A stretch of DNA of 64,000 bases from Acholeplasmataceae bacterium (GTDB lineage: Bacteria > Bacillota_I > Bacilli_A > Acholeplasmatales > Acholeplasmataceae). How positions within the stretch are numbered: position 1 is the first letter of the stretch; each line of letters begins with the position of its first letter. Positions 1 to 64,000 of the stretch are shown piece after piece. The notes under the pieces were generated by a model. The model had not been told where the DNA came from. It saw only the letters and a list, made by a program, of their open reading frames with translations, and searched no databases. The position numbers were made by a program, and so were the translations under genes. Where the stretch lies: NCBI GenBank assembly GCA_011620375.1, contig WOZH01000041.1, positions 3,506 through 67,505 of the forward strand, written 5' to 3'.

Positions 1-681
1 CATCTTTACCTTGAGATCCATGACTTGACCATTTAAATAGTTTTTCTCACTTATGACACCCAAGTTTGATAAGGCTATATGCTTGTAAAATAGCAGCATA
101 TAGAGCGATGATATAATTCCTAAAAGCGATGTAAATATCATCCAAATGGACAAGTAATCAAAAGAAAATAAATCAACCCATGAATAGGCAAAACCATGAT
201 AGAGACCAATAAGATAGGGAACAATCATAAAGCGATGAAGATATTTAAAATGCTCATACTTCATCCATTTAGCAAATAGCGCAAGCATCACGAGTAAGAT
301 TAACCCATTTCTTGCTAGTTCACCAAGTTCGTCAAGTTCGATGGGGAAAATCAGATACCTTTGCAGCACGATTAAACCATCATTATTTGCCGACGTTTGA
401 TGAACAAAGATAAGACCAACGAGTAATATCGCTAACCAGCGATGCCAAAAATAGATGCTCTCAAGCCCACCAAACAACCTGACAAGGATTGGATTTCTTG
501 TAGAAAGCAAAAAAACCATCACGAATCCTATGAGAATGGATGAGCCGAAAATTGAAGTAATCATCACATTATTGTTTAAAAATGATTGAGATAATCGTAA
601 ATACCATAATAATGCATTGATAGCAAAAACTGCTAAAATCATGACTCCCGAACGAATATAGCTAAATTGCTTTTGTGTCAT
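1..681 (-). CDS. Ferric reductase-like transmembrane domain protein (runs off window start)
   Basis: Not in the ORF track; translated by hand from ATG at 681 (RBS AGGAG): MTQKQFSYIRSG... Several TM helices with paired His motifs HRWLAILLVGLIFVH (H-x13-H) and HRFMIVPYLIGLYH (H-x12-H). Open to position 1. Confidence 0.75.
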   Translation of the reverse strand, partial: MTQKQFSYIRSGVMILAVFAINALLWYLRLSQSFLNNNVMITSIFGSSILIGFVMVFLLSTRNPILVRLFGGLESIYFWHRWLAILLVGLIFVHQTSANNDGLIVLQRYLIFPIELDELGELARNGLILLVMLALFAKWMKYEHFKYLHRFMIVPYLIGLYHGFAYSWVDLFSFDYLSIWMIFTSLLGIISSLYMLLFYKHIALSNLGVISEKNYLNGQVMDLKVKM

Positions 682-850
682 ATCATCACTCCTCTGAAAT
701 CATGATATCAATTGAAGATAAAAATTTTATTAAATGATCAAATAAAGATTAAAAGTTGACACTACCACCCTAGAAAAAGATACCGAATACTTTAATTAAT
801 TAAAGTTATAAAGTATAATATGAGTTACACAAGCTTGAAAGGGGAACTAT

Positions 851-2668
851 ATGATTATCGTATATGTAATAGATAACTACGGAGAATTATCTAATGGTAC
901 GACGATAACTGCATTACGTTCAAAGGAACAACTAGAAAAACGTGGTCATACAGTAAGAGTTGTTACTGCTGGATCGGTATCAGGACCAGAGGTATATCAT
1001 TTAAAAAAGCGATACATGCCGATTGTTTCACCTGTGTCTGCAAGACAACAAATGTATTTTGCTAAGCCGGACAAAGTGATTATGACTGAAGCATTCAAAG
1101 ATGCTGATGTTGTTCATTTTTTCATGCCATGGAAAGTGTCGAGATATGGCATTAAATTATGCCGCCGATTAAATATACCTTATACTGCAGCATTTCACAC
1201 ACAACCAGAAAATATCACTTTTGGTATGGGCTTAGGACGATTTGGTGGGCCGATTGCTTGGTTTATCTATCGAAAGTTTTGGATACAATTTTATCGCAAG
1301 GTAACGCATGTTCATTGCCCAAGCGCTTTTATTTCATACGAATTAAAAAACCAGCACTATAAAAATAGATTTCATGTCATCTCAAATGGTATAGCAGAAG
1401 TGTACCATCGCGGGGAGAAACAAGTGCATGAAGGCTATCAAATTTTATCAACGGGTCGCTATGCTTTAGAAAAAAGACAAGATATTATCATTAAGGCGAT
1501 TGCTAAATCAAAACATAAAGATCAAATCCATTTGATTTTAGCTGGACAAGGACCACTTGAACACAAATATCGCACATTGGCTCATAAATTAAATGTCAAC
1601 ACCACATTCGCTTTCTATTCACAAAAAGAACTGATTCACAAAATTCAAGAAAGTGACCTATATATTCATGCAGCCGACGCTGAAATCGAAGGTATTGCTG
1701 CTTTAGAGGCGATTGCGTGTGGACTTGTTCCCATTATTGCAGAATCTAATAAGAGTGCAACAGCACAATTTGCTATTGATGATAGAAACATTTTTAAAGT
1801 CAATCAAGTAAATGAACTCTCAGAAAAAATCGACTATTGGTTGGAACATCCAAAAGAAAGAGAAGAAATGTCCGTTAAGTATGAGCATCACGCGGAAAAC
1901 TATCGATTAAGCCACGCGATCTCTTTATTGGAACAAATGTTCAGACAATCGATAGAAGACCATAAAAGAGCAGTTGTTGCCAAACAAAAAGCGCAAAAAA
2001 AATATCGAAAATTAGTTACTAAAACACGATTAAAAAAAGTGATGTCGTGGATGGTTTATTATTTGATTGCACTGCCTTTGTTAACCATCTATTTACGTTT
2101 ATTTAGAGGTATTAAGATTCAAAATAGAAAGAATATCAAGGCGGTTAAAAAAGGTGGCGTGATGATTTCCAATCATGTACATACGCTCGATTCAGCGATG
2201 AACGCGATTACGGTATTTCCTAAAAAACCTGTCTTTACAAGCATTAAATCAAATTTTGAACTACCTGTAGCAGGCAAATTGGTTAGTATATTAGGCTCAA
2301 CACCTGTCCCAGAAACACCATCTGAAATGAAAATCTTTTTCTATGAATTATCCAAACAGGTCAGAAAAGGTAGAATTGTCCATTTTTTCCCAGAAGGTGA
2401 ACTCATTAAGGGTGACGATAAAATTCGTGCATTAAAGCGTGGTGCATTTATGTTAGCAGAAGAAACCATGTCACCAATACTTCCAGTTGGCATTAGTTTT
2501 CATGAAAAACGATCCGTATTCCCGCTATTTATTAAAGATCGCATTTTGATTAATGTAGGAAGTCCAATTTATCCTGATACACTCAAATTAAAAAAAGATT
2601 CTATTGAGCAGTTATCGAATGAATCACAGGATGCTATGAATCAGTTGATCTCAGTTAAATTCGTTTGA
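851..2668 (+). CDS. GT4 glycosyltransferase (cholesterol alpha-glucosyltransferase-like) fused to a C-terminal PlsC-type acyltransferase
   Basis: aa 1-370 GT-B motifs: SNGT, FHTQPE, HVHCPS, ISNG, GRYALEKRQ, EIEGIAALEAIACG. One TM helix near aa 397-418, then NHVHTLD (H-x4-D), FFPEG, KRGAF. Confidence 0.85.
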   Translation: MIIVYVIDNYGELSNGTTITALRSKEQLEKRGHTVRVVTAGSVSGPEVYHLKKRYMPIVSPVSARQQMYFAKPDKVIMTEAFKDADVVHFFMPWKVSRYGIKLCRRLNIPYTAAFHTQPENITFGMGLGRFGGPIAWFIYRKFWIQFYRKVTHVHCPSAFISYELKNQHYKNRFHVISNGIAEVYHRGEKQVHEGYQILSTGRYALEKRQDIIIKAIAKSKHKDQIHLILAGQGPLEHKYRTLAHKLNVNTTFAFYSQKELIHKIQESDLYIHAADAEIEGIAALEAIACGLVPIIAESNKSATAQFAIDDRNIFKVNQVNELSEKIDYWLEHPKEREEMSVKYEHHAENYRLSHAISLLEQMFRQSIEDHKRAVVAKQKAQKKYRKLVTKTRLKKVMSWMVYYLIALPLLTIYLRLFRGIKIQNRKNIKAVKKGGVMISNHVHTLDSAMNAITVFPKKPVFTSIKSNFELPVAGKLVSILGSTPVPETPSEMKIFFYELSKQVRKGRIVHFFPEGELIKGDDKIRALKRGAFMLAEETMSPILPVGISFHEKRSVFPLFIKDRILINVGSPIYPDTLKLKKDSIEQLSNESQDAMNQLISVKFV

Positions 2669-2680
2669 TATCATTTATTG

Positions 2681-2716
2681 AAAAATCCATCTCATTTAAG
2701 GGATGGATTATTTTTT
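2681..2716. terminator. Intrinsic terminator between convergent GT-acyltransferase and pdxT
   Basis: AATCCATC-N10-GATGGATT flanked by A and T runs. Confidence 0.55.
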
Positions 2717-3288
2717 CTTTCCATACACATCGCAACAAAGTATTTGTGAATGGTCAAATCATGCGTTAGTTCTGGATGAAATGCTGTCACTAATTGAAAA
2801 CCTTGCCTAGCAGCAACTATCTTTCCATCAACCGTGGCCAACACGTCAACATTTTTTCCAACATCTTCAATATAGGGCGCTCTAATGAACACAAAATCGA
2901 CAGCATCCTTTTGATTGAAAATGCCTTTAGTTTTAAAACTTCCAGTTTGTCTACCGTAGGCATTTTTCTTTGCAGTGATAGCCATTGTTTGAAGATATGC
3001 CGTTTGATAACCGTGGACAACTTTTGCCAATAACAATAATCCAGCGCATGTTCCAAAAACTGGTAAATTAGACACAATTAATTGTTTAAGTTTATCAACC
3101 ATGTTGAAATCTATTAATAATTTGTAGATGACAGTTGATTCTCCACCCGGCAATATTAATCCATCCATGGGTTTGTCTAAGTCTTTATATTGTCTGATCT
3201 CAAAAGTATCAACACCTAACGTTTTTAGCATCAATTGATGTTCAATAAAACCACCTTGCAAAGCTAAAACACCGATGGTCATAATCAA
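2692..3288 (-). CDS. pdxT: PLP synthase glutaminase subunit
   Basis: [29 protein letters not shown] motifs; adjacent to pdxS. Confidence 0.97.
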
Positions 3289-4160
3289 ATACCACGATCT
3301 CTCATCAATAGTTCAATTTCTTCTTCATTGATACCAACCATGGCTTCTCCAAGATTTTCACTCACTTCAGCTAATACTTTCGGATCATTATAATTGGTTA
3401 CAGCCTTAACAATGGCTGTTGCGCGCTTAGCAGGATTGCCAGATTTAAAAATGCCAGATCCTACAAATACACCTTCAGCGCCTAACTGCATCATTAATGC
3501 CGCATCTGCAGGTGTTGCTATACCGCCAGCTGCAAAATTAACAACTGGTAATTTACCATAATCGTGCACATACTTTAATAAATCATAAGAGACTTCTAAC
3601 GTTTTTGCTTGATTAAATAATTCATCCTCACGAAGTGATTTCACATGTCTGATTTCTGATTGGATGAGACGCATGTGTTTTACTGCTTGGATGACATCAC
3701 CCGTGCCGGGTTCACCTTTCGTTCTAATCATTGAAGCACCTTCACCAATTCTTCGTAAAGCCTCTCCAAGATTTTTTGCACCACAAACAAAAGGCACCTT
3801 AAATAACGTTTTGTCAATATGATAAACATCGTCAGCTGGAGATAAAACTTCCGATTCATCAATATAGTCAATTTCCAGTGCTTCTAATATTTGTGCTTCA
3901 ACAAAATGGCCGATGCGAACTTTTGCCATCACGGGGATTGTGACAGCATTTTGAATTTCTTTAACTAAATGAGGATCACTCATACGAGATACACCGCCAG
4001 CGGCCCTGATATCAGCGGGAATTCTCTCTAAAGCCATGACGGCGCAAGCACCAGCATCTTGTGCTATTTTTGCTTGTTCGACTGATGTGACATCCATGAT
4101 GACGCCACCCTTAAGCATTTGAGCCAACTCTTTATTCAATTCGTAACGACTGTTTTTCAT
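3285..4160 (-). CDS. pdxS: PLP synthase lyase subunit
   Basis: [51 protein letters not shown]. Start placed at ATG 4160 behind RBS GGAGG. Confidence 0.98.
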
Positions 4161-4178
4161 TTTTATATTTCCTCCTTG

Positions 4179-4207
4179 TTGACAATAGGTATGATATCTT
4201 ATATTAT
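4179..4207 (+). promoter_or_regulatory. Sigma70-type promoter for pdxR
   Basis: TTGACA-N17-TATTAT. Confidence 0.6.
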
Positions 4208-4216
4208 ACAAGTGAA

Positions 4217-4262
4217 CTGGCATGTTTTAAATAGCCAGATATAAACAAAACAATAAGGTCAG
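4217..4262. promoter_or_regulatory. Putative PdxR operator (two direct hexamers plus one inverted)
   Basis: Minus strand reads CTGACC-N18-CTGGCT-N10-TGCCAG between divergent pdxS and pdxR. Confidence 0.6.
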
Positions 4263-4267
4263 ATAAG

Positions 4268-5668
4268 ATGCTAACTTTTTTTCTAGAAAAACACAATAAA
4301 ACACCACTTTACGAACAACTGTATCAGGAAATAAAGCAAAATATTATCAATAATGAGCTCAAAGCGGATGAAAAACTACCTTCTAAGAGGAAGTTAGCTC
4401 AACATCTAAAAGTGAGCGTCATCACAGTTGAAAATGCGTATCATCAGTTGATTGCTGAAGGATATATCAAATCAAAACCGAAATCCGGATTTTTTGTTTT
4501 ACCATTGATTGATTTAATGCCGCCTCAACGTAACACATTTCAACAAGCAGTCATTGAAAAAGTAGAAAAAGACCATTTTTTAATTGATTTTAGAACAAAC
4601 CTTGTTGATACAGATTATTTTCCGTATGACAAAATGGCTAAAATAGAAAAAGAGGTCATACAGTATGAATACAAACATAAACTTAACGATACAAACCATT
4701 TAGGTGATGATGGCTTACGTCTACAAATCTCAAAATTACTTTTTGAGTATCGTGGCATTAGTGCCAAACCCGAATCCATTGTTATAGGATCGGGATCTGA
4801 AAATTTAATAGCGCTATTGGTCATGTTATTGGGAAGAGATAAGGTTTACGGTGTAGAAGAACCAGGATATCTTAAAAACTATCAATTATATCAGAATTAT
4901 GGTGCATCGTCTAAAACATTTCGGATTGAGAAAGAGGGCATCAATACTGATTTATTAACACAAATAGATGTTGTGCATATCACACCAAGCCATCAATTTC
5001 CGCTAGGCATTGTCATGCCAATATCAAAAAGAATAGAACTATTAAATTGGGTAAATGAAGATCAAAAACGATATATTATTGAAGATGACTATGACAGTGA
5101 ATTTCGTTTTTCTGGTAAACCTATACCAGCGCTAAAAAGTTTAGACCATATGAATAAAGTCATTTATCTCAATTCATTTTCTAAGAGTATTGCCCCATCT
5201 TATCGGGTTAGTTTCATGGTCTTGCCAGATTACTTGATGAATCGGTTTAATCAACAGTTTTCTCACCTTATATGTTCAGTGCCCATAGTGACACAATTAA
5301 CGCTGGAAAGATTCATAAGAGATCATGCATATGAGAAACATTTAAGCAGAATGAAAAATATTTATAAATTGAAAAGAGATATTTTAATCGATCATCTGAA
5401 AAGAGCGAATTTCAAATCCAAAATTTCAATCAAAGGCGAGGAAAGTGGATTGCACTTTTTACTTGATATTTCTACGAAACTTGATATTGATGAGTTGATA
5501 GATCGAGCAAAACAAAAAAATGTTCGTTTATATGGCATTCATGAATATTACTTAAATAAACACGATGAATCACAGCGTAAAACGCTGGTTATGGGGTATT
5601 CGCACATGAACGAAAAACAACTTAAAAAAGCAGTGGAATTACTTGAATCAGCTTGGAAGGATATTTAA
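4268..5668 (+). CDS. pdxR: MocR/GabR-family regulator (GntR wHTH plus PLP aminotransferase-like domain)
   Basis: PLYEQLY...LPSKRKLA...VSVITV..AY wHTH; TPSHQFPLG, IEDDYDSEFRF, SFSKS; divergent from pdxST. Confidence 0.9.
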   Translation: MLTFFLEKHNKTPLYEQLYQEIKQNIINNELKADEKLPSKRKLAQHLKVSVITVENAYHQLIAEGYIKSKPKSGFFVLPLIDLMPPQRNTFQQAVIEKVEKDHFLIDFRTNLVDTDYFPYDKMAKIEKEVIQYEYKHKLNDTNHLGDDGLRLQISKLLFEYRGISAKPESIVIGSGSENLIALLVMLLGRDKVYGVEEPGYLKNYQLYQNYGASSKTFRIEKEGINTDLLTQIDVVHITPSHQFPLGIVMPISKRIELLNWVNEDQKRYIIEDDYDSEFRFSGKPIPALKSLDHMNKVIYLNSFSKSIAPSYRVSFMVLPDYLMNRFNQQFSHLICSVPIVTQLTLERFIRDHAYEKHLSRMKNIYKLKRDILIDHLKRANFKSKISIKGEESGLHFLLDISTKLDIDELIDRAKQKNVRLYGIHEYYLNKHDESQRKTLVMGYSHMNEKQLKKAVELLESAWKDI

Positions 5669-5749
5669 AAAAAGGATGCGTTTAAAAAATTTATTCATTC
5701 AACACCAAACGATTCGTAGTCGTTAGAAAGTGCATGCAATGATTTGATT

Positions 5750-6842
5750 ATGAAAACAAAACATGTTTATTATGTGCTTAGAGGCGTCATGGGTTTATCT
5801 TTTAACATGATGTTTACCATTTCAGTTTTATATCGCATCGATATTGCAAACCTTGAAGCCTATTAATTAATCTTGTTAGGTACTGCTTTGGAAATTGCAG
5901 TTTTATTATTTGAGGTACCGACGGGGGTAATCGCTGATTTAAAGAGTAGAAGGCTGAGTGTCATCATTGGACTTTTTATCATTGGAATAGGATTTATGCT
6001 GGAGGCAGTCACGACGTATTTCATCGTGATTTTTATCGCTCAAATTGTTTGGGGATTCGGATACACATTTATCAGTGGCGCGCTTGATTCATGGGTAAGT
6101 GATGAAACATTGAATCAAGATGTTCAAAAGACATTACTCATCGGACAGCAAATGAATAAACTATGGTCATTTATAGGCATTGGATTAGCTGCGCTTACCG
6201 GCACTATTTCAATTATTTTAGGCATATTTCAATTAATTGGTAAAAGGATTTAAACACGTTAAAAAGCGTAATGTTTTAAGACTAATGTTCATCGTGATAC
6301 TGTTCTTTGGTTTATTTAGTGAGGGCATTGATCGCACATATGAATGGTTTACGCTTGATCACCTGGGATTCCGCGGTTTTTATGGTTGGGAACCTATTTG
6401 GATTATCTCATTTGTAAATGGTATCATCGCCTTGACGGGATTTATCTTTTTACAGTTTATTAAGAAATTTGTAAAAAAACAAAATCATCTCGCAATTTGG
6501 GCAACTTATTTAACATTCATGATGATGACTGGGATATTACTTTTCGCCTATATGCCAAACATGTACTATGCGTTATTTGGATTCATATGCTTCACAGTTT
6601 TCAGAGAAGGCGCTGAACCATTATTGAACGCAATCATCGTGACGAATATGCCATCTAAAATCAAAGCGACAGTATTAAGTGGATTTGGACAATTAGATGC
6701 TATCGGTCAATTGATATCTGGTGTGTTGATGGTAACGATAACGGTTGTCGTCGGTATACAAAGCATGTATTTAGTCTCAGCATTATTGTTGATTGTACCC
6801 GCTATTAGTCTATTAAGCATCACAAAAATAAAAATAGCATAA
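5750..6842 (+). pseudogene. Disrupted TetA(P)-like MFS efflux transporter
   Basis: ATG at 5750, in-frame TAA at 5864-5866, extra A in AAAA at 6242-6245 causing a frameshift, and an apparent in-frame loss of the TM6/linker region. Motifs LLGTALE, FEVPTGVIAD..SRRLS, TFISGALDSW, FGLFSEGIDR, ATVLS..GQ. Confidence 0.8.
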
Positions 6843-6949
6843 AAAAGAATTTTTACAAAAAACTAAGACATATTTGATCAATTTCCGTATAATAAAAATT
6901 AAGTACAGCGTGTATGACATGACATCTGATATAGGGATAAGGATCAATC

Positions 6950-8245
6950 ATGGCACTTAAACTTTCACGAGCAGAAAAAAATAAAGAGATTAATAGACGA
7001 TTTGAAATTTTTAAATCACTAATGTCTTCTTTTGTCATTGGTACAGCAGCAATTATTATTGCTGTTGTTTTCGTGCCTACTTCACCAAAAGCTGAAATTA
7101 TTAAAGCCAATGCATTGATTGATACAGTTACTTATCAAGTCTCGGTTACGGATAAAGCCAATGCACTTGATTTAACTACATTAGTTGTTTCATTGGAAAA
7201 CCAAATTGAACATTATGAACACGAAATTAGTTTGGGTGAAAGCTCAGGCTATTTTGATAGCTTAACACCCAATACAGATTATTGGTTGAACGTTTACGGC
7301 AGTAAGGGGTATGGGCAAGAGCGCTTAGATTCAATCAAATTGACCACGAGAGATAAAACTGGCGCATTTATTTTAGGTGTTGATGAGCAACAAGTCGAGT
7401 GGGAAACGACATACACGATTGATGTTTTAGTCAACGATCCTGATAACCTATATAACAGTATCAATCTTTATTATGGGTATCGATGGGAACCTGAAACTGA
7501 TTTGATGTACACAGCCATACCCATCACAACCACTAGACAGCAAATAGAGATTTTTGATATATATACAAGTTTACCGTTTCATGTATACATAGCAGGTATG
7601 TTAGACGGTGATACAGTCATATTAGATGAGCAATGGGTCACCCCATCTTTCCAATTATATGATGAAATGTTTTTAAATTATATTGGCGATGATACCATTG
7701 GGCTTATGATGTATGGCGGCATGACAGATATCGACATAGCATATCACGTCAATGTTTATCGCGGTAGCGTCTTATTGAAACGAATTGAGGTCGATATTGG
7801 CACCTCAATGCATGGATCAACATTTCCAATTTCTGGATTGTTACCTAACACGACATATCGATTGGAAGGTGTAGCGACCTATACAAATCCCCAAACATTA
7901 AGAAATGAGTCACAAATCATCTATGATGAAGAAGTGACAACTTTGGCGGATTATCAAATATCGTATCAAATCGTATCATATGAAGCATACTTGGAAGCGA
8001 CCATCACGATAGTTGATCCAAACCACTATTTCCAATTAGCATCCTATGAGTTGATTGATGTGACAGGAGAAATGCCAATTTATATCATGAGCGAAACATT
8101 TAGCTTTACAGCAAATGGTCATAGTCAATCAACCACATTCATCATCATGATACCAACTGATATTACTTATCAAGTCATCATCGATGTTAGAAGTGAAACA
8201 AATTATATGATTCGTCATATTATTTATGATGAAATAAGCGAATAG
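6950..8245 (+). CDS. Membrane-anchored surface protein with FN3/Ig-like modules
   Basis: One N-terminal TM helix followed by an acidic beta-rich region; SLTPNTDYWLNV and GLLPNTTYRLEG resemble FN3 L-x-P-x-T-x-Y motifs. Confidence 0.6.
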   Translation: MALKLSRAEKNKEINRRFEIFKSLMSSFVIGTAAIIIAVVFVPTSPKAEIIKANALIDTVTYQVSVTDKANALDLTTLVVSLENQIEHYEHEISLGESSGYFDSLTPNTDYWLNVYGSKGYGQERLDSIKLTTRDKTGAFILGVDEQQVEWETTYTIDVLVNDPDNLYNSINLYYGYRWEPETDLMYTAIPITTTRQQIEIFDIYTSLPFHVYIAGMLDGDTVILDEQWVTPSFQLYDEMFLNYIGDDTIGLMMYGGMTDIDIAYHVNVYRGSVLLKRIEVDIGTSMHGSTFPISGLLPNTTYRLEGVATYTNPQTLRNESQIIYDEEVTTLADYQISYQIVSYEAYLEATITIVDPNHYFQLASYELIDVTGEMPIYIMSETFSFTANGHSQSTTFIIMIPTDITYQVIIDVRSETNYMIRHIIYDEISE

Positions 8246-8256
8246 GAGTGAAGAAA

Positions 8257-9243
8257 ATGGAAGAGAATGAAAAAAGAAGTAAAAAGAATGTCAAATCAAT
8301 CGTCGTACTGATTATTGTGATTATCTTTATTGCTATTGGCAGTTTAGCAGGGATTTTGTTTCCAGGAACTGCATTTGAAAGTGTAATTGATAATTCTGTT
8401 GGTAAGTTTTTCGATATTATTAGTCTAGTAAAAAATAATTATGTGCACATTATTGAAAGTGTTGCTATCATTTTGTTTATATACGTGCTCAACTATATTT
8501 TGTTGCTGCTTATTAAAGTTTTTAGAACAAAGGGTAAACGCGGCGAAACGATAGGTATGTTATTTACTAACATTACAAAATATTTAAGCATAGTGATTGG
8601 ACTACTATTGATTTTATCTGCTTGGGGCGTTCAAACACCCACGTTATTGGCTGGTGCTGGTATTGCTGGGCTAGCTATATCTTTCGGTGCACAAGGCATA
8701 TTGGAAGATGTTTTTGCAGGGTTATCAATCATTTTTGAGAAGCAATTTGTCGTTGGCGATATCGTCGAAGTCAATGGCTTTAGAGGTGTTGTATTGGAAG
8801 TCGGTTCAAAAAACACGCGCATCAAAGATATACGCGGAAATGTTCTCATCATTGCAAATTCAGATATTAGAGAAATCGTCAATTTATCAGCAGAAGTATC
8901 CGTAGCAATATCTACTGTTTCAATAGCATATGAAGCTGATTTACCAAAGGTGGAAGAAATCATCAAAGAACACTTACCTGAAATCAAAGAAGCTATTCCA
9001 CAAATCATCAATGGACCGCTATATGAAGGTGTCGAAGAACTAGCTGATTCAGGGGTAATCATTCGCATCGTTGCTGAAGTTAAAGAAAGAGATCGTCTTA
9101 GTGTCAATCGTCTAATGAACCGCGAAATCAAAGTTTTATTGGACAAATATGGTATCCATATACCATTTCCACAAGTGGTTGTTCATAAAGCACAAACGGA
9201 AGACTTGGATGAAAAAACTGGAAAACAAGAAAAGAAAGATTGA
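8257..9243 (+). CDS. mscS: Small-conductance mechanosensitive channel
   Basis: AGAGIAGLAISFGAQ..L.D..AG, F.VGD.V, G.V..VG, IPFPQ. Confidence 0.9.
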   Translation: MEENEKRSKKNVKSIVVLIIVIIFIAIGSLAGILFPGTAFESVIDNSVGKFFDIISLVKNNYVHIIESVAIILFIYVLNYILLLLIKVFRTKGKRGETIGMLFTNITKYLSIVIGLLLILSAWGVQTPTLLAGAGIAGLAISFGAQGILEDVFAGLSIIFEKQFVVGDIVEVNGFRGVVLEVGSKNTRIKDIRGNVLIIANSDIREIVNLSAEVSVAISTVSIAYEADLPKVEEIIKEHLPEIKEAIPQIINGPLYEGVEELADSGVIIRIVAEVKERDRLSVNRLMNREIKVLLDKYGIHIPFPQVVVHKAQTEDLDEKTGKQEKKD

Positions 9244-9555
9244 AAACATATCATTTATAACCCTTTAGTATTTGATATCATATTTGTTCTACTGGTTCTG
9301 CTAAATAAGCGTTATCCACAATTTGTATTTAATTACACAATTTGGATAAAAGCATCATAATTAGCCATTTTGTTTACGATTTTTGGTTTACTGAACGATA
9401 TCTATTCACTCATTAAATTCAAAGGAATGATGTATAAGGTCATCCTCTCGACGATTGCTGCTATAGGTATATATAGCATCGATAGCGTAACAGTCCTTGA
9501 AACAATCTCAATAACGATTTTAAAAAATGAATACCATAAAATTTTGATTGAATCC

Positions 9556-9578
9556 AAAAGAAAAGGGCTTGTGCCCTT
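9556..9578 (-). terminator. Intrinsic terminator of the ferredoxin gene
   Basis: AAGGGC-N4-GCCCTT hairpin followed by a U tract on the minus strand. Confidence 0.7.
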
Positions 9579-9586
9579 CTCTAATG

Positions 9587-9757
9587 TTAAACTTCGATGA
9601 TTGCGTCTGTCGGACAAACTTCCTGGCAGGCTCCGCAGTCGATGCAGATATCTTCATCAATGACAAAGATTGGATCACCTTCGGAGATGCATTCAACCGG
9701 ACACTCCGGTTCACATGCACCACACGCGATGCAAGCATCTGTAATTCTTCTAGGCAT
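9587..9757 (-). CDS. fdx: 2x[4Fe-4S] clostridial-type ferredoxin (56 aa)
   Basis: Hand translation MPRRITDACIACGACEPECPVECISEGDPIFVIDEDICIDCGACQEVCPTDAIIEV with two CxxCxxCxxxCP motifs, RBS GGAGG and its own terminator. Below the ORF-track size cutoff. Confidence 0.95.
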   Translation of the reverse strand: MPRRITDACIACGACEPECPVECISEGDPIFVIDEDICIDCGACQEVCPTDAIIEV

Positions 9758-9907
9758 GAGAGTTCCTCCGTAATAACATATGATAACTCTATTTTACAAG
9801 AAAGCAAACAAAATGTAAACACGACATTCATTTTTTAACATTGGCATCACCATATAATTCGTGTATAATAATGGTAAGATTTTTTATCTGTCTGCTGGTG
9901 ATATGTC

Positions 9908-11545
9908 ATGAAAAAAAATAGCGCTCTACGAAAATCATATATCGTTGTCATCACTATCGTTATACTTATCGGTCTATTGGCGCTTATTTTTCGAACTGCT
10001 GTAGGCGTGAAATTAGATGTACCAGCACCAGTGTTAAGCGAAGGATGGTTTTATGAAGGTGTTGAGTTAATCGAATACCCCGCAAAAGTGTCTATCGATA
10101 CGGATGATTCTTTCACGATTTATAAAACGATTGAGGCAACGGACAAAAGATTTGATCTATTGCTGTATACCGATCATCAAGATGTGATTGTGAGATTGGA
10201 TGACACAGTCGTGTATATGTCAACACAAGCAGCATCCAGCGCATCGTTTTATGCCAATCTCCATCATATGGTAACCATAGAAAATAACACAAATTTGAGT
10301 CGGGTTTTATCGATTACTTATCATTCGCCCTATCAGCGAACATCTGGATTAATCGCCCCAATCTATGAAACAGATGAATCAACAGGAGTGCTCTATACTT
10401 ATATTATTTCACAACATATTTGGTATGTTGTGTTTGGCATGCTCTTTATCCTTATTGGCATAGTTACTTTGGCAATCAGCCATGTCGTCGATCAAGCAAC
10501 ATCACGAGGTAGATTTTATTTGGGATTGTTTGCCATCACATTTGGCTTATGGGTGATTGCTAGATCGACGCTATTGCAGTTTGTCACAAACAACGTCTAT
10601 ATCTTGGGCGGGTTAAGTTTAACATTGTTTATGATTTTACCCATACCAATCCTGATGTATTATAAGAGCCATATTACAAAAAGATTTGAACAAGAAACAT
10701 TAGGATTAATTGCTTATTTTGGCTTACAAGCCATTGTTATCACAATGTTGCAAATTGCAGGTGTGCTAGATTTTGTAAAACCCGTGTTGTTCGTGTCAAT
10801 CATGACACTTATCATTATGAGTTTTTTGTTGGCTTTTATTGTTCAAGATGTGCTTAATCATAATGAAATCGCTAAAAAGTTTAGTCGTTATTATGGTATT
10901 TTATTTCTTTATGCGTTCATCACTTTCATCGATGATCAAACATTTAATCATGACAATTTATCCATTTATAGCCTTGCAGTATTGGTATTACTCTCACTCG
11001 TCGTTCTTTTGGACTATATCTTTTTCATAGAGAAAAGATTAAAGCTCAGTTACTTATCCGAGGATTATGCAAGACTAGCATATATGGACCGATTGACAGG
11101 CTCAAAAAACAGGCATGCCTACGAAGAAGATTTCGAACGTTATTTTAGTGATAATCGTCTCAAGAATAATATGAGGTTAGTATTTTTTGATTTCGATGGT
11201 TTAAAACAAATCAACGATCAATATGGGCATGTCGAAGGTGATTTTGTATTAAAAGAAGGTTTTACATCTATTCTTAACGCGTTTGGAAGATATGGTGAAT
11301 GTTATCGCATCGGTGGTGATGAATTTTCATGTATCATTCAATCTCTCGATGATGATCTTTATCAAAACTGCAAAAAACAACTAATTAATGACATAAAGAC
11401 ATTTAGTACATACCATAAATTTGATTTACATATATCTGTGGGAACTGCAACGTATCAAGAAGGTATTGATGAAAAACCAAATGATATGATTATACGAGCC
11501 GATAAGAATATGTATGAAAATAAAAACGGACATAAAAATGTCTAG
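9908..11545 (+). CDS. Membrane-bound diguanylate cyclase (extracellular sensor, multi-TM region, GGDEF)
   Basis: DRLTG..NR, DFDGLKQINDQYGHVEGD, RIGGDEF; about 7 TM helices after an extracellular domain. Confidence 0.88.
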   Translation: MKKNSALRKSYIVVITIVILIGLLALIFRTAVGVKLDVPAPVLSEGWFYEGVELIEYPAKVSIDTDDSFTIYKTIEATDKRFDLLLYTDHQDVIVRLDDTVVYMSTQAASSASFYANLHHMVTIENNTNLSRVLSITYHSPYQRTSGLIAPIYETDESTGVLYTYIISQHIWYVVFGMLFILIGIVTLAISHVVDQATSRGRFYLGLFAITFGLWVIARSTLLQFVTNNVYILGGLSLTLFMILPIPILMYYKSHITKRFEQETLGLIAYFGLQAIVITMLQIAGVLDFVKPVLFVSIMTLIIMSFLLAFIVQDVLNHNEIAKKFSRYYGILFLYAFITFIDDQTFNHDNLSIYSLAVLVLLSLVVLLDYIFFIEKRLKLSYLSEDYARLAYMDRLTGSKNRHAYEEDFERYFSDNRLKNNMRLVFFDFDGLKQINDQYGHVEGDFVLKEGFTSILNAFGRYGECYRIGGDEFSCIIQSLDDDLYQNCKKQLINDIKTFSTYHKFDLHISVGTATYQEGIDEKPNDMIIRADKNMYENKNGHKNV

Positions 11546-11559
11546 AGGAGTCAAAGACC

Positions 11560-11964
11560 ATGGCTGAACAGATTCAAATTAGATTAATTGGATATACGGT
11601 TGATAAAATGTCTTTCGTATTGAATAAGTCGTTTAAAATACAACCTAATCACAAAATACAAGTGAAACCAAGTTTTAATCGTGAAATGACCAAACGCGAC
11701 CCCAATCATTTCATGCTATCATTATCGATATCATTTGATGATTATAATGAAGATATTCCCTTTTACTTAGATATTCAAATATCGGGCATCTTCAACGTTG
11801 ACAATTGGGAGTATGAACCAGCACTTACTGTTTCTAAAATGAATGGGACAGCTATCTTATTTCCATATTTGCGATCATTGGTGACGACGTTAACAGCAAA
11901 CGCTAATGTACCGCCATATATATTACCGATTACAAATCCTGCAAAACTCTTTAAAGATAAATAA
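11560..11964 (+). CDS. SecB-like chaperone
   Basis: NGTAILFPYLRSLVTTLTANANVPPYILPITN matches the SecB-family C-terminal signature; 134 aa. Confidence 0.75.
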   Translation: MAEQIQIRLIGYTVDKMSFVLNKSFKIQPNHKIQVKPSFNREMTKRDPNHFMLSLSISFDDYNEDIPFYLDIQISGIFNVDNWEYEPALTVSKMNGTAILFPYLRSLVTTLTANANVPPYILPITNPAKLFKDK

Positions 11965-11990
11965 AAAAGCGCTTGCTGCTAGCGCTCTTT
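11963..11990 (+). terminator. Intrinsic terminator after the GGDEF-secB-like pair
   Basis: AGCGCT-N7-AGCGCT stem followed by CTTT. Confidence 0.5.
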
Positions 11991-12133
11991 ATGAGGAGAG
12001 AAAAAAATTTTTATATACCCTCTCGGGTGTATCCATAACAATTATATGATTTTAAAAAGAAAAGTCAACCAGAAAAAAACAAACAGAGCAATAACCATAC
12101 TTTCCCACAATTCACACACATTTTGGAGCGAAA

Positions 12134-12580
12134 ATGACAAAAGAAACACATAAAGAAACATTATCACAGATGATTAAATTTACACTGTTCTCTATTTCGG
12201 CAGGCATTATTCAGTTTTTAACATTTTTTGTCATGTACGACTTACTGAAATTAGATTATTGGCCATCATACCTCACGGCGTTAACTTTATCCGTTTTTTG
12301 GAATTTCACATTTAACCGTCGATTTACGTTTAAATCAGCAGCAAACGTTCCGATTGCAATGATGAAGGTTGCTGCCTATTATGCAGTTTTCACACCGCTA
12401 TCAACGTGGTGGGGTGATGCATTGGAAGGTGCTGGTTGGAATGGCTTTATCGTTTTAGGAGGAACGATGCTCATAAACTTCCTGACCGAATTTCTATTTA
12501 CAAGATTCGTGGTTTATCACAATCAAATTAATACAGCAGTAAAAAAAGCTGAGATACTTGACAGTAACGCCTTAGACTAA
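12134..12580 (+). CDS. GtrA-family membrane protein
   Basis: QMIKFTLFS, 4 TMs, WNFTFNRRFTFKS, RFVVY. Confidence 0.85.
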   Translation: MTKETHKETLSQMIKFTLFSISAGIIQFLTFFVMYDLLKLDYWPSYLTALTLSVFWNFTFNRRFTFKSAANVPIAMMKVAAYYAVFTPLSTWWGDALEGAGWNGFIVLGGTMLINFLTEFLFTRFVVYHNQINTAVKKAEILDSNALD

Positions 12581-12605
12581 TACAATATCATGTGGAGGCG
12601 ATATC

Positions 12606-14480
12606 ATGTCAAAAACAAAAAAATTTAAAACGCAGTCACAAAAACTATTACATTTAATGACGCATTCCATCTATACGCAAAAGGAAATTTTTTTAAGAGA
12701 ATTAATTTCAAATGCCTCAGATGCCATCGATAAGCGTCATTTTTTGTCGCTCACAGATACGAGCATTCCCGCAACGGATTATGAAATTTGGTTAGAGCCA
12801 AACAATGAAAAAAGAACACTGACTATCCGTGATAATGGCATTGGTTTCACAGAAGATGAACTGGTTGATAATTTAGGAACCATTGCACAAAGCGGTTCAA
12901 AAGCCTTCCAGGAAAAGTTGGAAAAAGAAGATATCAACATTATTGGGCAATTCGGTGTTGGCTTTTATTCAGCGTTCATGGTCGCGCATAAGGTCGAAGT
13001 AAGAACGAAATCACCCTATTCAGATACAGGGTATCTATGGTCTTCGATTGGTGAATCATCCTATCAAATTGATCCAATAGAAAAAAAAGAAATTGGAACT
13101 GAAATCACGCTTTACCTCAATGAAGATGACACGGATAACGAAGAGGATTATTCAACGTTTTTGGATGACTATACGTTAAGAAGGCTTGTTAAAAAATATA
13201 GCGACTATGTCCGTTATCCAATTAAAATGAAAGTCGTTGTCAAAGAGGATAAAAAAGAGAAGACGGAAATTCAGACGCTCAATCAAATGACCCCGATTTG
13301 GAAACGGTCAAAATCTGAATTAAAAGATGAAGACCTCAATGAATTTTATAAACACCAGTTTAATGATTATGAGGATCCGTTATTGACGATTCATACCAAG
13401 GTAGAAGGATCATTGACATACACTGCATTATTGTTCATACCTAAAAAAGTCCCTTATGATTTTTACAGTGAAAAATATGAAAAAGGGTTGCAGTTGTATT
13501 CAAAGAGTGTCTTCATTCAAGATAAAAACAAAGATTTATTACCGGACTACTTTAAGTTTGTAAAAGGTCTTGTTGATTCAGCAGACATCAGTTTAAATAT
13601 ATCCCGTGAGATGTTACAACAAAATCAACAAGTTAAACGAATCGCGTCCAATATCGAAAAGAAAATCAAAAGCGAACTTGAAAAACTATTGGAAAATGAT
13701 CGTGCGAAATATGTCGAATTTTATGATGCGTATCGGCTAACATTAAAATATGGTGTATATGATATGTACGGCATGAACAAAGAAAAACTTCAAGACCTCA
13801 TCATGTTCAAAACGAGTTCATCGGATGATTATATCACGTTAAAGGAATATGTTGAACGCAAACCAGAAGCACAAAAAGCAATCTACTATGCAACAGGTAA
13901 AAACAAGGCTGCCATCATGAATTTGCCACAAATGGATCTTGTGAAGGAAAAGGGATACGAAGTCTTATTCCTTACTGATGAAATCGATGAATTCATGATT
14001 CAAATCTTGAATACATATGAAGACACACCATTTAAGTCACTACAACAAGGTGAAGCTGACTTTATCGATGAAGAAAAGAAAGAAAGTCTTAAAGCACAAG
14101 AAAAAGAAAATAAAGATGTTTTAAAAGCGATGAAGAATGCGTTGAAGGATAAAGTCAAGGACGTTAAATTATCTGCGAGATTATCAGATTCACCGGTATG
14201 TTTGGTTTCCGGTGAAGGATTATCATTGGAAATGGAAAAAGTACTGAAGCAAATGCCAAATGCGCAAGACGTCAAAGCCGAACGAATCTTGGAAATCAAT
14301 CCAAATCATCCACTGTTCAAAGCGATTAATGATCGTTTTGAAAAGGATCCGTCAACGATTGATCGTTACGCATCCATTCTATATCATCAGGCTTTACTTG
14401 CTGAAGGCTTGCCAATTGAGGATTCAACAGAGTTCTCTAAATATTTGGTTGACTTGATGGTTGATTCAAATAAAAACTAA
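12606..14480 (+). CDS. htpG: Hsp90 chaperone
   Basis: EIFLRELISNASDA, DNGIG, NLGTIAQSG, IGQFGVGFYSAF, LNISREMLQ, LEINPNHP. Confidence 0.97.
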   Translation: MSKTKKFKTQSQKLLHLMTHSIYTQKEIFLRELISNASDAIDKRHFLSLTDTSIPATDYEIWLEPNNEKRTLTIRDNGIGFTEDELVDNLGTIAQSGSKAFQEKLEKEDINIIGQFGVGFYSAFMVAHKVEVRTKSPYSDTGYLWSSIGESSYQIDPIEKKEIGTEITLYLNEDDTDNEEDYSTFLDDYTLRRLVKKYSDYVRYPIKMKVVVKEDKKEKTEIQTLNQMTPIWKRSKSELKDEDLNEFYKHQFNDYEDPLLTIHTKVEGSLTYTALLFIPKKVPYDFYSEKYEKGLQLYSKSVFIQDKNKDLLPDYFKFVKGLVDSADISLNISREMLQQNQQVKRIASNIEKKIKSELEKLLENDRAKYVEFYDAYRLTLKYGVYDMYGMNKEKLQDLIMFKTSSSDDYITLKEYVERKPEAQKAIYYATGKNKAAIMNLPQMDLVKEKGYEVLFLTDEIDEFMIQILNTYEDTPFKSLQQGEADFIDEEKKESLKAQEKENKDVLKAMKNALKDKVKDVKLSARLSDSPVCLVSGEGLSLEMEKVLKQMPNAQDVKAERILEINPNHPLFKAINDRFEKDPSTIDRYASILYHQALLAEGLPIEDSTEFSKYLVDLMVDSNKN

Positions 14481-14481
14481 C

Positions 14482-14503
14482 AAAAGGAGCCGAAGCTCCT
14501 TTT
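14482..14503. terminator. Bidirectional terminator between htpG and rhomboid
   Basis: AAAAGGAGC-CGAA-GCTCCTTTT. Confidence 0.85.
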
Positions 14504-15242
14504 AATTTGAATAATAACTATCATATATATCATCATCTGTGACACTGTCAGCATCTATTACGGTTCTACCGTGATGTGATGATGGTCTTTGTTGATATGG
14601 CGCTCCTCTGTTTGATTGATAAGGTTGCTTAGGCATCATTATGTAAAGTGTAATCAAACCAATAATAAACCCACCAGCATGACCCCAAACTGAAATCGAT
14701 CCATTACTGATCATGGATGTGAGGGTGAAGAAAACATTAATCGCGACCATAAATCTGATAGAACGTATCGTCCTTGGATGGAACCATGTAGATCGGATGA
14801 ATGTTAGTAAGAATAAACCCGCCATAATGCCATATAACGCACCGCTCGCACCAACGACAGGAACAGTGGGACTGCTTAACAACCACACAGCAATGCCTGA
14901 ACCGATGCCACTGACGAAATAAAGAATGGCATATTTGAGACTGCCGATGATTCTTTCCATTGATCCGCCAATATAATAAAGAAAGAAACTGTTCATAAAG
15001 AAGTGAAGGAATCCGGCGTGTAAAAACATGGCGGTGAAAATCCGCCAAAATTCACCTTGACTGACAAATAGCGGGACGAGCGCACCATTGTTAATGAGTG
15101 TCAAAACGAGCGTGTTAGCATCGTATCCACCATTAAAAGCGACCACGATGAACATTATGAAATTTGCAGCCAGCAACGAAAATGTTACCGGATGACGCTT
15201 CATATAATTGAATAATACATCCTTAAAGGTAATTGTTTGCAT
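14502..15242 (-). CDS. Rhomboid intramembrane serine protease
   Basis: WRIFTAMFLHAGFLH, GASGALYG (catalytic Ser), WGHAGGF (catalytic His). Start placed at ATG 15242 behind GAGAGG. Confidence 0.92.
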   Translation of the reverse strand: MQTITFKDVLFNYMKRHPVTFSLLAANFIMFIVVAFNGGYDANTLVLTLINNGALVPLFVSQGEFWRIFTAMFLHAGFLHFFMNSFFLYYIGGSMERIIGSLKYAILYFVSGIGSGIAVWLLSSPTVPVVGASGALYGIMAGLFLLTFIRSTWFHPRTIRSIRFMVAINVFFTLTSMISNGSISVWGHAGGFIIGLITLYIMMPKQPYQSNRGAPYQQRPSSHHGRTVIDADSVTDDDIYDSYYSN

Positions 15243-15338
15243 AATGAAACCTCTCATCATATAGTTTACATGAGATTGATAAAAAATACCAAGTAAATGT
15301 AAGATTATGGAAAAATTTAGAAAAGTTGGTTGTTTCAT

Positions 15339-15367
15339 TTGACTTCGAAAGAGTCGTTTGGTACAAT
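15339..15367 (+). promoter_or_regulatory. Sigma70 promoter of the RND-tetR operon
   Basis: TTGACT-N17-TACAAT with extended -10 TG. Confidence 0.75.
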
Positions 15368-15376
15368 GGAAGAAAA

Positions 15377-15394
15377 CGACCGACCGGTCGGTCG
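15377..15394. promoter_or_regulatory. TetR-type operator
   Basis: Perfect GC-rich 18-bp palindrome CGACCGACCGGTCGGTCG just downstream of the -10 box in AT-rich DNA. Confidence 0.75.
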
Positions 15395-15417
15395 GCCTAA
15401 ACATCAAAGGAGCACAT

Positions 15418-18400
15418 ATGAGTAAATACAGTGTTAGAAAACCAATTACCGTTTTAATGGGTATATTAATTGTGGTTACATTAGGTATTTTTGCAGTCAC
15501 CAAATTACCATTGAATTTGTTTCCAGATATTAATCTTCCTTATTTGGTAACGATTACGACGTTTGAAGGAGAAAATCCTGAAACGTTAGAAGCGAGCGTG
15601 TCAGCTCCGATTGAATCTGCAGCAGCAACGGTTAATAGCTATACTGAAATCAGTTCAATGAGTTACGAACATTTTGCTGTATCGATCATTACGTTCGAAG
15701 ATGGCGCAAACATGGATTCCGCCTTTATTGAACTGAGAGAATCAATTAATAATATAGAGTTTCCGGATGGTGTTGGAAATACACGCATTCTAAGAATAAG
15801 CCCTGATATGCTTCCCGTCATGCAAGTGTCTTTATCTCAAGCATATGGTGATGATGTCACAGATGAAGAAGCACTTATTTTAAACACGGCATGGATTAAT
15901 GAATATATCATATCAGAATTAACATCGATCAGTGGGGTTGCTGATGTATCTATTAGCGGCGCAGCAGATACGGTTTTACAAATTAATCTAAATCTGACAA
16001 CACTCGATAGTTATGGGTTAACCTCTAATGATGTGTTAACCATCATCGAAGAACAAAATGTTTCTGGATTGGTTGGTGTTGCGCTTGATAATGGTGAGAT
16101 TAGAATGCTCTATTTGGGAAATAATCCATCTTCATTGACAGAAGTAGAGAATTTACCCATCTTAGAAAACGCAGGAATAATTATCAGATTAAGTGATCTT
16201 GTCACAGTAGATGGTATCAAGTATATGAATGCCAACACAGAAACGTATTCAAAAATTAATGGCAAGCAGGGCATCAATATTTCATTTCAAGCACAAACTG
16301 ATTATAGTATCACAGAAGTGACAGACAATATTTTATCTAGATTGGATGAGATTCTAGATCAGTACCCAGATGCTAGTTATGATGTGTTATTAAATCAAGG
16401 CGAGTATATTAGAGTTTCAATCAATACCGTTTTGCAAAATCTCATATTTGGTGCAATTTTAGCGGTACTCGTTTTATTCTTATTTCTAAGAGATGTTAAA
16501 CCGACATTAATTGTTGGATTGGCAATTCCTATCTCCGTTATTGCTGCATTCATGCTGATGTATTTCACAGGTGTCACCTTGAATATGGTTTCAATGGGAG
16601 GACTTGCGTTAGGCATTGGGATGCTGGTGGATAATGCGATTGTTGTGATTGAAAACATTTATCGAATGATCGGTGAAGGTAAATCGAAGCATGACGCCGC
16701 TATTTATGGTGCAAAACAAGTCGCTGGCGCCATCACTGCATCTACTTTAACAACAGTCGTCGTCTTCTTACCTATCTTATTCTTAGAAGGTATCATTAAC
16801 GAAGTCTTTGTTAATATGATGTTGACGATTGCTTACTCATTAGGTGCCTCTTTGATCATTGGTTTAACGATGGTACCGATGTTATCTGCTAGAATGCTAG
16901 ATGATAAGAAGCCAATGAAAGAAAGTAAATTTTTGCATAATGTCAAAAATGCTTATGAAAAAGCTGTAAACTTTACCATTCATCATCAAGCAATTACTTA
17001 TATTACAGTGCTTGTATTACTTGTAGGTAGTTTCTTCTTAGTGTACGCAAAAGGATTTATTATGTTACCAACTTCTGATGAAGGCTATATTGATATTACG
17101 GTTATAACAGATAGTACAGCCACATTTGCTGGTCAAGCAGAATATGCGGATTATATAACAGAACAAATCTTAGCTATTGAAGCGGTTGAAACAGTTTCTG
17201 CAACCATTGGCTCCGGAGGCGGTGGTGGTTTAGCTTTGATGCAAACCATGGTATCGGGTGGTAGCAGTGGCATCAACATGACGGTAAGTTTGCTGGATAA
17301 TCGCGCACACGATACGGCATACTATAGAAATGAAATTATCGATATATTTAACACCGTAGATTTTAGCGAATTTACAGCGTTTACAGCTTCCAATATTTTA
17401 GAAGTTAATGTCGCATCACAGGACACAACGGCTATGATTTCTGGTGCTTCCGGTATTAACATAAAAATATCCGGTTATGATTTATTGACACTTGAAGCGA
17501 TAGCTAATGATATCGCAGCTGTTTTAGCGGATGTTGAACATGTCGAGGATGTTGACAATGGGGTTGATCAAGGCGCTGACAATATTAAATTGACAGTAGA
17601 TGTCGATCAAGCGATGTTAGTAGGATTGACAGTGAGCGACATCGATGAAAATATCAATTATTTCTTCTCACTAATAGCAGGTTTAGCAGGAAGTTCAGAA
17701 ACAGTCACACTACAAATTGAAGGGGTTGACTATAATATAGAATTACCACAAAGCGAACTTAATAGCATTGATTATAGTCTCTTTGGTGATTATGAACAAT
17801 TTTTAGATGGCATCATGTTATTTGATGATGCTACTAGAATCATGATTGATGATTATATTAATCAAGGTGGATTATTATATGTCCCCAATGTATCATTGCC
17901 TACTTATACACCTGGAGAACCAGTGATGTTCATTGTTAATCCATATTTATATGTAGAAAATGGCGCAATCACCATGATGCCAACAGATCCAATGAATTCA
18001 CCATCATTAGTATCACTTGCGGTCGCACCATTATATGATGGCACAGCAACTAGTGTAACAACCGTTGAACGTGTTACGGGGTTTGCTACTATCTACACAG
18101 ATGGATCTAGTCGTTATTTAACCGTAACCGGTCAAATCGAAGACGGGTATAATGTCACATTGATTTCAAGTGATGCCACAGATGCCGTTAACGCTTATTT
18201 AGAAAGCGATGATTTCGCTGCATACGGTGGTGGATATACGGTCTCATTCGTCGGTGAAAATGAAAATATTTTAGCAGCAGTTAATGATTTAGTTATTGCA
18301 GGTTTGATTGCAATCGCATTGGTGTACATGGTTATGGCGATTCAATTCCAGTCGCTGCTTTACCCGCTCATTATCTTAGGTACAGTACCGCTAGCATTTA

Positions 18401-18828
18401 CCGGGGGTATGTTTGCACTATTGATTACAAATATGAATCTATCGATGGTTTCAATCATGGGACTTATTGTTCTTGTGGGTGTAGTTGTTAATAACGGAAT
18501 CGTGTTGATTGATTATATCAATAAATTGCGAGAAGAAGGAAAAGGCGTCAAAGAAGCGATTATTGAAGCAGGTAAAACACGTATTAGACCAATTTTCATG
18601 ACCGCACTAACAACGATTCTTGCATTGTTCATCATGGCATTAGGAATTGGTCAAGGGGCTGAATTGTTACAGCCAATGGCTGTCACAGCGATTGGTGGTC
18701 TTGTATATGCTACGGTCTTAACATTACTTGTGGTACCAGCCATTTATGCGCTTGTTAATCGTAAAAAAATTAAACTGGAAGAAGCGGAAGCTAAAAAGGA
18801 AGTTGATGGACATGTCAACGAAGGATAG
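15418..18828 (+). CDS. RND (AcrB/SwrC-like) transporter
   Basis: SVRKPITV, NLFPDINLP, GMLVDNAIVVIENI, GVVVNNGIVLID, RIRPIFMT; 12-TM layout with two large external domains. Start at ATG 15418 (RBS AAGGAG). Confidence 0.92.
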   Translation: MSKYSVRKPITVLMGILIVVTLGIFAVTKLPLNLFPDINLPYLVTITTFEGENPETLEASVSAPIESAAATVNSYTEISSMSYEHFAVSIITFEDGANMDSAFIELRESINNIEFPDGVGNTRILRISPDMLPVMQVSLSQAYGDDVTDEEALILNTAWINEYIISELTSISGVADVSISGAADTVLQINLNLTTLDSYGLTSNDVLTIIEEQNVSGLVGVALDNGEIRMLYLGNNPSSLTEVENLPILENAGIIIRLSDLVTVDGIKYMNANTETYSKINGKQGINISFQAQTDYSITEVTDNILSRLDEILDQYPDASYDVLLNQGEYIRVSINTVLQNLIFGAILAVLVLFLFLRDVKPTLIVGLAIPISVIAAFMLMYFTGVTLNMVSMGGLALGIGMLVDNAIVVIENIYRMIGEGKSKHDAAIYGAKQVAGAITASTLTTVVVFLPILFLEGIINEVFVNMMLTIAYSLGASLIIGLTMVPMLSARMLDDKKPMKESKFLHNVKNAYEKAVNFTIHHQAITYITVLVLLVGSFFLVYAKGFIMLPTSDEGYIDITVITDSTATFAGQAEYADYITEQILAIEAVETVSATIGSGGGGGLALMQTMVSGGSSGINMTVSLLDNRAHDTAYYRNEIIDIFNTVDFSEFTAFTASNILEVNVASQDTTAMISGASGINIKISGYDLLTLEAIANDIAAVLADVEHVEDVDNGVDQGADNIKLTVDVDQAMLVGLTVSDIDENINYFFSLIAGLAGSSETVTLQIEGVDYNIELPQSELNSIDYSLFGDYEQFLDGIMLFDDATRIMIDDYINQGGLLYVPNVSLPTYTPGEPVMFIVNPYLYVENGAITMMPTDPMNSPSLVSLAVAPLYDGTATSVTTVERVTGFATIYTDGSSRYLTVTGQIEDGYNVTLISSDATDAVNAYLESDDFAAYGGGYTVSFVGENENILAAVNDLVIAGLIAIALVYMVMAIQFQSLLYPLIILGTVPLAFTGGMFALLITNMNLSMVSIMGLIVLVGVVVNNGIVLIDYINKLREEGKGVKEAIIEAGKTRIRPIFMTALTTILALFIMALGIGQGAELLQPMAVTAIGGLVYATVLTLLVVPAIYALVNRKKIKLEEAEAKKEVDGHVNEG

Positions 18829-19396
18829 GATTATTGAAGTTTTGGCTAATTTGATTAAGCAAGATGAAAATATAAACGAAATCCCTATATCAAAAATCGC
18901 CGAATTGGCTGACATTGGTAAGAGCACCGTATACGAACATTTTGATAGCAAAGACGATCTTATCAAAGAAACATACGTATATCTTTCTGATTATTATCAC
19001 AAGCGTATTGTAGCACCACTAAAGCATCATACTTTTGAAGCAGCTTATAAAGAAATCACATGTAGAATCATGCGCAATGCCCAAGAAGCAAATGAGTTAA
19101 TGATGAGTATCTTAGGTGAGGGGCACAATTATAAGTTAATGACCCAGGAAGACATGAAGAAGATGATGGATGACATACAAAAGGAAGTACAGGAAATTTA
19201 TTTTAACATCATTCGTATGGGTATATCTGAGGGCATTGTTCATCTGAATCCAAGCGAATCAAAAGAAAAAGGGCATATCATTCGTGCATTGACAATGGGT
19301 CTGATTATACAGCGCATGAATGAAAATATTGATTTGTCAGAAAAAGAAGCCTTATCATATTTATATAAATATTCGGTAATCATATTAAATACATAA
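18806..19396 (+). CDS. TetR/AcrR-family regulator
   Basis: TKDRII...ISKIAELADIGKSTVYEHFDSKDDL HTH; overlaps the RND stop codon. Confidence 0.9.
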   Translation: MDMSTKDRIIEVLANLIKQDENINEIPISKIAELADIGKSTVYEHFDSKDDLIKETYVYLSDYYHKRIVAPLKHHTFEAAYKEITCRIMRNAQEANELMMSILGEGHNYKLMTQEDMKKMMDDIQKEVQEIYFNIIRMGISEGIVHLNPSESKEKGHIIRALTMGLIIQRMNENIDLSEKEALSYLYKYSVIILNT

Positions 19397-19403
19397 AGCA
19401 AAC

Positions 19404-19430
19404 GGGTGAGTTAAAACAACTCACCTTTTT
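19404..19430 (+). terminator. Intrinsic terminator after tetR
   Basis: GGTGAGTT-N5-AACTCACC-TTTTT. Confidence 0.8.
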
Positions 19431-19468
19431 GTTATGCTATAATAATCATGACAAAAGGAGATGATAAA

Positions 19469-20818
19469 ATGATGAACTTAGATCATCAAAAAGCCTTTTT
19501 TAATCAAGGGATGACAAGAGATTTGTCGTTTAGAAAGTCACAGTTAAATGCCCTGTATCATGCGATTGAGAAACATGAAAAAAACCTGTTGTTGGCACTG
19601 GAAAAAGATTTGAATAAATCGCCTTATGAAGCGTATATGACGGAAATCGGTTATGTAAAAAAATCTATTTCATTCGCCTTAAAACATCTCAATAAATGGA
19701 TGAAAACAAAACATGTAAAAACACCATACTATCAATTGTTTACGCAATCATACATTCAACCTGAACCATTAGGCATCGTTCTGATTATTGGTGCCTATAA
19801 CTACCCCGTTCAATTACTCATCGAACCATTAATAGGTGCGATTGCTGCAGGCAATACAGCGGTTTTGAAACCAAGCGAGCAGGCTGTATATACAGAACAA
19901 GCTTTAGTAGAAATGATTAGAGATACTTTTGATCAATCATATATTGACATCATCACTGGTGATGCAGCGGTCACATCATCATTATTAGATTTAAAATTCG
20001 ATCATATTTTTTTTACTGGAAGTACACGCGTTGGCAAAATCGTTTATGAAAAAGCAGCAAAACAATTGATACCGGTGACATTAGAATTGGGTGGGAAAAG
20101 TCCGGCAATTGTCACTCAAAAAGCGAATTTAAAACATAGCGCAAAACGGATTGCGTTCGGCAAATTGATTAATTCCGGGCAGACATGTATCGCACCTGAT
20201 TACGTTTATGTTGAAAAGATCATTGAAAAGGAATTCATATCTGAACTACAAAAAATGATAAAAAAGTTTTCTGATCCGCATGGAAATTATGGCGCGATGA
20301 TTACCGATAAGCACTATCAAAATATAGTGGCATTAGCCGCTGCAAACCCGCACGGAAAAACCGCTGAAAAAAATCAAGAAAAGCGTACAATAGAGCCCAT
20401 TATCATGCATCATGTATCGTGGGAAGACGACATCATGAAACGTGAAATATTTGGTCCGATCCTACCGGTATTGACTTTTGATAACACTTCAGAATTGATT
20501 GCAACTTTAAAAGAAAAAGAAAAACCACTAGCGTTATATTTATTCACTGATGACAAGGCTGAACAGCGAAAAATATTTTCTTCATTAAGTTTTGGTGGTG
20601 GGGCAATTAACGATACAATTATACATTTCGCTAATCCACATCTTCCTTTTGGTGGTGTTGGACAAAGCGGTATAGGAACATATCATGGTTATGCATCCTT
20701 TCTAACGTTTTCACACATGAAAGGATACACCAAAAAAGGCATTAAGCTAGATTTACCATTAACTTATCCACCTGCATCAGATAAAAAATTTCATATGATC
20801 AAGAAGTTCTTAAAGTGA
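19469..20818 (+). CDS. Aldehyde dehydrogenase (class 3 / YwdH-like)
   Basis: IGAYNYP, LKPSE, FFTGS, LELGGKSP, NSGQTCIAPDY, EIFGPILP, PFGGVGQSG. Confidence 0.93.
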   Translation: MMNLDHQKAFFNQGMTRDLSFRKSQLNALYHAIEKHEKNLLLALEKDLNKSPYEAYMTEIGYVKKSISFALKHLNKWMKTKHVKTPYYQLFTQSYIQPEPLGIVLIIGAYNYPVQLLIEPLIGAIAAGNTAVLKPSEQAVYTEQALVEMIRDTFDQSYIDIITGDAAVTSSLLDLKFDHIFFTGSTRVGKIVYEKAAKQLIPVTLELGGKSPAIVTQKANLKHSAKRIAFGKLINSGQTCIAPDYVYVEKIIEKEFISELQKMIKKFSDPHGNYGAMITDKHYQNIVALAAANPHGKTAEKNQEKRTIEPIIMHHVSWEDDIMKREIFGPILPVLTFDNTSELIATLKEKEKPLALYLFTDDKAEQRKIFSSLSFGGGAINDTIIHFANPHLPFGGVGQSGIGTYHGYASFLTFSHMKGYTKKGIKLDLPLTYPPASDKKFHMIKKFLK

Positions 20819-20850
20819 AAGATCATGAAAACCAGCGTATGTGAAATGAT

Positions 20851-20889
20851 AAGATGTTAGTAGAAAAAAAAACTACTAACATCTTTTTC
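20851..20889 (+). terminator. Intrinsic terminator after the aldehyde dehydrogenase
   Basis: Perfect 13-bp stem AAGATGTTAGTAG-A9-CTACTAACATCTT followed by a T run. Confidence 0.75.
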
Positions 20890-21027
20890 TATAAATTTGC
20901 ATATCGTTAATAATATGTTATTTTTCAAGCAATAAAACATATCAATATATTTTCTATTTGTGCTTGTGATAGAATAAACACACAACGGACTATATGTCAT
21001 ATTTATATGAAAGATATGGTGATTTAT

Positions 21028-21960
21028 ATGATAGAAACAAAAACAAATGCGTATCACACCACTTTGACGTCAAGAAATTTACTGATGCTCACAATTGCTT
21101 TGGGTGTGTTATTGTTTGCCGGAGCAATTATTTTTGGGTTCTATGTGCTTTTAGTAGCAGCCGTCGCTGTCGCAGCTGCGGGACTTGTTGAACTTTTATT
21201 CTCTAGCGTTAGAAAAATAGATTTTGACTATTTTTGGTTTATCACGCCGCTGATTTTCACTTTATTGTTGCCACCATCTATCCCATTATGGATTGCGGGT
21301 GTCGGATCCTTTTTTGGATATTTTTTTGGAAAAAGTATCTTTGGTGGAGCGGGTAAGACAGTATTCAACCCAGCACTTGTTGGGATTTTGTTTGTCACCA
21401 TCTCGTTTCCTCAATTTATTTTGACAGCTTGGCTAGATCCTGTTACAGGTGTGATCGGTACGCAAACACCGTTATCATTGTTGAATAGCGGAAATGTATT
21501 TACATACACGATGTCTGATTTATTCTTTGGCTATACACCGGGTACTATCGGTGAAACATTTAGAATTGGCATTCTTGTGTTAGGCTTGTTAATGATGGCA
21601 TTGCGCGTCACTGACTGGCGCATTCCAGTCGGTATTTTGGGTACTGTATTCATCGTTACATTATTAGGTTATTACATACTACCGAGTCAATTTGCTGATC
21701 CTTACTATTCTCTATTTGTTGGTTCTGTGCTATTCGTTGCATTTTTTGTTGCTACAGAGCCAGTATCAGCACCAAAAAAACCATGGGGTAGATTGTATTA
21801 TGGCATTGGCATCGGATTATTGATTGTATTGATTAGAAATTTTGGAACATTTCCAGAAGGCACAGTATTCGCTGTGATTTTAATGAATGCCGTTGGCGCA
21901 CTGTTTGATGCGGGTAAAAAAGTAGAAAAGGTAGGTGAACTTAGTGAACAGGAATCTTAA
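21028..21960 (+). CDS. RnfD/NqrB-family membrane subunit
   Basis: K.IFGG.GKTVFNPALVG, TQTPL, GTIGET, LFVAFFVATEPVSAP, FPEGTVFAVILMN. About 310 aa (RnfD-sized). Confidence 0.88.
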   Translation: MIETKTNAYHTTLTSRNLLMLTIALGVLLFAGAIIFGFYVLLVAAVAVAAAGLVELLFSSVRKIDFDYFWFITPLIFTLLLPPSIPLWIAGVGSFFGYFFGKSIFGGAGKTVFNPALVGILFVTISFPQFILTAWLDPVTGVIGTQTPLSLLNSGNVFTYTMSDLFFGYTPGTIGETFRIGILVLGLLMMALRVTDWRIPVGILGTVFIVTLLGYYILPSQFADPYYSLFVGSVLFVAFFVATEPVSAPKKPWGRLYYGIGIGLLIVLIRNFGTFPEGTVFAVILMNAVGALFDAGKKVEKVGELSEQES

Positions 21961-22576
21961 GGCCATCGTCTTTGTTTTAATACTGGGTGTCATTACTTCA
22001 GTTGTCTTATTAGGGGCTAAATCATTGACAGAGGATAGAATTGCATTAAATAGCGATGTGAAATTGAAGTCGGCAGTACTCGATGGGTTTGATATTTCAT
22101 ATAACGCTGCAAATATTCATGATATATTTAGTCAAGAAGTGATGATATTTTATTATGAAGGATTGGCTAATGATGATAGTGACGATATTTCATTTTATTA
22201 TCATTCAAGCACTGGCGCTGTTGCTTTTGAGTTTTCAAGTGGTGGTGTTTGGGACACAATTTCAGGTGTTTTGACGCTTGAATCGGACCTTGAAACTATT
22301 CAAAGAATAGCGGTTCTATATCAGGCTGAAACACCGGGTTTGGGTGGTGTAGTTGCTACTGCCCAATATCTGAATACGTTTATTGGTATTAAGATGACAC
22401 CGCAATTAGAAATTAACAAAGATAATGCTGCAAATGCAGAAAATGAAGTTGATTCAATCACAGGGGCTACTAGAACATCAAAAGCATTTGAAAGTGTATT
22501 AAATACAACGTATGTCTATGCATTATCGATTTGGGAAGATGAAAACATAAATGTTCAAGGGTGGTTAACATCATGA
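21944..22576 (+). CDS. NqrC/RnfG-family FMN-binding subunit
   Basis: N-terminal TM, GGVWDTISG, ETPGLG, intact flavinylation motif VDSITGAT. Confidence 0.9.
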   Translation: MNRNLKAIVFVLILGVITSVVLLGAKSLTEDRIALNSDVKLKSAVLDGFDISYNAANIHDIFSQEVMIFYYEGLANDDSDDISFYYHSSTGAVAFEFSSGGVWDTISGVLTLESDLETIQRIAVLYQAETPGLGGVVATAQYLNTFIGIKMTPQLEINKDNAANAENEVDSITGATRTSKAFESVLNTTYVYALSIWEDENINVQGWLTS

Positions 22577-23202
22577 AAAAATGGATAAGATTGAAATATA
22601 CTAAGCCATATAACATTTTAAGAGATGGTATTTCCATTAATAATCCTATTGCAATTGCTGTTTTAGGTATTTGTTCTGCATTGGCTGTTACAAATAAAGT
22701 TGAAAATGCGATTGCTATGGGATTAGGTGTGACATTTGTTGTCATGGCATCTTCACTTGTTATATCGCTCTTAAGAAACTTTATTCCTTCAAAAGTGAGA
22801 ATGATTACTTACATGGTTGTTATCTCATCGTTTGTTATTGTCGTTCAATTTTTTCTACAAGCATATTTTCCAACAATCGCTGACGCATTAGGTGCGTATG
22901 TTGGATTGATTATCACAAACTGTATTGTTATGGGTAGAGCTGAGGCGTTTGCTGTTAAAAATCCTGTTAAATATTCAATTGTTGACGGGTTTGCTGCTGG
23001 TATGGGTTACACGATTGTACTGGTTTTAACAGCATCCATTCGTGAAATATTGGCATTTGGTACTTTCTTAAATATGCAGGTTATGCCAGATACATGGGTT
23101 AATTGGGTTGTCATGGCAATGGCACCAGGTGGATTCTTTATTCTTGGGTTATTTATTTGGGGTATACGCCAATGGACCAAGAATTTTGAAGAAGCCATAT
23201 AA
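22573..23202 (+). CDS. nqrD: NqrD-like membrane subunit
   Basis: NNPI...LGICSALAVT and GLIITNCIVMGRAE, with both metal-ligating Cys present. Confidence 0.8.
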   Translation: MKKWIRLKYTKPYNILRDGISINNPIAIAVLGICSALAVTNKVENAIAMGLGVTFVVMASSLVISLLRNFIPSKVRMITYMVVISSFVIVVQFFLQAYFPTIADALGAYVGLIITNCIVMGRAEAFAVKNPVKYSIVDGFAAGMGYTIVLVLTASIREILAFGTFLNMQVMPDTWVNWVVMAMAPGGFFILGLFIWGIRQWTKNFEEAI

Positions 23203-23216
23203 GGAGGAACTGATAT

Positions 23217-23789
23217 ATGAACGCATTTGAACTCTTTATTTCATCGATATTAAACAATAATATTGCGCTGGTCTTTATTCTTGGTATGTGTCCGTTGATA
23301 GCGATATCAACGAATGTTAAAAACGCTAGAGGTATGGGAATCGCTGTTGTGTTCGTCGTGACGATTACAGCAATGATCAACTGGCCTATTTATCAATTAT
23401 TGGTAGCGACAAATACAACGTATGTTAGTTATATCGTCTTTATTATAACGATTGCAGCAACCGTCCAATTTTTAGAGATTTTCTTAGAACGATTTATACC
23501 AAAACTATATAATGCATTTGGTATTTTCTTACCGCTGATTACCGTAAACTGTGTGGTTTTGGCCGTTTCGTTATTCTTTGTGAACAGGGACTATAATTTT
23601 GTTCAAACCACAACATTTGCTTTTGGTTCATCGGTTGGTTGGTTATTGGCGATTGTCTTAGTTGCCGCACTTCGAGAAAAGATGCGTCAAATTTCGAATC
23701 CACCACATGGATTACGCGGTAAAGCGATTGTGTTCTTCATGCTAGGTATCTTAGCGCTTGCCTTCATGGGCTTCACTGGATTGGTATAA
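23217..23789 (+). CDS. nqrE: NqrE-like membrane subunit
   Basis: LGMCP, LYNAFGIFLPLITVNC, GWLLAI, PHGLRG. Confidence 0.8.
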   Translation: MNAFELFISSILNNNIALVFILGMCPLIAISTNVKNARGMGIAVVFVVTITAMINWPIYQLLVATNTTYVSYIVFIITIAATVQFLEIFLERFIPKLYNAFGIFLPLITVNCVVLAVSLFFVNRDYNFVQTTTFAFGSSVGWLLAIVLVAALREKMRQISNPPHGLRGKAIVFFMLGILALAFMGFTGLV

Positions 23790-23798
23790 GGGGGGATT

Positions 23799-24884
23799 AT
23801 GATGGAATGGATTATATTACCTAGCATACTTGTGGGACTCATGCTCATCATTACAACAATCTTAATTGTGATTGAAAAACTGATGGGCGGAGATAAAGAA
23901 AAAGTTATTCACATCAATGATGACACAACTATCCCAGTTCATGGTAATGACACGTTGTTGAACGCACTGGCGAATGAAAAGATTTTTGTACCATCCGCTT
24001 GTGGGGGTAAAGCGACATGTGGCTTTTGCAAAGTAAGACTGTTGGATGATGATTCAACTTTAAAACCAACGGAAGAAGCATTTGTATCACCAGAAGAAGC
24101 AGCTCAAGGTGTACATCTATCTTGCCAAATAAAAACATATGACCAGATGAAGATAGTTTTACCTAAAGGGTTATTAACAGCTAAAGAATATCAAACGAAA
24201 ATCACACATGTAGAAGACTTAACATATGACATTAAACTGGTGAGATTCCATTTAATTGATCCTGAAACGATTGATTTTAAACCAGGTCAATATGTTCAGA
24301 TTAAAGTGCCTGGAATTGAGATTATACGTGCTTATTCGATTGCAAGTGATCCAAAGGATAAAAACAATATTGAATTATTGATTCGCTATGTGCCAAATGG
24401 ACAAGCGACAACATTTGTTCACAAAGCGCTTGAAGAGGGCGATAAGATAACCATTACTGGACCTTATGGTGATTTCTTCTTAAGGGAAGATTCTAAGCGT
24501 GATATGATTTGTATCGCTGGTGGATCGGGTAAGGCCCCAATTAGATCAATTCTTGCAAAATTGAAAGACGAAGGCATGCCAAGGAAGGTCAAGTATTTCT
24601 TTGGTGCAAGATCCAAACGTGACTTGTATTATACTGAAGAGTTTGAGCAACTTGCAAAAACATATCCAAACTTTGAATATATTCCGGCATTATCAGAACC
24701 AAAACCCGAAGATAATTGGACGGGTGAAACTGGATTGATTACCGATGTTGTCGATCGTCATACGAAAGATTTAACAGAAGCTGAAGGCTATCTGTGTGGA
24801 TCTCCTGGCATGATTGATGCATGTATTCGTATACTATCTAAGCACGCGATGAAAGACGAAAACATGCTATTTGATAAATTTTAA
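23799..24884 (+). CDS. nqrF: NqrF-like 2Fe-2S/FAD/NAD(P) oxidoreductase with N-terminal anchor
   Basis: SACGGKATCGFCKV...LSCQ, RAYSIAS, GPYGDF, GGSGKAP, GARSKRD, YLCGSPGMI, FDKF. Confidence 0.8.
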   Translation: MMEWIILPSILVGLMLIITTILIVIEKLMGGDKEKVIHINDDTTIPVHGNDTLLNALANEKIFVPSACGGKATCGFCKVRLLDDDSTLKPTEEAFVSPEEAAQGVHLSCQIKTYDQMKIVLPKGLLTAKEYQTKITHVEDLTYDIKLVRFHLIDPETIDFKPGQYVQIKVPGIEIIRAYSIASDPKDKNNIELLIRYVPNGQATTFVHKALEEGDKITITGPYGDFFLREDSKRDMICIAGGSGKAPIRSILAKLKDEGMPRKVKYFFGARSKRDLYYTEEFEQLAKTYPNFEYIPALSEPKPEDNWTGETGLITDVVDRHTKDLTEAEGYLCGSPGMIDACIRILSKHAMKDENMLFDKF

Positions 24885-24894
24885 AAAGGCCTAT

Positions 24895-24924
24895 AAAAAA
24901 AGCATCTCAATGAGGTGCTTTATT
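24895..24924. terminator. Bidirectional terminator between nqrF-like and the XRE repressor
   Basis: A6-AGCATCTC-AAT-GAGGTGCT-TT (one G-U pair). Confidence 0.7.
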
Positions 24925-25285
24925 CTTTACTATCGGTTTCTTCTAATTCATAGGCTTTGGATAGCAGGAGATTTTTTCCTTTTACGGAAAGTTTTTGGAT
25001 AATTCGTAGTAACTCTCTAGTAATCGTATCGCTATGATGATAACTGTTACCACTATCTTCCGATAATGTATAGCCGCTTTTAACACGATCACCGATAACG
25101 AGATAATCAATGGTTACGCCAAGAAAATCAGCGATTTTAGTCATTGTAGACATGCTCATATTTTCAGAGCGTCGTTGAAAAAGACTGGAAAGTGTCGCAT
25201 AGGGTATACCCGTTTCGTCGCACAATGATTTTCTAGTCTTTCGTTGAGACTTTAATTGATATGTGATGCGATCATAAATGTCCAT
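24920..25285 (-). CDS. XRE-family (cI-like) repressor
   Basis: TRKSLCDETGIPYATLSSL...KIADFLGVTIDYL HTH; C-terminal helix ELLRIIQKLS..GK; no S24 peptidase domain. Confidence 0.85.
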   Translation of the reverse strand: MDIYDRITYQLKSQRKTRKSLCDETGIPYATLSSLFQRRSENMSMSTMTKIADFLGVTIDYLVIGDRVKSGYTLSEDSGNSYHHSDTITRELLRIIQKLSVKGKNLLLSKAYELEETDSKE

Positions 25286-25354
25286 GCTGTCCCTCATTTC
25301 ATAATCATCATATCATCGATTATGGCTTAAGCATGATAGCATTTATGTGTTTTA

Positions 25355-25409
25355 TTGACAATATATGCAAATGCATATACAATTAAACATAATACATGCA
25401 AACGCATAT
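25355..25409 (+). promoter_or_regulatory. Promoter with two tandem operators
   Basis: TTGACA(25355)-N17-TACAAT(25378). O1 ATATGCA-AA-TGCATAT (25363-25378) fills the spacer; O2 ACATGCA-AA-CGCATAT lies at 25394-25409. Confidence 0.75.
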
Positions 25410-25425
25410 TTAAGAGGGGAAAAAC

Positions 25426-25632
25426 ATGGTCCATTTCAATTTGATCATCGAGATGTATGCAAAGGGATTGACACATCAAAAACTAGCTCAAATGTTAAAT
25501 GTCAATGAAGAGACGCTTCATCAAAAAATATATGGAGAGGCCGAGTTTTCAACGACTGAAATGAAAGTCATCGCAGATTTGTTTCCGTATTGCACAAGTC
25601 ACTATTTATTTAATGGATATACTGATGAATGA
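25426..25632 (+). CDS. Small Cro-like HTH protein
   Basis: 68 aa; GLTHQKLAQMLNVNEETLHQKIYGEAEFSTTEM..IADLF; RBS GAGGGG. Confidence 0.75.
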   Translation: MVHFNLIIEMYAKGLTHQKLAQMLNVNEETLHQKIYGEAEFSTTEMKVIADLFPYCTSHYLFNGYTDE

Positions 25633-25655
25633 ATAATCATTGCTAATTCATTTGG

Positions 25656-27059
25656 TTACGCAGAACGTTTCTTGAAGATGTTTCTAAAACCAGTTAATAG
25701 ACCGAGCCAACTGAATTTTTCTAATCCAATGAGTGCTTGATTCAATAAGATACCAGTGATTACAGCTAGACTCATACCCGTCAAAGATGCGTAGACATTT
25801 AGATTGATAACTGCACCACCTAACCCAATAACGAGCATTGTGGAAACAACCACAAGATTTCTCATGTTGCTTAAATCTGTACGGTCTTTGATGAGAACTT
25901 TCACGCCATTAGCTGCAATCAAACCATAAAGTATGAGTGTAATGCCGCCAATAACTGGATTTGGAATGCTGATAATAAATGATTGAATCCATCCGAAAAA
26001 CGATAGACAAATTGCGATGATTGCTGCCAGTCCAATGACCCAAACAGAACCGACCCTTGACACGGCTACAACACCGGTGTTTTCACCATATGTGGTATTT
26101 GCTGGACCGCCAATTACACCCGCAAACAATGTTGCGATACCATCACCCATCAATGTGCGATGCAAACCGGGATCCGTGATAAAATCACGCTTTGTAATTT
26201 CACCTAACACGGTGTGATCACCAATATGTTCTGAAATCGTGACAAACGCTAAAGGCACAAAAGCCAAAACCTGTCCCCAATGGATGGTGAACCCGCTTGT
26301 ACCCATTAATGAAACCCGCGGTAGTTGCAGGAATGTGGAACCTTGAAAAGCTGTATAGTCAACAATATTGAGCACTATCGCTGCGACATAACCGATAAGA
26401 ATAGCCACCAAAAAGGGAACTATTTTTAAAAAGCCTTTTGCTTTAATTGCGATGATTCCTGCGGCAGAAAAGGTAACTAATGCGACGATATATCCTTGCC
26501 ATGAACCGCCATTTGGACCAATACCAATGTTACCAACAGCAATATTTGCCAACGATAGACCGATAATAATAATCATCGGTCCCACAACCACGGGGGGTAA
26601 TAGTTTTTTAATCCACCCACTGCCTGTGAATCGTATGATAAAAGCGACAATGATATAGGTGAGTCCGACAGCCATCAATCCTAGAAAGGCAGATCCATAA
26701 ACATCGAATAAGCCAAGCGACTCATTTGATATCAAAGTAGAAATCTCTTGTATTTCTTTACCTGGTGTCAAGGTATATCCCAGAGCTGTAACATTTGCAA
26801 TTGCTGTCATAACGATGGCACCAATATAAGCAAAACTTGATCCTAGATAAACTGGGACTTTCCCTTTTGTACACGCGATATAAATCAATGTACCGATACC
26901 ACTTGCCAATAGCGCAACACCGACATCTAGACCTGTCAATAAGGGGACGAGGACAGTCGCACTAATCATTGCGAAAACATGTTGAAAAGACAAGAGGATC
27001 CATTTCCCTACACTTTTTGGCTTTTCCTGGATGTCAATCAAAAGCTTTTGTTCATTCAT
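25656..27059 (-). CDS. uraA: Uracil permease (NCS2/NAT family)
   Basis: QHVFAM, PVYLGSSFAYI, EHIGD, NTTYGENTGV, GGITLILYGLIA; PyrR attenuator upstream. Confidence 0.92.
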   Translation of the reverse strand: MNEQKLLIDIQEKPKSVGKWILLSFQHVFAMISATVLVPLLTGLDVGVALLASGIGTLIYIACTKGKVPVYLGSSFAYIGAIVMTAIANVTALGYTLTPGKEIQEISTLISNESLGLFDVYGSAFLGLMAVGLTYIIVAFIIRFTGSGWIKKLLPPVVVGPMIIIIGLSLANIAVGNIGIGPNGGSWQGYIVALVTFSAAGIIAIKAKGFLKIVPFLVAILIGYVAAIVLNIVDYTAFQGSTFLQLPRVSLMGTSGFTIHWGQVLAFVPLAFVTISEHIGDHTVLGEITKRDFITDPGLHRTLMGDGIATLFAGVIGGPANTTYGENTGVVAVSRVGSVWVIGLAAIIAICLSFFGWIQSFIISIPNPVIGGITLILYGLIAANGVKVLIKDRTDLSNMRNLVVVSTMLVIGLGGAVINLNVYASLTGMSLAVITGILLNQALIGLEKFSWLGLLTGFRNIFKKRSA

Positions 27060-27098
27060 AAAAAACGCTCCTTTATTTAGTTTTGAAAGGCCTTCTAC

Positions 27099-27182
27099 AA
27101 AAAAAGACACCTGTAGGTGTCCTTTAAGTATAGGTATGGTTGATAGATACCTTAACAAGCTCACGGGCAAGTCTTAAAGGAC
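27099..27182 (-). promoter_or_regulatory. PyrR-responsive attenuator of uraA
   Basis: Minus strand: CCUUUAA...UGC[CCGUGA]GCU...UUAAGG (CNGNGA hexaloop), terminator GACACC-UACA-GGUGUC-U7, and a competing 10-bp antiterminator GUCCUUUAAG/CUUAAAGGAC. Confidence 0.75.
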
Positions 27183-27269
27183 CTTTACTGTCTACAAGTA
27201 TATCATGGAATATTAAAAATACAAGAGGAAAATTGTAAAAATAATGATAAAATAGATGGGGTGATGATG

Positions 27270-27767
27270 ATGAAAGAAATAATGAATGAAGAACAAATCT
27301 CAAGAACACTGAAAAGAATGACGCACGAGATTATTGAGCATCAACCTAACCTTGATCAAGTCGTCTTAATCGGTATTCAAAAAAAAGGTCTTCCTATTGC
27401 CAATGAGATTCAAAAGAACTTGAAGCGTTTTGCGGATGTTGACGTGCCACTTTTTGGTTTAGATATCACGCCATATCGAGATGATGTTAAAGGTATGAAC
27501 ATACCGGATAAACTAAATCTCAATGTGTTTAATAAACATGTGATTTTAGTGGATGATGTGCTATTTACCGGCAGGTCAGTAAGAGCCGCGATGGACGCCA
27601 TCAATGATTATGGTAGACCAAGTCAGATTCAACTCGCCATTTTGATTGATAGAGGTCATAGAGAACTACCGATTAGAGCGGATTATATCGGTAAAAACAT
27701 TCCTACATCCAAAGATGAAAAAGTGGTCATGGAAGTCGATTTAAAAGGTGTTAAAATTATAACTTAA
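27270..27767 (+). CDS. pyrR: PyrR regulator / uracil phosphoribosyltransferase
   Basis: RMTHEIIE, LDITPYRDD, VILVDDVLFTGRSVRAAMDA, DRGHRELPIRADYIGKN. Confidence 0.95.
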   Translation: MKEIMNEEQISRTLKRMTHEIIEHQPNLDQVVLIGIQKKGLPIANEIQKNLKRFADVDVPLFGLDITPYRDDVKGMNIPDKLNLNVFNKHVILVDDVLFTGRSVRAAMDAINDYGRPSQIQLAILIDRGHRELPIRADYIGKNIPTSKDEKVVMEVDLKGVKIIT

Positions 27768-27781
27768 ATAGCATATTATTG

Positions 27782-27810
27782 TTGACAAGCCATGCTATTT
27801 ATAGTATTAT
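27782..27810 (+). promoter_or_regulatory. rplM promoter
   Basis: TTGACA-N17-TATTAT. Confidence 0.7.
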
Positions 27811-27836
27811 TACATAGGTACATATTTAAAAAGTTA

Positions 27837-27870
27837 TTCCACTCAGCCCTTATTATATAAACAATAAGGA
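27837..27870 (+). promoter_or_regulatory. Putative L13 leader autoregulatory element
   Basis: TTCCAC..AGCCC followed by hairpin CCTTATT/AATAAGG that covers the SD; resembles the Firmicute rplM leader. Confidence 0.45.
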
Positions 27871-27878
27871 GAAATGTA

Positions 27879-28307
27879 ATGAAAACATTCATGGCTAATG
27901 CACAGACGATTGAAAGAAAATGGTATGTCGTCGATGCAGAAAACAAGACGTTAGGTCGTCTAGCGACAGTTGTCGCATCCGTTTTAAAAGGTAAACATAA
28001 GCCAACCTACACTCCTCATGTAGATAGTGGTGATTATGTCGTTATCGTTAATGCGGATAAAATCAATTTAACAGGTAGAAAATGGGACCAAAAACTATAT
28101 TATAGTCATTCAGGCTATAATGGTGGTCTTTCAAGTACGGCAGCTAAAGACGTTATGAAAAAATTTCCAACTAGAATGGTTGAAAAAGCTGTCAAGGGTA
28201 TGTTGCCACATACAAAGCTTGGCGCACAAATGGCGAGAAAACTTTTCGTCTATGCTGGCCCAGAACATAAACATTCTGCTCAGCAACCAGAAAGTTTGGA
28301 GGTTTAA
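27879..28307 (+). CDS. rplM: 50S ribosomal protein L13
   Basis: WYVVDA...LGRLA...[15 protein letters not shown]. Confidence 0.99.
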
Positions 28308-28310
28308 TCG

Positions 28311-28709
28311 ATGGCTACAGAAAAAGCACAATATTTTGGAACTGGTCGTAGAAAGAGTTCAGTTGCTCGTGTTATCTTAACACCAGGCAAAGGTGAATTT
28401 TTAATAAACAATCGTTCATTTGAAGAATATATTCCATCTCCAGCAGCACGTTTGGATGTGTTGCAACCATTGACATTGACTGAATTAGAAGGCAAATATA
28501 ATATCAGCGTTAATGTTAACGGTGGTGGATTGACTGGTCAAGCTGGTGCGATTCGTCTAGGAATCACAAGAGCATTACTCGAAATGAATCCAGATCTTCG
28601 TGCAACATTAAAACCTGCGGGTCTTATCACACGTGATTCACGTGCAAAAGAAAGAAAAAAACCAGGTTTGAAGAAAGCAAGAAAAGCTTCACAATTTTCA
28701 AAACGTTAA
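28311..28709 (+). CDS. rpsI: 30S ribosomal protein S9
   Basis: [33 protein letters not shown]. Confidence 0.99.
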
Positions 28710-28716
28710 GTGGTTT

Positions 28717-28743
28717 GGGACCCTATGGGTCCCTTTCTTTTTT
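28717..28743 (+). terminator. rplM-rpsI terminator
   Basis: GGGACCC-TAT-GGGTCCC followed by a T tract. Confidence 0.88.
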
Positions 28744-28784
28744 GTGTTATAATATGATTATTGAAAAACTAAAGGAGGATCTCA

Positions 28785-29312
28785 ATGAAGATAGCAGTTG
28801 TAGGTTACGCAAGTGCAGGTAAATCAACATTCATCAAAAGGCTTGGAAAAACATTGAATATACCTGTCCTCCATATCGATAGAATATCATTTGAAGCGCA
28901 TTGGGTAGAACGAGATAGAAAAGCAGTTGAAGCGGATATTAGAAAATTCATGACACATAAAGACTGGGCTATCGATGGATCATATACAGAATTAGCACCT
29001 GAACGCTTTGAAGTAGCTGATCAAATCTTTATTTTCAAATTCAATCGTTTGAAATGTTTATTTGGTGCATGCCACCGTTGGTTTAAATATCGTAATCAAA
29101 CACGAGATTCTGTTTGTGAGGATTGCACTGAAAATTTAAATTTTAGTTTCATTTGGTGGATTTTATATAATGGCCGTAAAAAGAAGAGGCGTATGATATT
29201 TAAATTTTATGAAGAGATATATCGCGATAAGGTTATCGTCTTTAAAAATCGTAAGCAGGTCCACAGATATTTAAGAAGCATCGGTTATACGGGTTCATTG
29301 AAATATGAATAA
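28785..29312 (+). CDS. FlaR-like topology modulation protein / P-loop NMP-kinase fold
   Basis: GYASAGKST, LHIDRI, WAIDGSY, ENLNFSFIWWIL. Confidence 0.75.
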   Translation: MKIAVVGYASAGKSTFIKRLGKTLNIPVLHIDRISFEAHWVERDRKAVEADIRKFMTHKDWAIDGSYTELAPERFEVADQIFIFKFNRLKCLFGACHRWFKYRNQTRDSVCEDCTENLNFSFIWWILYNGRKKKRRMIFKFYEEIYRDKVIVFKNRKQVHRYLRSIGYTGSLKYE

Positions 29313-29380
29313 TCGCATATTATGATTGTGAATTAATTATAATTCACGTATAATAAGAATTGCATGAAAGGAGACATCTT

Positions 29381-30727
29381 ATGCAAAAAGTTCGTGTGCG
29401 CTACGCACCGAGTCCAACGGGATTACTCCATATTGGAAATGCTAGAACAGCGCTATTTAATTATCTTTTCGCACGTCATTATGGTGGTGATTTCATCATC
29501 CGCATTGAAGATACGGATGTTGCTAGAAATGTCAAAAATGGTGAAGCGTCACAATTTAAATATTTGAAATGGTTAGGCATCAATTGGGATGAATCACCGG
29601 ACAAACCGGGAGCATTCGGTCCTTATCGACAACTTGAAAGATTGGCTATATATCAGGATTATGCCAATCAACTGTTGGAACGAGGACTCGCTTATAAAGA
29701 ATATCGTGAAAATAGTGAAAAATATGCGATTCGTTTTAAAGTGCCTATGGGCGAAGTGTACGCATTTAGCGATTTGGTTCGTGGTGACCTTTCATTTGAA
29801 TCAAAAGAAGTTGAAGACTGGATTATCATGAAAGATAATGGGATTCCGACATATAATTTCGCCGTGGTTATCGATGATCATTTAATGGAAATCACGCATG
29901 TATTCCGCGGTGAAGAACATATCACAAACACACCAAAACAGATTATGGTATATCGCGCATTTGATTGGGAACCCCCGCTATTTGGACATATGACAATCAT
30001 CGTTAATGAAAAAAAGAAAAAGTTGTCAAAACGTGACAAAGATGTCGTCCAGTTCATTTCTGAATATGCCGACATGGGATATTTGCCAGAAGCCATATTT
30101 AATTTCATCGCTTTACTTGGGTGGTCTCCACCGACAAATAAAGAAATCTTATCGCATGATGAAATGATTGAACAGTTTGATACAAAGCGTTTGACAAAAG
30201 CACCATCGATGTTCGATAAAGAAAAATTAGCATTTATCAACAGCAAGTATATCAAAGCACTTGATGTCGAAACACTCGCTCGTTTGGCCAAACCATACTT
30301 AGAAAAGGCAAGTATTGCCATACCTTCTGAAGATTGGTTAAAATTGCTAGCGGAATTATTTCAAGACCGCATGACACACATCGGTGAAATCGTCACATTA
30401 TATCATGCATTCTTCCACGATGATTTCAAACTAACTGATGAAGCATATCAATTTCTTGTTGAACAAAAAAGTTTAACATTGATTGAAACATTTAAAAATC
30501 TGCTTGAGCAGTCAGATATGTCTGTAGCATCGATTGAACAAGCAATCAAACAAACAGGGAAAGATACGGAAACAAAAGGTAAAGCGTTGTGGATGGGACT
30601 AAGAATTGCCTCGACGGGTGATATGCATGGTCCGAGTCTACCAGTGGCTTTATGCTTACTTGGAAGAGAACGTGTACTTTCAAGACTAAATGACGTTATC
30701 AAAGGATTGAGAGGTATTATATCATGA
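29381..30727 (+). CDS. gltX: Glutamate-tRNA ligase
   Basis: RYAPSPTGLLHIGNART, RIEDTD, PTYNFAVVIDD, RGEEH, KLSKR. Confidence 0.97.
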   Translation: MQKVRVRYAPSPTGLLHIGNARTALFNYLFARHYGGDFIIRIEDTDVARNVKNGEASQFKYLKWLGINWDESPDKPGAFGPYRQLERLAIYQDYANQLLERGLAYKEYRENSEKYAIRFKVPMGEVYAFSDLVRGDLSFESKEVEDWIIMKDNGIPTYNFAVVIDDHLMEITHVFRGEEHITNTPKQIMVYRAFDWEPPLFGHMTIIVNEKKKKLSKRDKDVVQFISEYADMGYLPEAIFNFIALLGWSPPTNKEILSHDEMIEQFDTKRLTKAPSMFDKEKLAFINSKYIKALDVETLARLAKPYLEKASIAIPSEDWLKLLAELFQDRMTHIGEIVTLYHAFFHDDFKLTDEAYQFLVEQKSLTLIETFKNLLEQSDMSVASIEQAIKQTGKDTETKGKALWMGLRIASTGDMHGPSLPVALCLLGRERVLSRLNDVIKGLRGIIS

Positions 30728-32334
30728 AGAAATATGTACTCATTGTATTAACCATCATTAGCCTATTTGCTTTAGTGGCGTGTAAAGGTGAAGATACTGT
30801 TGAAAACAACACAGCGATTACGGCTGAATTCAGCGACCCTGAAATCAATCAAAACAGTATTAAAATCTTATTGACCATGGCAGATCCAGATAATGACATC
30901 ACTGGAACAGTTTATGTTTATTTATATGATAGCAATGACGAATACATCTCCAAGAGGAGTTATAACATTGATGAAGACGATATTTTAGGAGATGGTGTAT
31001 CTGTCACATTTACATCATTGGGTGTTGAACAATCATATTATTTAGAAGTGACAGCCACTGTTGAATTGGACAACGTTTTAATTGAAACTTATGAATTTAC
31101 GACCGTCGGTGTCATACACATCGCTACAGTTGAAGCATTTTTGGAAATGGATTCCTATCGTGGCGCTGATTATGTTTTAGATAATGATTTAGATTTTACG
31201 GGTATAGCATTTGTTTCACCATTTGGTAGTAGTTATTTCTCAGGTACGTTTGATGGACAGGGATATACTTTAAGTAATATTGATATAACAACGACGAAAT
31301 CGACTACAAACGCAGCAAATAATTATTATTATATCGGTGTATTTGGTTATATCAGTTCATCAGCTGAAATCCATGACCTCATTTTGGACAATGTCACTAT
31401 CGGTTCTCAGACAGAACCCGCTGTGCTTAATAATTTTGCTAGAGTTGGATTTTTAGGTGGATATGTCGCATCATCAAATGCTAAAATTCATGATGTTACT
31501 GTTTCGAATAGTCATGCATATATCGAATCCAACAGTGAAAACTATGTTATTACAGGTGGTCTTGTAGGTGAATTAAAAGGCGAGTTATTACGTAGTACAA
31601 TCACAAATTCGAGCATTAATCTTACAACAACCTCCCCACAAAATGATGGTAAGTTCCTCGTTAGAATGGGTGGTGCAGTTGGTTTCTTAGAACAAAATGC
31701 TGTACTTCAAGACGTCAATGCAGATGTCGATTTAACATATCATTTAAATGGCGATAGCTTTGTTGATGAAGATCGTTTAAAAATCGCGATTGGTGGTGTT
31801 GTTGGCGACAACAACGCAATCAATACATCGAATAGTTTGATTAATGTCGTTGCAGTGGGTGATATCGATGTTACGATTGATGTCAACGCAAGCGAAGAGA
31901 TGACAACTGGTAGCTTAACATTATATGTCGGCGGTTTAGTGGGTTATTCATCAACAAAATTGTTAGATGCATTCTTTGCTGGCAGTATTCATGTCACACA
32001 AAATGAAACCGTTAATGACGCAGCCATGAGCATGAATCTTTATGTCGGAGCGTTGATTGGTCGATATGGAACAAAAGCGCTTAGTCAACGATTAGTTTGG
32101 GTTTCAGATGGTGATGTCGTCACGCTTGATTTTGACAGTAACTCGATTGCATATACCGATAGTCTATTTGGAGAAAAAATTGGTACAACAGATCACATTT
32201 GCGGTGTTTATGGTGCTGAAAGTTATGTTATTAATACGATTGCACAAGCACTAACGGCACCAGCGATTACTGATATGACAGATTATTTTTCAAGTGATTT
32301 TGTCAATAATGCATATGCGAATTTGGTTGGTTAA
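30724..32334 (+). CDS. Lipoprotein with FN3-like and GLUG/beta-helix-like repeats
   Basis: Lipobox FALVA-C; Y.LDNDLDF, FSGTFDGQGYTLSN, repeated GGLVG/GGVVG/GALIG motifs. Confidence 0.7.
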   Translation: MKKYVLIVLTIISLFALVACKGEDTVENNTAITAEFSDPEINQNSIKILLTMADPDNDITGTVYVYLYDSNDEYISKRSYNIDEDDILGDGVSVTFTSLGVEQSYYLEVTATVELDNVLIETYEFTTVGVIHIATVEAFLEMDSYRGADYVLDNDLDFTGIAFVSPFGSSYFSGTFDGQGYTLSNIDITTTKSTTNAANNYYYIGVFGYISSSAEIHDLILDNVTIGSQTEPAVLNNFARVGFLGGYVASSNAKIHDVTVSNSHAYIESNSENYVITGGLVGELKGELLRSTITNSSINLTTTSPQNDGKFLVRMGGAVGFLEQNAVLQDVNADVDLTYHLNGDSFVDEDRLKIAIGGVVGDNNAINTSNSLINVVAVGDIDVTIDVNASEEMTTGSLTLYVGGLVGYSSTKLLDAFFAGSIHVTQNETVNDAAMSMNLYVGALIGRYGTKALSQRLVWVSDGDVVTLDFDSNSIAYTDSLFGEKIGTTDHICGVYGAESYVINTIAQALTAPAITDMTDYFSSDFVNNAYANLVG

Positions 32335-32389
32335 TAATTTGTAAGAAACATAAGATAAAACGGTTTGATTAAAACGTACACTTAATAAA

Positions 32390-32430
32390 AAAAACAGAAG
32401 TTATCATGAGTTTTATAGCTTCTGTTTTTT
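32390..32430. terminator. Terminator after the lipoprotein gene
   Basis: AAAAACAGAAGTTAT...ATAGCTTCTGTTTTT stem. Confidence 0.6.
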
Positions 32431-32674
32431 CTTTAGTCAACGCGTGTGAATGCCATTGCTAAACAGCATACCTAAAAGTATTCAAACAGTTGGGAAGAAA
32501 AATAATAAAGCATGCGATAAGTGAAAATGGAGTAATTATCGTTTGCTTTACACAATAATTGATACGTATCAAGTAGCTGGTAGTTCCATGATCAAACATT
32601 GTCACTTAACTTATTACCGATAGGCATTGAATATTCTTTATGTTATAATTGAAGTACGATAAAGGGGGTTTATT

Positions 32675-34522
32675 ATGCACATTTCTAAAACACGTTTTAT
32701 CAATTACATCAGATGTAATCGCTATGTAGGGTTAGATGAGATTAGACGCGAAAAAAATAAGGCGGTTGTTTCTTTTTCTGAAGATGATGATTTAGAGACG
32801 CTCATGTCAGAAGAGAATCGTGAAAAAACAAAACAACTGTTTGATGATATGTATGAAGAAAATCAAGATGGCGAGTATGAAGACCTGCTTGAGCATGATG
32901 ATCCACAGTTAGAAGTCATGTTACCTTATTACAATCAAATAGAAATCATTACCGGTAAAGCGATTGATCATCGGTTTAATGGTCACGCTATTTATAGTTT
33001 AGATACGCTTCATCAAAAACGATTTGAATTTGAACGCGACGGATTCATCTTTTATTGTTTTTTGGATGGCTATCTAGAAAACGATGATACGATACGTGTT
33101 TTTGAAACAAAGGCAACCACCTCTAAAAAGTTTTTAGATATGACATTCAAAGATGATGAAGGGCAAAAGGTATGTGTCTTTGGCTATAGCCCAGAGGGCA
33201 TTTTGATGTTGCAAGAAGAATTGGGATACCCAGTTAATGAGGAATATCATAAAAAGATTAAAAAGCTGGCAAACAGGCTTTCTAAAGAAGGTCGATATGT
33301 CTATGATATTTTATATCAACGATATGTTTTAGAAAACACCGTCGATTCAGCAAAAGAAAGAAAATATTACTTAAGCATTCTGAACAGTGAATATGTCCAT
33401 GACGGCAAAGTAAATGATAAAGGTCAACCTATCTATCCCGATGAAACTGTTGTTTTTGTGGATGTTACAAAGTTGACGGCTTCACTCATGACAATCATAC
33501 AATCAGATATTGAACGTGTTTTAGAAAGACTTGATCGAAACGATGCTAGTCCGGTTGCTTTAGGGCCACACTGTCAGCGCAATGATTCTAGACAATGCGT
33601 TTTTTATGATATTTGTTTTAATAAATTACCAAAACAAAACAGCCTGTTTGTCTATTTAGATGGACATCATGGGTTTACGGATGATGAAGGTGTGAAGCAT
33701 GATCGCTTTGATCTCATTAATGAAGGTATGGTAGCGGCTACTGATATACCGGTTAGTTGGCTAAAAAAACGGCCGAAAAATGTCATTCAAAGAGAAGTGA
33801 TTGAATCGGGAAAACCATATTACAATAAAGATAAAATCAAAGCGGCGATCGCATCCTTAAAATATCCGATTTATCATTTAGACTTTGAATCTTTCCCCTG
33901 CCCGTTACCGCGATTTAAAGGTGAAAAACCATATGCACAATCGCTATTCCAATACTCGATTCATGTAGAAAGAGAACCGGGTGTTTGTGATAAAGATCAA
34001 GATCATAACAGTTTTATTGCTACGACACACAACGATGAGAGAAGAGCGCTTGTTGAAGGGATGCTTGATGTCATTAATGACGATGGGGGATCTGTTATGG
34101 CATATAATATTTCTTTTGAAAAAACAAGAATAAAAGAAATGGCTCTCATATTCCCAGAACACAAAAAAAGATTATTGGACATCGCCGATCGACTCGTTGA
34201 TTTGATGTATTTTTTAAGAGGGAATAGGCATCTATTTGAGCAATTGGGATTTAATGATGATAATGGTATTTTTAACTTTTATGACAATCGCTTAAATGGA
34301 TCGTTTTCTATCAAAAAGGTTTTACCGATATTTAGTGAGCTTTCCTATAAAGGTATGGCTGTTGGAAATGGGACTGAAGCGCTTGTCACTTATGCACAAT
34401 TTCCAACGATGGACGAACAGACTTTTAAAGCCGCCTATCAAAACTTATTGACATATTGTAAACAAGACACTTGGGCGATGGTGGAGATTCTTGAAAAACT
34501 CAGAAAAATCGTTTATGCATAA
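32675..34522 (+). CDS. DUF2779-type nuclease: PD-(D/E)XK Fe-S (Cas4/AddB-like) domain plus DnaQ/RNase H-like domain
   Basis: ISKTRF..YIRC, D.YL...VFETK, HCQRNDSRQCVFYDIC; YHLDFES, YNISFEK, FSIKKVLP, YCKQD. Confidence 0.75.
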   Translation: MHISKTRFINYIRCNRYVGLDEIRREKNKAVVSFSEDDDLETLMSEENREKTKQLFDDMYEENQDGEYEDLLEHDDPQLEVMLPYYNQIEIITGKAIDHRFNGHAIYSLDTLHQKRFEFERDGFIFYCFLDGYLENDDTIRVFETKATTSKKFLDMTFKDDEGQKVCVFGYSPEGILMLQEELGYPVNEEYHKKIKKLANRLSKEGRYVYDILYQRYVLENTVDSAKERKYYLSILNSEYVHDGKVNDKGQPIYPDETVVFVDVTKLTASLMTIIQSDIERVLERLDRNDASPVALGPHCQRNDSRQCVFYDICFNKLPKQNSLFVYLDGHHGFTDDEGVKHDRFDLINEGMVAATDIPVSWLKKRPKNVIQREVIESGKPYYNKDKIKAAIASLKYPIYHLDFESFPCPLPRFKGEKPYAQSLFQYSIHVEREPGVCDKDQDHNSFIATTHNDERRALVEGMLDVINDDGGSVMAYNISFEKTRIKEMALIFPEHKKRLLDIADRLVDLMYFLRGNRHLFEQLGFNDDNGIFNFYDNRLNGSFSIKKVLPIFSELSYKGMAVGNGTEALVTYAQFPTMDEQTFKAAYQNLLTYCKQDTWAMVEILEKLRKIVYA

Positions 34523-34607
34523 GTTTTTAACTTATGGAAAATCGGCTTATTGCTTGTTTTACCACGTTCAATCAATTATAATGGTTATGAAGGAGTGAGC
34601 ATTAAAT

Positions 34608-35921
34608 ATGTTAAAGATTTATAACTCATTGACTGATCAGATTGAACCTTTTATTCCCCTTCACAACAAACGGGTATCGATATATGTGTGTGGGCCGACG
34701 GTCTATGGTGATATTCACATCGGCAATGCTAGACCCATCATTTTTTTTGATGTGCTTAAAAATTATTTAAAAGCCGTTGATTATGATGTGACGTTGGTCT
34801 CAAATATCACAGATGTCGATGATAAGATTATCAATCGCGCTTTTGATTTGCATATCGAAGAAAGCAAATTAACAAAACGCTATGAAGAAGCATTTATTCA
34901 TATGACGTTATTATTGGGCTCTAACCTTCCTGACCAAATGCCAAAAGCGACTGAGTACGTGGTACAAATGGTCGAATACATCCAGGAATTGATGGATATG
35001 GGATATGCCTATCAAACAGATACGGGCGTTTATTTTCGGGTGTCCAAAGTTGAGGATTATGGCATTTTGTCAAATCAAAAAGTGGCGGAATTATCACGGG
35101 GTGTCCGTATTGAATTAGATGCCGATAAGGAAGACCCAAGAGATTTCAGTCTATGGAAAAAAACAACAATTGGATTGAATTTTGATTCACCGTGGGGACC
35201 GGGGCGTCCTGGGTGGCATACGGAATGCGCAGTGATGAATAAAGAGATTTTTCATGGTGAGATCGATATTCACGGTGGCGGATCAGATTTAAAATTTCCG
35301 CATCATGAAAATGAAATTGCACAGACATATGCCCACGATCATCACCATCTAGCTAAGCATTGGATGCATGTTGGCAGAATAGACATGAGTGGCGAAAAGA
35401 TGAGTAAATCTTTAGGAAATATCGTGCTTGTAAAAGATTTGTTGCAGATCTATGATCCGCTTGCATTTAGATTATTGATTCTAAGCCATCCATACCGTCA
35501 ACCTATTAGTTATTCCGAAGATTTAATGATTCAATTTTCTAAAGAATATGATAAAATAAAAAGAACACTTAAAAAGACATACCTAACGCTTTCGTTAGAG
35601 GGTTTGAAATCTAATGTATTAGACGATGAAATCATGAAGCAATTCATCAAAATTATGGATAATGACATCAATACCCCAAATGTCATGACGTTAGTGTATG
35701 ATTTGCTCAAACAGATCAATAAATCTAATGATCCGAATCGGACGGCTGTTCTCTACTATACAGCGAAGAAAATATTGGATATTTTAGGTATCATGCCAAG
35801 ATTTGAAATACGTGACGACGTCTTGAGTATGTATCGCGAATGGGAAACGGCGCGTTCTGAAAAGAATTTTAGACTGGCCGACCAATTACGATCGAAATTA
35901 ACAGAACAGGGTTGGCTATAA
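34608..35921 (+). CDS. cysS: Cysteine-tRNA ligase
   Basis: YVCGPTVYGDIHIGNAR, GRPGWHTEC, DIHGGGSDLKFPHHENE, KMSKSLGN. Confidence 0.98.
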   Translation: MLKIYNSLTDQIEPFIPLHNKRVSIYVCGPTVYGDIHIGNARPIIFFDVLKNYLKAVDYDVTLVSNITDVDDKIINRAFDLHIEESKLTKRYEEAFIHMTLLLGSNLPDQMPKATEYVVQMVEYIQELMDMGYAYQTDTGVYFRVSKVEDYGILSNQKVAELSRGVRIELDADKEDPRDFSLWKKTTIGLNFDSPWGPGRPGWHTECAVMNKEIFHGEIDIHGGGSDLKFPHHENEIAQTYAHDHHHLAKHWMHVGRIDMSGEKMSKSLGNIVLVKDLLQIYDPLAFRLLILSHPYRQPISYSEDLMIQFSKEYDKIKRTLKKTYLTLSLEGLKSNVLDDEIMKQFIKIMDNDINTPNVMTLVYDLLKQINKSNDPNRTAVLYYTAKKILDILGIMPRFEIRDDVLSMYREWETARSEKNFRLADQLRSKLTEQGWL

Positions 35922-36310
35922 ATGTGAACGGTTTAACATTAGCCTATCTTGGCGATGCATATTATGAATACCGTATTCGTGAGTATTTAATCGGAAAGCA
36001 ATTAACGAAGGTCAACGAACTTCATCAAACAGCTGTGCGCTTTACATCCAGTAAATCACAAGCTCATATTGTCGATATCATCATCAAGCGGGGCATGCTA
36101 AACGACGAGGAATTGGATTTCTACAAACGCGGAAGAAATGCAAGTGGCAGCGGTAGAAAAAACGTTGATAGACAAACATATAGTTATGCTACAGGATTTG
36201 AAGCACTGATTGGTGGTACTTATTTATCAAACCGCAAACGTGCAGATGAGATTGTTGATGAAGCGATAAGCATTATCGCAGAAGGAACACAAGATGGAAA
36301 AGACGGTTGA
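35912..36310 (+). CDS. mrnC: Mini-ribonuclease III
   Basis: LAYLGDAYYE, YKRGRNA, ATGFEALIG; follows cysS. Confidence 0.92.
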   Translation: MAINVNGLTLAYLGDAYYEYRIREYLIGKQLTKVNELHQTAVRFTSSKSQAHIVDIIIKRGMLNDEELDFYKRGRNASGSGRKNVDRQTYSYATGFEALIGGTYLSNRKRADEIVDEAISIIAEGTQDGKDG

Positions 36311-38912
36311 GGATCAATTGAATAGCAATCAACGTTTGGATTCAAAAAACGGAGAAAAACAAAAAGGACCCAAAACAGTTGTCAAGGAAAAACTCGTCCA
36401 GATGAAAGGCGATCCTTTAGGTTTGCATATACCTCTTGAGGAAGAACCGGCATCTGGCTTGGATGTCAAAGAAAAAATTAAATCACGCGATGATATCGTT
36501 GTCGAAAGATATAATCCAGATATCGATAAAGGGTTATCCACAGAGGAAGTTGAATACCGCCAAATAGCCAATATGGCCAATGTTGGTGATATGGGATCAA
36601 CCAAGCGTATTTCTTCGATTATTTTAGGTAATCTATTAACATTATTTAACCTTTTGACGTTTGGTATTGCCATATGGATGTTAGCCTCAGGCGTACCCAT
36701 CTTTCAAGCGGTGCCGTTTGTGACAGTCATCTCGTTTAATATTACGATTGGCATCATCCAAGAAATCAGAGCGAAGAAAACAATTGATCAACTATCATTA
36801 TTGTCGGCGCCAACAGCTATCGTTATTCGTGATCGTGATGAAGTAGAAATCGGTATTACGGATGTTGTTATCGATGATATCTTAAGGTTGAATTCGGGTA
36901 AGCAAATACCTGCAGATGCCGTTGTACGTGATGGATTGCTTGAAGTCGATGAATCGTTATTAACGGGTGAATCAGATCCGATTATTAAACGCGCTGGCGA
37001 TACGTTATATTCTGGTTCTTATGTCATTTCGGGTGTTGCACATGCTCAAGTGACTGCTGTAGGTAATGATATTTATATTCAAAAATTAACTAATCAAGCT
37101 AAAAAATACAGTAAACCAAAGTCTGATTTATTGAATTCACTGCGTGTCATCATTCGTGTTGGTGGATCACTCATCATTCCGATTGGTATGGTATTGTTCT
37201 ATATGATGTTCCAGCAGGGCGGTTGGGCAGAATATTCCAATATTGTTGAGAAAACTGCTGGTGCGATGATCGGCATGATTCCATCCGGATTATTCTTGTT
37301 GACATCAATGGCACTCGCCGTTGGCGTTATTAGACTCGCACAAAACAACACCCTTGTTCAAGAAATTTATTGCATCGAAATGCTCGCTAGAGTCGATACG
37401 CTGTGTCTTGATAAGACGGGAACCATTACTGATGGTACCATGTCTGTCAAGTCAATCATCGAATATAAAAACGATTCAAAGATTACACTAAAAAATTTAA
37501 TTCCTGCTATATTGAATGCACAACAAGATGATAATTTGACATCTTCAGCATTGAGAGAGCGTTTTGGGACAGCCAAGCATTATCGTCATAAGGCGATTAT
37601 TCCATTCTCCAGTGCACGCAAATTCAGCGCTGTGCAATTTGAACGATATGGCACATTCGTCATTGGTGCTCCAGAGTATGTTATGAATAGCGGTTTTGAA
37701 AAGATTGAAAAAGAAGTTGAAAAGCAATCTAAACAAGGTTATCGCGTCCTTTTAGTCGCTTCTGCTTCTGGAGATATTGAAAACCAAAAATTCAACGGTA
37801 AAATTGAACCGATGGCTTTAATCATGATAGAAGATACAATTAGACCTGATGCTGCTGAAACCATCAATTACTTCAGAGAATATGGTGTTGATATCAAAGT
37901 GATCTCTGGGGACAATCCGGCAACAGTTTCACGTATTGCAGAACGGGCAAACGTTGAAAATGCTGACAAATACATTTCTCTTGAAAACATGTCAGATAAG
38001 GAAATTGTTAGAATCGCTTCTAGGTATACTGTCTTTGGCAGGGTCTCACCTCAACAGAAAAAGGTTTTAATTGAAGCATTAAAGAATAACGGTAAAACTG
38101 TCGCTATGACAGGTGATGGCGTCAACGATATATTAGCACTTAAAGAAGCGGATACATCTATTGCTATGGCCTCAGGTTCTGAAGCGGCACGCAATGTGTC
38201 TCACCTCGTTTTATTGGATTCAAATTTTAGTTCAATGCCAAAGGTCGTTGCTGAAGGTCGTCGTGTTATTAATAATATCCAACGCGTATCGACACTATTT
38301 TTGACAAAGACTATATTTAGTTTTTTACTTGCTCTGATTGCAATCTTCAGAAATGGATATTATCCAATCAGTCCATTACAATTATCAATGATTGAAGTTT
38401 TCATGATTGGTATTCCTGGATTCTTCATGGCACTTGAATATAATAATAAACAGGTTACCGGTAAATTTTTATCTAATATATTAAAATCGGCATTGCCAGG
38501 AGCGGTTGTTGTTGTCATCAACAGTTTGATTATCTTCGGATTAGAAGGATCGTTAGGCATGACGGATAAAATCACAACGACACTGGTTGTCATTGTCGCA
38601 ACCTTTACATCATTGATGGTTTTATACCGGACATCAAAACCGTTTAATAAGACAAGAAGAATATTGTTCTTCTCGATGGCGAGCGCGTTTGCTGCTACCG
38701 TATTCTTAATTCCATATATGTTGAATTTGACACCCATCATTTATTTTAAGTACTTTGGTGGCACGCCAGAAAGCTTAACTGTACCACAAATTTTGTTGAT
38801 GATTGTGCTCATTCAAGCGACTTATCCGTTGATGTACATCACATCAAATATTGTTAGATGGATCAAAGAATTCATTCATTTGATTATCAATAAAGTTGCT
38901 GACATGCAATAA
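36294..38912 (+). CDS. Cation-translocating P-type ATPase (CtpE-like)
   Basis: DESLLTGES, DKTGT, SGD, GRVSPQQK, MTGDGVND; TM4 motif MIPSGL. Confidence 0.92.
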   Translation: MEKTVEDQLNSNQRLDSKNGEKQKGPKTVVKEKLVQMKGDPLGLHIPLEEEPASGLDVKEKIKSRDDIVVERYNPDIDKGLSTEEVEYRQIANMANVGDMGSTKRISSIILGNLLTLFNLLTFGIAIWMLASGVPIFQAVPFVTVISFNITIGIIQEIRAKKTIDQLSLLSAPTAIVIRDRDEVEIGITDVVIDDILRLNSGKQIPADAVVRDGLLEVDESLLTGESDPIIKRAGDTLYSGSYVISGVAHAQVTAVGNDIYIQKLTNQAKKYSKPKSDLLNSLRVIIRVGGSLIIPIGMVLFYMMFQQGGWAEYSNIVEKTAGAMIGMIPSGLFLLTSMALAVGVIRLAQNNTLVQEIYCIEMLARVDTLCLDKTGTITDGTMSVKSIIEYKNDSKITLKNLIPAILNAQQDDNLTSSALRERFGTAKHYRHKAIIPFSSARKFSAVQFERYGTFVIGAPEYVMNSGFEKIEKEVEKQSKQGYRVLLVASASGDIENQKFNGKIEPMALIMIEDTIRPDAAETINYFREYGVDIKVISGDNPATVSRIAERANVENADKYISLENMSDKEIVRIASRYTVFGRVSPQQKKVLIEALKNNGKTVAMTGDGVNDILALKEADTSIAMASGSEAARNVSHLVLLDSNFSSMPKVVAEGRRVINNIQRVSTLFLTKTIFSFLLALIAIFRNGYYPISPLQLSMIEVFMIGIPGFFMALEYNNKQVTGKFLSNILKSALPGAVVVVINSLIIFGLEGSLGMTDKITTTLVVIVATFTSLMVLYRTSKPFNKTRRILFFSMASAFAATVFLIPYMLNLTPIIYFKYFGGTPESLTVPQILLMIVLIQATYPLMYITSNIVRWIKEFIHLIINKVADMQ

Positions 38913-38913
38913 T

Positions 38914-38937
38914 AAAAAGAGCGCACGGCGCTCTTTT
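38914..38937 (+). terminator. Terminator after the P-type ATPase
   Basis: AAAAGAGCGC-ACG-GCGCTCTTTT. Confidence 0.85.
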
Positions 38938-38996
38938 GTTCAAAAAAAGATTAGATTTATTTTTAAACGTTTTATATGCTCTTAGTGGAGGGATAG

Positions 38997-39698
38997 ATGA
39001 TGATTATTTATGGAAAAAATGTCATTAGAGAAGCAGTATTTGTCAATCGCAAATTTCATTTTCTTTATGTGGATGAACGATTTAACGATGACTACTTCCT
39101 AAAATTTTTAGCGGATAAAGGTGTTCGCTATACGCGCGTTAATAAGGAAAAACTAAATCAATTGTCGAGACAAGCTGTACATCAAGGGCTAGTCGCTGAC
39201 GTTGAAGATTATCAGTATGCCGAATTAGCACCGTTTTTAGAAAAGACGGGTAAAAAACGATTTGTCATTTTAGACGGTGTTGAAGACCCCCATAACTTGG
39301 GTGCGATTCTAAGAACGGCTGAAGCAACGCAATTAACAGGTATTATTGTTTCCAAGAAAAACCAAGTACCACTCAATGCCACGGTTGCCAAAGTTTCGTC
39401 GGGTGCGATTGAACATGTACCAATCATTTTGGTGTCGAATATCAATCAGACCATCAAGACATTGAAAGATCACGGTATTTGGGTGATTGGTACCGATGGA
39501 AATACCGATAAATCTTATCGTGACATTCCCAAATCTGCGTCAACGGCCATTATCCTAGGTAATGAAGGCAGCGGCATTAGACCATTGGTTAAACAAAACT
39601 GTGATTACTTAGTTAAAATTCCAATGTTTGGCAAAATCAATTCCTTAAACGTAAGCGTAGCGGCAGCACTGATGATGTATCAGACACTTGATGAATGA
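38997..39698 (+). CDS. rlmB: 23S rRNA (Gm2251) 2'-O-methyltransferase
   Basis: IYGKN, HQG, LDGVEDPHNLGAILRTA, GNEGSG, SLNVSVAA. Confidence 0.93.
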   Translation: MMIIYGKNVIREAVFVNRKFHFLYVDERFNDDYFLKFLADKGVRYTRVNKEKLNQLSRQAVHQGLVADVEDYQYAELAPFLEKTGKKRFVILDGVEDPHNLGAILRTAEATQLTGIIVSKKNQVPLNATVAKVSSGAIEHVPIILVSNINQTIKTLKDHGIWVIGTDGNTDKSYRDIPKSASTAIILGNEGSGIRPLVKQNCDYLVKIPMFGKINSLNVSVAAALMMYQTLDE

Positions 39699-40188
39699 TT
39701 ATGAACTCGTCTATCTTATCCAAACCGAGATGTGTCAAGTTGCCTTTGATTTTATGTATCAAAAATATCGACGCTTCATATGGAAACAAATCCATTTACT
39801 GCATGTAAACTACCTAGAATTTGATGATTTTCATCAAGAAGGTATTCTCATGTTACTTAAAGCAGTTTCTACGTTTAATGAAGCTAAAAATAAAACATTC
39901 ATGCGGTATTTCGAACTCATCTTGAAAAGACATTATTATCATTTAGTACGAAGATTGCCACGGTATATCCTAAAGGATGAAGCGTCTTTTCAACAAGGGA
40001 CTTATTATATTGATGAATCTATCGATAGTTTTTTGATGACATGTTCTGACATTGAGCAATGGATCTATCAATTCTATTTTGTCGAATGTAGACCGATTGC
40101 TTCAATCGCCGAAGATTTAAAACTTTCTAAGAAACAAGTATATAATACCATCTACCGCATCAAGGAAAAATATAAAAGTATGCTATAA
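39688..40188 (+). CDS. sigH: SigH-like alternative sigma factor
   Basis: Region 2 DDFHQEG...LLKAVSTF; region 4 IAEDLKLSKKQVYNTIYRIK; syntenic with Firmicute sigH. Confidence 0.7.
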   Translation: MMNDYELVYLIQTEMCQVAFDFMYQKYRRFIWKQIHLLHVNYLEFDDFHQEGILMLLKAVSTFNEAKNKTFMRYFELILKRHYYHLVRRLPRYILKDEASFQQGTYYIDESIDSFLMTCSDIEQWIYQFYFVECRPIASIAEDLKLSKKQVYNTIYRIKEKYKSML

Positions 40189-40263
40189 TATAGAATAGTA
40201 TTGACTTAGGTTATTCGATAGTGTTAAAATACATGTGCGAATGACCACAAAGGTGGTTTTTTA

Positions 40264-40413
40264 ATGCGTGAAAAAGTTATATTGGTGTGCACAAAATGTT
40301 TAAGTAGGAACTATACGACAACGAAGAATAAATCAACACAAACAAAACGTTTGGAAGTCAAGAAATATTGTCCTAAATGCAATGAGCACACCCTTCATAA
40401 AGAAAGTAAATAG
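40264..40413 (+). CDS. rpmG: 50S ribosomal protein L33 (Zn-ribbon type)
   Basis: Hand translation [49 protein letters not shown]; missed by the ORF track. Confidence 0.97.
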
Positions 40414-40424
40414 GAGGCCTTGAC

Positions 40425-40844
40425 ATGGCAATCAAACAAAAAACAGAGCCAAAAGGTAAGCTCATAGAAGTATTGACAAAAGAATATCGCTGGGAAAATT
40501 TATTATTAGGTGTTTTAGCGATTGTTTCGGCGGCATTATCGGTTATGATTCTAACTCACAATAACTTACTTACACCCCCAGATGACAGTTTCCCAGTTAT
40601 CGGTGGCGATAACTTCTTTATCTTTGCCTGGGTGCTTCTTGCGATCTCCGTGTTTGGTATCGTGCTCGTTGTTTACCCATTCTTTATCCCAGCAATTCCC
40701 GAATTGAAGAAGATTTCATGGGCGGGATGGCATAAGTTTTTGGACAATTCTGTTAGAGTAATTATTTTCTTGATTATTTTGACGGGTTTCTTATTGCTGT
40801 TTAATTTCTTGATTATTAGATTATTGGTAGGTACAATCCTATGA
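40425..40844 (+). CDS. secE: Preprotein translocase SecE (long, 3-TM form)
   Basis: ELKKISWA motif plus C-terminal TM; lies between rpmG and nusG. Confidence 0.85.
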   Translation: MAIKQKTEPKGKLIEVLTKEYRWENLLLGVLAIVSAALSVMILTHNNLLTPPDDSFPVIGGDNFFIFAWVLLAISVFGIVLVVYPFFIPAIPELKKISWAGWHKFLDNSVRVIIFLIILTGFLLLFNFLIIRLLVGTIL

Positions 40845-41380
40845 CCCAGAAAGTACGTTGGTATATCATCCAAACGTATTCTGGCTATGAAAATGCCGTC
40901 AAACTCGACTTAGAACGTCGTGTTGATTCCATGGGTATGTCTGATTACATCTTCCGTGTCATTGTCCCTGAAGAAACCATCATCGAAACAAAAGCTGATG
41001 GTAAACAGAAAGAGAAGATCAAACAGATTTTCCCCGGATACGTATTTGTTGAAATGATTGTTACCGATGAGTCATGGTTTGTCGTCAGAAACACACCGCG
41101 CGTTACAGGTTTCCTTGGCTCTTCTGGAGGCGGGACCAAACCAGTACCGCTTGCACCGGATGAAATTAACCAAATCTTACTAAAGATTGGTGTGATGCAA
41201 AAGCCGACATACGATCATCTTGTTGGTAAGCACGTCGAAATTTTGAATGGGGCTTTCACTGGTTTAAAAGGCGAAGTCACAGCTGTTGATAATGATCAAG
41301 GAAAGATTACTGTCAACATCGATGTCTTTGGTCGCTCAACACCAACAGAATTCGACACAATTGATATTAGAGAACTTTAA
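40841..41380 (+). CDS. nusG: Transcription factor NusG
   Basis: WYIIQTYSGYE, FPGYVFVEM, VRNTPRVTGF, KOW motif, VFGRSTP. Confidence 0.98.
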   Translation: MTQKVRWYIIQTYSGYENAVKLDLERRVDSMGMSDYIFRVIVPEETIIETKADGKQKEKIKQIFPGYVFVEMIVTDESWFVVRNTPRVTGFLGSSGGGTKPVPLAPDEINQILLKIGVMQKPTYDHLVGKHVEILNGAFTGLKGEVTAVDNDQGKITVNIDVFGRSTPTEFDTIDIREL

Positions 41381-41381
41381 T

Positions 41382-41401
41382 AAAAGTGCACATGCGCTTT
41401 T
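41382..41401 (+). terminator. nusG terminator
   Basis: AAAAGTGC-ACAT-GCGCTTTT. Confidence 0.6.
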
Positions 41402-41497
41402 ATTTTCACATAAATAGTTAAAATATATCATTAATTGAAGCATTTAATGACACAAAAGTTCTTTGAGATGTTATCATAGTATTGTATAGATGGAGGT

Positions 41498-42199
41498 ATG
41501 GAAATGAAAATAGAAATATGGTCAGATTTTGCTTGTCCGTTTTGTTATATGGGTAAAGCTAGATTTGAACAAGCGTTAAATCAATTTGAACATCGCGATC
41601 AAGTCGAAGTTACTTATAAGGCATATCAATTGGATCCAAATGCACCAAAAGAAATGACAAAACCAGCGCATGTCGCATTCGCTGAAAGCCATGGTATGAC
41701 AGCAGATCAAGCGAAACAAAAATTTTCAATGATTTCAGAAAACGCGAAAACAGCAGGACTCACCTACGATTACGACAAAATTCAAATGACGAATACATTT
41801 GATGCACATCGTTTAGCGAAATACGCAAGCGAAAAGGGGCTTGAAGATAAACTCACAACACGTTTAATGAAGGCTTATTTTACGGATGGACTGAATTTAT
41901 CAGATATCAATACATTGGTTAAGTTAGCGGTTGAAATCGGTCTAGATGAAAAAGAATCAAAAGCGGTGTTAACATTGAATAAATATGGTGATGTCGTAAC
42001 GAAACAAATCAACGAAGGTAGACAAATTGGTGTGCAAGGTGTTCCCTTCTTTGTCATCAATCGAAAATATGGTCTCTCAGGAGCACAACAAACAACATAT
42101 TTCTTGCAAGCATTAAGACAGATTTGGACTGAAGAAAACCCACTACAAACGATGGGTGAAGGCGAAACTTGTCAAGACGAAGGCGAATGTACAGTTTAA
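41498..42199 (+). CDS. DsbA-family (FrnE-like) thiol oxidoreductase
   Basis: WSDFACPFCYMG, NTFDAHRL, GVPFF; C-terminal C-x5-C tail. Confidence 0.88.
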   Translation: MEMKIEIWSDFACPFCYMGKARFEQALNQFEHRDQVEVTYKAYQLDPNAPKEMTKPAHVAFAESHGMTADQAKQKFSMISENAKTAGLTYDYDKIQMTNTFDAHRLAKYASEKGLEDKLTTRLMKAYFTDGLNLSDINTLVKLAVEIGLDEKESKAVLTLNKYGDVVTKQINEGRQIGVQGVPFFVINRKYGLSGAQQTTYFLQALRQIWTEENPLQTMGEGETCQDEGECTV

Positions 42200-42225
42200 G
42201 AACCTGTAAAAAGGTTCTTTTTTTT
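42198..42225 (+). terminator. Terminator after the FrnE-like gene
   Basis: AAGAACCT-N6-AGGTTCTT followed by a T tract. Confidence 0.75.
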
Positions 42226-42263
42226 AAATAATGTGATAAAATTAAAGAAAAAAAGGAGCACAC

Positions 42264-42620
42264 ATGAAGTTAATTGGCAATATCATTTGGTTGATTTTTG
42301 GGGGATTGTTTGCAGCGCTTGCATGGCTTTTAGCAGGTTTGTTGCTGTGTATTACAATCATAGGTATTCCCTTTGGTCTACAGTTTTTTAAATTTGCAAA
42401 ACTGGTATTATGGCCCTTCGGCAAAAATGTTGATACAGACTTTAATGAACATCCAATCATGAACATCATTTGGCTAATTATTGGTGGGTGGGAAACGTTC
42501 TTGGTCTATATCGTTATTGGCGCAATTTTCTATATTACAATTATCGGTATTCCATTCGGTAAACAATGGTTTAAATTAGCTCAACTTGCATTATTTCCAT
42601 TTGGTGCAAAGATAAAGTAA
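42264..42620 (+). CDS. YccF-domain membrane protein
   Basis: Two repeats of GNIIW..FGG...ITIIGIPFG.Q.FK.A...L.PFG. Confidence 0.9.
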   Translation: MKLIGNIIWLIFGGLFAALAWLLAGLLLCITIIGIPFGLQFFKFAKLVLWPFGKNVDTDFNEHPIMNIIWLIIGGWETFLVYIVIGAIFYITIIGIPFGKQWFKLAQLALFPFGAKIK

Positions 42621-42682
42621 GACCAATTTGAAGGGGTTCTCTTGGCGAGGACCTCTTTTTTATAGGATTATGTCGTTTATTG

Positions 42683-42711
42683 TTGACAACCCCCACCCTA
42701 AATGATAGAAT
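42683..42711 (+). promoter_or_regulatory. rplK promoter
   Basis: TTGACA-N17-TAGAAT with extended -10 TG. Confidence 0.75.
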
Positions 42712-42737
42712 ATATTCGCGTGTGAAAGCACACCGTA

Positions 42738-42760
42738 GTGGAAGGAGCGATCCATACCAC
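42738..42760 (+). promoter_or_regulatory. L1-binding leader element upstream of rplK
   Basis: GUGG-AA-GGA-GCGA-UCC-AUA-CCAC, a stem/internal loop/stem resembling the L1 site. Confidence 0.55.
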
Positions 42761-42789
42761 ATACTTATGTAAAGAAGGAGGTTGTGTGC

Positions 42790-43215
42790 ATGGCAAAAAA
42801 AGTCGTTCGCGTACTTAAATTACAAATACAAGCTGGTAAAGCAAACCCAGCGCCACCAGTTGGTCCAGCACTTGGTCAAGCGCAGGTAAACATTCAGCAG
42901 TTTTGTTCCCAATTTAACGAAGCGACAAAAGATCAAATGGGATTCGTTGTACCCGTAGTCATCACAGTCTATGATGACCGTACATTCTCATTTATCACAA
43001 AAATGCCACCAGTTAGCGATCTATTAAAGAAAGCGGCCAATATTAAAAAGGGTTCTGACAATGCTCTAAAGAATAAAGTCGCAACTTTAACAAAAGCACA
43101 AATTAATGAGATCGCAGAAAGAAAAATGCCCGATTTAAACGCTTTTACCGTTGAAGCAGCAGCAAAGATTGTTGAAGGAACAGCGCGTAATATGGGTATT
43201 GTAGTAAAAGACTAA
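42790..43215 (+). CDS. rplK: 50S ribosomal protein L11
   Basis: [23 protein letters not shown]. Confidence 0.99.
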
Positions 43216-43240
43216 ATTTAGATTATTAGCTATCTAAATT

Positions 43241-43265
43241 GTGGGAGGATATCCCGCTAGACCAC
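43241..43265 (+). promoter_or_regulatory. L1-binding element upstream of rplA
   Basis: GUGGGAGGAUAUCCCGCUAGACCAC with the canonical GUGGGAG...GACCAC core. Confidence 0.65.
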
Positions 43266-43281
43266 ATTTTGGAGGAAACAT

Positions 43282-43983
43282 ATGAAACGAGGAAAGAAAT
43301 ACGTTGAAGCAGCAAAGTTGATTGACAAACAAAATCACTATGCTGTAAGTGAAGCCGTTGATCTAGTCAAAAAAACGTCATTCGTGAAATTCGACGCAAC
43401 CGTAGAAGCAGCTTTTCGTTTGAATCTTGATCCAAGACAAGCGGAACAAAATTTACGGGGCGCGCTCGTATTGCCTCACGGAACCGGCAAAACAAACCGC
43501 GTTGTCGTTATTGCTCAAGGTGAGCAAGCGAAACAAGCGACTGAAGCTGGTGCTGATTATGTCGGTGATAAAGAACTCATCGATAAAATTGCAGGCGGTT
43601 GGTTCGACTTCGATGTTATGGTTGCTACACCTAACATGATGTCACAACTCGGTAAACTTGGACGTTTATTAGGACCGAAGGGCTTAATGCCAAACCCTAA
43701 GACTGGAACGGTAACTATGGATGTTGAAAAAGCAGTCCATGAAATTAAAAACGGTAAGATTGAATACCGTGTTGACAAGGTAGGTAATATTCATGCACCG
43801 ATTGGTCGCGTATCATTTGATGCTAACAAATTAACAGAAAACCTTGTTGCCCTTTATCGTCGACTTATACAGATTAAACCATCGACGGTTAAAGGAACTT
43901 ACATCAAGAACATCACAGTGACATCAAGTATGGCACCTGGTGTTCGCGTAGAAGAAGATTCATTAAAGAATTTCCAAGCGTAA
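43282..43983 (+). CDS. rplA: 50S ribosomal protein L1
   Basis: [30 protein letters not shown]. Confidence 0.99.
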
Positions 43984-44004
43984 ACAAAAACCTAATCAAA
44001 GATA

Positions 44005-44097
44005 TGCCAAAGACAGTAGGTGCTAAAAGCTTAATTTCCTACCGAGGTGAAATTACATTTCTCTCTCTTTTGTCTTTGGCATGAGAGAGATTTTTTT
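44005..44097 (+). promoter_or_regulatory. L10 leader attenuator
   Basis: AAGACAGTAGG...TTAATTTCCTACCGAGG core; GCCAAAGACA/TGTCTTTGGC pairing competes with terminator TCTCTCTC...GAGAGAGA-T6. Confidence 0.85.
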
Positions 44098-44111
44098 AAA
44101 GGAGGCATACG

Positions 44112-44600
44112 ATGCAAAAAGAAAGTATTAAGCGTAAAGCCGAACAGGTAGAAGCCCTAGCTGAAAAGTTTGGTCGTGCCAAAACGGTCGTAGCCTTTGA
44201 TTACCCTGGTTTGACAGTTGAAGCATTTACAAAACTCAGAACAGCGTTGAGAAATGCAAACTGTGAAATGGCGATTTATAAGAACAACATCTCACGTCGT
44301 GCCTCAATCGCGGCTGGATATGATGCACTCGCAGACACATTTGTCGGTGCGAAGGCTATCGCGATGAGTTTTGAAGATGTTGTTGCTCCTGCGAAGGTCG
44401 TTTACGATTTCGCTAAGGATAACAATCAAGTTGTCATTCAAGCTGGCGTTGTTGAAGGAAAGGTTGCGTCTCTAGACACAATCAATAAATTGGCTACATT
44501 ACCATCTTATGAAACGATGTTAACGATGTTAGCAGTAGGATTAATGACACCGATTAGGGAACTAACGGTTGGCCTTCACATGATTAGTGAAGAAGCTTAA
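44112..44600 (+). CDS. rplJ: 50S ribosomal protein L10
   Basis: DYPGLTV...LR, YKNNI, LATLPS; follows the L10 leader. Confidence 0.97.
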   Translation: MQKESIKRKAEQVEALAEKFGRAKTVVAFDYPGLTVEAFTKLRTALRNANCEMAIYKNNISRRASIAAGYDALADTFVGAKAIAMSFEDVVAPAKVVYDFAKDNNQVVIQAGVVEGKVASLDTINKLATLPSYETMLTMLAVGLMTPIRELTVGLHMISEEA

Positions 44601-44624
44601 AACAATTTAGGAGGAAACCATATT

Positions 44625-44999
44625 ATGGCAAAACTTACAAAAGCAGAATTTGTAGCATCTCTCAAAGAGATGACATTGCTAGAAATCAAAGAATTAGTAG
44701 ACGGATTAAAAGAAGAATTTGGTATTGACCCTACTGCAGTTGCAGCAGCTCCAGCAGCTGGCGCAGGCGTCGAAGCAGCTGAAGAACAAACAGAATTTGA
44801 TGTCATTCTTAAGACGTATGGAGCAAACAAGATTGCCGTCATCAAAGTCGTCCGTGCAGTAACTGGCCTAGGTCTTGCAGATGCTAAGACATTGACAGAA
44901 ACTGCAGATGCAGTCATCAAAGAAAAGATCAGCAAGGAAGAAGCTGAAGCACTTAAGGAACAATTAACAGAAGCAGGAGCAACTGTTGAACTTAAGTAA
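44625..44999 (+). CDS. rplL: 50S ribosomal protein L7/L12
   Basis: [35 protein letters not shown]. Confidence 0.99.
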
Positions 45000-45022
45000 G
45001 TACTTAAAAACTAGTGTAAAAT

Positions 45023-45047
45023 AACCTGAGAACATCTCGGGTTTTTT
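45023..45047 (+). terminator. rplJL terminator
   Basis: AACCTGAG-N5-CTCGGGTT-TTTT. Confidence 0.75.
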
Positions 45048-45068
45048 CGCTGTTATTAGGGGGATTAT

Positions 45069-45671
45069 ATGAGCCATTATTATATCACTGATGATACGCT
45101 TGACCATACTTATCAAACCATCGATTTTGATATGCGTAATGTGCGACTTATTTTAACCACAGATCGTGGTGTTTTCAGTCGGAATTACATCGATTATGGG
45201 ACAAAAATATTAATCGAAAATTTGGACTTGAACCATGTAAAAAAAGCGCTTGATATTGGCTGTGGTTATGGCCCAGTTGGGCTTTTCATTGCGGGTTATG
45301 ATAACGAGATTAACGTCGTGCTCTCAGATGTGAATGAACGCGCTATTGCACTTGCTAAAAAAAACATTGAAGACAATCACATCTCGCATGCAAAAGCGCT
45401 GGTTAGTCATGTTTTCGAAAAAATTAATGAATCATTTGATTTAATCGTTACTAATCCGCCGATTAGAGCGGGTAAGGATACAGTGTTTTCAATTTACGAA
45501 GGGGCCAATAATCACTTAAATGATGGTGGTTCTTTATATGTCGTGATCCAAAAGAAACAGGGTGCACCATCTTCAGTCAAAAAAATCGAGACTTTATTTG
45601 GAAATTGTGAGATTTTAGTGAAATCAAAGGGATATTGGGTACTTTTAGCTAAAAAAGAAAAAAGTAGTTGA
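45069..45671 (+). CDS. rsmC: RsmC/YbxB-like class I SAM methyltransferase
   Basis: GVFS...IDYGT, LDIGCGYGPVG, NPPIRAGK, KKQGAPS. Confidence 0.85.
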   Translation: MSHYYITDDTLDHTYQTIDFDMRNVRLILTTDRGVFSRNYIDYGTKILIENLDLNHVKKALDIGCGYGPVGLFIAGYDNEINVVLSDVNERAIALAKKNIEDNHISHAKALVSHVFEKINESFDLIVTNPPIRAGKDTVFSIYEGANNHLNDGGSLYVVIQKKQGAPSSVKKIETLFGNCEILVKSKGYWVLLAKKEKSS

Positions 45672-45780
45672 CATGTTGTATTATTTATGATAACATAGTA
45701 AAATGCATAATAATGGTTTTAATATATAATTTAATCGGTTATATGACGTTGTTTTCTAGAAATTGATAGGAGTGTGGAAC

Positions 45781-48700
45781 ATGGGATATCGGAATGTGAA
45801 ATACGGCAAAAAGGCGGAGCGTAGAAATTATTCAAGAATGCGCTACGATATTGATTTGCCCAACCTAATCGAAATACAAACCAATTCATTCCAATGGTTT
45901 ATCGACGAGGGCATCAAAGGATTATTAGAAGATATTTCGCCAATTGAAGGTCACAATGGCGATTTAAAGTTATATTTTGAAGAACACTACCTGACCGAAC
46001 CAAAGTTTGGTATCCAAGAATCAAAATTGCGCGATGTAAACTACGCAAAACAGCTTTCCGCAAAGGTTAAGCTTGAAAATGCGATTACTGGAGAAGTTAG
46101 AGAAAATGTCATCTTAATGAGTGAAATCCCCTATATGACACCATCGGGGACTTTTGTCATTAATGGTGCTGAGCGTGTCGTCGTATCCCAGATTATTCGT
46201 TCGTCTGGTGCTTATTATATGAGCGAAATGGACAAAAAGATGAATCAGATCAAATATTCTGCCCAAATCATCCCGACTCGTGGGGCATGGTTGGAATATG
46301 AACTTGGTTCAAAGCGTATTGTTTATGCGAAATTGGATAGAAGTAAGAAAGTACCATTAACAACATTGATGCGTGCTTTAGGTATCCAAAAGAAAAAGGA
46401 TATCTATGAAGTCTTCGGTAAGTCGCCATACCTCGATTCAACGTTTGAAAAGGATGATACTAAAAATTCGGATGACGCAATTGTTGATTTGTATTCAAAA
46501 CTAAGACAGGGCGAAAAGGTGCCAGCCGATGCTGCACGTGAATTTATCAGAATGCGTCTGTTTGAAAAACGTCGTTATGATTTAGCGCCTGTCGGACGTT
46601 ATAAATTTAATAAAAAATTAGATGTGCTTACGCGTATTGAAAATGCCTATACGGCTACAGATATCGTTGATCCAAAAACTGGTAAAGTATTGGTTGCTGA
46701 AAAAACAAAAATCACAAAAGATGTCATCAATATGCTCAAAGAACATCGTGACGCACTGCTTGTTGAAGTAATTTCAAAAGAAGATTCACTACAAAACGAA
46801 CCACCTGCTGAAATACTTGCAACATACTTACCTGATGGTGGCGATGCATTATTTGCTAAAGAAAATATTGTCAACTTAAAGACCGGTGAGATTCTGGTTT
46901 CCAAAAATACGGAAATTACTGAAGAAACTTTCAGTGTTCTACGTAGAAACCGTAATGTTTTAGATGAAAAGGTCATCAAATATTTCTTTGATGGTAGAGA
47001 TTTGCACGAAAAAGAAAAAGAACGTGCTGGCGTTATCGTTGAAGCGATTGATGTCACTGTTAAAGATGATGAAACAGACAAGATTTATACGGTTCGCGTT
47101 TTAGGTAATGACCAAAGAGAACGTCGTGAACATATCACGTTATCCGATATTGTCGCATCCATCTCATACTACTTAAACTTATATGATGGATTAGGAACAA
47201 CCGATGATATCGACCATTTAGGTAATCGTCGCTTAAGGTTGATTGGTGAACTTCTTAAAAATCAATTTAGAATTGGTTTGGCGAGAGCTGAAAAGAACAT
47301 CAAAGATAAGATGTCAACGACGACGTTCGCTGATGCGACGCCATCGAATATCATCAATATGACTCCACTCGCTGGTGCCATTAAGACATTTTTCGGTAGT
47401 TCACAGTTATCGCAGTTCATGGATCAAATTAACCCACTTGCTGAATTGACACAAAAACGGCGTGTATCAGCACTTGGCACAGGCGGTCTTGCTAGAGATC
47501 GTGCTGGCGTTGAAGTCCGTGACGTACATAACTCACACTACGGCCGTATCTGTCCAATTGAAACACCTGAAGGTCCATCTATCGGGTTGATTAGTTCACT
47601 AGCGACGTATGGGAAAGTTGACCAATATGGCTTTATTCAAACGCCATATTTAATCGTTGATAAATCAGGTGATAAACCTGTGGTTACACAAGAATTTAAA
47701 TATTTAACAGCTGATGAAGAATACCATGAAATTATCGCTTCAGCAGCAACCCATCTAGACGAAGACGGATCTATCGGTGAAGACATCGTCGTCGGTCGTC
47801 ATCGTGGTGAAACATCGATGTTCGATTTAAATGAAGTCACCTATATGGATGTTAGCCCAAAACAAATTGTATCTGTAGCAACATCAACCATTCCATTTTT
47901 GGAACACGATGATGCTTCACGCGCATTGATGGGGGCGAACATGCAACGCCAAGCTGTACCACTATTAAAGACAGATTCTCCAATTGTAGGTACAGGTATT
48001 GAATATCGTGCTGCGAAGGATTCGGGATCAGTTATTGTTTCCGATGTTTCAGGATATATCACGTATGCTGATGGTAGAAGAATAGAGGTAACACCTGAGC
48101 CAAAAGAACGTGTGGTCGTCGGTAATCATACGCTTTATGATCCTAAGAAGGGTTTTACATTTGAAAATGCGAAGATGCTTAGAGATTATGGTATGGGCGA
48201 TACGGTTACTTATCAACTGACAAATTTCATGCGTTCAAATCAAGATACATTAGTTTTGCAGAAACCGATTGTTAAAACCGGTGAGTTTATCGATGCAGGT
48301 GATATCTTAGCTGATGGCCCGTCGACTGATAAGGGTGAACTGGCACTTGGTAGAAACGTAACGGTTGCATTTATGACTTGGGAAGGTTATAACTATGAAG
48401 ATGCTGTCATCATGTGTGAAGACCTTGTTAAGGATGACGTTTATACGTCAATCCACATTGATGAATATGAAGTTGAAACACGTGAATTAAAGAGTGGCTC
48501 TGGTCGTGAAGAAATCACACGTGAAGTTCCAAACGCCGGTTATGATGCTGTCAAGAATCTTGACGAAAGAGGGATCATCATTCCAGGGTCAGAAGTTAAA
48601 GAAAACGATATTTTGGTGGGTAAAATCACGCCAAAAGGTGTGTTTGAACCAACGCCATCTGAAAAATTAATTCACGCGGTCATCGGTGAAAAATCGCGAG

Positions 48701-49608
48701 AATATCGCGATTCATCAAAACGTGTACCACACGGTGGTGGTGGTGTTGTTCAATCTGTTCAATATTTTTCTAAGAAGAACGGGGATCAACTCCAAAGCGG
48801 TGTTAATGAATTTATTCGTGTCTATGTCGCTAAGAAACGTAAGATTTCTGAAGGTGACAAGATGGCTGGTCGTCATGGTAATAAGGGTGTTATCTCTAAG
48901 ATTCTCCCACGTGAGGATATGCCATACATGGCTGATGGTACACCGATTGACATCATGTTAAACCCACTTGGGGTGCCATCACGTATGAACATTGGGCAAA
49001 TCCTAGAAATTCATTTAGGTATGGCTGCTAAGAAATTAGGTATTAAAATAGCGACACCTGTTTTTGATGGTGTCAATGACGAAGACTTATTATCGATTAT
49101 GAAAGAAGCTGGCCTTGATTCAGATGGTAAAACCATTTTATACGATGGACGTACGGGTGAACCATATGAAAATAGAATCTCTGTCGGTGTCATGTACATG
49201 ATTAAACTATCACACATGGTCGATGATAAATTGCATGCTCGTGCAGTTGGTCCATATACGCTTGTTACACAACAACCGATGGGTGGTAAAGCCCAAAACG
49301 GTGGCCAACGTTTCGGAGAAATGGAAGTGTGGGCACTTTATGCTTATGGTGCGGCACATACACTGCAAGAAATGTTAACGGTTAAATCAGATGATATGCT
49401 TGGTAGAAACAAGGTTTACAGTGCGATTACGCATGGTAAGCCAATTCCTCAGGCAGGCATTCCTGAATCGTTTAGAGTCTTGACCAGAGAATTCCAAGCA
49501 TTGGGTCTTCACGTGGAATTAATTGACGCGAACACCGGTGAAAATGAAGCTGAAAAATCACTTGTTAATAATAGTCCGTCCAGATTCATGAAAGGAGGGT
49601 TTCACTAA
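45781..49608 (+). CDS. rpoB: RNA polymerase beta subunit
   Basis: [52 protein letters not shown]. Confidence 0.99.
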
Positions 49609-52600
49609 TGGCCAAAGAAAAATTGACGTTGCACGTTGAATCATTGAAATTGTCAGAAGAAGCTTTAAATCATTTAAAACTCTCTGGTATCGAACAACTC
49701 GAAGATTTCAATACATTCAATTTGAAAGAATTGAAGATGTTATTAGGCGAGTCATTTGAAGAAATCAAAGCAGTTTTAAGACGCTATAGTTTACCTAGAG
49801 CACTTGAAAACCTTAATTTAAGTGATGAAACAATTGCTATTCTAAAGGCAGCAAGTATTCATGATTTACCTGATTTCATTGATTTTGATCGTCACACACT
49901 TTATCACTTATTTGAAGGTGATGAACTTTTAAAACAGGAAATTAATGATTTACTCAGTTTCTATGGCTTTGATGCTTTGAAAGAACATGTCCATGATATT
50001 GAACCAGTAATTGAAGCTGAAAGTTTCGTTGAAACTGAAAGCGCACTTGATATGGATTTATCGGAACGGATTCACCGCGAAGTGAAACCCATCCGTAAAG
50101 GTTATGGGTCGAGAACTTTCTCCCACTTTAAAATTCGTTTGGCTTCTCCTGATGAAATTAGACAGTGGAGTTATGGTGAAGTTTTAACACATGAAACGAT
50201 TAACTATAGGACATCTAAACCTGAACCGGGTGGATTGTTTTGTGAACGCATATTTGGTCCAACAAGAGACTATCAATGCGCCTGTGGCAAGAAACAATCC
50301 GGCAACAAAGGTCAGATTTGTCAGAAGTGTGGTATCGAAATCACGGAATCAAAAGTTCGTCGTGAACGCATGGGCCACATTGAACTTGAAGCCCCGGTTG
50401 TCCATACATGGTATTTGAAAAATTCACCATCACGCTTAGCAATCCTTTTAGGTATCAAAGCAAAAGCGTTAGAAGAAGTCGTCTATCATGCATCATATAT
50501 CGTGACTGATCCAGGTCAAGCACCACTTCAAAAGAAACAGATTTTATCTGAACAAGATTTCAGTATGCTTTCAGAAGAATATGGGGGTAAGTTTACCGCT
50601 TTAACCGGTGCAGAAGCTGTTAAGAAATTGCTTCAAGAACTGGATTTGGAAAAAGAGGTTCGCGTTCTTCGTCGCAAGCTTAAAACAGCGTCCAAACAAA
50701 AACGCGATCGCATCATTAAACGTTTGGAAGTTGTTGAATCGTTTAACAATTCTGATAATAAACCGGAATGGATGGTTATGGATGTCATTCCTGTCATTCC
50801 ACCAGATTTGCGACCAATGGTCGCTCTAGATGGTGGTCGTTTCGCAACGACTGACTTAAATGACTTATACCGTCGTATTCTAAACCGTAATAATCGTTTG
50901 AAGAAACAAAAAGAACAAATGGCACCACGCTTGATTACCAAGAATGAAAAACGTATGTTACAAGAATCAGTTGATGCCTTATTCGATAACGCGAAACGCG
51001 GTAAGAAAGCAGCTGTTGAAAGAAACAGACACTTAAAATCATTGTCTGATATGCTTCGCGGTAAACAAGGTCGTTTCAGACAAAACCTCCTTGGTAAACG
51101 TGTAGATTATTCGGGACGTTCAGTCATTATTGTCGGACCAGATTTAGAAATGTATCAATGTGGTATTCCGCGCGAGATGGCCATCATTTTATTTAAACCA
51201 TTCGTATTGAGAGAACTGCAAAAACAACTAGGTCTCGATGCAAATTCTAAAAAGAATGCAAACTCCAAATATGAACGTATGGACGATGATGTATGGGCAG
51301 CTTTAGAAAAGGTCGTCAAAGAGCATCCAGTGCTACTTAACCGTGCCCCGACGCTTCATAGACTTGGTATCCAAGCATTCGAACCAAAATTGATTGATGG
51401 TAAAGCAATTCGCTTGCATCCACTCGTTACACCAGCGTTCAACGCTGACTTCGACGGTGACCAAATGGCGGTTCATGTCCCATTATCAAACGAGGCTCAA
51501 GCAGAAGCAAGATTACTCATGCTCGCTTCTAACAACATCCTTAATCCAAAAGATGGTAAACCGGTTGTCACACCATCACAGGACATGGTTCTTGGTAACT
51601 ATTATTTGACTATTGAAGAAAAAGCTGTTCGTCCTTTCGGTGGTTATCACGCTGAAGAAAAACAAAAAGAACATGCATATAAGCACCGCAATGAAGGTCA
51701 TTTCTTCTGTAACTTCGCAGAAGCTGAAATTGCGTATGAACACAAAGAAATTGGCTTGCATACAAGAATCTTTGTCGATCCGAATTCGATTGATCAAACA
51801 TTCACTGCTGAGCAACGGGATAAATATTTATTAACGACATTTGGTAAAATGATTTTCAATAGAATTTTACCTCCGACATTCCCTTATTTGAATGAACCGA
51901 CAGTAAGCAACTTAGAAAACAAAACGCCGGACAAATATTTCATGCCAAAGGGTACACATCCTAAGAAGTTTTTAGAAAGCGTTGAAGTACCATCACCATT
52001 TAAAAAGAAGTTCTTATCACAAATCATTGCACAAATCTTTAAACAATTGCATATTTCCGAAACTTCAAAGATGTTGGATAGATTAAAGGATTTGGGATTT
52101 AAATATTCGACCGTAGCGGGGATTACCGTATCGTTTGCTGATATCAATGTATATTCTAAAAAACATGAACGCATCGAAAAAGCAAATAATGAAATCGCTA
52201 AAGTTCAGGAATGGTATGATGAAGGTTGGCTAACCGATCAAGAACGTAAAGACTTAGTCATTAAAGAGTGGCAAGTCGCGCGCGACGATATCCAAGTTGG
52301 CTTAATGAACGAATTTGATCCAGACAATAATATTTACATGATGTCTGATTCGGGTGCGCGTGGTAATGCATCGAACTTCTCACAGTTAGCTGGTATGCGC
52401 GGTCTCATGAATAACCCGCGTGGTGATATTATTGAAGTTCCAGTCCAAGCGTCATTTAGAGAAGGACTGACCGTGTCTGAATTCTTTATCTCCACACACG
52501 GTGCGCGTAAAGGTTCTACTGATACAGCATTGAAAACAGCTGAATCAGGCTATTTGACGCGCCGTTTAGTTGATGTCAGTCAAGATGTTATTGTTGTTGA

Positions 52601-53771
52601 AGATGATTGTGGCACTGAACGCGGTGTCGTCATGAAATCCATTTTGGAAGACGATACAAAAGAAATTGTGCCATTATATGACCGCATTATCGGTCGTTAT
52701 GTTGCTAAAGATGTCATCAATCCGAAGACGAAAGAAGTAATCGTACCACGCAATGGTTTGGTCACGGATGAACTCGGGACTGAGATTATTGATGCGGGTA
52801 TTGATGCTGTTGAAATTAGATCCAATCTGACATGTAATTCAGATAACGGTGTTTGTGCTAAATGTTATGGTCGAAACTTAGCGACAAACACACCGGTTGA
52901 AGTCGGTGAAGCAGTTGGTGTTGTTGCCGCACAATCAATTGGTGAACCAGGAACACAGTTGACGATGCGCACATTCCATACTGGTGGGGTTGCTTCAGCA
53001 TCTGATATCACTCAAGGGTTACCGCGTATTCAGGAATTATTTGAAGCGCGTAATCCAAAAGGGAAGGCAGTGCTTTCAGAAATTGATGGCAAAGTTAAAT
53101 CGATTGACCGTCAACGTGGTGGATCTTCGATTATTACGATTGTTGACGCGCATGATAAAGAACATAAATACACCATCGATCCTAATGTCGAATCACTCGT
53201 CCGCAAGAACTCATCTGTTAGTGCAGGACAACGGTTGACACTTGGTTCGATCAATCCTAAAGAACTTTTAAGAATTGTTTCTACAGAAGCTGCAGAAACC
53301 TATATCCTTGAAGAAGTTCAAAAAGTTTATCGTGCCCAAGGTGTTGAGATTTCAGATAAGCATATTGAGCTCATCATCAGACAAATGTTGCGTCGAATCA
53401 CAATTGTTACCGAAGGTGAAACAGATTTATTGCCAGGTACTGAAGTATCGGTATCAGAATTCAAACGGGAAAATAAAAAAGCATTCCTTGCTCACAAAAA
53501 ACCTGCAGTTGGTCGTCCCATTCTGTTAGGTATCACACGTGCATCCTTGCGAAGCGATTCGTTCTTATCGGCAGCATCTTTTCAAGAAACTACAAGAATC
53601 TTGACGGATGCGGCAATCAAAGGTAAAGTGGATGAATTGCACGGTTTAAAAGAAAATGTGATCATCGGCGGATTAATTCCTGCTGGTACGGGCATTCTTA
53701 GAGAATCTTCATTTGAATTTGATCGTTCCAATACTTATACAGAAGAACCTGAAGAACCATATGATTACTAA
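49608..53771 (+). CDS. rpoC: RNA polymerase beta' subunit with a ~170-aa N-terminal extension
   Basis: [35 protein letters not shown]; the canonical beta' start ([11 protein letters not shown]) is at aa ~171. Confidence 0.99.
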
Positions 53772-53780
53772 TGGGGTTGA

Positions 53781-53804
53781 GAGCGCGAATGATTGCGCTC
53801 TTTC
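53781..53804 (+). terminator. rpoBC terminator
   Basis: GAGCGC...GCGCTC-TTTT. Confidence 0.7.
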
Positions 53805-53858
53805 TTCTCTTTTGATGGGAACTTTGCTATAATGAAAACAATTACAGGAGGAAATTTC

Positions 53859-54743
53859 ATGGAAAAAGTACTTGTTGTTGGTGGATCGGTGATTGACGTT
53901 TTCGCTTATCCGAAAGAAAAAATCATCATGGCGGATTCTAACCCAGGATATTTGAAACAATCTTTGGGCGGTGTTGGTAGAAATATCGCAGAGAATCTTG
54001 CAAGACTTGGTATTGATACAACTTTGATTACAACCGTTGGCAGGGATGAGGGTAGAAAACTGGTCATGCAGAACGCACAAGATGTCATGCTTAAACTCTC
54101 TATCATTCAAACAGAGCACACACCGACATATATCTCCATTCTGAATGACGAAAAAGATAATGTAGTCGCGATTGCTGCGATGGATGACATTGAACTCGTC
54201 AACAAGGATGATATTAAAATTAAAGATGCAATTTTTCAAAGTGCGGATATCATCGTTGTTGATACCAATTTGAATCAAGACACGTTATCCTATATTTTTG
54301 AAACATATAAAAAACCATTTTATGTTGATGTCATATCAGCTAGAAAAGCAGATCGAATTAAACCGCATCTAAGGCAGATTACTGCTTTAAAGATGAATCG
54401 TTTGGAAGCACAATATTTATCTGGCATGCACAAAGAGGAAGATCCACAAGTGCTGGGCAGTTATTTTTTGTCAAAAGGTGTGAAAGAAGTGTATATCACA
54501 CTGGGTAAGGAAGGATCGTTTTTTATGGACAAAACACATGCTGAAACATATCCATCCACACCCATTGTTGCTAAAAATACGTCTGGTGCCGGTGATGCGT
54601 TTTTCGCGGGTATTATCTATGCGAAAATCAAGCGTTTAGATCCGTTGCTATATGCGAGAAAAGCTGCCATATTAACGGTACAATCAAATCAAGCGGTTTC
54701 AGATCAAATGTCGGTTTCTGCATTAGAAGAGGTAGAGATATGA
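53859..54743 (+). CDS. psuK: PfkB-family kinase, probable pseudouridine kinase
   Basis: SNPG...[26 protein letters not shown]; coupled (ATGA overlap) to psuG. Confidence 0.82.
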
Positions 54744-55645
54744 AAATAGACGTTAGAGAAGATATAAAAAAAGCATTGGCATATGGACAAGCGGTTGTCG
54801 CACTAGAATCAACAATCATTTCTCACGGTATGCCTTATCCTACCAATGTTGAGATGGCGAAGCATGTCGAAGACATCATTAAAAATGAGGGGGCTGTTCC
54901 CGCGACAATCGCGATTATTAACGGTGTAATCAAGGTTGGATTGACACCGGATGAATTGACCGATCTCGCGAAAGAAAAAAATGTTTTAAAGGTCAGCAAG
55001 CGAGATTTTGGATATGTTGTGTCAAAGAAGATGACTGGAGCAACCACTGTATCGGCCACGATGTTGATTGCCAATATGGTTGGTATCAAAGTGTTTGCAA
55101 CCGGTGGCATTGGTGGTGTGCATCGTGGCGCACAAGAAACGTTTGATATCTCTAGAGATTTAGAGGAACTTTCAAATGTGGATGTATGCGTGGTCTGTGC
55201 TGGTGCGAAGTCAATCCTTGATTTAGGATTAACGATGGAGTATTTAGAAACCAAAGGTGTTGAAGTCATTGGCTATCAAACCGATGAACTACCTGCTTTC
55301 TATACTAGAAAAAGTGGTCATCAAGTGACGTATCGTTTGGATTCAGCTGAAGAAATTGCTGACTTGTTGAAAACAAAATGGGGCTTGGGTATCAGCGGTG
55401 GGGTTGTCGTTGCTAATCCGATTCCAGAAGCGTATAGTCAAGATCCTCATGAAATCAATCAAGCGATTGATATCGCGATTGAATCAGCCAAAAAACAAGG
55501 TATTACAGGGAAAAAGACGACACCATTTTTATTGGATTTTATTAAGACGCACACCAAAGGTGAGTCGTTAAAAGCCAACCTTGAACTTGTTTATAACAAT
55601 GCGAGGTTAGCCGCCGAAATCGCAATTAAGTATGGTGAAAAATAA
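54740..55645 (+). CDS. psuG: Pseudouridine-5'-phosphate glycosidase
   Basis: [51 protein letters not shown]. Confidence 0.95.
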
Positions 55646-55777
55646 TTCAGAACACCATGATGTGTAGTTTATATATCACAATTAATGGTTTTTATTGTTA
55701 GACAATGAAAACGAAAAATATGATAAAAGACCGATAAAGCCAAGAAACAAAGCGATTTATCAATGATGATGAGATAC

Positions 55778-55794
55778 TTACCACATAGTGGTAA
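55778..55794. promoter_or_regulatory. Palindrome upstream of the SPT-like gene (candidate operator)
   Basis: Perfect TTACCAC-ATA-GTGGTAA with no U tract. Confidence 0.4.
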
Positions 55795-55870
55795 AAAGAA
55801 GTGACGTCATTTTCACTAAAATCGTATATAATAGAATAAAATGCATATTTTTGAGTTAGAAAGGAACAAC

Positions 55871-57058
55871 ATGGACTTATTTAAAAAGTGTTATACTTAT
55901 GATTCAGCAAAAAAAGCTAAAGCAGCAGGACACTACCCTTATTTTCACACTTTGACGTCTAAACAGGATGTTGTGGTCAACATGGAAGGTCATCAGGAAA
56001 TCATGATTGGTTCTAATAACTATTTAGGATTAACATCCCATCCAGATGTCATTAAAGCATCTATTGAGGCGACACAAATGTATGGCACCGGTGTGTCGGG
56101 TTCGCGATTTTTAAATGGGACACTCGATTTGCATCAAACACTTGAAAAAGAGTTAGCTGAATTTTTACATAAAGAAGATTGTACGATTTTCTCAACAGGA
56201 TTCCAAACTAATCTAGGCATTATATCTGCGATTGCTGGACGTAATGATCTCATTTTCTCTGATAAGGAGAATCATGCAAGCATCTATGATGGGACAAGAC
56301 TATCTTATGCAGAAGTGATTAGATACAATCATAATGATATGGATGATTTGGAAAGCAAATTGTCAACAGCAGATCCTAATAAGGGAAAACTCATCGTGAC
56401 TGATGGTGTCTTTTCAATGTCAGGTGATATTGCTAAAATCCCTGAAATCAACAGATTGGCAAAAAAATATGAAGCACGCATCATGGTTGATGATGCTCAC
56501 GCTTTTGGAGTTATTGGTGAATATGGCAGAGGTACAGCCGAATATTTCGGTTTGGAAAAAGAAGTGGATATTATTATGGGCACATTTTCGAAATCACTTG
56601 CCAGCATAGGCGGTTATGTGGCTGCTGACCATGATGTCGTTGATTATATTAGACATAATTCTAGACCATATATCTTTTCAGCAGCTATTCCACCAGCAAA
56701 CACAGCTGCTGCGTTAGCAGCGCTTCGTATTTTGAAGAGAGAACCAAATCGCGCCCATGAATTACTGGCGATTGCTGATTATATGCGTCAGGGATTAAAG
56801 AAAAAAGGCATTGAAATTAGAGAATCAAAGGTGCCGATTATTCCGATTTATACGTATACGCCGATACGCACGATGGTCGCGTGTAACCTATTATTTGAAC
56901 GTGGTGTTTATGTCAATCCCGTCTTGCCGCCAGCAACTCCCATTGGGGAATGCTTGATACGAACATCCTATATGGCGACGCATACGAAAGAACTCATGGA
57001 TGAAGCGATTGAGAAAATCGCTGCAGTACTAGAGGAAACAAAGGATTTGATGGATTAA
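55871..57058 (+). CDS. spt: Serine palmitoyltransferase-like alpha-oxoamine synthase
   Basis: YPYF, GSNNYLGL, GSRFLNGTLDLH, HASI, DDAH, GTFSKSL (PLP Lys), RHNSRPYIFSA, VNPVLPPATP. Confidence 0.75.
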   Translation: MDLFKKCYTYDSAKKAKAAGHYPYFHTLTSKQDVVVNMEGHQEIMIGSNNYLGLTSHPDVIKASIEATQMYGTGVSGSRFLNGTLDLHQTLEKELAEFLHKEDCTIFSTGFQTNLGIISAIAGRNDLIFSDKENHASIYDGTRLSYAEVIRYNHNDMDDLESKLSTADPNKGKLIVTDGVFSMSGDIAKIPEINRLAKKYEARIMVDDAHAFGVIGEYGRGTAEYFGLEKEVDIIMGTFSKSLASIGGYVAADHDVVDYIRHNSRPYIFSAAIPPANTAAALAALRILKREPNRAHELLAIADYMRQGLKKKGIEIRESKVPIIPIYTYTPIRTMVACNLLFERGVYVNPVLPPATPIGECLIRTSYMATHTKELMDEAIEKIAAVLEETKDLMD

Positions 57059-57900
57059 TGACTAAAAAAGTAATTGTTATCACGGGTGCTTCATCGGGCA
57101 TTGGTTTAGCAACAGCCGAATGGCTGGCTGCAAAAGGCCATATCGTATATGGTATCGCTAGATCGAAAGTGGTTGCTAAAGGTGTCAATGCGATTCAAGC
57201 GAACGTGACCGATTATGAACAATTAAAATTGGCTTATAAGGAAATCTTTGATATTGAAGGAAAGATTGATGTTTTAATCAACAATGCCGGTATGGGTATT
57301 GCCGGTTCAGTCGAAGCGACATCACTCGAAGATGCTCATTACTTATTTAATGTCAATTTGATGGGCGTGTTTTATTCTGTGAAAGCCGCATTGCCTTATA
57401 TGCACAAAACAGCCCACCCCAAAATTATCAATTTGGGTTCGGTAGCAGGTAGATTCTCGATTCCCTTTCAAGCGTTTTATAGCAGCTCCAAGGCTGCCGT
57501 AGAATCGTTATCGGATGCATTGGATATTGAATTGCGTCCATTTGGTTTTCAAGTGTGTACCGTGTTACCCGGAGATATTAAAACGGGTTTTACACAAAAT
57601 AGACGAAAAAACAAAGATGAAAGTTCAAGATATAAAAGACGTGTTATTCGTTCGCTAAAGGTCATGGAAAATGATGAGCAAAATGGTATTGATGTTGCTT
57701 TTGCTGGGAAAGTGATTGGTAAACTTGTTTTAAGAAGACGCATGCCGTTACATAAAGTGATTGGCTTCAAATATCAAGTCTTTTTATGGTTAAATAAATG
57801 GCTACCATCACGCTTTGTGCACTGGATAATTGATAAGTTGTATGGATTTTCAAATCTTAAAGCACAACGTGGCGATGATAGTTATGCAATAAAACAATAA
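57058..57900 (+). CDS. Classical SDR, candidate 3-ketodihydrosphingosine reductase
   Basis: TGASSGIG, basic residue after beta2 (IARS, NADPH-type), NNAG, YSSSK, PGDIKTGF; TAATG coupling to spt. Confidence 0.8.
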   Translation: MTKKVIVITGASSGIGLATAEWLAAKGHIVYGIARSKVVAKGVNAIQANVTDYEQLKLAYKEIFDIEGKIDVLINNAGMGIAGSVEATSLEDAHYLFNVNLMGVFYSVKAALPYMHKTAHPKIINLGSVAGRFSIPFQAFYSSSKAAVESLSDALDIELRPFGFQVCTVLPGDIKTGFTQNRRKNKDESSRYKRRVIRSLKVMENDEQNGIDVAFAGKVIGKLVLRRRMPLHKVIGFKYQVFLWLNKWLPSRFVHWIIDKLYGFSNLKAQRGDDSYAIKQ

Positions 57901-57978
57901 AAAATATAAATCAGTAAAGATCATGAATGAATGTTGCGCTTCATAAAGACTAATGGAAGAGCATTGTGAAAATAAGAG

Positions 57979-58010
57979 AAATACCAGAGCGTTTGGCTAT
58001 GGTATTTTTT
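57979..58010 (+). terminator. Terminator after spt-SDR
   Basis: AAATACCAGAGC-GTTTG-GCTATGGTATTT followed by a T run. Confidence 0.6.
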
Positions 58011-58043
58011 CTTTGCTTTTTACGTAAAACAGACACAAAAAGA

Positions 58044-58072
58044 TTGACATCATAGTGACTTTATTATATAAT
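58044..58072 (+). promoter_or_regulatory. str operon promoter
   Basis: Consensus TTGACA-N17-TATAAT. Confidence 0.85.
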
Positions 58073-58195
58073 AAAAACGCTGTGTAAAATATACACAATC
58101 TAAATCTTTAAAGTGGCTTAACAAAGCCAATAAAATTTTTTAAAAAGAAAAAAGAAACACATGGATATGTGTGAAGGAAAGGAGAACCGCTAGAT

Positions 58196-58612
58196 ATGCC
58201 TACCATTCAACAGTTAGTCACAAAAGGAAGATCCACGAAAAATTACAAGTCAAAGTCACCAGCTTTAGGCTACGGATATAATTCCAAAGCAAAAGAAATA
58301 TCCGTCTACAATTCCCCACAAAAACGTGGTGTGTGCACACGTGTAACGACCATGACACCTAAGAAACCTAATTCAGCATTGCGTAAATATGCTCGTGTTC
58401 GTTTATCAAATCAAACAGAAGTTACAGCATACATCCCAGGTATTGGACATTCACTGCAAGAACACAGTGTCGTCTTGATCCGTGGTGGACGTGTAAAGGA
58501 CTTACCTGGTGTACGTTATCATATCGTACGTGGTACACTTGATGCTTCAGGTGTTCAAAACCGCGAACAAGCACGTTCAAAGTACGGTACTAAGAGACCG
58601 AAGAAAAAATAA
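58196..58612 (+). CDS. rpsL: 30S ribosomal protein S12
   Basis: [27 protein letters not shown]. Confidence 0.99.
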
Positions 58613-58650
58613 TTAAATGACAAATCATTCGAAAGGAAGAAGGTGAATCC

Positions 58651-59121
58651 ATGCCTCGAAAAGGACACATCGCAAAACGCGACGTATTACCTGATCCGAT
58701 TTACCAATCAAAGCTTGTAACACGCATTGTAAACACAATCATGTTAGATGGTAAAAAAGGAACAGCTCAAAGCATATTATATGGTGCTTTCAATCGTGTC
58801 AAAGAAGTTACAGGACGCGAACCCATTGATGTATTCAATGAAGCCATGGCTAATATTATGCCAGTATTAGAAGTCCGTTCACGTCGTATCGGTGGCCAGA
58901 ACTATCAAGTTCCGGTTGAAGTGAGAGCTACACGTAAACAGACGTTAGGATTAAGATGGCTTATCAATTATGCAAGACTTCGCCATGAAAAAACTATGGA
59001 AGAAAAACTTGCAAAGGAGATTATTGATGCATCTCAAGGTTTAGGTGCTGCAGTGAAGAAGCGTGAAGACGTACACCGCATGGCTGAAGCGAATAAAGCA
59101 TTCGCTCACTATCGCTGGTAG
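58651..59121 (+). CDS. rpsG: 30S ribosomal protein S7
   Basis: [31 protein letters not shown]. Confidence 0.99.
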
Positions 59122-59132
59122 GAGGAGATATT

Positions 59133-61205
59133 ATGCCTCGTCAATTCCCGCTTAATAGAGTTCGTAATATCGGTATCATGGCACATATAGATGCTGGTAA
59201 GACGACAACGACAGAAAGAATCTTATTTCATACCGGTAAAATCCATAAAATCGGAGAGGTACATGAAGGTGCAGCAACGATGGACTGGATGGCGCAGGAA
59301 CAAGAACGTGGGATTACGATTACATCCGCTGCGACGACAGCGTTCTGGAAAAATCATAAAATTAACATTATCGATACACCAGGCCACGTCGATTTCACCG
59401 TTGAGGTGTCACGCTCACTGCGTGTACTAGATGGTGCAGTCACTGTACTCGATGCACAAGCTGGTGTTGAACCGCAAACAGAAACGGTTTGGCGCCAAGC
59501 GACAGATTATAAAGTGCCTCGTATCGTTTACATCAATAAAATGGACAAAACTGGTGCTGATTTTGCTTATGCTATCAAAACCATTCATCAACGGTTAGGT
59601 GTCAAGGCTGTCCCCATTCAATGGCCAATCGGTGCTGAAGCAGATTTCAATGGTATCGTCGACATCATCGAAAGAAAAGCATATCACTATGATGGTGGTG
59701 AAGCTGAAGATGCTGTTGAAATTGACATTCCAAAACAGCTTTTGAATATCGTTGAAGAAAAACGCATGGAACTCATTGAAGCGGTTGCCGATTTTGATGA
59801 AGATATCATGATTGCATTCCTTGAAGGAGAAGAGGTCTCAAATGATCAAATTAGAGCAGCTATTCGTAAAGGAACGCTAGCTGTCAAGTTCTTTCCGGTC
59901 ATATGTGGCTCATCGTTTAAAAACAAGGGTGTCAAGCTGATGTTGGATGCTGTTGTCAATTATTTACCAGCACCAACAGATATCGAAGCTGTTGTTGGTC
60001 ATAACGATGATGGTGAAGAAGTGAAATGCCATCCTAATGATAATGAACCATTCACGGCATTAGCATTTAAAGTGATGACAGACCCTTATGTTGGACGTTT
60101 AACGTTCTTTAGAGTCTATTCTGGGCATATCGATGCTGGTTCATATGTGACCAACACCAACAAGGACCAAAAAGAAAGATTTGGACGCATCTTGCAGATG
60201 CATGCAAACTCTCGTGAAGAAATCAAAGAGATTTATGCGGGAGATATCGCAGCAGTCGTCGGATTGAAAAATACAACAACCGGAGATACGTTGACAGTCG
60301 TCGGTGGCGATATCATCTTGGAATCGATGGTATTCCCTGAACCAGTAATCAATGTCGCCATTGAACCGAAGACGAAACAAGACCAAGATAAGATGAATAT
60401 CGCACTTGTAAAACTTGCAGAAGAAGATCCAACATTCAAGACGTTTACTGATCATGAAACAGGTCAAACAATTATTGCTGGTATGGGTGAATTGCATTTA
60501 GAGATCATTGTTGATAGAATGAAACGTGAATTCAAGGTTGAAGCGAATGTCGCACAACCACAGGTTAGTTATCGGGAAACGATTGATCAATCTGCTGAAA
60601 TTGAATCAAAATTCATTCGTCAATCAGGTGGTCGTGGTCAATATGGTCATGTCGTTATCAACTTTGAACCGAACCCCGGCAAGGGATTTGAATTTGTTGA
60701 TAAGATTGTTGGTGGTGTTATTCCTAGAGAATACATCCCAGCTGTTCAAAAAGGTATCGAAGAAGCATTGCCTAATGGCATCATTGCTGGTTATCCAGTC
60801 ATCGATATCAAAGCGACCCTGAAGTATGGATCATACCATGAAGTCGATTCATCTGAGATGGCATTCAAGATAGCTGCCTCCATGGCATTAAAAGAAACAA
60901 AATCAAAAGCAAACCCAGTGCTCTTAGAACCAATCATGGATGTAGAAGTCGTCACACCCAATGATTATGTTGGCAATGTCATCGGAGATATCACATCGCG
61001 TCGTGGACATCTTGAAAGTCAAGAAACACGCGGCAATGCTGTGTCAATCAGGGCATTTGTACCACTTGCTGAAATGTTTGGATACGCAACGAGTTTACGT
61101 TCAAACACACAAGGTCGTGCCAACTTCGTCATGCAATTTGCACGTTATGATAAGACACCGAAGTCTGTCATGGAAGAAATAATAAAGAAACGCGGTACGA
61201 ATTAA
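59133..61205 (+). CDS. fusA: Elongation factor G
   Basis: [34 protein letters not shown]. Confidence 0.99.
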
Positions 61206-61305
61206 GCGTACGCGCTTGCAAAAAATCAGTTTATCATATACAATATGTATGTAAAAAAACCTATAAAAATAATCGATATAGCATAAATTAGGAGGAACCA
61301 TTAAA

Positions 61306-62490
61306 ATGGCAAAACAAAAGTTTGAAAGAACCAAACCACACGTTAACATTGGTACAATCGGCCACGTTGACCATGGTAAAACGACGCTGACGGCAGCAAT
61401 CACCACTGTGCTTGCATCAAAAGGCCTTGCTGAAATCAAAGATTACGCGTCAATCGACAGCGCTCCAGAAGAAAAGGAACGCGGTATTACAATTAACACT
61501 GCGCACGTTGAATATGAAACGGAAAACCGTCACTATGCGCACGTTGACTGCCCAGGACATGCTGACTATGTCAAAAACATGATTACTGGTGCTGCTCAAA
61601 TGGACGGTGCAATTCTTGTTGTTTCCGCTGCTGACGGCCCAATGCCTCAGACACGTGAACACATTTTGCTTGCTGGTCAAGTTGGCGTACCTAAGATGGT
61701 CGTCTACTTAAATAAAGCAGACATGGTTGATGACGAAGAATTATTAGATTTAGTTGAAATGGAAGTTCGCGAATTGTTGACTGAATATGATTTTCCAGGA
61801 GACGATATTCCTGTGATTCGCGGTTCAGCACTCGGTGCATTGAATGGCGAAGAAAAATGGGTCAAATCTATTGAAGAATTGATGAAGGCTGTTGATGAAT
61901 ACATCGACACACCAAAACGTGAAACTGACAAGCCTTTCTTAATGCCAGTCGAAGATGTTTTCACGATTACAGGTCGTGGAACAGTCGCTACTGGTCGTGT
62001 TGATCGTGGCAAATTGAAAGTCGGCGATTCTGTTGAAATCGTTGGTATTCGTGACACAAAGACTACAGTTGTAACTGGTGTTGAAATGTTTAGAAAACTT
62101 CTTGATTATGCTGAAGCTGGCGACAACATCGGTGCTCTCTTAAGAGGTATCAACCGTGATCAAGTTGAACGTGGACAAGTTTTAGCTAAACCAAAGAGCG
62201 TACACCCACACTTTAAGTTTCAAGCTCAAGTTTACGTCTTATCAAAAGAAGAAGGTGGACGTCATACGCCATTCTTCTCAAATTACCGCCCACAATTTTA
62301 TTTCCATACAACTGATATTACAGGTGTTATTACATTAGAAGAAGGCACAGAAATGGTCATGCCTGGTGATAACACATTGATGAATGTGGAATTGATTCAC
62401 CCAATCGCTTTGGAAGAAGGAACGAAGTTCTCAATCCGCGAAGGTGGACGTACAGTTGGTGCTGGTTCAGTTGTTAAGATTACTGAATAA
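61306..62490 (+). CDS. tuf: Elongation factor Tu
   Basis: [31 protein letters not shown]. Confidence 0.99.
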
Positions 62491-62509
62491 AGTTTAAGAC
62501 AAACATTTT

Positions 62510-62534
62510 AAGAGGTCTATTTGACCTCTTTTTT
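62510..62534 (+). terminator. tuf terminator
   Basis: AAGAGGTC-TATTT-GACCTCTT-TTTT. Confidence 0.88.
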
Positions 62535-62744
62535 GTTATGCTTATAGATTTAATTATGATTTAATGAAAAACAAATCATAAAGATGATAACCGCGATGTT
62601 TGTTATTAGTATGTGGTTTAATGGACCTCCTGTAGGAGGTCTTTTCTGCATAATGTGATTATGTAAAAATGACGAGAATGTGCTCCACATCATTAAATCA
62701 TGCAAGATAGTGTTATAATATTATCGAGAATAGGAGATGATTTC

Positions 62745-63500
62745 ATGATCGATTCGCATGCTCACTTGAACCTTGAAGACTTTGATAAAGATGTCGATAT
62801 GGTCATCAAAAATGCTTTTGAAAATGGTGTTAAATCGATTATTGTGATTGGAATTGATGCAAAGACCAATAAAAAGGCGCTCTCGATTGTAGAACAATAT
62901 GAAGGGCTCTACGCAACAGTGGGTATTCATCCGTCCGTCGCAGATGATGGTGGTGTTGAAACAATCGTAGATTATTTATCGCATCCTAAGGTGGTTGCTA
63001 TCGGCGAATGTGGTATTGATCTTCATTGGCGACAAGATAATTTAAAACAACAGTTAGACATATTTGATCAACAGATTCGCTTAGCGATTGCATATGATTT
63101 ACCACTTATCATTCACACAAGGAATTCATTCGCTGAAGCCTATCAAGCAGTTCTACCCTACAAGGGTAAAGTAAAAGGTGTCTTTCACTGCTTCAGCTCA
63201 GGATTTGAAGATGCATCTAAAGCGATTGATTTAGGATTTTATATTGGTATTGATGGTCCGGTCACGTTCAAAAACGGTAAGGAAGCAAAAGACGTCGCAA
63301 CCCGTATACCCCTTAATCGATTACTGGTGGAAACAGATAGTCCATATTTGGCACCGATGCCACATCGCGGAAAGCGCAATGAACCGAAATATTTACCACT
63401 CATTGTTAAAGAAATTGCTTTACTCAGAGGATTGACTCTGATGGAAGTCATTCAACAAACGACTGCAAACGCAAAACAATTATTTCATTTAGGAGACTGA
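62745..63500 (+). CDS. tatD: TatD-family hydrolase/nuclease
   Basis: DSHAH, GIHP, GECGID, IHTR, FHCF, ETDSPYL. Confidence 0.93.
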   Translation: MIDSHAHLNLEDFDKDVDMVIKNAFENGVKSIIVIGIDAKTNKKALSIVEQYEGLYATVGIHPSVADDGGVETIVDYLSHPKVVAIGECGIDLHWRQDNLKQQLDIFDQQIRLAIAYDLPLIIHTRNSFAEAYQAVLPYKGKVKGVFHCFSSGFEDASKAIDLGFYIGIDGPVTFKNGKEAKDVATRIPLNRLLVETDSPYLAPMPHRGKRNEPKYLPLIVKEIALLRGLTLMEVIQQTTANAKQLFHLGD

Positions 63501-63504
63501 TATT

Positions 63505-64000
63505 ATGAAAAGAAAATTTACTGTATTACTCATGACCATTTTGATGGTATTTACGCTTGTCGCATGTATTGATACACGTGCTGAAGACGTATACGTATCA
63601 CCGGTTACATATGAACAAATTCGTATCGAAATGCTGCAAAGCGTGGAACCTTCCGTAGTCGCGATACAAACGGATGGCGGTTTTGGTTCTGGTGTTATTT
63701 TCAATAAAGAAACAACCGCTACAGTCGGTGAGTATCTTTATTCCGTGTTAACCAATTATCACGTGATTGAAGATGGTGGTGAAATCAAAGTTTATTACGG
63801 TGATGAAACAACGGCTATTCCAGCACAGGATTACCAAGGTAGTATGTTATATGACATCGCGGTTGTTCGCTTCGTGACGAGTATTAATTTTCCCGCATTA
63901 GATATTAAACCGATTACTGAAAATATAACGACTGAAATTGTCTTAGGTCAAGACGTTTATGCGATTGGCACACCGAAGGATTTAAAGAATTTCAATTATG
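63505..64000 (+). CDS. HtrA/trypsin-like serine protease lipoprotein (runs off window end)
   Basis: Hand translation MKRKFTVLLMTILMVFTLVAC (lipobox)...PSVVAI...GSGVIF...LTNYHVI (His)...YDIAVV (Asp)...DVYAIGTP. Confidence 0.8.
   Translation, partial: MKRKFTVLLMTILMVFTLVACIDTRAEDVYVSPVTYEQIRIEMLQSVEPSVVAIQTDGGFGSGVIFNKETTATVGEYLYSVLTNYHVIEDGGEIKVYYGDETTAIPAQDYQGSMLYDIAVVRFVTSINFPALDIKPITENITTEIVLGQDVYAIGTPKDLKNFNY

Follow-up and report, generated by a model that had tools for sequence, protein, structure and literature searches.

A single gene of an Acholeplasmataceae bacterium joins a glycosyltransferase (GT) resembling Helicobacter pylori HP0421 to an LPLAT-superfamily acyltransferase (AT). 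The gene lies in the 64,000-nt stretch of DNA that we analyzed (hereafter the window). The fusion of an HP0421-like GT4 to an LPLAT acyltransferase is confirmed, and the likeness to HP0421 is far beyond chance. On balance, we favor the reading that this polypeptide is a coupled synthase, which would alpha-glycosylate a neutral membrane lipid, with diacylglycerol the likeliest, and would acylate the sugar afterwards.

Pfam searches of the 605-aa protein placed Glyco_transf_4 (PF13439) at residues 15–181 (5.5e-17), Glycos_transf_1 (PF00534) at residues 190–341 (3.1e-26) and Acyltransferase (PF01553) at residues 421–549 (6.3e-16; Table 1). An earlier note on this DNA, made from the letters, had described a GT-B domain, one TM helix and a PlsC-type domain in one polypeptide; given these Pfam domains within a single 605-aa ORF, that arrangement is real. 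Its GT motifs are also present (SNGT, FHTQPE, HVHCPS and ISNG), as are the E-x7-E of the GT and the AT motifs NHVHTLD (aa 441–447) and FPEGEL (aa 513–518). Across 77 aligned GT-AT homologues, which share 41–86% identity with the window protein, E278, E280 and E286 of the GT and N441, H442, D447, E515 and L518 of the AT are invariant (77/77). Because catalytic and motif residues are retained at this level of divergence, both domains are under selection. The full-length AF2 model has a pLDDT of 91.6 and a pTM of 0.89, from which the GT and AT domains are predicted to hold a defined mutual arrangement.

Table 1. Positions of the GT-AT gene, its flanking signals and its domains and motifs within the window.
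Feature	Position	Strand	Basis or remark
Ribosome-binding site GAAAGGGG	837..844	+	6 nt 5' of ATG; read from sequence
Whole ORF, 605 aa + stop: GT4, basic linker, hydrophobic anchor, LPLAT	851..2668	+	ATG start; Pfam; 100% self-match P0001 and full-length homologues at 42–86% identity
HP0421-like retaining GT-B glycosyltransferase, aa 1–372 (N-domain ~aa 1–185, C-domain ~aa 190–372)	851..1966	+	HP0421 alignment, Pfam, 3qhp
GT4 E-x7-E motif, E278-I-E-G-I-A-A-L-E286	1682..1708	+	E278, E280, E286 invariant in 77 homologues
Basic linker, aa 372–395, 11 K/R, no D/E	1964..2035	+	Helical in AF2 model
Hydrophobic membrane anchor, aa 396–418, near-invariant Y403 and P409	2036..2104	+	AF2 helix 393–418
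LPLAT-superfamily acyltransferase domain, aa 421–605	2111..2665	+	PF01553 6.3e-16; below TIGR00530 cutoff
Motif I, N441-H442-V-H-T-L-D447 (catalytic H-x4-D)	2171..2191	+	N, H, D invariant 77/77 and 15/15
Motif II equivalent, L481-G-S-T-P-V-P-E-T489	2291..2317	+	PlsC F-L-D-R aligned to P485-V-P487-E488
Motif III, F513-P-E-G-E-L518	2387..2404	+	EGTR Arg position is Leu
Terminator-like hairpin and T-run	2684..2719	+	Separates stop codon from convergent pdxT

Over 383 aligned positions, residues 1–379 of full-length HP0421 (389 aa; sequence from genome locus L007) match residues 1–372 of the window protein at 41% identity (E 6e-105). The HP0421 C-domain structure, PDB 3qhp, is the best PDB sequence match (E 9e-43) and superposes on the AF2 model with a TM of 0.96 and an rmsd of 1.0 Å. 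The suggested likeness to HP0421 therefore extends along the whole GT. In a Foldseek search with the full model, BshA, PimA, WaaG and MshA were matched at a probability of 1.00; GT-B matches dominated this search, and none was returned for the AT domain. Two Rossmann-like domains and the C-domain E-x7-E are those of CAZy GT4-type enzymes. Within GT4, HP0421 is the closest characterized enzyme over the full length, and the two clade together in NJ trees (200 bootstraps, with weak deep nodes); HP0421-type enzymes are standalone proteins of ~390 aa, whereas the window protein is a 605-aa fusion. The NCBIfam model for alMGS, NF049988, gave 38.4 bits for the window protein against a cutoff of 400, and 31.3 bits for HP0421 itself. 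When checked against both HP0421 and alMGS, then, the GT sides with HP0421, and its grouping there, apart from generic DAG glucosyltransferases, is supported by the tree and the profile scores.

HP0421 is the one characterized enzyme of its clade, described in secondary sources as a cholesterol alpha-glucosyltransferase that uses host cholesterol. It was at one time annotated as a 'capsular polysaccharide biosynthesis protein'.

The AT domain keeps the catalytic motifs of PlsC and lacks the residues that bind the phosphate of LPA. TmPlsC (5kym) is the only significant solved relative of the AT profile (E 3.8e-14). PF01553, the motif I N-H-x4-D and the motif III P-E-G are shared with PlsC, and the HX4D dyad, the PlsC-like alpha/beta fold and a membrane-embedded helix ahead of it are those of LPLAT enzymes in the broad sense. 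TmPlsC R128, the motif II Arg, aligns to E488; the seven commonest residues at this position in the 77 homologues are E (30), T (10), K (8), D (7), Q (5), S (4) and A (3), with Arg not among them. At the place of TmPlsC R159, the EGTR Arg, the window protein has L518, with Leu found there in 77/77 and 14/15 sequences, and TmPlsC K105 aligns to a position without conservation. TIGR00530 scored 53.6 bits on the full protein and 56.3 bits on the AT alone, below its cutoff of 102.95. According to PMC6688108, LPAATs conserve and require the motif II and III arginines, and the phosphate of LPA is bound by R159 and K105.

Because the LPA-phosphate-binding arginines of motifs II and III are absent, the AT domain can hardly be an ordinary PlsC, and the loss of phosphate-binding residues points to an acceptor without phosphate. 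The earlier description of an 'intact PlsC-type domain' thus stands for the catalytic motifs and fails for these arginines, which strengthens the case for an AT substrate other than LPA. The arginine loss would fit a sugar, monoacylglycerol, lyso-glycolipid or other neutral hydroxyl equally well; it tells us what the AT probably does not do.

At least 500 species-level genomes from four phyla carry the GT-AT module, which takes three forms: fused, split into overlapping adjacent GT and AT genes, and GT alone. The earlier note had proposed to survey the fusion across Acholeplasmatales; the module is no peculiarity of that order. Both domains share one ORF at 53/80 loci, and at 14/80 a ~375-aa GT is directly followed by an AT gene of ~250 aa that overlaps it and has a start codon and RBS to itself. 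Frameshift artefacts were considered as a source of these split pairs and ruled out, since separate starts, RBSs and ATGA overlaps recur in 14 independent genomes. No other neighbor was conserved in 156 loci, where the remaining clusters were antisense ORFs or lineage-specific synteny. That the two domains are fused or overlapping at most loci and share no other conserved neighbor argues for a functional GT-AT linkage, and the view that both act in one pathway is strengthened accordingly by the gene relationship. In NJ trees, the Helicobacter CGTs form a GT-only clade nested within the GT+AT radiation, with the Acholeplasmataceae clade as their sister in ~31% of bootstrap replicates. No AT partner gene was found at the Helicobacter CGT loci.

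The module is common in free-living Clostridia (including those of anaerobic digesters), Thermacetogenium and soil Micromonosporaceae. It is fused or split in Oscillospiraceae, and its carriers include the cultured gut commensal Ruthenibacterium lactatiformans and MAGs of Oscillospiraceae and Christensenellaceae. Further cultured carriers are Gracilinema caldarium, Actinoplanes and Dactylosporangium, and the complete MAG chromosomes OY775910.1 and OY781159.1 also belong to carriers. The window gene itself was found in oil-field, groundwater and landfill metagenomes. Among the matches listed, A. granularum (ATCC 19168) and A. equifetale (ATCC 29724) are the only named Acholeplasma carriers, and neither a fusion nor a GT-only orthologue appears for A. 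laidlawii or A. axanthum. The link once drawn to the acyl-glycolipids of acholeplasmas was dropped on this ground, the absence of an orthologue from the matches listed for A. laidlawii and A. axanthum being strong but not absolute. It is from these two species that acylated glucolipids are known, which leaves the family without an assignable known product, and the searchable literature yielded nothing on any fused or split member. The patchy, accessory presence of the gene in Acholeplasma is a poor fit to a housekeeping role.

How might the two domains work together? The polypeptide would be a membrane-anchored, two-enzyme maker of an acylated alpha-glycosyl membrane lipid at the cytoplasmic face. 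In a first step, suggested by HP0421 homology and GT4 chemistry, the retaining GT-B domain would form an alpha-glycoside by attaching a hexose to the free hydroxyl of a neutral membrane lipid; the sugar would probably be glucose and its donor UDP-glucose. In a second, the LPLAT His-Asp dyad would transfer a fatty acyl group from acyl-ACP or acyl-CoA to a hydroxyl of the glycolipid. H. pylori CAG, PatA in PIM and the CruD carotenoid glucoside esters are parallels that make the 6-OH of the sugar the most likely site.

Between the domains, aa 396–418 form the sole hydrophobic segment outside the Rossmann core, and standalone AT partners start with the same segment. The stretches on either side of it contain 11 and 7 K/R without a single D or E, so both GT and AT are placed on the cytoplasmic side. 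The anchor is probably monotopic or re-entrant. With its Pro409 kink and basic residues on both sides, this helix would keep both active sites at one membrane surface, as a counterpart of the monotopic N-terminal helix of PlsC.

In a free-living subsurface Acholeplasmataceae, the acceptor would most probably be diacylglycerol, giving acyl-Glc-DAG, with ceramide and sterol less likely. An endogenous acceptor such as DAG is favored by the sources of the gene (oil-field and groundwater metagenomes) and of the module (soil actinomycetes and digester Clostridia among them). HP0421, GT-only and acting on cholesterol, is the sole biochemical anchor, so the choice of DAG as the most probable acceptor is made on ecological grounds. 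Ceramide had been suggested from an spt gene in the window; that gene is indeed present, yet it lies 53 kb away and nothing ties it to the GT-AT gene. The window holds a Spt/KdsR pair, from which the organism probably makes sphingoid bases.

The arginine loss leaves room for an account in which AT action precedes glycosylation or has nothing to do with the sugar. The AT would then acylate a neutral lyso- or monoacyl lipid, such as monoacylglycerol, a lyso-glycolipid or a derivative of a sphingoid base, to make or remodel the backbone of the acceptor or product, and no sugar ester would form. The lost phosphate-binding Arg/Lys would fit any unphosphorylated hydroxyl acceptor equally, glycerol backbones are typical LPLAT targets, the GT-then-AT order of the fusion is uninformative on reaction order, and the window Spt/KdsR pair points to probable synthesis of sphingoid bases. 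We nevertheless consider backbone acylation unlikely: the PimA/PatA (PMC8519569) and CruC/CruD pairings acylate the sugar, and GT-only members such as those of Helicobacter work without an AT, so the AT is not required to supply the GT acceptor.

The same two-step enzyme could instead use a sterol, making a steryl alpha-glucoside and then its 6'-O-acyl ester on one polypeptide, a task that H. pylori divides between HP0421 and HP0499. In its favor, HP0421, the only characterized clade member, is a cholesterol alpha-glucosyltransferase. Helicobacter CGTs retain 72/88 family-conserved GT positions, and with 12 residues specific to their clade, where a control clade has 8, they do not clearly point to a switch of acceptor; the Acholeplasmataceae are grouped as their sister in ~31% of replicates. 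Acholeplasmas take up sterols, with alpha-steryl glucosides and acyl-diglucosylcholesterol described for A. axanthum in the literature; CGT-like candidates in cholesterol-metabolizing Oscillibacter are reported in secondary sources, and Oscillospiraceae have the module. Against this, six otherwise conserved GT positions show consistent changes in Helicobacter, including N121H beside the QPE motif and Y140F, which could mark a derived sterol specificity, and no A. axanthum protein, fusion or GT-only, is among the matches listed. Cholesterol is an unlikely acceptor here because the settings from which the gene derives (oil field, groundwater and landfill) have little free 3-OH sterol to offer, and because free-living organisms, among them Clostridia of anaerobic digesters and Thermacetogenium, and soil Micromonosporaceae abound among the carriers. 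The sterol acceptor, one of those first proposed for this protein, is on these grounds quite improbable.

We are more doubtful still that the product is no membrane glycolipid at all, and that the module glycosylates and O-acylates a polyprenyl-linked or wall-polymer sugar, a carotenoid or another small hydrophobic alcohol. GT4 functions are very broad, as the former capsular annotation of HP0421 illustrates, and carotenoid glucoside esters do arise from a GT and an acyltransferase (CruC/CruD); Micromonosporaceae and acholeplasmas are pigmented. The carriers, however, are mostly non-pigmented anaerobes, the 156 loci have no conserved polysaccharide, carotenoid or export neighbors, the sole tested relative acts on a membrane lipid, and the AT anchor is membrane-embedded and homologous to that of PlsC.

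Least plausible is the alternative raised in the earlier note, that the second domain is an ordinary LPA acyltransferase (PlsC) supplying phosphatidic acid and hence DAG: for all that it has PF01553, an intact N-H-x4-D and PEG and TmPlsC as best solved relative, that some sources name the family '1-acyl-sn-glycerol-3-phosphate acyltransferase', and that the 64-kb window, a small part of the genome, holds no second PlsC (and no GT4 paralogue), it has lost both the motif II and the EGTR Arg (the latter is Leu in 77/77) and does not conserve K105, residues needed in LPAATs according to PMC6688108, scores about half of the TIGR00530 cutoff, is patchy among close relatives, and would make PA that needs a phosphatase step before serving as GT acceptor.

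A coupled synthase for acylated alpha-glycosyl lipids would bear on several wider questions. It offers a candidate gene for the sugar acylation of simple glycolipids, a reaction without an assigned enzyme in most bacteria. What is new here is the spread of the module over at least 500 genomes, its fused, split and GT-only forms, the nesting of the Helicobacter CGTs among them and the arginine loss in the AT. HP0421, investigated in connection with immune evasion and as a drug target, is thereby recast as a GT-only branch of a large, normally AT-coupled family, which suggests an origin for CGT and a reason why H. pylori needs an unrelated acyltransferase. Judged from its residues, the AT would be a clean natural case in which an LPLAT, by losing two arginines, has exchanged a phosphorylated acceptor for a neutral one. 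Because many members are named '1-acyl-sn-glycerol-3-phosphate acyltransferase' or just 'glycosyltransferase', this signature is useful for annotation. Acyl-alpha-glucosyl lipids are potent innate-immune ligands, and with the module present in the gut commensal R. lactatiformans, Oscillospiraceae and Christensenellaceae, its product could matter in host-microbe signaling.

These strands can be drawn into one picture, which we put forward as speculative. The module would be a widespread, self-contained acyl-alpha-glycosyl-lipid synthase, and the virulence-associated H. pylori CGT a truncated, horizontally acquired offshoot whose lost AT was later replaced by an OMPLA-type CGAT. Gut Clostridia (Oscillospiraceae, Christensenellaceae, Ruthenibacterium) and treponemes might turn host cholesterol or DAG into 6-O-acyl-alpha-glucosides, a lipid class recognized by Mincle and iNKT cells, and the subsurface Acholeplasmataceae might decorate an endogenous lipid, possibly ceramide by way of the window Spt/KdsR.

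Comparison with known enzymes sets the window protein apart from each of its relatives. It is homologous to HP0421 across the whole GT region, and all family-invariant residues are common to both; HP0421 is a 389-aa standalone enzyme with a cholesterol acceptor, whereas the window protein is an AT fusion whose acceptor is probably not a sterol. The A. laidlawii enzymes alMGS and alDGS are likewise retaining GT4 lipid glycosyltransferases of Mollicutes, with alpha-Glc-DAG as product, but they have no fused AT and are distant relatives of the window GT (38 against 400 bits). With PlsC/LPAAT (TmPlsC, 5KYM) the AT shares the fold, a membrane-embedded helix at the N-terminal end and the motifs N-H-x4-D, P-E-G and V-P-I-x-P (motif IV). 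It differs in lacking the motif II Arg, the EGTR Arg and K105, in falling below the TIGR00530 cutoff and in being GT-fused or operon-coupled and encoded by an accessory gene.

Two-enzyme systems supply the closest parallels to the proposed reaction sequence. In H. pylori, cholesteryl glucoside is acylated by HP0499, an outer-membrane OMPLA-type PLA1 transacylase with PE as acyl donor, in agreement with the earlier statement that a separate, unrelated enzyme does this. The HP0421 and HP0499 route shares the proposed logic, alpha-glucosylation of a lipid followed by acylation of the sugar, but HP0499 is unrelated to the window LPLAT, which would act on the cytoplasmic side, presumably with an acyl thioester donor. 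In mycobacteria, according to PMC8519569, the sugar transferred by the GT4 lipid glycosyltransferase PimA is esterified at its 6-OH by PatA, a dedicated His-Asp acyltransferase associated with the membrane. The structural matches of the window GT include PimA, and this pair too combines a GT4 with an HX4D acyltransferase. PimA and PatA differ in being separate proteins, with GDP-Man as donor and PI as acceptor, and PatA is one that we take to belong to the LpxL-like family PF03279 and not to PF01553. CruC and CruD are again two dedicated enzymes that add first a glycosyl and then an acyl group to a hydrophobic alcohol; the GT is from another family and the substrate is a carotenoid, and CruD is presumably an LPLAT-type enzyme.

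The fusion gene encodes a complete GT-B glycosyltransferase (GT) and an acyltransferase domain (AT) in one polypeptide, and all the motifs listed in the earlier note were found in it. A ribosome-binding site, GAAAGGGG, can be read directly 5′ of the open reading frame. The gene upstream is divergent, pdxT downstream is convergent, and a terminator-like hairpin follows; therefore, the fusion gene is monocistronic. Outside the Rossmann core a single segment is hydrophobic, residues 396–418, and it is helical in a high-confidence AlphaFold2 model (pLDDT 91.6, pTM 0.89) built from an alignment of 77 homologues.

Features of the window, with domain positions in residues of the fusion protein
Feature	Position	Strand	Remark
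Fusion ORF	851-2668	+	ORF call, 605 aa
Glyco_transf_4, first GT-B half	aa 15-181		Pfam
Glycos_transf_1, second GT-B half	aa 190-341		Pfam
Acyltransferase PF01553	aa 421-549		Pfam
Terminator-like hairpin	2684-2709		downstream of fusion ORF
Presumed pdxT	2692-3288	-	from translation
Presumed pdxS	3285-4223	-	from translation
Presumed MocR/PdxR-type regulator	4268-5668	+	466 aa, from translation; faces the pdxT/pdxS-like genes
ORF	6950-8245	+	431 aa; no Pfam/NCBIfam match at E <= 1e-5
GGDEF diguanylate cyclase	9908-11545	+
HtpG/HSP90 homologue	12606-14480	+
ORF	15358-18828	+	1156 aa
Aldehyde dehydrogenase	19448-20818
Na+-NQR subunit B-F-like genes	21007-24884	+	five consecutive
ORF	30724-32334	+	536 aa; no Pfam/NCBIfam match at E <= 1e-5
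Ribosomal protein L10 leader	43989-44105	+	RF00557, 74 bits
Two ORFs, presumed rpoB/rpoC	45763-53771		position and length
Spt-like alpha-oxoamine synthase	55841-57058	+	best NCBIfam model serine palmitoyltransferase, 538 bits (cutoff 640)
KdsR-like SDR	57058-57900	+	best model 3-ketodihydrosphingosine reductase KdsR, 256 bits (cutoff 400)

[quoted passage not shown] Its best solved relative in a sequence search (E 9e-43) was 3qhp, titled in the PDB as the catalytic domain of that enzyme, which superposed on the model with a TM score of 0.96 and an rmsd of 1.0 Å. Over its residues 1–379, full-length HP0421 (389 aa, taken from an H. pylori genome locus) matches residues 1–372 of the window protein with 41% identity (E 6e-105); for scale, HP0421 shares only 56–58% identity with its CGT orthologues in H. 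suis, H. heilmannii and related gastric species. The kinship with HP0421 suggested by the earlier note thus held, and no clustering with generic diacylglycerol glucosyltransferases was seen: against the curated model of alMGS, the A. laidlawii diacylglycerol alpha-glucosyltransferase (cutoff 400 bits), the window protein scored 38 bits and HP0421 31. NCBIfam holds no model covering this GT clade.

We next turn to the AT. A profile built from AT domains, both fused and standalone, matched a single solved structure, T. maritima PlsC (TmPlsC; E 3.8e-14), and the domain is therefore an LPLAT; its score is about half of the TIGR00530 cutoff. The catalytic residues N441, H442, D447 and E515 are invariant across 77 family members. 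LPA acyltransferases conserve both the Arg of motif II and that of EGTR and lose activity when these are mutated; in TmPlsC, R159 and K105 lie where they can bind the phosphate of LPA (PMC6688108). TmPlsC R128 (motif II, F-L-D-R) aligns to E488 within P485-V-P487-E488, R159 (motif III, P-E-G-T-R) to L518 within P-E-G-E-L518, and K105 to a non-conserved position. L518 is invariant in the 77 members, while position 488 usually carries E, T, K, D or Q, with Arg absent from the seven commonest residues listed. Split and actinomycete members share this pattern. From these residues, we infer a catalytically competent AT whose acceptor would lack a phosphate. Motif III itself varies in two family alignments, where the Pro of F-P-E-G is replaced by A in 7/77 and T in 1/77 and the Gly by A in 4/77, and one Christensenellales protein (P0110) reads Y-A-E-A-H-L; E515 and L518 stay invariant throughout these variants.

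Between the two domains, anchor residues Y403 and P409 are near-invariant, and standalone ATs start with the same hydrophobic, Pro-containing segment. The flanks carry 11 K/R before the anchor and 7 after it, and acidic residues are absent from both, which by the positive-inside rule would place both flanks in the cytoplasm. A kinked helix, monotopic or re-entrant, would be consistent with this and would resemble that of TmPlsC, whose N-terminal helix is monotopic owing to a kink (PMC6688108). A cytoplasmic location would also suit the use by both domains of cytoplasmic donors, a UDP-sugar and an acyl thioester.

The module, fused or adjacent, is widespread but patchy. The best 120 matches in a 5.8-billion-protein collection all carried GT and AT Pfam domains, and two alignment-driven scans with one genome per species confirmed at least 519 and at least 470 loci. 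Carriers include Acholeplasmataceae (among them A. granularum and A. equifetale), Izemoplasmatales, Erysipelotrichaceae, Treponema, Gracilinema caldarium and many Clostridia (Christensenellaceae, Oscillospiraceae including Ruthenibacterium lactatiformans, Lachnospiraceae, Peptococcaceae, Thermacetogenium, Caldicoprobacterales). Soil Micromonosporaceae (Dactylosporangium, Actinoplanes, Paractinoplanes, Micromonospora, Phytohabitans, Asanoa; L149–L203 among our loci) encode full-length fusions of ~35% identity. ORF calling on 80 loci of one species-level scan found GT and AT in a single ORF at 53, a ~375-aa GT followed immediately by a ~250-aa AT at 14, and a GT only at 11, where eight had at least 5 kb of downstream sequence and no AT and three lay at contig ends. 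The split junctions are real genes: ATGA overlaps occur, GGAGG sites precede the AT start, and at one junction a stop codon separates the two ORFs and a new ATG follows. No further gene family was conserved beside the module at 156 loci examined. That GT and AT occur either fused or split strongly supports, on comparative grounds, the view that they cooperate as a self-contained unit. In one Clostridia MAG (L115, 5001–7722), two tandem homologues, a 473-aa ORF over parts of both domains and then a 388-aa GT-only gene, may reflect either a duplication or the decay of one copy.

When GT domains were placed in neighbour-joining trees (84 taxa; a second with 62 taxa and 200 bootstraps), the CGTs of Helicobacter grouped as a single GT-only clade (84% support) deep within the fused/split radiation. 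Their sister group includes AT-linked members in 70% of replicates, being a Clostridia group or, in ~31%, the Acholeplasmataceae clade with the window protein. The Helicobacter loci examined had no AT partner; H. pylori cholesteryl glucoside is acylated by HP0499, an outer-membrane phospholipase A1-type transacylase with PE as donor. The simplest reading, with deep nodes weakly supported, is that the Helicobacter CGT is a GT-only derivative of a module that usually has both domains. Of the 88 positions with at least 85% conservation among AT-linked GT domains, Helicobacter GTs keep 72; they differ consistently at six (N121H, Y140F, F160L, A162K, A231K, I279G). Their 12 clade-specific residues are close to the 8 of a control clade; the sequence therefore gives no sign whether acceptor specificity changed. 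The actinomycete fusions form a single clade (97.5% support) that branches among Clostridia fusions, a placement suggestive of horizontal transfer between phyla.

The source organism is free-living and subsurface, not host-associated. Its nearest genomes are MAG chromosomes of uncultured Acholeplasmataceae (77–78% protein identity), and the fusion gene sequence occurs in metagenomes from oil fields (93% and 78% of sampled words), groundwater and landfill. Diguanylate cyclases and HtpG are not usual in reduced Mollicutes genomes, and both genes here fit a free-living lifestyle. The NQR-like genes encode an NQR2_RnfD_RnfE family protein, an FMN_bind protein, two Rnf-Nqr membrane subunits and an NqrF-like Fer2+FAD+NAD reductase; upstream no NqrA-like gene was recognised. 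The ORFs after the L10 leader we take, from position and length, to be rplJ/rplL and then rpoB/rpoC, and after the latter two the 1156-aa ORF is among the window's longest.

We lean, with moderate confidence, towards a two-step mechanism drawn by analogy. The GT4 domain would transfer hexose from UDP-hexose to a neutral membrane lipid, and the LPLAT domain would esterify the resulting alpha-hexosyl lipid, most likely at the sugar 6-OH. That the AT acts on the backbone instead of the sugar is unlikely, and a sterol acceptor marginally more so. HP0421, the sole biochemical anchor for the family, acts on cholesterol; soil actinomycetes, digester Clostridia and this oil-field/groundwater organism have little access to 3-OH sterols, which argues against sterol as the general acceptor. 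Some gut lineages may indeed use a sterol as acceptor, given that Oscillospiraceae carry the module and secondary sources mention CGT-like candidates in cholesterol-metabolising Oscillibacter. The proposed tie to A. axanthum acyl-diglucosylcholesterol or A. laidlawii acyl-glucolipids was not supported, with no fused or GT-only orthologue from either species among the matches listed; an A. granularum query returned, among matches listed to 34% identity, only A. granularum and A. equifetale as named Acholeplasma species. Diacylglycerol is the most economical guess for the acceptor and ceramide is possible. The earlier note had linked ceramide to the window's spt gene: an Spt-like gene is present, directly followed by the KdsR-like gene; the pair, a putative operon for sphingoid bases in a genome of the Acholeplasmataceae, lies 53 kb from the fusion gene with nothing linking it to that gene. 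A non-lipid substrate is improbable. Least credible is the fallback of an ordinary PlsC-type LPA acyltransferase, disfavoured by the missing R128, R159 and K105 equivalents and by the patchy distribution of the module.

We are more confident of the wider claim, that both domains probably serve one neutral-lipid pathway and that the AT is not a PlsC. Databases name the family proteins only "glycosyltransferase" or "1-acyl-sn-glycerol-3-phosphate acyltransferase", and no description of a GT-AT fusion or operon was found in the searchable literature. The component families are already known, as is the glycosylate-then-acylate logic, with precedents in HP0421 with HP0499, PimA with PatA, and CruC with CruD. 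New here are the union of both domains in one polypeptide, the retargeting of the LPLAT, and the kinship with HP0421.

Follow-up and report, generated by a model that had tools for sequence, protein, structure and literature searches.

A probable Nqr-type NADH dehydrogenase complex without NqrA and without the NqrB quinone pocket in an Acholeplasmataceae bacterium

Na+-NQR and Rnf are related membrane complexes with different electron input and output modules. Na+-NQR (NqrABCDEF; V. cholerae, PDB 7XK3 and 8A1U) has a membrane-anchored 2Fe-2S/FAD/NADH subunit, NqrF, and the N-terminal amphipathic helices of its NqrB form the quinone/inhibitor pocket. NqrA contains no cofactor and has no direct role assigned. 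Rnf (RnfCDGEAB; Clostridium tetanomorphum, 7ZC6, and Acetobacterium woodii, 9ERI) takes up electrons from ferredoxin via the polyferredoxin RnfB and delivers them to NAD+ via RnfC, which carries FMN and two 4Fe-4S clusters. The literature derives Nqr from Rnf through recruitment of an FNR-type reductase, as an earlier, sequence-only reading of the DNA studied here had also stated. NqrBCDEF clusters without NqrA have already been reported for Thermotoga thermarum/lettingae (Thermotoga, 2014), Clostridium ultunense, Ca. Izimaplasma ZiA1 and Acholeplasma palmae, and the authors of these genome papers always call the electron acceptor unknown. The A-less layout is hence neither unique nor new but widespread in anaerobic fermenters.

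We analysed a 64,000-nucleotide stretch of Acholeplasmataceae DNA, in the following called the window. At positions 21007-24884 its plus strand contains five intact, translationally coupled genes in the order B-C-D-E-F, with intergenic gaps or overlaps of at most 15 nt:

20851-20885, plus strand: upstream hairpin with a 13-bp stem (-15.4 kcal/mol, z -6.0), followed by UUUUUC; intrinsic-terminator-like
21007-21960, plus strand: subunit B, RnfD/NqrB family, 317 aa (310 aa from the start at 21028); PF03116, 248 bits
21448-21474, plus strand: flavinylation-site region of B, GVIGTQTPL (Thr154), by alignment with RnfD D.VTTATPL and NqrB DGYSGAT
21935-22576, plus strand: subunit C, NqrC/RnfG family; FMN_bind 1.2e-13, NqrC 1.5e-7, RnfG 3e-6
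22451-22471, plus strand: putative flavinylation motif of C, DSITGAT (Thr179), by alignment with the SGAT site of V. cholerae NqrC
22561-23202, plus strand: subunit D, NqrD/RnfE family; PF02508, NqrD 8.2e-47, RnfE 1.4e-44
23217-23789, plus strand: subunit E, NqrE/RnfA family; PF02508, NqrE 1.7e-49, RnfA 2.2e-41
23799-24884, plus strand: subunit F, a compact NqrF of 361 aa; Fer2, FAD_binding_6 and NAD_binding_1 domains, NqrF 1.7e-61
24899-24921, plus strand: downstream terminator hairpin, 10 bp (-11.9 kcal/mol, z -5.4)

Five coupled genes in nqr order with terminators on both sides had been claimed from the sequence, and our ORF and hairpin analyses recovered all of them at this place. Likewise, all motif strings named there are present, i.e., GVW and ETPGLG, ICSALAVT, PLITVNC, KPGQYVQIKVPGIEIIRAYS and the terminal FDKF. 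The upstream hairpin closes an aldehyde dehydrogenase gene and, judged by its structure, would shield the operon from upstream transcription. The downstream terminator is common to F and a convergent HTH gene (24920-25297, minus strand). Within the operon, an internal ATG of D at 22573 overlaps the stop of C. For B, the ATG at 21028 is probably the start rather than that at 21007, because an SD-like GGTGA sits 5 nt before it. The locus is an operon complete in itself; it encodes a membrane complex of five subunits that belongs to the Rnf/Nqr superfamily and joins an Rnf-like B, C, D and E core to an NqrF-type F. Very probably, it encodes an Nqr-type NADH dehydrogenase complex that lacks both subunit A and a quinone pocket.

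Relatives of this operon occur in at least 518 species genomes from several phyla; Paracholeplasma vituli, Peloplasma and Pleomorphochaeta are among the carriers. The five-gene block is conserved in 75 of 75 loci of the Tenericutes clade that reach B, and in 52 such loci of a distant sister clade. It is not a chance arrangement, since it recurs in every related locus that extends far enough upstream. None of the five proteins reaches the NCBIfam equivalog cut-off for NqrB-F (score/cut-off: B 162/414, C 66.6/255, D 228/235, E 193.5/247.6, F 280/295). Together with the off-consensus flavin site of B in the window, these low scores could point to an operon that is decaying from a complete Nqr or Rnf set and no longer functions. 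We consider this hardly credible, given intact and coupled reading frames, cofactor ligands that are invariant across 76-81 orthologues and the presence of the same block in so many species. The clusters known from the literature agree with the operon in gene content, gene order, missing NqrA and Rnf-bearing anaerobic fermenter or syntroph hosts; we place them tentatively in the same clade on the basis of their published description. These reports are annotations only, and they do not mention that B is short or F without insert, nor the state of the B flavin site or a sixth gene (see below).

As in V. cholerae Na+-NQR, F is a membrane-anchored subunit, composed of an N-terminal membrane helix, a plant-type 2Fe-2S domain (Cys68/74/77/109), an FAD site (RAYS, residues 177-180), an NADH domain and a C-terminal Phe361. 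The cysteines, the RAYS motif and Phe361 are invariant in 81 of 81 orthologues. The nqrF profile scored 280 bits (TIGR01941, cut-off 295) versus 200 bits for MmoC, and the best match was NqrF (1.7e-61), followed by another reductase at 8.5e-40. In contrast to NqrF, however, F has no counterpart of the approximately 30-residue insert at NqrF 178-206 or of a further 9-aa loop; a compact F without long insert that ends in FDKF had been correctly recognised before. Its NADH-site motif reads GARSKRD versus GARSKRE in NqrF. D and E provide the cysteine pairs that by alignment ligate the intramembrane 2Fe-2S cluster: D Cys38/Cys121 correspond to NqrD Cys29/Cys112 and E Cys25/Cys112 to NqrE Cys26/Cys120, and they are invariant in 77/77 and 79/79 orthologues, respectively. 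C consists of an N-terminal membrane anchor and an extracytoplasmic FMN-binding domain. We predict that C carries covalent FMN at Thr179 in an [ST]GA[ST] motif, as in NqrC/RnfG; this residue is invariant in all 76 orthologues, and the site is Thr or Ser in 55 of 56 members of the distant clade. The similarity of the D, E and C core to its Rnf and Nqr counterparts is roughly equal in score.

These conserved ligands, read together with structures solved for Nqr and Rnf, suggest the following relay. On the cytoplasmic side, the FAD of F would oxidise NADH, and the 2Fe-2S cluster of F would pass on single electrons to the intramembrane 2Fe-2S held by D and E. From there electrons would traverse the membrane to the FMN on C Thr179 at the outer face. 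An acidic residue matching NqrB-D397 is conserved in B, D Asp142 aligns with NqrD Asp133 and the Glu of the E motif FLEIF with NqrE Glu95. Mutagenesis in V. cholerae reportedly assigns these three Na+-NQR residues a role in Na+ transport. As their counterparts are kept, the complex is probably ion-coupled, and the relay would drive export of Na+ (or H+) as in Nqr/Rnf.

No family match to NqrA, RnfC, RnfB or ApbE was found among the ORFs scanned in the 64-kb window, and none of the four was found next to the operon in about 125 related loci, where no gene of this kind recurs as a neighbour. The operon thus has no A subunit, as had been claimed. Furthermore, 0 of 121 flanking ORFs of NqrA or RnfC size contained a 4Fe-4S motif, and ten same-strand upstream singleton ORFs encode unrelated enzymes. 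Two large ORFs of the window gave no Pfam match whatever. Unlike in the six-subunit Na+-NQR, neither apbE nor nqrM was found downstream of the operon; ApbE, required for flavinylation of C, was found neither in the window nor among recurrent neighbours of related loci.

Where Rnf has RnfC and RnfB, this operon has an NqrF-type NADH input instead. The complex might nevertheless work in an Rnf-like forward or reverse reaction with ferredoxin or flavodoxin, with F in place of RnfC and an unspecified docking site in place of RnfB. The hosts are fermenters that make use of ferredoxin; Peloplasma aerotolerans, a cultured relative that carries the operon, reportedly has PFOR and hydrogenases, and in one locus (L163) the operon has POR genes nearby. 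However, none of these operons contains RnfB or another polyferredoxin or has one close by, electron transfer from NADH to ferredoxin would be uphill, and it would duplicate a co-resident Rnf. Ferredoxin exchange, an earlier suggestion, therefore lacks its docking module, and we regard it as highly improbable.

B might alternatively borrow its partner. It is nearer to RnfD than to NqrB, and a complete Rnf is present in every published carrier, i.e., Peloplasma, Izimaplasma ZiA1, Pseudothermotoga (Thermotoga) lettingae and C. ultunense; the literature also credits acholeplasmas with 'the Rnf complex'. RnfC from a separate rnfCDGEAB operon could hence dock on the RnfD-like B and form an ion-coupled transhydrogenase or redox balancer, as the sequence-only reading had proposed. 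F retains the NqrF NADH-site motif, though, so that passing electrons from NADH back to NAD+ would be futile. Moreover, rnfC is not near the operon in the approximately 125 loci, the operon is autonomous and bounded by terminators, and co-occurrence with Rnf is expected anyway among anaerobic fermenters. We thus judge a shared RnfC to be improbable.

The short B weighs more than the absent A, because NqrA is free of cofactors and without an assigned direct role. With rnfD as best family match (184.7 bits, cut-off 207, versus 162 bits for nqrB, both below cut-off), B has the size of RnfD and aligned with RnfD structures over its full length, from residues 20-300 to 20-297 of 310 (8e-42 and 4e-41). 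With V. cholerae NqrB, alignment only began at NqrB residue 125 (7.6e-33). It follows that the N-terminal helices of the quinone pocket are absent: about 80 N-terminal residues of NqrB, including the quinone/inhibitor-pocket helices, have no counterpart. The earlier description of an RnfD-sized B without the long N-terminal region of NqrB was hence accurate.

The FMN site of B is variable. In the window Thr154 is kept, although its motif GVIGTQT is off-consensus with Gly at position -6 and Gln at -1. Of 73 Tenericutes-clade orthologues, 31 have a canonical site and 32 keep Thr although the motif around it is degenerate; the other 10 have neither Thr nor Ser. These approximately 10 losses fall in at least three separate groups. 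Invariance of the electron-input chain as opposed to variability of the B flavin site is a new comparative fact, as are the sixth gene of the sister clade and the variant loci described below. Where the B Thr is lost, everything upstream is intact, and the chain in those lineages would therefore end at or just after C.

We tentatively favour an exit of electrons from the outer-face flavins, with no route back to a site for quinone or NAD+. Electrons would leave from the FMN on C, perhaps via the B FMN, which would also lie near the outer face, and would not return through a B riboflavin. The acceptor, which would differ among lineages, would lie outside the cytoplasm or on the surface of the membrane; in wall-less cells the C domain would directly face the outside. 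Delivery via the C FMN had been among the earlier suggestions, and some comparative support for it may be seen in variant loci. In L056, the B loop is deleted and C has four tandem FMN domains with a GAT site in each, resembling multi-flavinylated extracytosolic proteins. L073, L074 and L076 have lost the B Thr, and there the operon is fused to cydAB, whose CydA has no Q-loop, and an extra FMN_bind fusion occurs as well. These cases are few and all come from lineages other than that of the window. Peloplasma (locus L066), in which quinones were undetectable, as the earlier reading's view of Mollicutes had implied, counts as a quinone-free carrier of the operon in favour of an outer-face exit. 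Its physiology speaks against common extracellular acceptors, since AQDS, ferrihydrite, nitrate and sulfate did not stimulate growth, and O2 consumption was insignificant. In the window, no gene for an extracellular partner adjoins the operon.

An outer-face exit has parallels. A two-subunit NQR/RNF-like system (Meheust et al. 2021; 2024 preprint) is also a partial Nqr/Rnf, in which electrons from NAD(P)H are proposed to pass in one direction to an FMN domain outside the cytosol, and its B-like subunit likewise shows no conservation of the flavinylation site. It comprises only an NqrB/RnfD domain with a C-terminally fused PF00175 and a C-like subunit, whereas here B contains PF03116 only, PF00175 is part of the separate F, and the complex also has D and E, including the ligands of their 2Fe-2S cluster. 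Listeria flavin-based extracellular electron transfer (FmnB/PplA) employs FMN_bind domains flavinylated in an ApbE-type manner with an outer-face exit, which for our complex is a proposal. That system is fed by an Ndh2/quinone/EetAB module, in contrast to the present one, and neither FmnB nor a lipoprotein like PplA was found beside the operon.

Retention of the B FMN-Thr in the window, in about 86% of the Tenericutes clade and in 50 of 50 sister-clade loci indicates that the B flavin is normally used, which counts against the outer-face exit. It would agree with a path from C-FMN via B-FMN and B-riboflavin to an acceptor directly at B on the cytoplasmic side, for example menaquinone taken up from outside or a small redox protein. 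As NqrA has no cofactor or direct function, its absence would not necessarily be disabling, and the complex could be a minimal NADH:acceptor pump. The adjoining cydAB in L073, L074 and L076 might hint at a link to a quinol-type oxidase, but CydA there is devoid of the periplasmic Q-loop. In the sister clade, a conserved orphan sixth gene with a soluble product directly follows F and could encode a cytoplasmic partner; it was, however, not found in Tenericutes loci or the window, and the encoded protein is free of cysteines, without a cofactor site that could be recognised and without relatives in fold. With the only known quinone pocket missing from B, no detectable quinones and no oxidase in Peloplasma, and lineages that lack the B Thr but are otherwise intact, we consider a cytoplasmic-side exit rather unlikely.

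The operon had also been proposed to be an evolutionary intermediate between Rnf and Nqr. This was not established by our analysis: NqrA descends from RnfC, and a lineage with neither cannot sit on the direct path; in addition, deep nodes of the F tree are without support. We prefer to see the complex as a widespread side branch in which ancestral-looking states, namely a short B and an F without insert, have been kept.

The operon spans positions 21007-24884 of the window, where five consecutive ORFs on the plus strand overlap at their start and stop codons or are spaced by at most 15 nt. We name them B to F after NqrB to NqrF; two hairpins border them:

20851-20885, hairpin upstream of the operon, 13 bp, -15.4 kcal/mol, z -6.0, followed by a U tract
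21007-21960, plus strand, B, 317 aa, Pfam PF03116
21935-22576, plus strand, C, 213 aa, Pfam FMN_bind
22561-23202, plus strand, D, 213 aa, Pfam PF02508
23217-23789, plus strand, E, 190 aa, Pfam PF02508
23799-24884, plus strand, F, 361 aa, Pfam Fer2, FAD_binding_6 and NAD_binding_1
24899-24921, hairpin downstream of the operon, 10 bp, -11.9 kcal/mol, z -5.4

ORFs, Pfam domains and hairpins bear out the five-gene anatomy that a sequence-only reading had placed here. That reading took B for a protein of about 310 aa and, because an SD-like GGTGA lies 5 nt ahead of the ATG at 21028, this shorter form is probably the actual product. The operon encodes no output subunit, and a Pfam scan of 40 further ORFs from the 64-kb window, of which two gave no hit, yielded no match to NqrA, RnfC, RnfB or ApbE. 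Its neighbours encode an RND transporter, a TetR regulator, an aldehyde dehydrogenase, an HTH protein, a uracil/xanthine permease and ribosomal proteins. The first three lie upstream at 15358-20818, as they do in the related locus L001. Aldehyde dehydrogenase genes occur near the operon in eight loci of close relatives (the Tenericutes clade), directly upstream in four, too few to claim a functional link. Large ORFs at 6950-8245 (431 aa) and 30724-32334 (536 aa) are Pfam-less, and the latter has a syntenic, likewise Pfam-less 538-aa counterpart in L001 (16926-18542).

None of the five subunits reached the NCBIfam equivalog cut-offs, and their scores form a mosaic of Rnf and Nqr resemblances.

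Table. Matches of the five subunits to Rnf and Nqr types (NCBIfam bit scores; E-values against solved structures)
B: rnfD 184.7, nqrB 162 bits; RnfD 8e-42 and 4e-41, NqrB 7.6e-33
C: rnfG 44, nqrC 60-67 bits; RnfG 3e-6, NqrC 1.5e-7
D: rnfE 179-187, nqrD 228 bits; RnfE 1.4e-44, NqrD 8.2e-47
E: rnfA 188.6, nqrE 193.5 bits; RnfA 2.2e-41, NqrE 1.7e-49
F (no Rnf type applicable): nqrF 280, next best MmoC 200 and BenC 193 bits; NqrF 1.7e-61, next reductase 8.5e-40

B aligns end to end with RnfD, whereas its match to NqrB of V. cholerae starts no earlier than residue 125. The long N-terminal region of NqrB is thus missing, as had been read from the sequence, and with it the quinone-pocket helices. According to a review of Nqr and Rnf, NqrA carries no cofactor and has no assigned direct function; the decisive absence is hence the NqrB N-terminus and not just NqrA. 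F shares with NqrF the N-terminal membrane helix, the four 2Fe-2S cysteines, the RAYS motif and the C-terminal Phe, but NqrF residues 178-206 have no counterpart, in agreement with the expected lack of a long insert, and a 9-residue loop is missing as well. The GARSKRD of its NADH domain corresponds to GARSKRE in NqrF, which hints at NADH specificity. The 'NQR/RNF-like' system of Meheust et al. has two subunits and is arranged differently from the five-gene operon; the accessible part of the Meheust 2021 supplementary tables holds no Acholeplasma or Tenericutes entries.

The window operon is one more member of a common Nqr/Rnf-family variant, and its gene content is not new. NqrBCDEF clusters without an A subunit have been on record since 2014, when they were reported in Thermotoga. 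In 2018, the same cluster was described in C. ultunense, with the suggestion of an acceptor more negative than quinone, and the Ca. Izimaplasma ZiA1 announcement reported NqrBCDEF, citing A. palmae; our literature search found no biochemical study of an A-less NqrBCDEF. The classical membrane-bound NADH oxidase of Acholeplasma was considered as the identity of the complex and set aside; by implication of the ZiA1 announcement, the operon is absent from most classical acholeplasmas. The 'Rnf complex' ascribed to acholeplasmas may be a true rnfCDGEAB or else the five-gene operon itself.

With one genome scanned per species, relatives of the compact F turned up in at least 518 genomes. The best 80 of these 518 belong to Acholeplasmataceae, Izemoplasmatales, Mariniplasma and 'Bacilli' MAGs, with Paracholeplasma vituli (L062) and Peloplasma aerotolerans (L066) as cultured carriers. 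A search for identical copies of the window F gave no record. The window is syntenic with the MAG chromosome OY775910.1, to which its host is 89% identical. The order B-C-D-E-F holds in 75/75 Tenericutes-clade loci that reach far enough upstream, with B of 299-344 aa, and the block is intact even where the flanks differ. Distant compact F proteins, 38-51% identical to the window F, served as seeds for a scan of metagenomes that gave 80 further loci, and all 52 that reach B show the same order and a short B. Named members of this distant clade are Sphaerochaetaceae and other Spirochaetia, including a cultured Pleomorphochaeta sp. In an exhaustive search, compact anchored F proteins fell into many clusters at 50% identity, next to soluble reductases and to canonical NqrF of about 405-430 aa. 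By phylum, our scans yielded wall-less Tenericutes and Spirochaetota; carriers among Thermotogota and Clostridia are known from genome papers. In public metagenome runs (X1-X5), sequence near-identical to 21007-24884 was present in oil-field samples (0.96 and 0.84 of sampled words), with more distant matches in groundwater and landfill, from which we take the host to be an uncultured subsurface relative of Acholeplasmataceae.

Ligand residues were assigned by alignment to the V. cholerae subunits. Cys38 and Cys121 of D correspond to NqrD C29 and C112, Cys25 and Cys112 of E to NqrE C26 and C120, and Thr179 of C, within DSITGAT, faces the SGAT site. Acidic residues are kept at the positions of NqrB-D397, NqrD-D133 and NqrE-E95, and Glu occupies that of NqrB-D346; presumably these positions serve in Na+ transport, as in V. 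cholerae mutagenesis. Among Tenericutes-clade orthologues, the input half of the chain is invariant: the F ligands (81/81), the cysteines of D (77/77) and E (79/79) and the FMN-Thr of C (76/76). Of 56 distant-clade C proteins, 55 have Thr or Ser at this site. Such conservation contradicts a decaying operon, which we regard as extremely improbable.

The flavin site of B is less uniform. In the window it reads GVIGTQTPL, with the Thr kept, Gly at -6 for the usual Asp and Gln at -1 for Ala. The -6 position varies naturally in the C subunits of the family; the odd feature is the bulky -1 residue, not -6. Of 73 Tenericutes-clade B proteins, 31 carry the canonical motif and 32, including the window's subclade, a Thr in an off-consensus motif. 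About ten miss the FMN-Thr: the loop is deleted in L008, L009, L013, L014 and L056 and replaced in L073, L074 and L076, with L069 and L075 as ambiguous cases. All 50 distant-clade B proteins compared retain the Thr. To judge from these alignments, the B flavin appears dispensable in some lineages.

Some relatives carry additional parts. In L056, the C subunit (L056:5857-8758) is a 646-aa protein containing four NqrC-type FMN-binding domains in tandem, with one GAT site apiece (DMITGAT and three PLAGAT), adjacent to a B with its FMN-attachment loop deleted. L073, L074 and L076 share a tightly packed ten-gene array (L076:2211-11035) in the order cydA, cydB, an RnfD-like::FMN_bind fusion (528 aa in L076), two Rnf-Nqr paralogues devoid of Cys ligands, and B-C-D-E-F, with the FMN-Thr of B lost. 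Electrons enter cytochrome bd from the periplasmic side. The CydA proteins of these loci have 37 residues for the approximately 145-residue periplasmic Q-loop of E. coli CydA, which suggests that this cytochrome bd may take electrons from a flavin domain rather than from quinol.

In the distant clade, a conserved sixth gene directly follows F in 53/80 loci (L083-L162); examples lie at L091:11122-11589 and L163:9001-9459. Its product, annotated as hypothetical only, is soluble, cysteine-free, about 155 aa long and has invariant His/Asp residues (TDLHIHFVRDH). No relative was found in Pfam, NCBIfam or PDB sequences, nor among PDB folds (best TM about 0.2) for its confident AF2 model (pLDDT 88.6); the Tenericutes loci and the window likewise yielded no homologue.

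The flanks of neither clade hold a recurrent neighbour like NqrA, RnfC, RnfB or ApbE, and a 4Fe-4S motif is absent from all 121 ORFs of NqrA/RnfC size in these flanks. The best recurrent Tenericutes-clade neighbours (RidA, HtpG, ribonucleotide reductase, beta-eliminating lyase, malic enzyme, aldehyde dehydrogenase) were rejected as NqrA/RnfC replacements, being unrelated and present in at most 19/78 loci. Redox proteins occur sporadically beside the operon in other lineages (L111:3720-4304; L138:4397-5620; L137:1701-3209; L070:11036-13540), namely rubrerythrin (four loci), a flavodiiron-type protein (three), a multihaem cytochrome (one) and a CoA-disulfide-reductase-like protein with rhodanese, TusA and DsrE domains (six). 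They are possible hints to electron sinks. Exchange with ferredoxin, an option of the sequence-only reading, is most improbable because a docking module is lacking.

From Nqr and Rnf structures we infer that electrons would pass from NADH to the FAD and 2Fe-2S cluster of F, then to the 2Fe-2S cluster of D/E and, across the membrane, to the FMN of C, in a relay probably coupled to ions. For their onward path we tentatively favour the outer-face flavins, the delivery via the FMN on C that had been suggested. Several lineages lack the covalent FMN of B while everything upstream is kept; the elaborations lie on the outer face (multi-FMN C, FMN_bind fusion, Q-loop-less cytochrome bd); the Tenericutes clade has no part for output to the cytoplasm; and C is directly exposed in wall-less cells. 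However, the examples in favour are few and stem from lineages other than the window's. Moreover, most members, the window included, keep the B Thr, as a classical return through the B riboflavin to a cytoplasmic or membrane acceptor would have it; we consider this main alternative possible, if doubtful.

Peloplasma aerotolerans M4Ah, which has the five-gene block, bears on the exit as well. Its description, in which the Nqr-like operon is not mentioned, reports that respiratory quinones and terminal oxidase genes are absent. AQDS, ferrihydrite, nitrate, sulfate and arsenate were not stimulating, which counts against extracellular delivery; S0 and thiosulfate stimulated, with sulfide only in traces, and yield was doubled under 2% O2, of which the cells consumed an insignificant amount. 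The genome also encodes a complete rnfCDGEAB elsewhere. Pairing of the five subunits with an RnfC of such origin, likewise proposed earlier, is improbable, since an NADH-to-NAD+ loop would be futile and the operon is autonomous.

Regarding its origin, the review supports a descent of Nqr from Rnf in which rnfB was lost and an FNR-type reductase acquired, and treats NqrA as a cofactor-less homologue of RnfC. The NqrF membrane anchor is common to Nqr and the five-gene family, whose short B and insert-less F presumably are ancestral states. Since NqrA and RnfC are homologous and the family has neither, it would not stand directly between Rnf and Nqr, and the earlier reading as an evolutionary intermediate is not borne out. 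More simply, it would be a side branch that split off after F recruitment and then lost the RnfC/NqrA cap. The proposed subunit phylogeny was run for F (neighbour joining, 200 bootstraps, 114 F-type proteins: 41 compact anchored, 15 canonical NqrF, 58 soluble reductases). Anchored F proteins group together, with most canonical NqrF placed inside the compact set, but support for the deep nodes is close to zero, so that we draw no polarity.

The ancient class of redox-driven sodium pumps has two textbook members, Rnf and Nqr, the latter an antibiotic target. We may speculate, with due doubt, that the five-gene family forms a third branch by function: it would pump ions at the expense of NADH, and the electrons would not re-enter the cell but pass, without quinone, from outer-face covalent flavins to lineage-specific partners, for example a Q-loop-less cytochrome bd in some Acholeplasmataceae or four FMN domains in a chain in another; the distant sister clade would instead use an orphan-fold sixth subunit. 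The acceptor question is narrowed, as the known quinone pocket is gone and not only NqrA, and further by the invariant input half and a B flavin apparently dispensable in some lineages. Comparative leads make it more testable, with the orphan sixth gene, the Q-loop-less cytochrome bd and the multi-FMN C as candidate partners; Paracholeplasma vituli, Peloplasma aerotolerans and Pleomorphochaeta sp. are better test organisms than the window's uncultured host. The database name 'Na+-transporting NADH:ubiquinone oxidoreductase' is probably misleading for quinone-free hosts. A third, output-less architecture in hundreds of anaerobic-fermenter species points to a common membrane route of NADH disposal outside textbook coverage.

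Follow-up and report, generated by a model that had tools for sequence, protein, structure and literature searches.

The locus considered here raises the question of whether a wall-less bacterium bounded by a single membrane encodes the entry into sphingolipid biosynthesis, and with which type of enzymes. Discussion of sphingolipids in bacteria usually centres on Bacteroidota, some Proteobacteria and a few Actinobacteria. In the Acholeplasmataceae they are known from chemistry: according to work by Plackett, Smith and Mayberry (Plackett 1970, Mayberry 1973), Acholeplasma (Haploplasma) axanthum reportedly contains ceramide phosphoglycerol with amide-linked 3-hydroxy fatty acids, and to our knowledge the ceramide-type lipids described chemically around 1970 were never tied to genes. 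The DNA analysed in this study, a 64-kb stretch from the same family (hereafter, the window), approaches the matter from the opposite side, through genes alone. A literature search returned no paper linking SPT/KDSR genes to Mollicutes or Bacillota, nor one describing the genes of the operon, although such an absence is no proof.

The first-pass annotation had read two neighbouring genes of the window as the first two steps of sphingoid base synthesis (SPT and a 3-ketodihydrosphingosine reductase, KDSR), and every computational test run here supports this assignment. Based on the collective evidence, the two genes quite probably constitute a self-contained transcription unit for the synthesis of a sphingoid long-chain base, with enzymes of the Bacteroides type.

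Organization of the locus

The two-gene unit (55871-57058 and 57058-57900, both on the forward strand) is sited between rpoBC/psuKG and the rpsL operon, with a PfkB-type kinase and a pseudouridine-5'-phosphate glycosidase-like gene on its 5' side, and rpsL, rpsG, fusA and tuf on its 3' side. The upstream gene encodes an SPT-like PLP α-oxoamine synthase of 395 residues and the downstream gene a KdsR-like classical SDR of 280 residues, the putative 3-ketodihydrosphingosine reductase. The translational coupling proposed at the outset is evident from a TAATG overlap, in which the SPT stop codon (TAA, 57056-57058) and the SDR start codon (ATG, 57058-57060) have the single base at 57058 in common. 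An alternative in-frame ATG for the SPT gene exists at 55841, but the homologs begin with MDLFKK, as does the protein read from 55871, and a ribosome-binding site (AAAGGAA, 55860-55866, forward strand) lies 4 nt 5' of the latter start.

Further upstream, consensus scan and sequence together point to an AT-rich promoter-like region (55802-55837, forward strand) that comprises TTTTCA and TAGAAT at a spacing of 16 (55810-55837) as well as TATAAT (55827-55832). With 10 promoter-like sites found in the region compared to 11.9 in shuffled sequence, the count does not exceed expectation, and the operon promoter is therefore plausible at most. On the 3' side, a terminator-like hairpin (ATACCAGAGC...GGCTATGGTAT, approximately 57980-58005) with a T run behind it that ends at 58011 (57980-58011 in all, forward strand) closes the unit ahead of the rpsL promoter at 58044-58072. 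The hairpin, which had been noticed before and which a simple consensus scan misses, has a z-score of -2.3 for a 126-nt stretch. No Rfam match to a regulatory RNA was obtained in 55300-58400.

The SPT-like enzyme

Among the NCBIfam families, the upstream protein scores best with NF047600 (SerpalmtaseCFB; 537.6 bits), followed by Kbl (406), BioF (392) and CqsA (222.7). The NF047600 equivalog cut-off of 640 bits is missed, the relatives of the protein scoring 506-545 bits, and so are the cut-offs of the Kbl (460), BioF (426) and CqsA (428) models. The best solved relative is the SPT of Sphingobacterium multivorum (SmSPT, PDB 3A2B/8GUH; BT_0870 type) with 416.6 bits and 49% identity, the two being alike as soluble proteins of about 395 residues that align ungapped over 382 residues. 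Other solved families all stay at or under 288 bits, with about 240-290 bits for Kbl, BioF and the cysteate acyltransferases (Kbl, 258-284). The fold question may be regarded as already settled by the matches to solved SPT structures and, judged by sequence, the protein is nearer to characterised Bacteroidota SPT than to Kbl, BioF, ALAS, CqsA or cysteate acyltransferase. A search of 1.84 billion cluster representatives gave nearest representatives of which almost none bore a name, and the tree was therefore anchored by PDB sequences together with E. coli Kbl and BioF. In this tree, the SPT-like proteins of Bacillota form a separate clade that is monophyletic in 100 of 100 NJ bootstraps. In accordance with the original SPT assignment, this clade groups with SmSPT, apart from Kbl, BioF and alpha-proteobacterial SPT, in 71-82 of 100 NJ quartets, hence with moderate support.

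The five motifs on which the assignment had been built were all located in the protein: YPYF at position 22, GSRFLNGTLDLH at 77, GTFSKSL at 237, RHNSRPYIFSA at 261 and VNPVLPPA at 348. The PLP site appears complete, with the Schiff-base lysine (K241 in GTFSKS), a histidine for ring stacking and carboxylate anchoring, an aspartate for N1 and a histidine for O3' (H135, D207 and H210). These residues align with K244, H138, D210 and H213 of SmSPT and are invariant across homologs. From the active-site residues described for SmSPT (PMC10196870), the window protein keeps N52, G80, S81, F83, L84, N85, F114, H138, S185, D210, A212, H213, T241, S243, K244, F272, S273 and A274 (SmSPT numbering), which include N52, G80, S81 and S243 on the serine side; the sole change among the residues checked is a conservative one, M271 to Ile, at a position where the main chain is used. 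The substrate loop GSRFLNGT, of which G77-S-R-F-L-N82 is the first part, is identical in both enzymes. As far as alignment can tell, the window α-oxoamine synthase is an enzyme that keeps the SmSPT active site and its serine-contacting environment.

The KdsR-like reductase

The downstream protein shows the features of a classical SDR: TGASSGIG (9-16) of the TGxxxGxG type, GHIVYG (27), NNAGMGI (75, with NNAG at 75-78), YSSSK (141), PGD (171) and a Ser-Tyr-Lys catalytic set of S128, Y141 and K145. The basic residue after β-2 (R35) is of the NADPH type, and we infer a preference for this cofactor. The likeness to BT_0972, put forward in the first-pass annotation, held up in direct comparison with the reference sequence (supplement of PMC9278070), the two being 42% identical over 267 residues in a full-length match (E 2e-69). 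BT_0972 is the verified 3-ketosphinganine reductase of Bacteroides thetaiotaomicron, converting 3-KDS into sphinganine (PMC9278070). It shares 39 of the 42 most conserved positions of the SDR clade, and the likeness of the two proteins continues past the Rossmann core into a conserved C-terminal region, the window SDR extending about 12 residues further. NF049977 (KdsR) is the best NCBIfam family at 255.9 bits, 54 bits above the runner-up (201.9), and it also comes out on top for five further KdsR-like SDRs at related loci. The KdsR equivalog cut-off of 400 is missed, compared to 494 bits for BT_0972 as control. Because both operon proteins fall below their NCBI equivalog cut-offs, they are understood as outliers of the characterised families. 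Gene organization sets them apart as well: the reductase gene of the window is operonic with and translationally coupled to that of SPT, whereas BT_0870 and BT_0972 are not neighbours, since their locus tags are about 100 apart.

Conservation and gene linkage

The nearest relatives of both proteins are from Acholeplasmataceae genomes and MAGs. Of 80 related loci, 59 have an SDR gene directly beside that for SPT, among them every locus of Acholeplasmataceae or Izemoplasmatales that has enough flanking sequence. The pair occupies the same chromosomal locus throughout the Acholeplasmataceae and is present in dozens of Mollicute species; in Peloplasma aerotolerans M4Ah, the locus is identical to that of the window. 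Some Clostridia have the SDR gene upstream and others downstream of the SPT gene, thus both gene orders exist, and many clostridial loci have an SPT-like gene with no SDR nearby. Adjacency also occurs in a bacterium further removed, with an SPT of 52% identity. Purifying selection acts strongly on both genes. Going by these homologs, the SPT-KdsR pathway is not peculiar to Mollicutes and reaches the Izemoplasmatales and Clostridia.

Alternative products

Glycine C-acetyltransferase (Kbl) paired with an SDR-type threonine dehydrogenase, or BioF of biotin synthesis, would share the α-oxoamine synthase fold and the PLP chemistry with the window enzyme; many homologs are annotated publicly as '8-amino-7-oxononanoate synthase', and the two models still give 392-406 bits. 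Identity alone cannot fix the substrate, because Kbl (37-40%; 37% for that of E. coli) and alpha-proteobacterial SPT (39-40%) are equally similar to the protein; E. coli BioF is 30% identical. Both scores nevertheless trail the SPT model by more than 130 bits and stay under their own cut-offs. The substrate loop, as the first-pass annotation had argued, distinguishes SPT (GSRFLNGT in SmSPT, GSRVLNGT or GSRMLNGT in Sphingomonas) from Kbl (SVRFICGT in the Coxiella enzyme). Furthermore, the SDR matches KdsR and not threonine dehydrogenase, and the flanking genes are, as stated earlier, neither bio nor tdh genes, whereas E. coli kbl adjoins tdh and bioF lies within the bio operon. A Kbl- or BioF-type function is thus highly improbable. 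Functional diversity within the α-oxoamine synthase family, and the fusion of related sequences to many other domains, could also suggest an α-hydroxyketone signal (CqsA/LqsA type) or a secondary-metabolite precursor as the product. The CqsA score, at about half its cut-off, speaks against it, and membrane-lipid housekeeping better explains why dozens of small genomes conserve the genes at a core chromosomal position under strong purifying selection, so that we regard a product of this kind as very unlikely.

[quoted passage not shown] This diagnostic lysine is Ala271 in the window protein, alanine in 81 of 81 Bacillota homologs and lysine in none of the 132 nearest representatives. Similarity to the sulfonolipid enzymes is also much lower, at 244 bits for CapB and 238 for SulA (PDB sequences) against 416 for SPT. 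Known ketocapnine reductases are 21-27% identical to BT_0972 (PMC11211663), compared to 42% for the window SDR, and no cysteate synthase adjoins the operon; capnine synthesis is highly improbable here. A further alternative is a related but non-canonical long-chain amino alcohol, be it a 1-deoxy base from alanine or glycine, a base with unusual acyl chains, or a free base, signal or antimicrobial outside ceramides. SmSPT does take Ala and Gly, with low efficiency (PMC10196870). Both proteins being under the equivalog cut-offs would fit such a product, as would the outcome that none of the Mollicute loci showed an N-acyltransferase close to the operon. However, the protein keeps every part of the serine-contacting environment of SmSPT, and the A. 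axanthum sphingolipids are reportedly ceramide-based. The 3-hydroxy fatty acids of Peloplasma aerotolerans M4Ah (3-OH C18:0, 4.1%; 3-OH C16:0, 1.8%; PMC11122141) fit an N-acylated lipid, and we consider the non-canonical product unlikely.

Proposed pathway and later steps

The favoured reading, canonical sphingoid base synthesis by SPT and KdsR, would proceed in two steps. By homology to SmSPT, PLP would be held as a Schiff base on K241 and exchanged for L-serine; a long-chain acyl thioester (acyl-CoA or acyl-ACP) would then bind, and decarboxylative Claisen condensation would afford 3-ketodihydrosphingosine. By homology to BT_0972, the co-translated SDR would use NADPH and the S128/Y141/K145 set in reducing the 3-keto group, to release sphinganine. 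A second step of the BT_0972 type implies that reduction would be the earlier event, an order found in Bacteroides and eukaryotes but not in the Spt-bCerS-CerR system of Caulobacter, which likewise begins with SPT but places N-acylation before reduction and relies on an epimerase-type reductase and a dedicated ACP.

The later steps would be encoded outside the operon, with N-acylation perhaps involving 3-hydroxy fatty acids and the head group perhaps being phosphoglycerol, as in A. axanthum; the final product would be placed in the single membrane of the wall-less cell, where, as the first-pass annotation suggested, it might perhaps stand in for sterols. That the operon lacks the N-acylating enzyme agrees with the first-pass annotation. 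Neither the 64-kb window nor the 80 related loci (about 1.1 Mb) yielded a ceramide synthase (bCerS-like GNAT), CerR, dedicated ACP or head-group enzyme, and clustering of the neighbours in the 80 loci gave no conserved acyltransferase near the operon in Mollicutes. A GNAT gene does adjoin SPT-SDR in two Christensenellaceae loci, and in other bacteria the GNAT is fused to SPT. This type of GNAT occurs neither in the window nor at any other of the loci, and elsewhere it lies beside DegV, without SPT. The partners initially suggested from within the window (a GT-acyltransferase fusion, GtrA and an RND pump) gained no support. The GT4-PlsC fusion (851-2668), 53 kb away, matches DAG-glycolipid synthases and PlsC-type O-acyltransferases, thus looks glycolipid-type, and was rejected as an operon partner, no linkage having been shown.

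As regards its history, the operon would be a core trait of free-living Acholeplasmataceae, inherited vertically at the rpoBC/str locus. With slightly less than even confidence, we extend this to the view that SPT and KdsR belong to the ancestral core of the free-living Acholeplasmataceae and Izemoplasmatales and are found also in Clostridia such as Christensenellales; sphingolipids would then be normal constituents of the membrane for some of the Bacillota. On the ancestral-trait reading, the 372-residue GNAT family beside SPT-KdsR in Christensenellaceae, and fused to SPT elsewhere, may be the ceramide synthase.

Biological implications

If the sphingoid base assignment is correct, the SPT-KdsR operon would provide the genetic basis for the Acholeplasma sphingolipids reported some 50 years ago and would establish sphingolipid synthesis in wall-less cells with a single membrane. 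The pathway would be extended to many Gram-positive-derived lineages, with the Izemoplasmatales and the gut-associated Christensenellales among the new candidate producers, and the N-acylating enzyme of the Acholeplasmataceae lineage may be of a new type. The question is amenable to experiment in the cultured strains Peloplasma aerotolerans DSM 112561 and Mariniplasma anaerobium. As for occurrence in nature, DNA of the window is present in metagenomes from oil fields, groundwater and landfill, all matches being DNA runs.

Results

The locus comprises two forward-strand genes, one for a serine palmitoyltransferase (SPT)-like PLP enzyme of 395 amino acids beginning MDLFKK (gene 1, 55871–57058) and one for a KdsR-like SDR of 280 amino acids (gene 2, 57058–57900). 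The stop codon of the former and the start codon of the latter overlap by one base (TAATG), in line with the translational coupling proposed in the first-pass annotation, whose listed motifs were all found in place. Gene 1 probably does not begin at an alternative in-frame ATG (55841), because the homologs start with MDLFKK and a ribosome-binding site (AAAGGAA, forward strand) lies 4 nt before 55871. Upstream of the operon are rpoB, rpoC and genes for a PfkB-type kinase and a pseudouridine-5'-phosphate glycosidase-like protein, and a 225-bp AT-rich spacer ahead of gene 1 contains promoter-like hexamers that are not enriched relative to shuffled sequence. Downstream, the anticipated terminator was located as a forward-strand hairpin with T run (about 57980–58011); since it precedes a perfect consensus sigma-70 promoter (TTGACA-17-TATAAT, 58044–58072, forward strand) ahead of rpsL, rpsG, fusA and tuf, the pair looks like a two-gene transcription unit of its own. 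Composition is unremarkable, and no Rfam family matches were found in the operon region.

Gene 1 matches only the broad Aminotran_1_2 family in Pfam. Its top-ranked NCBIfam model is the Bacteroidota serine palmitoyltransferase (NF047600, 537.6 bits, cut-off 640), ahead of beta-proteobacterial SPT (413 bits, cut-off 500), Kbl (406, 460), BioF (392, 426), ALAS (276, 339) and CqsA (223, 428), none of these matches attaining the curated cut-off of its model. Against all solved structures, gene 1 scores highest with the Sphingobacterium multivorum SPT (SmSPT; 3A2B/8GUH; 416.6 bits over 382 residues ungapped), compared to 272–288 bits for Sphingomonas SPTs, 256–284 for Kbl, 244 for cysteate-C-fatty acyltransferase, 238 for Alistipes SulA and 215 or less for BioF. 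In a trimmed alignment, gene 1 is 49% identical to SmSPT, 40% to Coxiella Kbl, 39–40% to alpha-proteobacterial SPTs, and 37% and 30% to the Kbl and BioF of E. coli, respectively. Based on the residue roles described for SmSPT (PMC10196870; paper numbering is query position + 3), gene 1 retains the PLP and substrate residues N52, G80, S81, F83, L84, N85, F114, H138, S185, D210, A212, H213, T241, S243, K244, F272, S273 and A274. The sole active-site change is M271 to Ile, at a position where SmSPT uses the main-chain carbonyl alone (PMC10196870).

Gene 2 encodes a classical SDR (Pfam adh_short) whose top NCBIfam family is KdsR (NF049977; 255.9 bits, full-length, below the cut-off of 400), followed by a second family at 201.9 bits. 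Five more KdsR-like SDRs, from Acholeplasmataceae-related, Izemoplasma and Clostridia loci and from a more distant bacterium, likewise rank KdsR first (236–269 bits); the control, BT_0972 of Bacteroides thetaiotaomicron, scores 494 bits. The 3-ketosphinganine reductase activity of BT_0972 has been demonstrated (PMC9278070), and its complete sequence was taken from the supplementary alignment of that paper. The resemblance to BT_0972 noted in the first-pass annotation is borne out by BLASTP (267 residues aligned, 42% identical and 59% positive; E 2e-69), an identity that is high for SDRs and spans the C-terminal region beyond the Rossmann core. Conservation reaches at least 95% at 42 positions in a set of 56 full-length homologs drawn from related loci. 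BT_0972 carries the identical residue at 39 of these; the common non-generic residues include P136, Q138, PGD 171–173, T176, F178, T179, R182, Y192, E204, E207, G210, G236, P250 and Y262. At its C-terminus (57860–57900) the window SDR is some 12–15 residues longer than most homologs (280 compared to 264–273 amino acids; 269 in BT_0972).

Relatives of gene 1 form more than 120 protein clusters (76–91% identity) in Acholeplasmataceae, Mariniplasma, Peloplasma and 'Tenericutes' genomes, where their annotation does not go beyond generic aminotransferase or BioF, and SDR relatives show the same pattern at 54–84% identity. A survey of one genome per species gave 80 loci from Acholeplasmataceae, Izemoplasmatales (including Izemoplasma sp. 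B36) and Clostridia MAGs, with the SPT + KdsR-like pair present in 59. Wherever the flank is long enough, Acholeplasmataceae and Izemoplasmatales loci all have the KdsR-like gene directly 3' of SPT; in Clostridia it follows SPT, precedes it on the same strand, or is missing from the flank. The nearest outside representative of gene 1, P0256 (52% identity), lies on a contig of 53% GC that carries PTS genes; it too is followed by an overlapping KdsR-like SDR, 41% identical to BT_0972. There is thus good evidence for a functional pair, because the adjacency outlasts gene-order change and more than 50% sequence divergence. Acholeplasmataceae keep the context rpoB-rpoC-pfkB-psuG-SPT-SDR-rpsL-rpsG-fusA-tuf, which marks the operon as a stable core feature of this family rather than a recent island. 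In both genes, non-synonymous differences are far below synonymous ones, which are saturated.

Several lineages show further neighbours. A gene for a 218-aa formate/nitrite-transporter-family membrane protein directly follows the SDR in 24 Acholeplasmataceae loci (L001:2004-2660 and 23 others); the window lacks it and has the terminator and rpsL promoter in its place. In 8–10 Izemoplasmatales loci (L034–L052), a TetR-like regulator and a 737–777-aa MacB-like ABC ATPase-permease fusion lie just 5' of the pair; they may represent a lipid regulator and exporter, or a coincidental association. In the distant 53% GC bacterium, a lipoprotein with PEPEPE linker precedes the pair and a 151-aa GNAT follows it (L090:8007-8462). 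The Clostridia SPT-like genes (L042–L080; Christensenellales, Acutalibacteraceae and others) are 64–69% identical to gene 1, and several of these MAGs come from gut or rumen samples. To our knowledge, these lineages are not known sphingolipid producers.

Discussion

The operon probably carries out sphingoid-base synthesis. From homology and conserved catalytic residues we infer that the SPT would condense L-serine with a long-chain acyl thioester to 3-ketodihydrosphingosine, which the KdsR-like SDR would then reduce with NADPH to sphinganine. This reduce-first order is that of Bacteroides and eukaryotes, unlike the acylate-first route of Caulobacter.

Function as Kbl or BioF is a weaker reading, given that both models score below their own cut-offs and below the SPT model. 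Phylogenetic comparison agrees: the Bacillota SPT clade is monophyletic (100/100 NJ bootstraps), and 71–82/100 NJ quartet tests place it with SmSPT to the exclusion of Kbl, BioF and alpha-proteobacterial SPT, which is moderate support. Sulfonolipid synthesis, also weaker, would involve a SulA-type enzyme, distinguished from SPT by one active-site difference, Lys281 replacing alanine (PMC9304779); the window protein and all 80 related proteins have Ala at the corresponding position, and Lys never occurs there among the 132 nearest representatives in a library of 1.84 billion proteins. Less weight than on sphingoid-base synthesis is likewise placed on a non-canonical base, on a free base as end product, and on synthesis of a signal or natural product.

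As stated in the first-pass annotation, the operon has no N-acylation enzyme. No ceramide synthase candidate was found in the 64-kb window or near the operon in Mollicute loci. In two Christensenellaceae loci, SPT-SDR is followed by a 372-aa GNAT gene (L069:11989-13104, L071:12057-13172), homologous to the C-terminal domain of SPT-GNAT fusion proteins of 777–780 aa from other bacteria (P0259, E 2e-34; P0268). Because a homologous domain is fused to the SPT C-terminus elsewhere, this family is a candidate ceramide-synthase-like N-acyltransferase; in one further species of Clostridia, what adjoins this GNAT is a DegV fatty-acid-binding protein gene, not SPT. Other SPT-like fusions (P0261, P0266, P0272, P0267, P0269) comprise N-terminal FemAB_like/Acetyltransf_6-SPT, one also carrying a PilZ domain, SPT-DUF1571 and SPT-STAS. 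The downstream partners once envisaged in the window found no support. The GT4 glycosyltransferase-PlsC-type acyltransferase fusion (851–2668, forward strand, 605 aa, HX4D motif) weakly matches MGlcDAG and LTA-anchor glycolipid synthases, resembles DAG-glycolipid synthases and O-acyltransferases, and may make acylated glycolipids; for the GtrA and RND genes, no evidence of linkage was obtained.

Both enzymes belong to known families and imply no new mechanism, yet the assignment goes beyond routine annotation because public records name the genes generic aminotransferase, BioF or SDR. Full-text search, of incomplete coverage, found no paper tying SPT or KDSR genes to Mollicutes or other Bacillota. 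With this operon, a lipid-chemistry observation of long standing gains a genetic basis that can be tested, and the range of bacteria likely to produce sphingolipids grows. In the 1970s, Acholeplasma axanthum was reportedly found to contain a sphingolipid, ceramide phosphoglycerol with amide-linked D-3-hydroxyhexadecanoate and an O-acyl group. This lipid resembles the phosphoglycerol dihydroceramides of Porphyromonas. The window DNA occurs in oil-field, groundwater and landfill metagenomes, all of them DNA and not RNA runs, and its source organism is uncultured; the cultured relative Peloplasma aerotolerans M4Ah has the identical pfkB-psuG-SPT-SDR-rpsL layout, with SPT 79% identical to gene 1. 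Its fatty acids include 3-OH C18:0 (4.1%) and 3-OH C16:0 (1.8%) (PMC11122141), unexpected in a cell without lipopolysaccharide.

Elsewhere in the window, a five-gene cluster (21007–24884, forward strand) resembles by eye NqrB-F or Rnf-type Na+-translocating NADH:quinone oxidoreductase subunits, unusual for a Mollicute. A multi-pass membrane protein (9908–11545, forward strand) with C-terminal GGDEF (RIGGDEF) diguanylate cyclase domain suggests c-di-GMP signalling in a wall-less bacterium.
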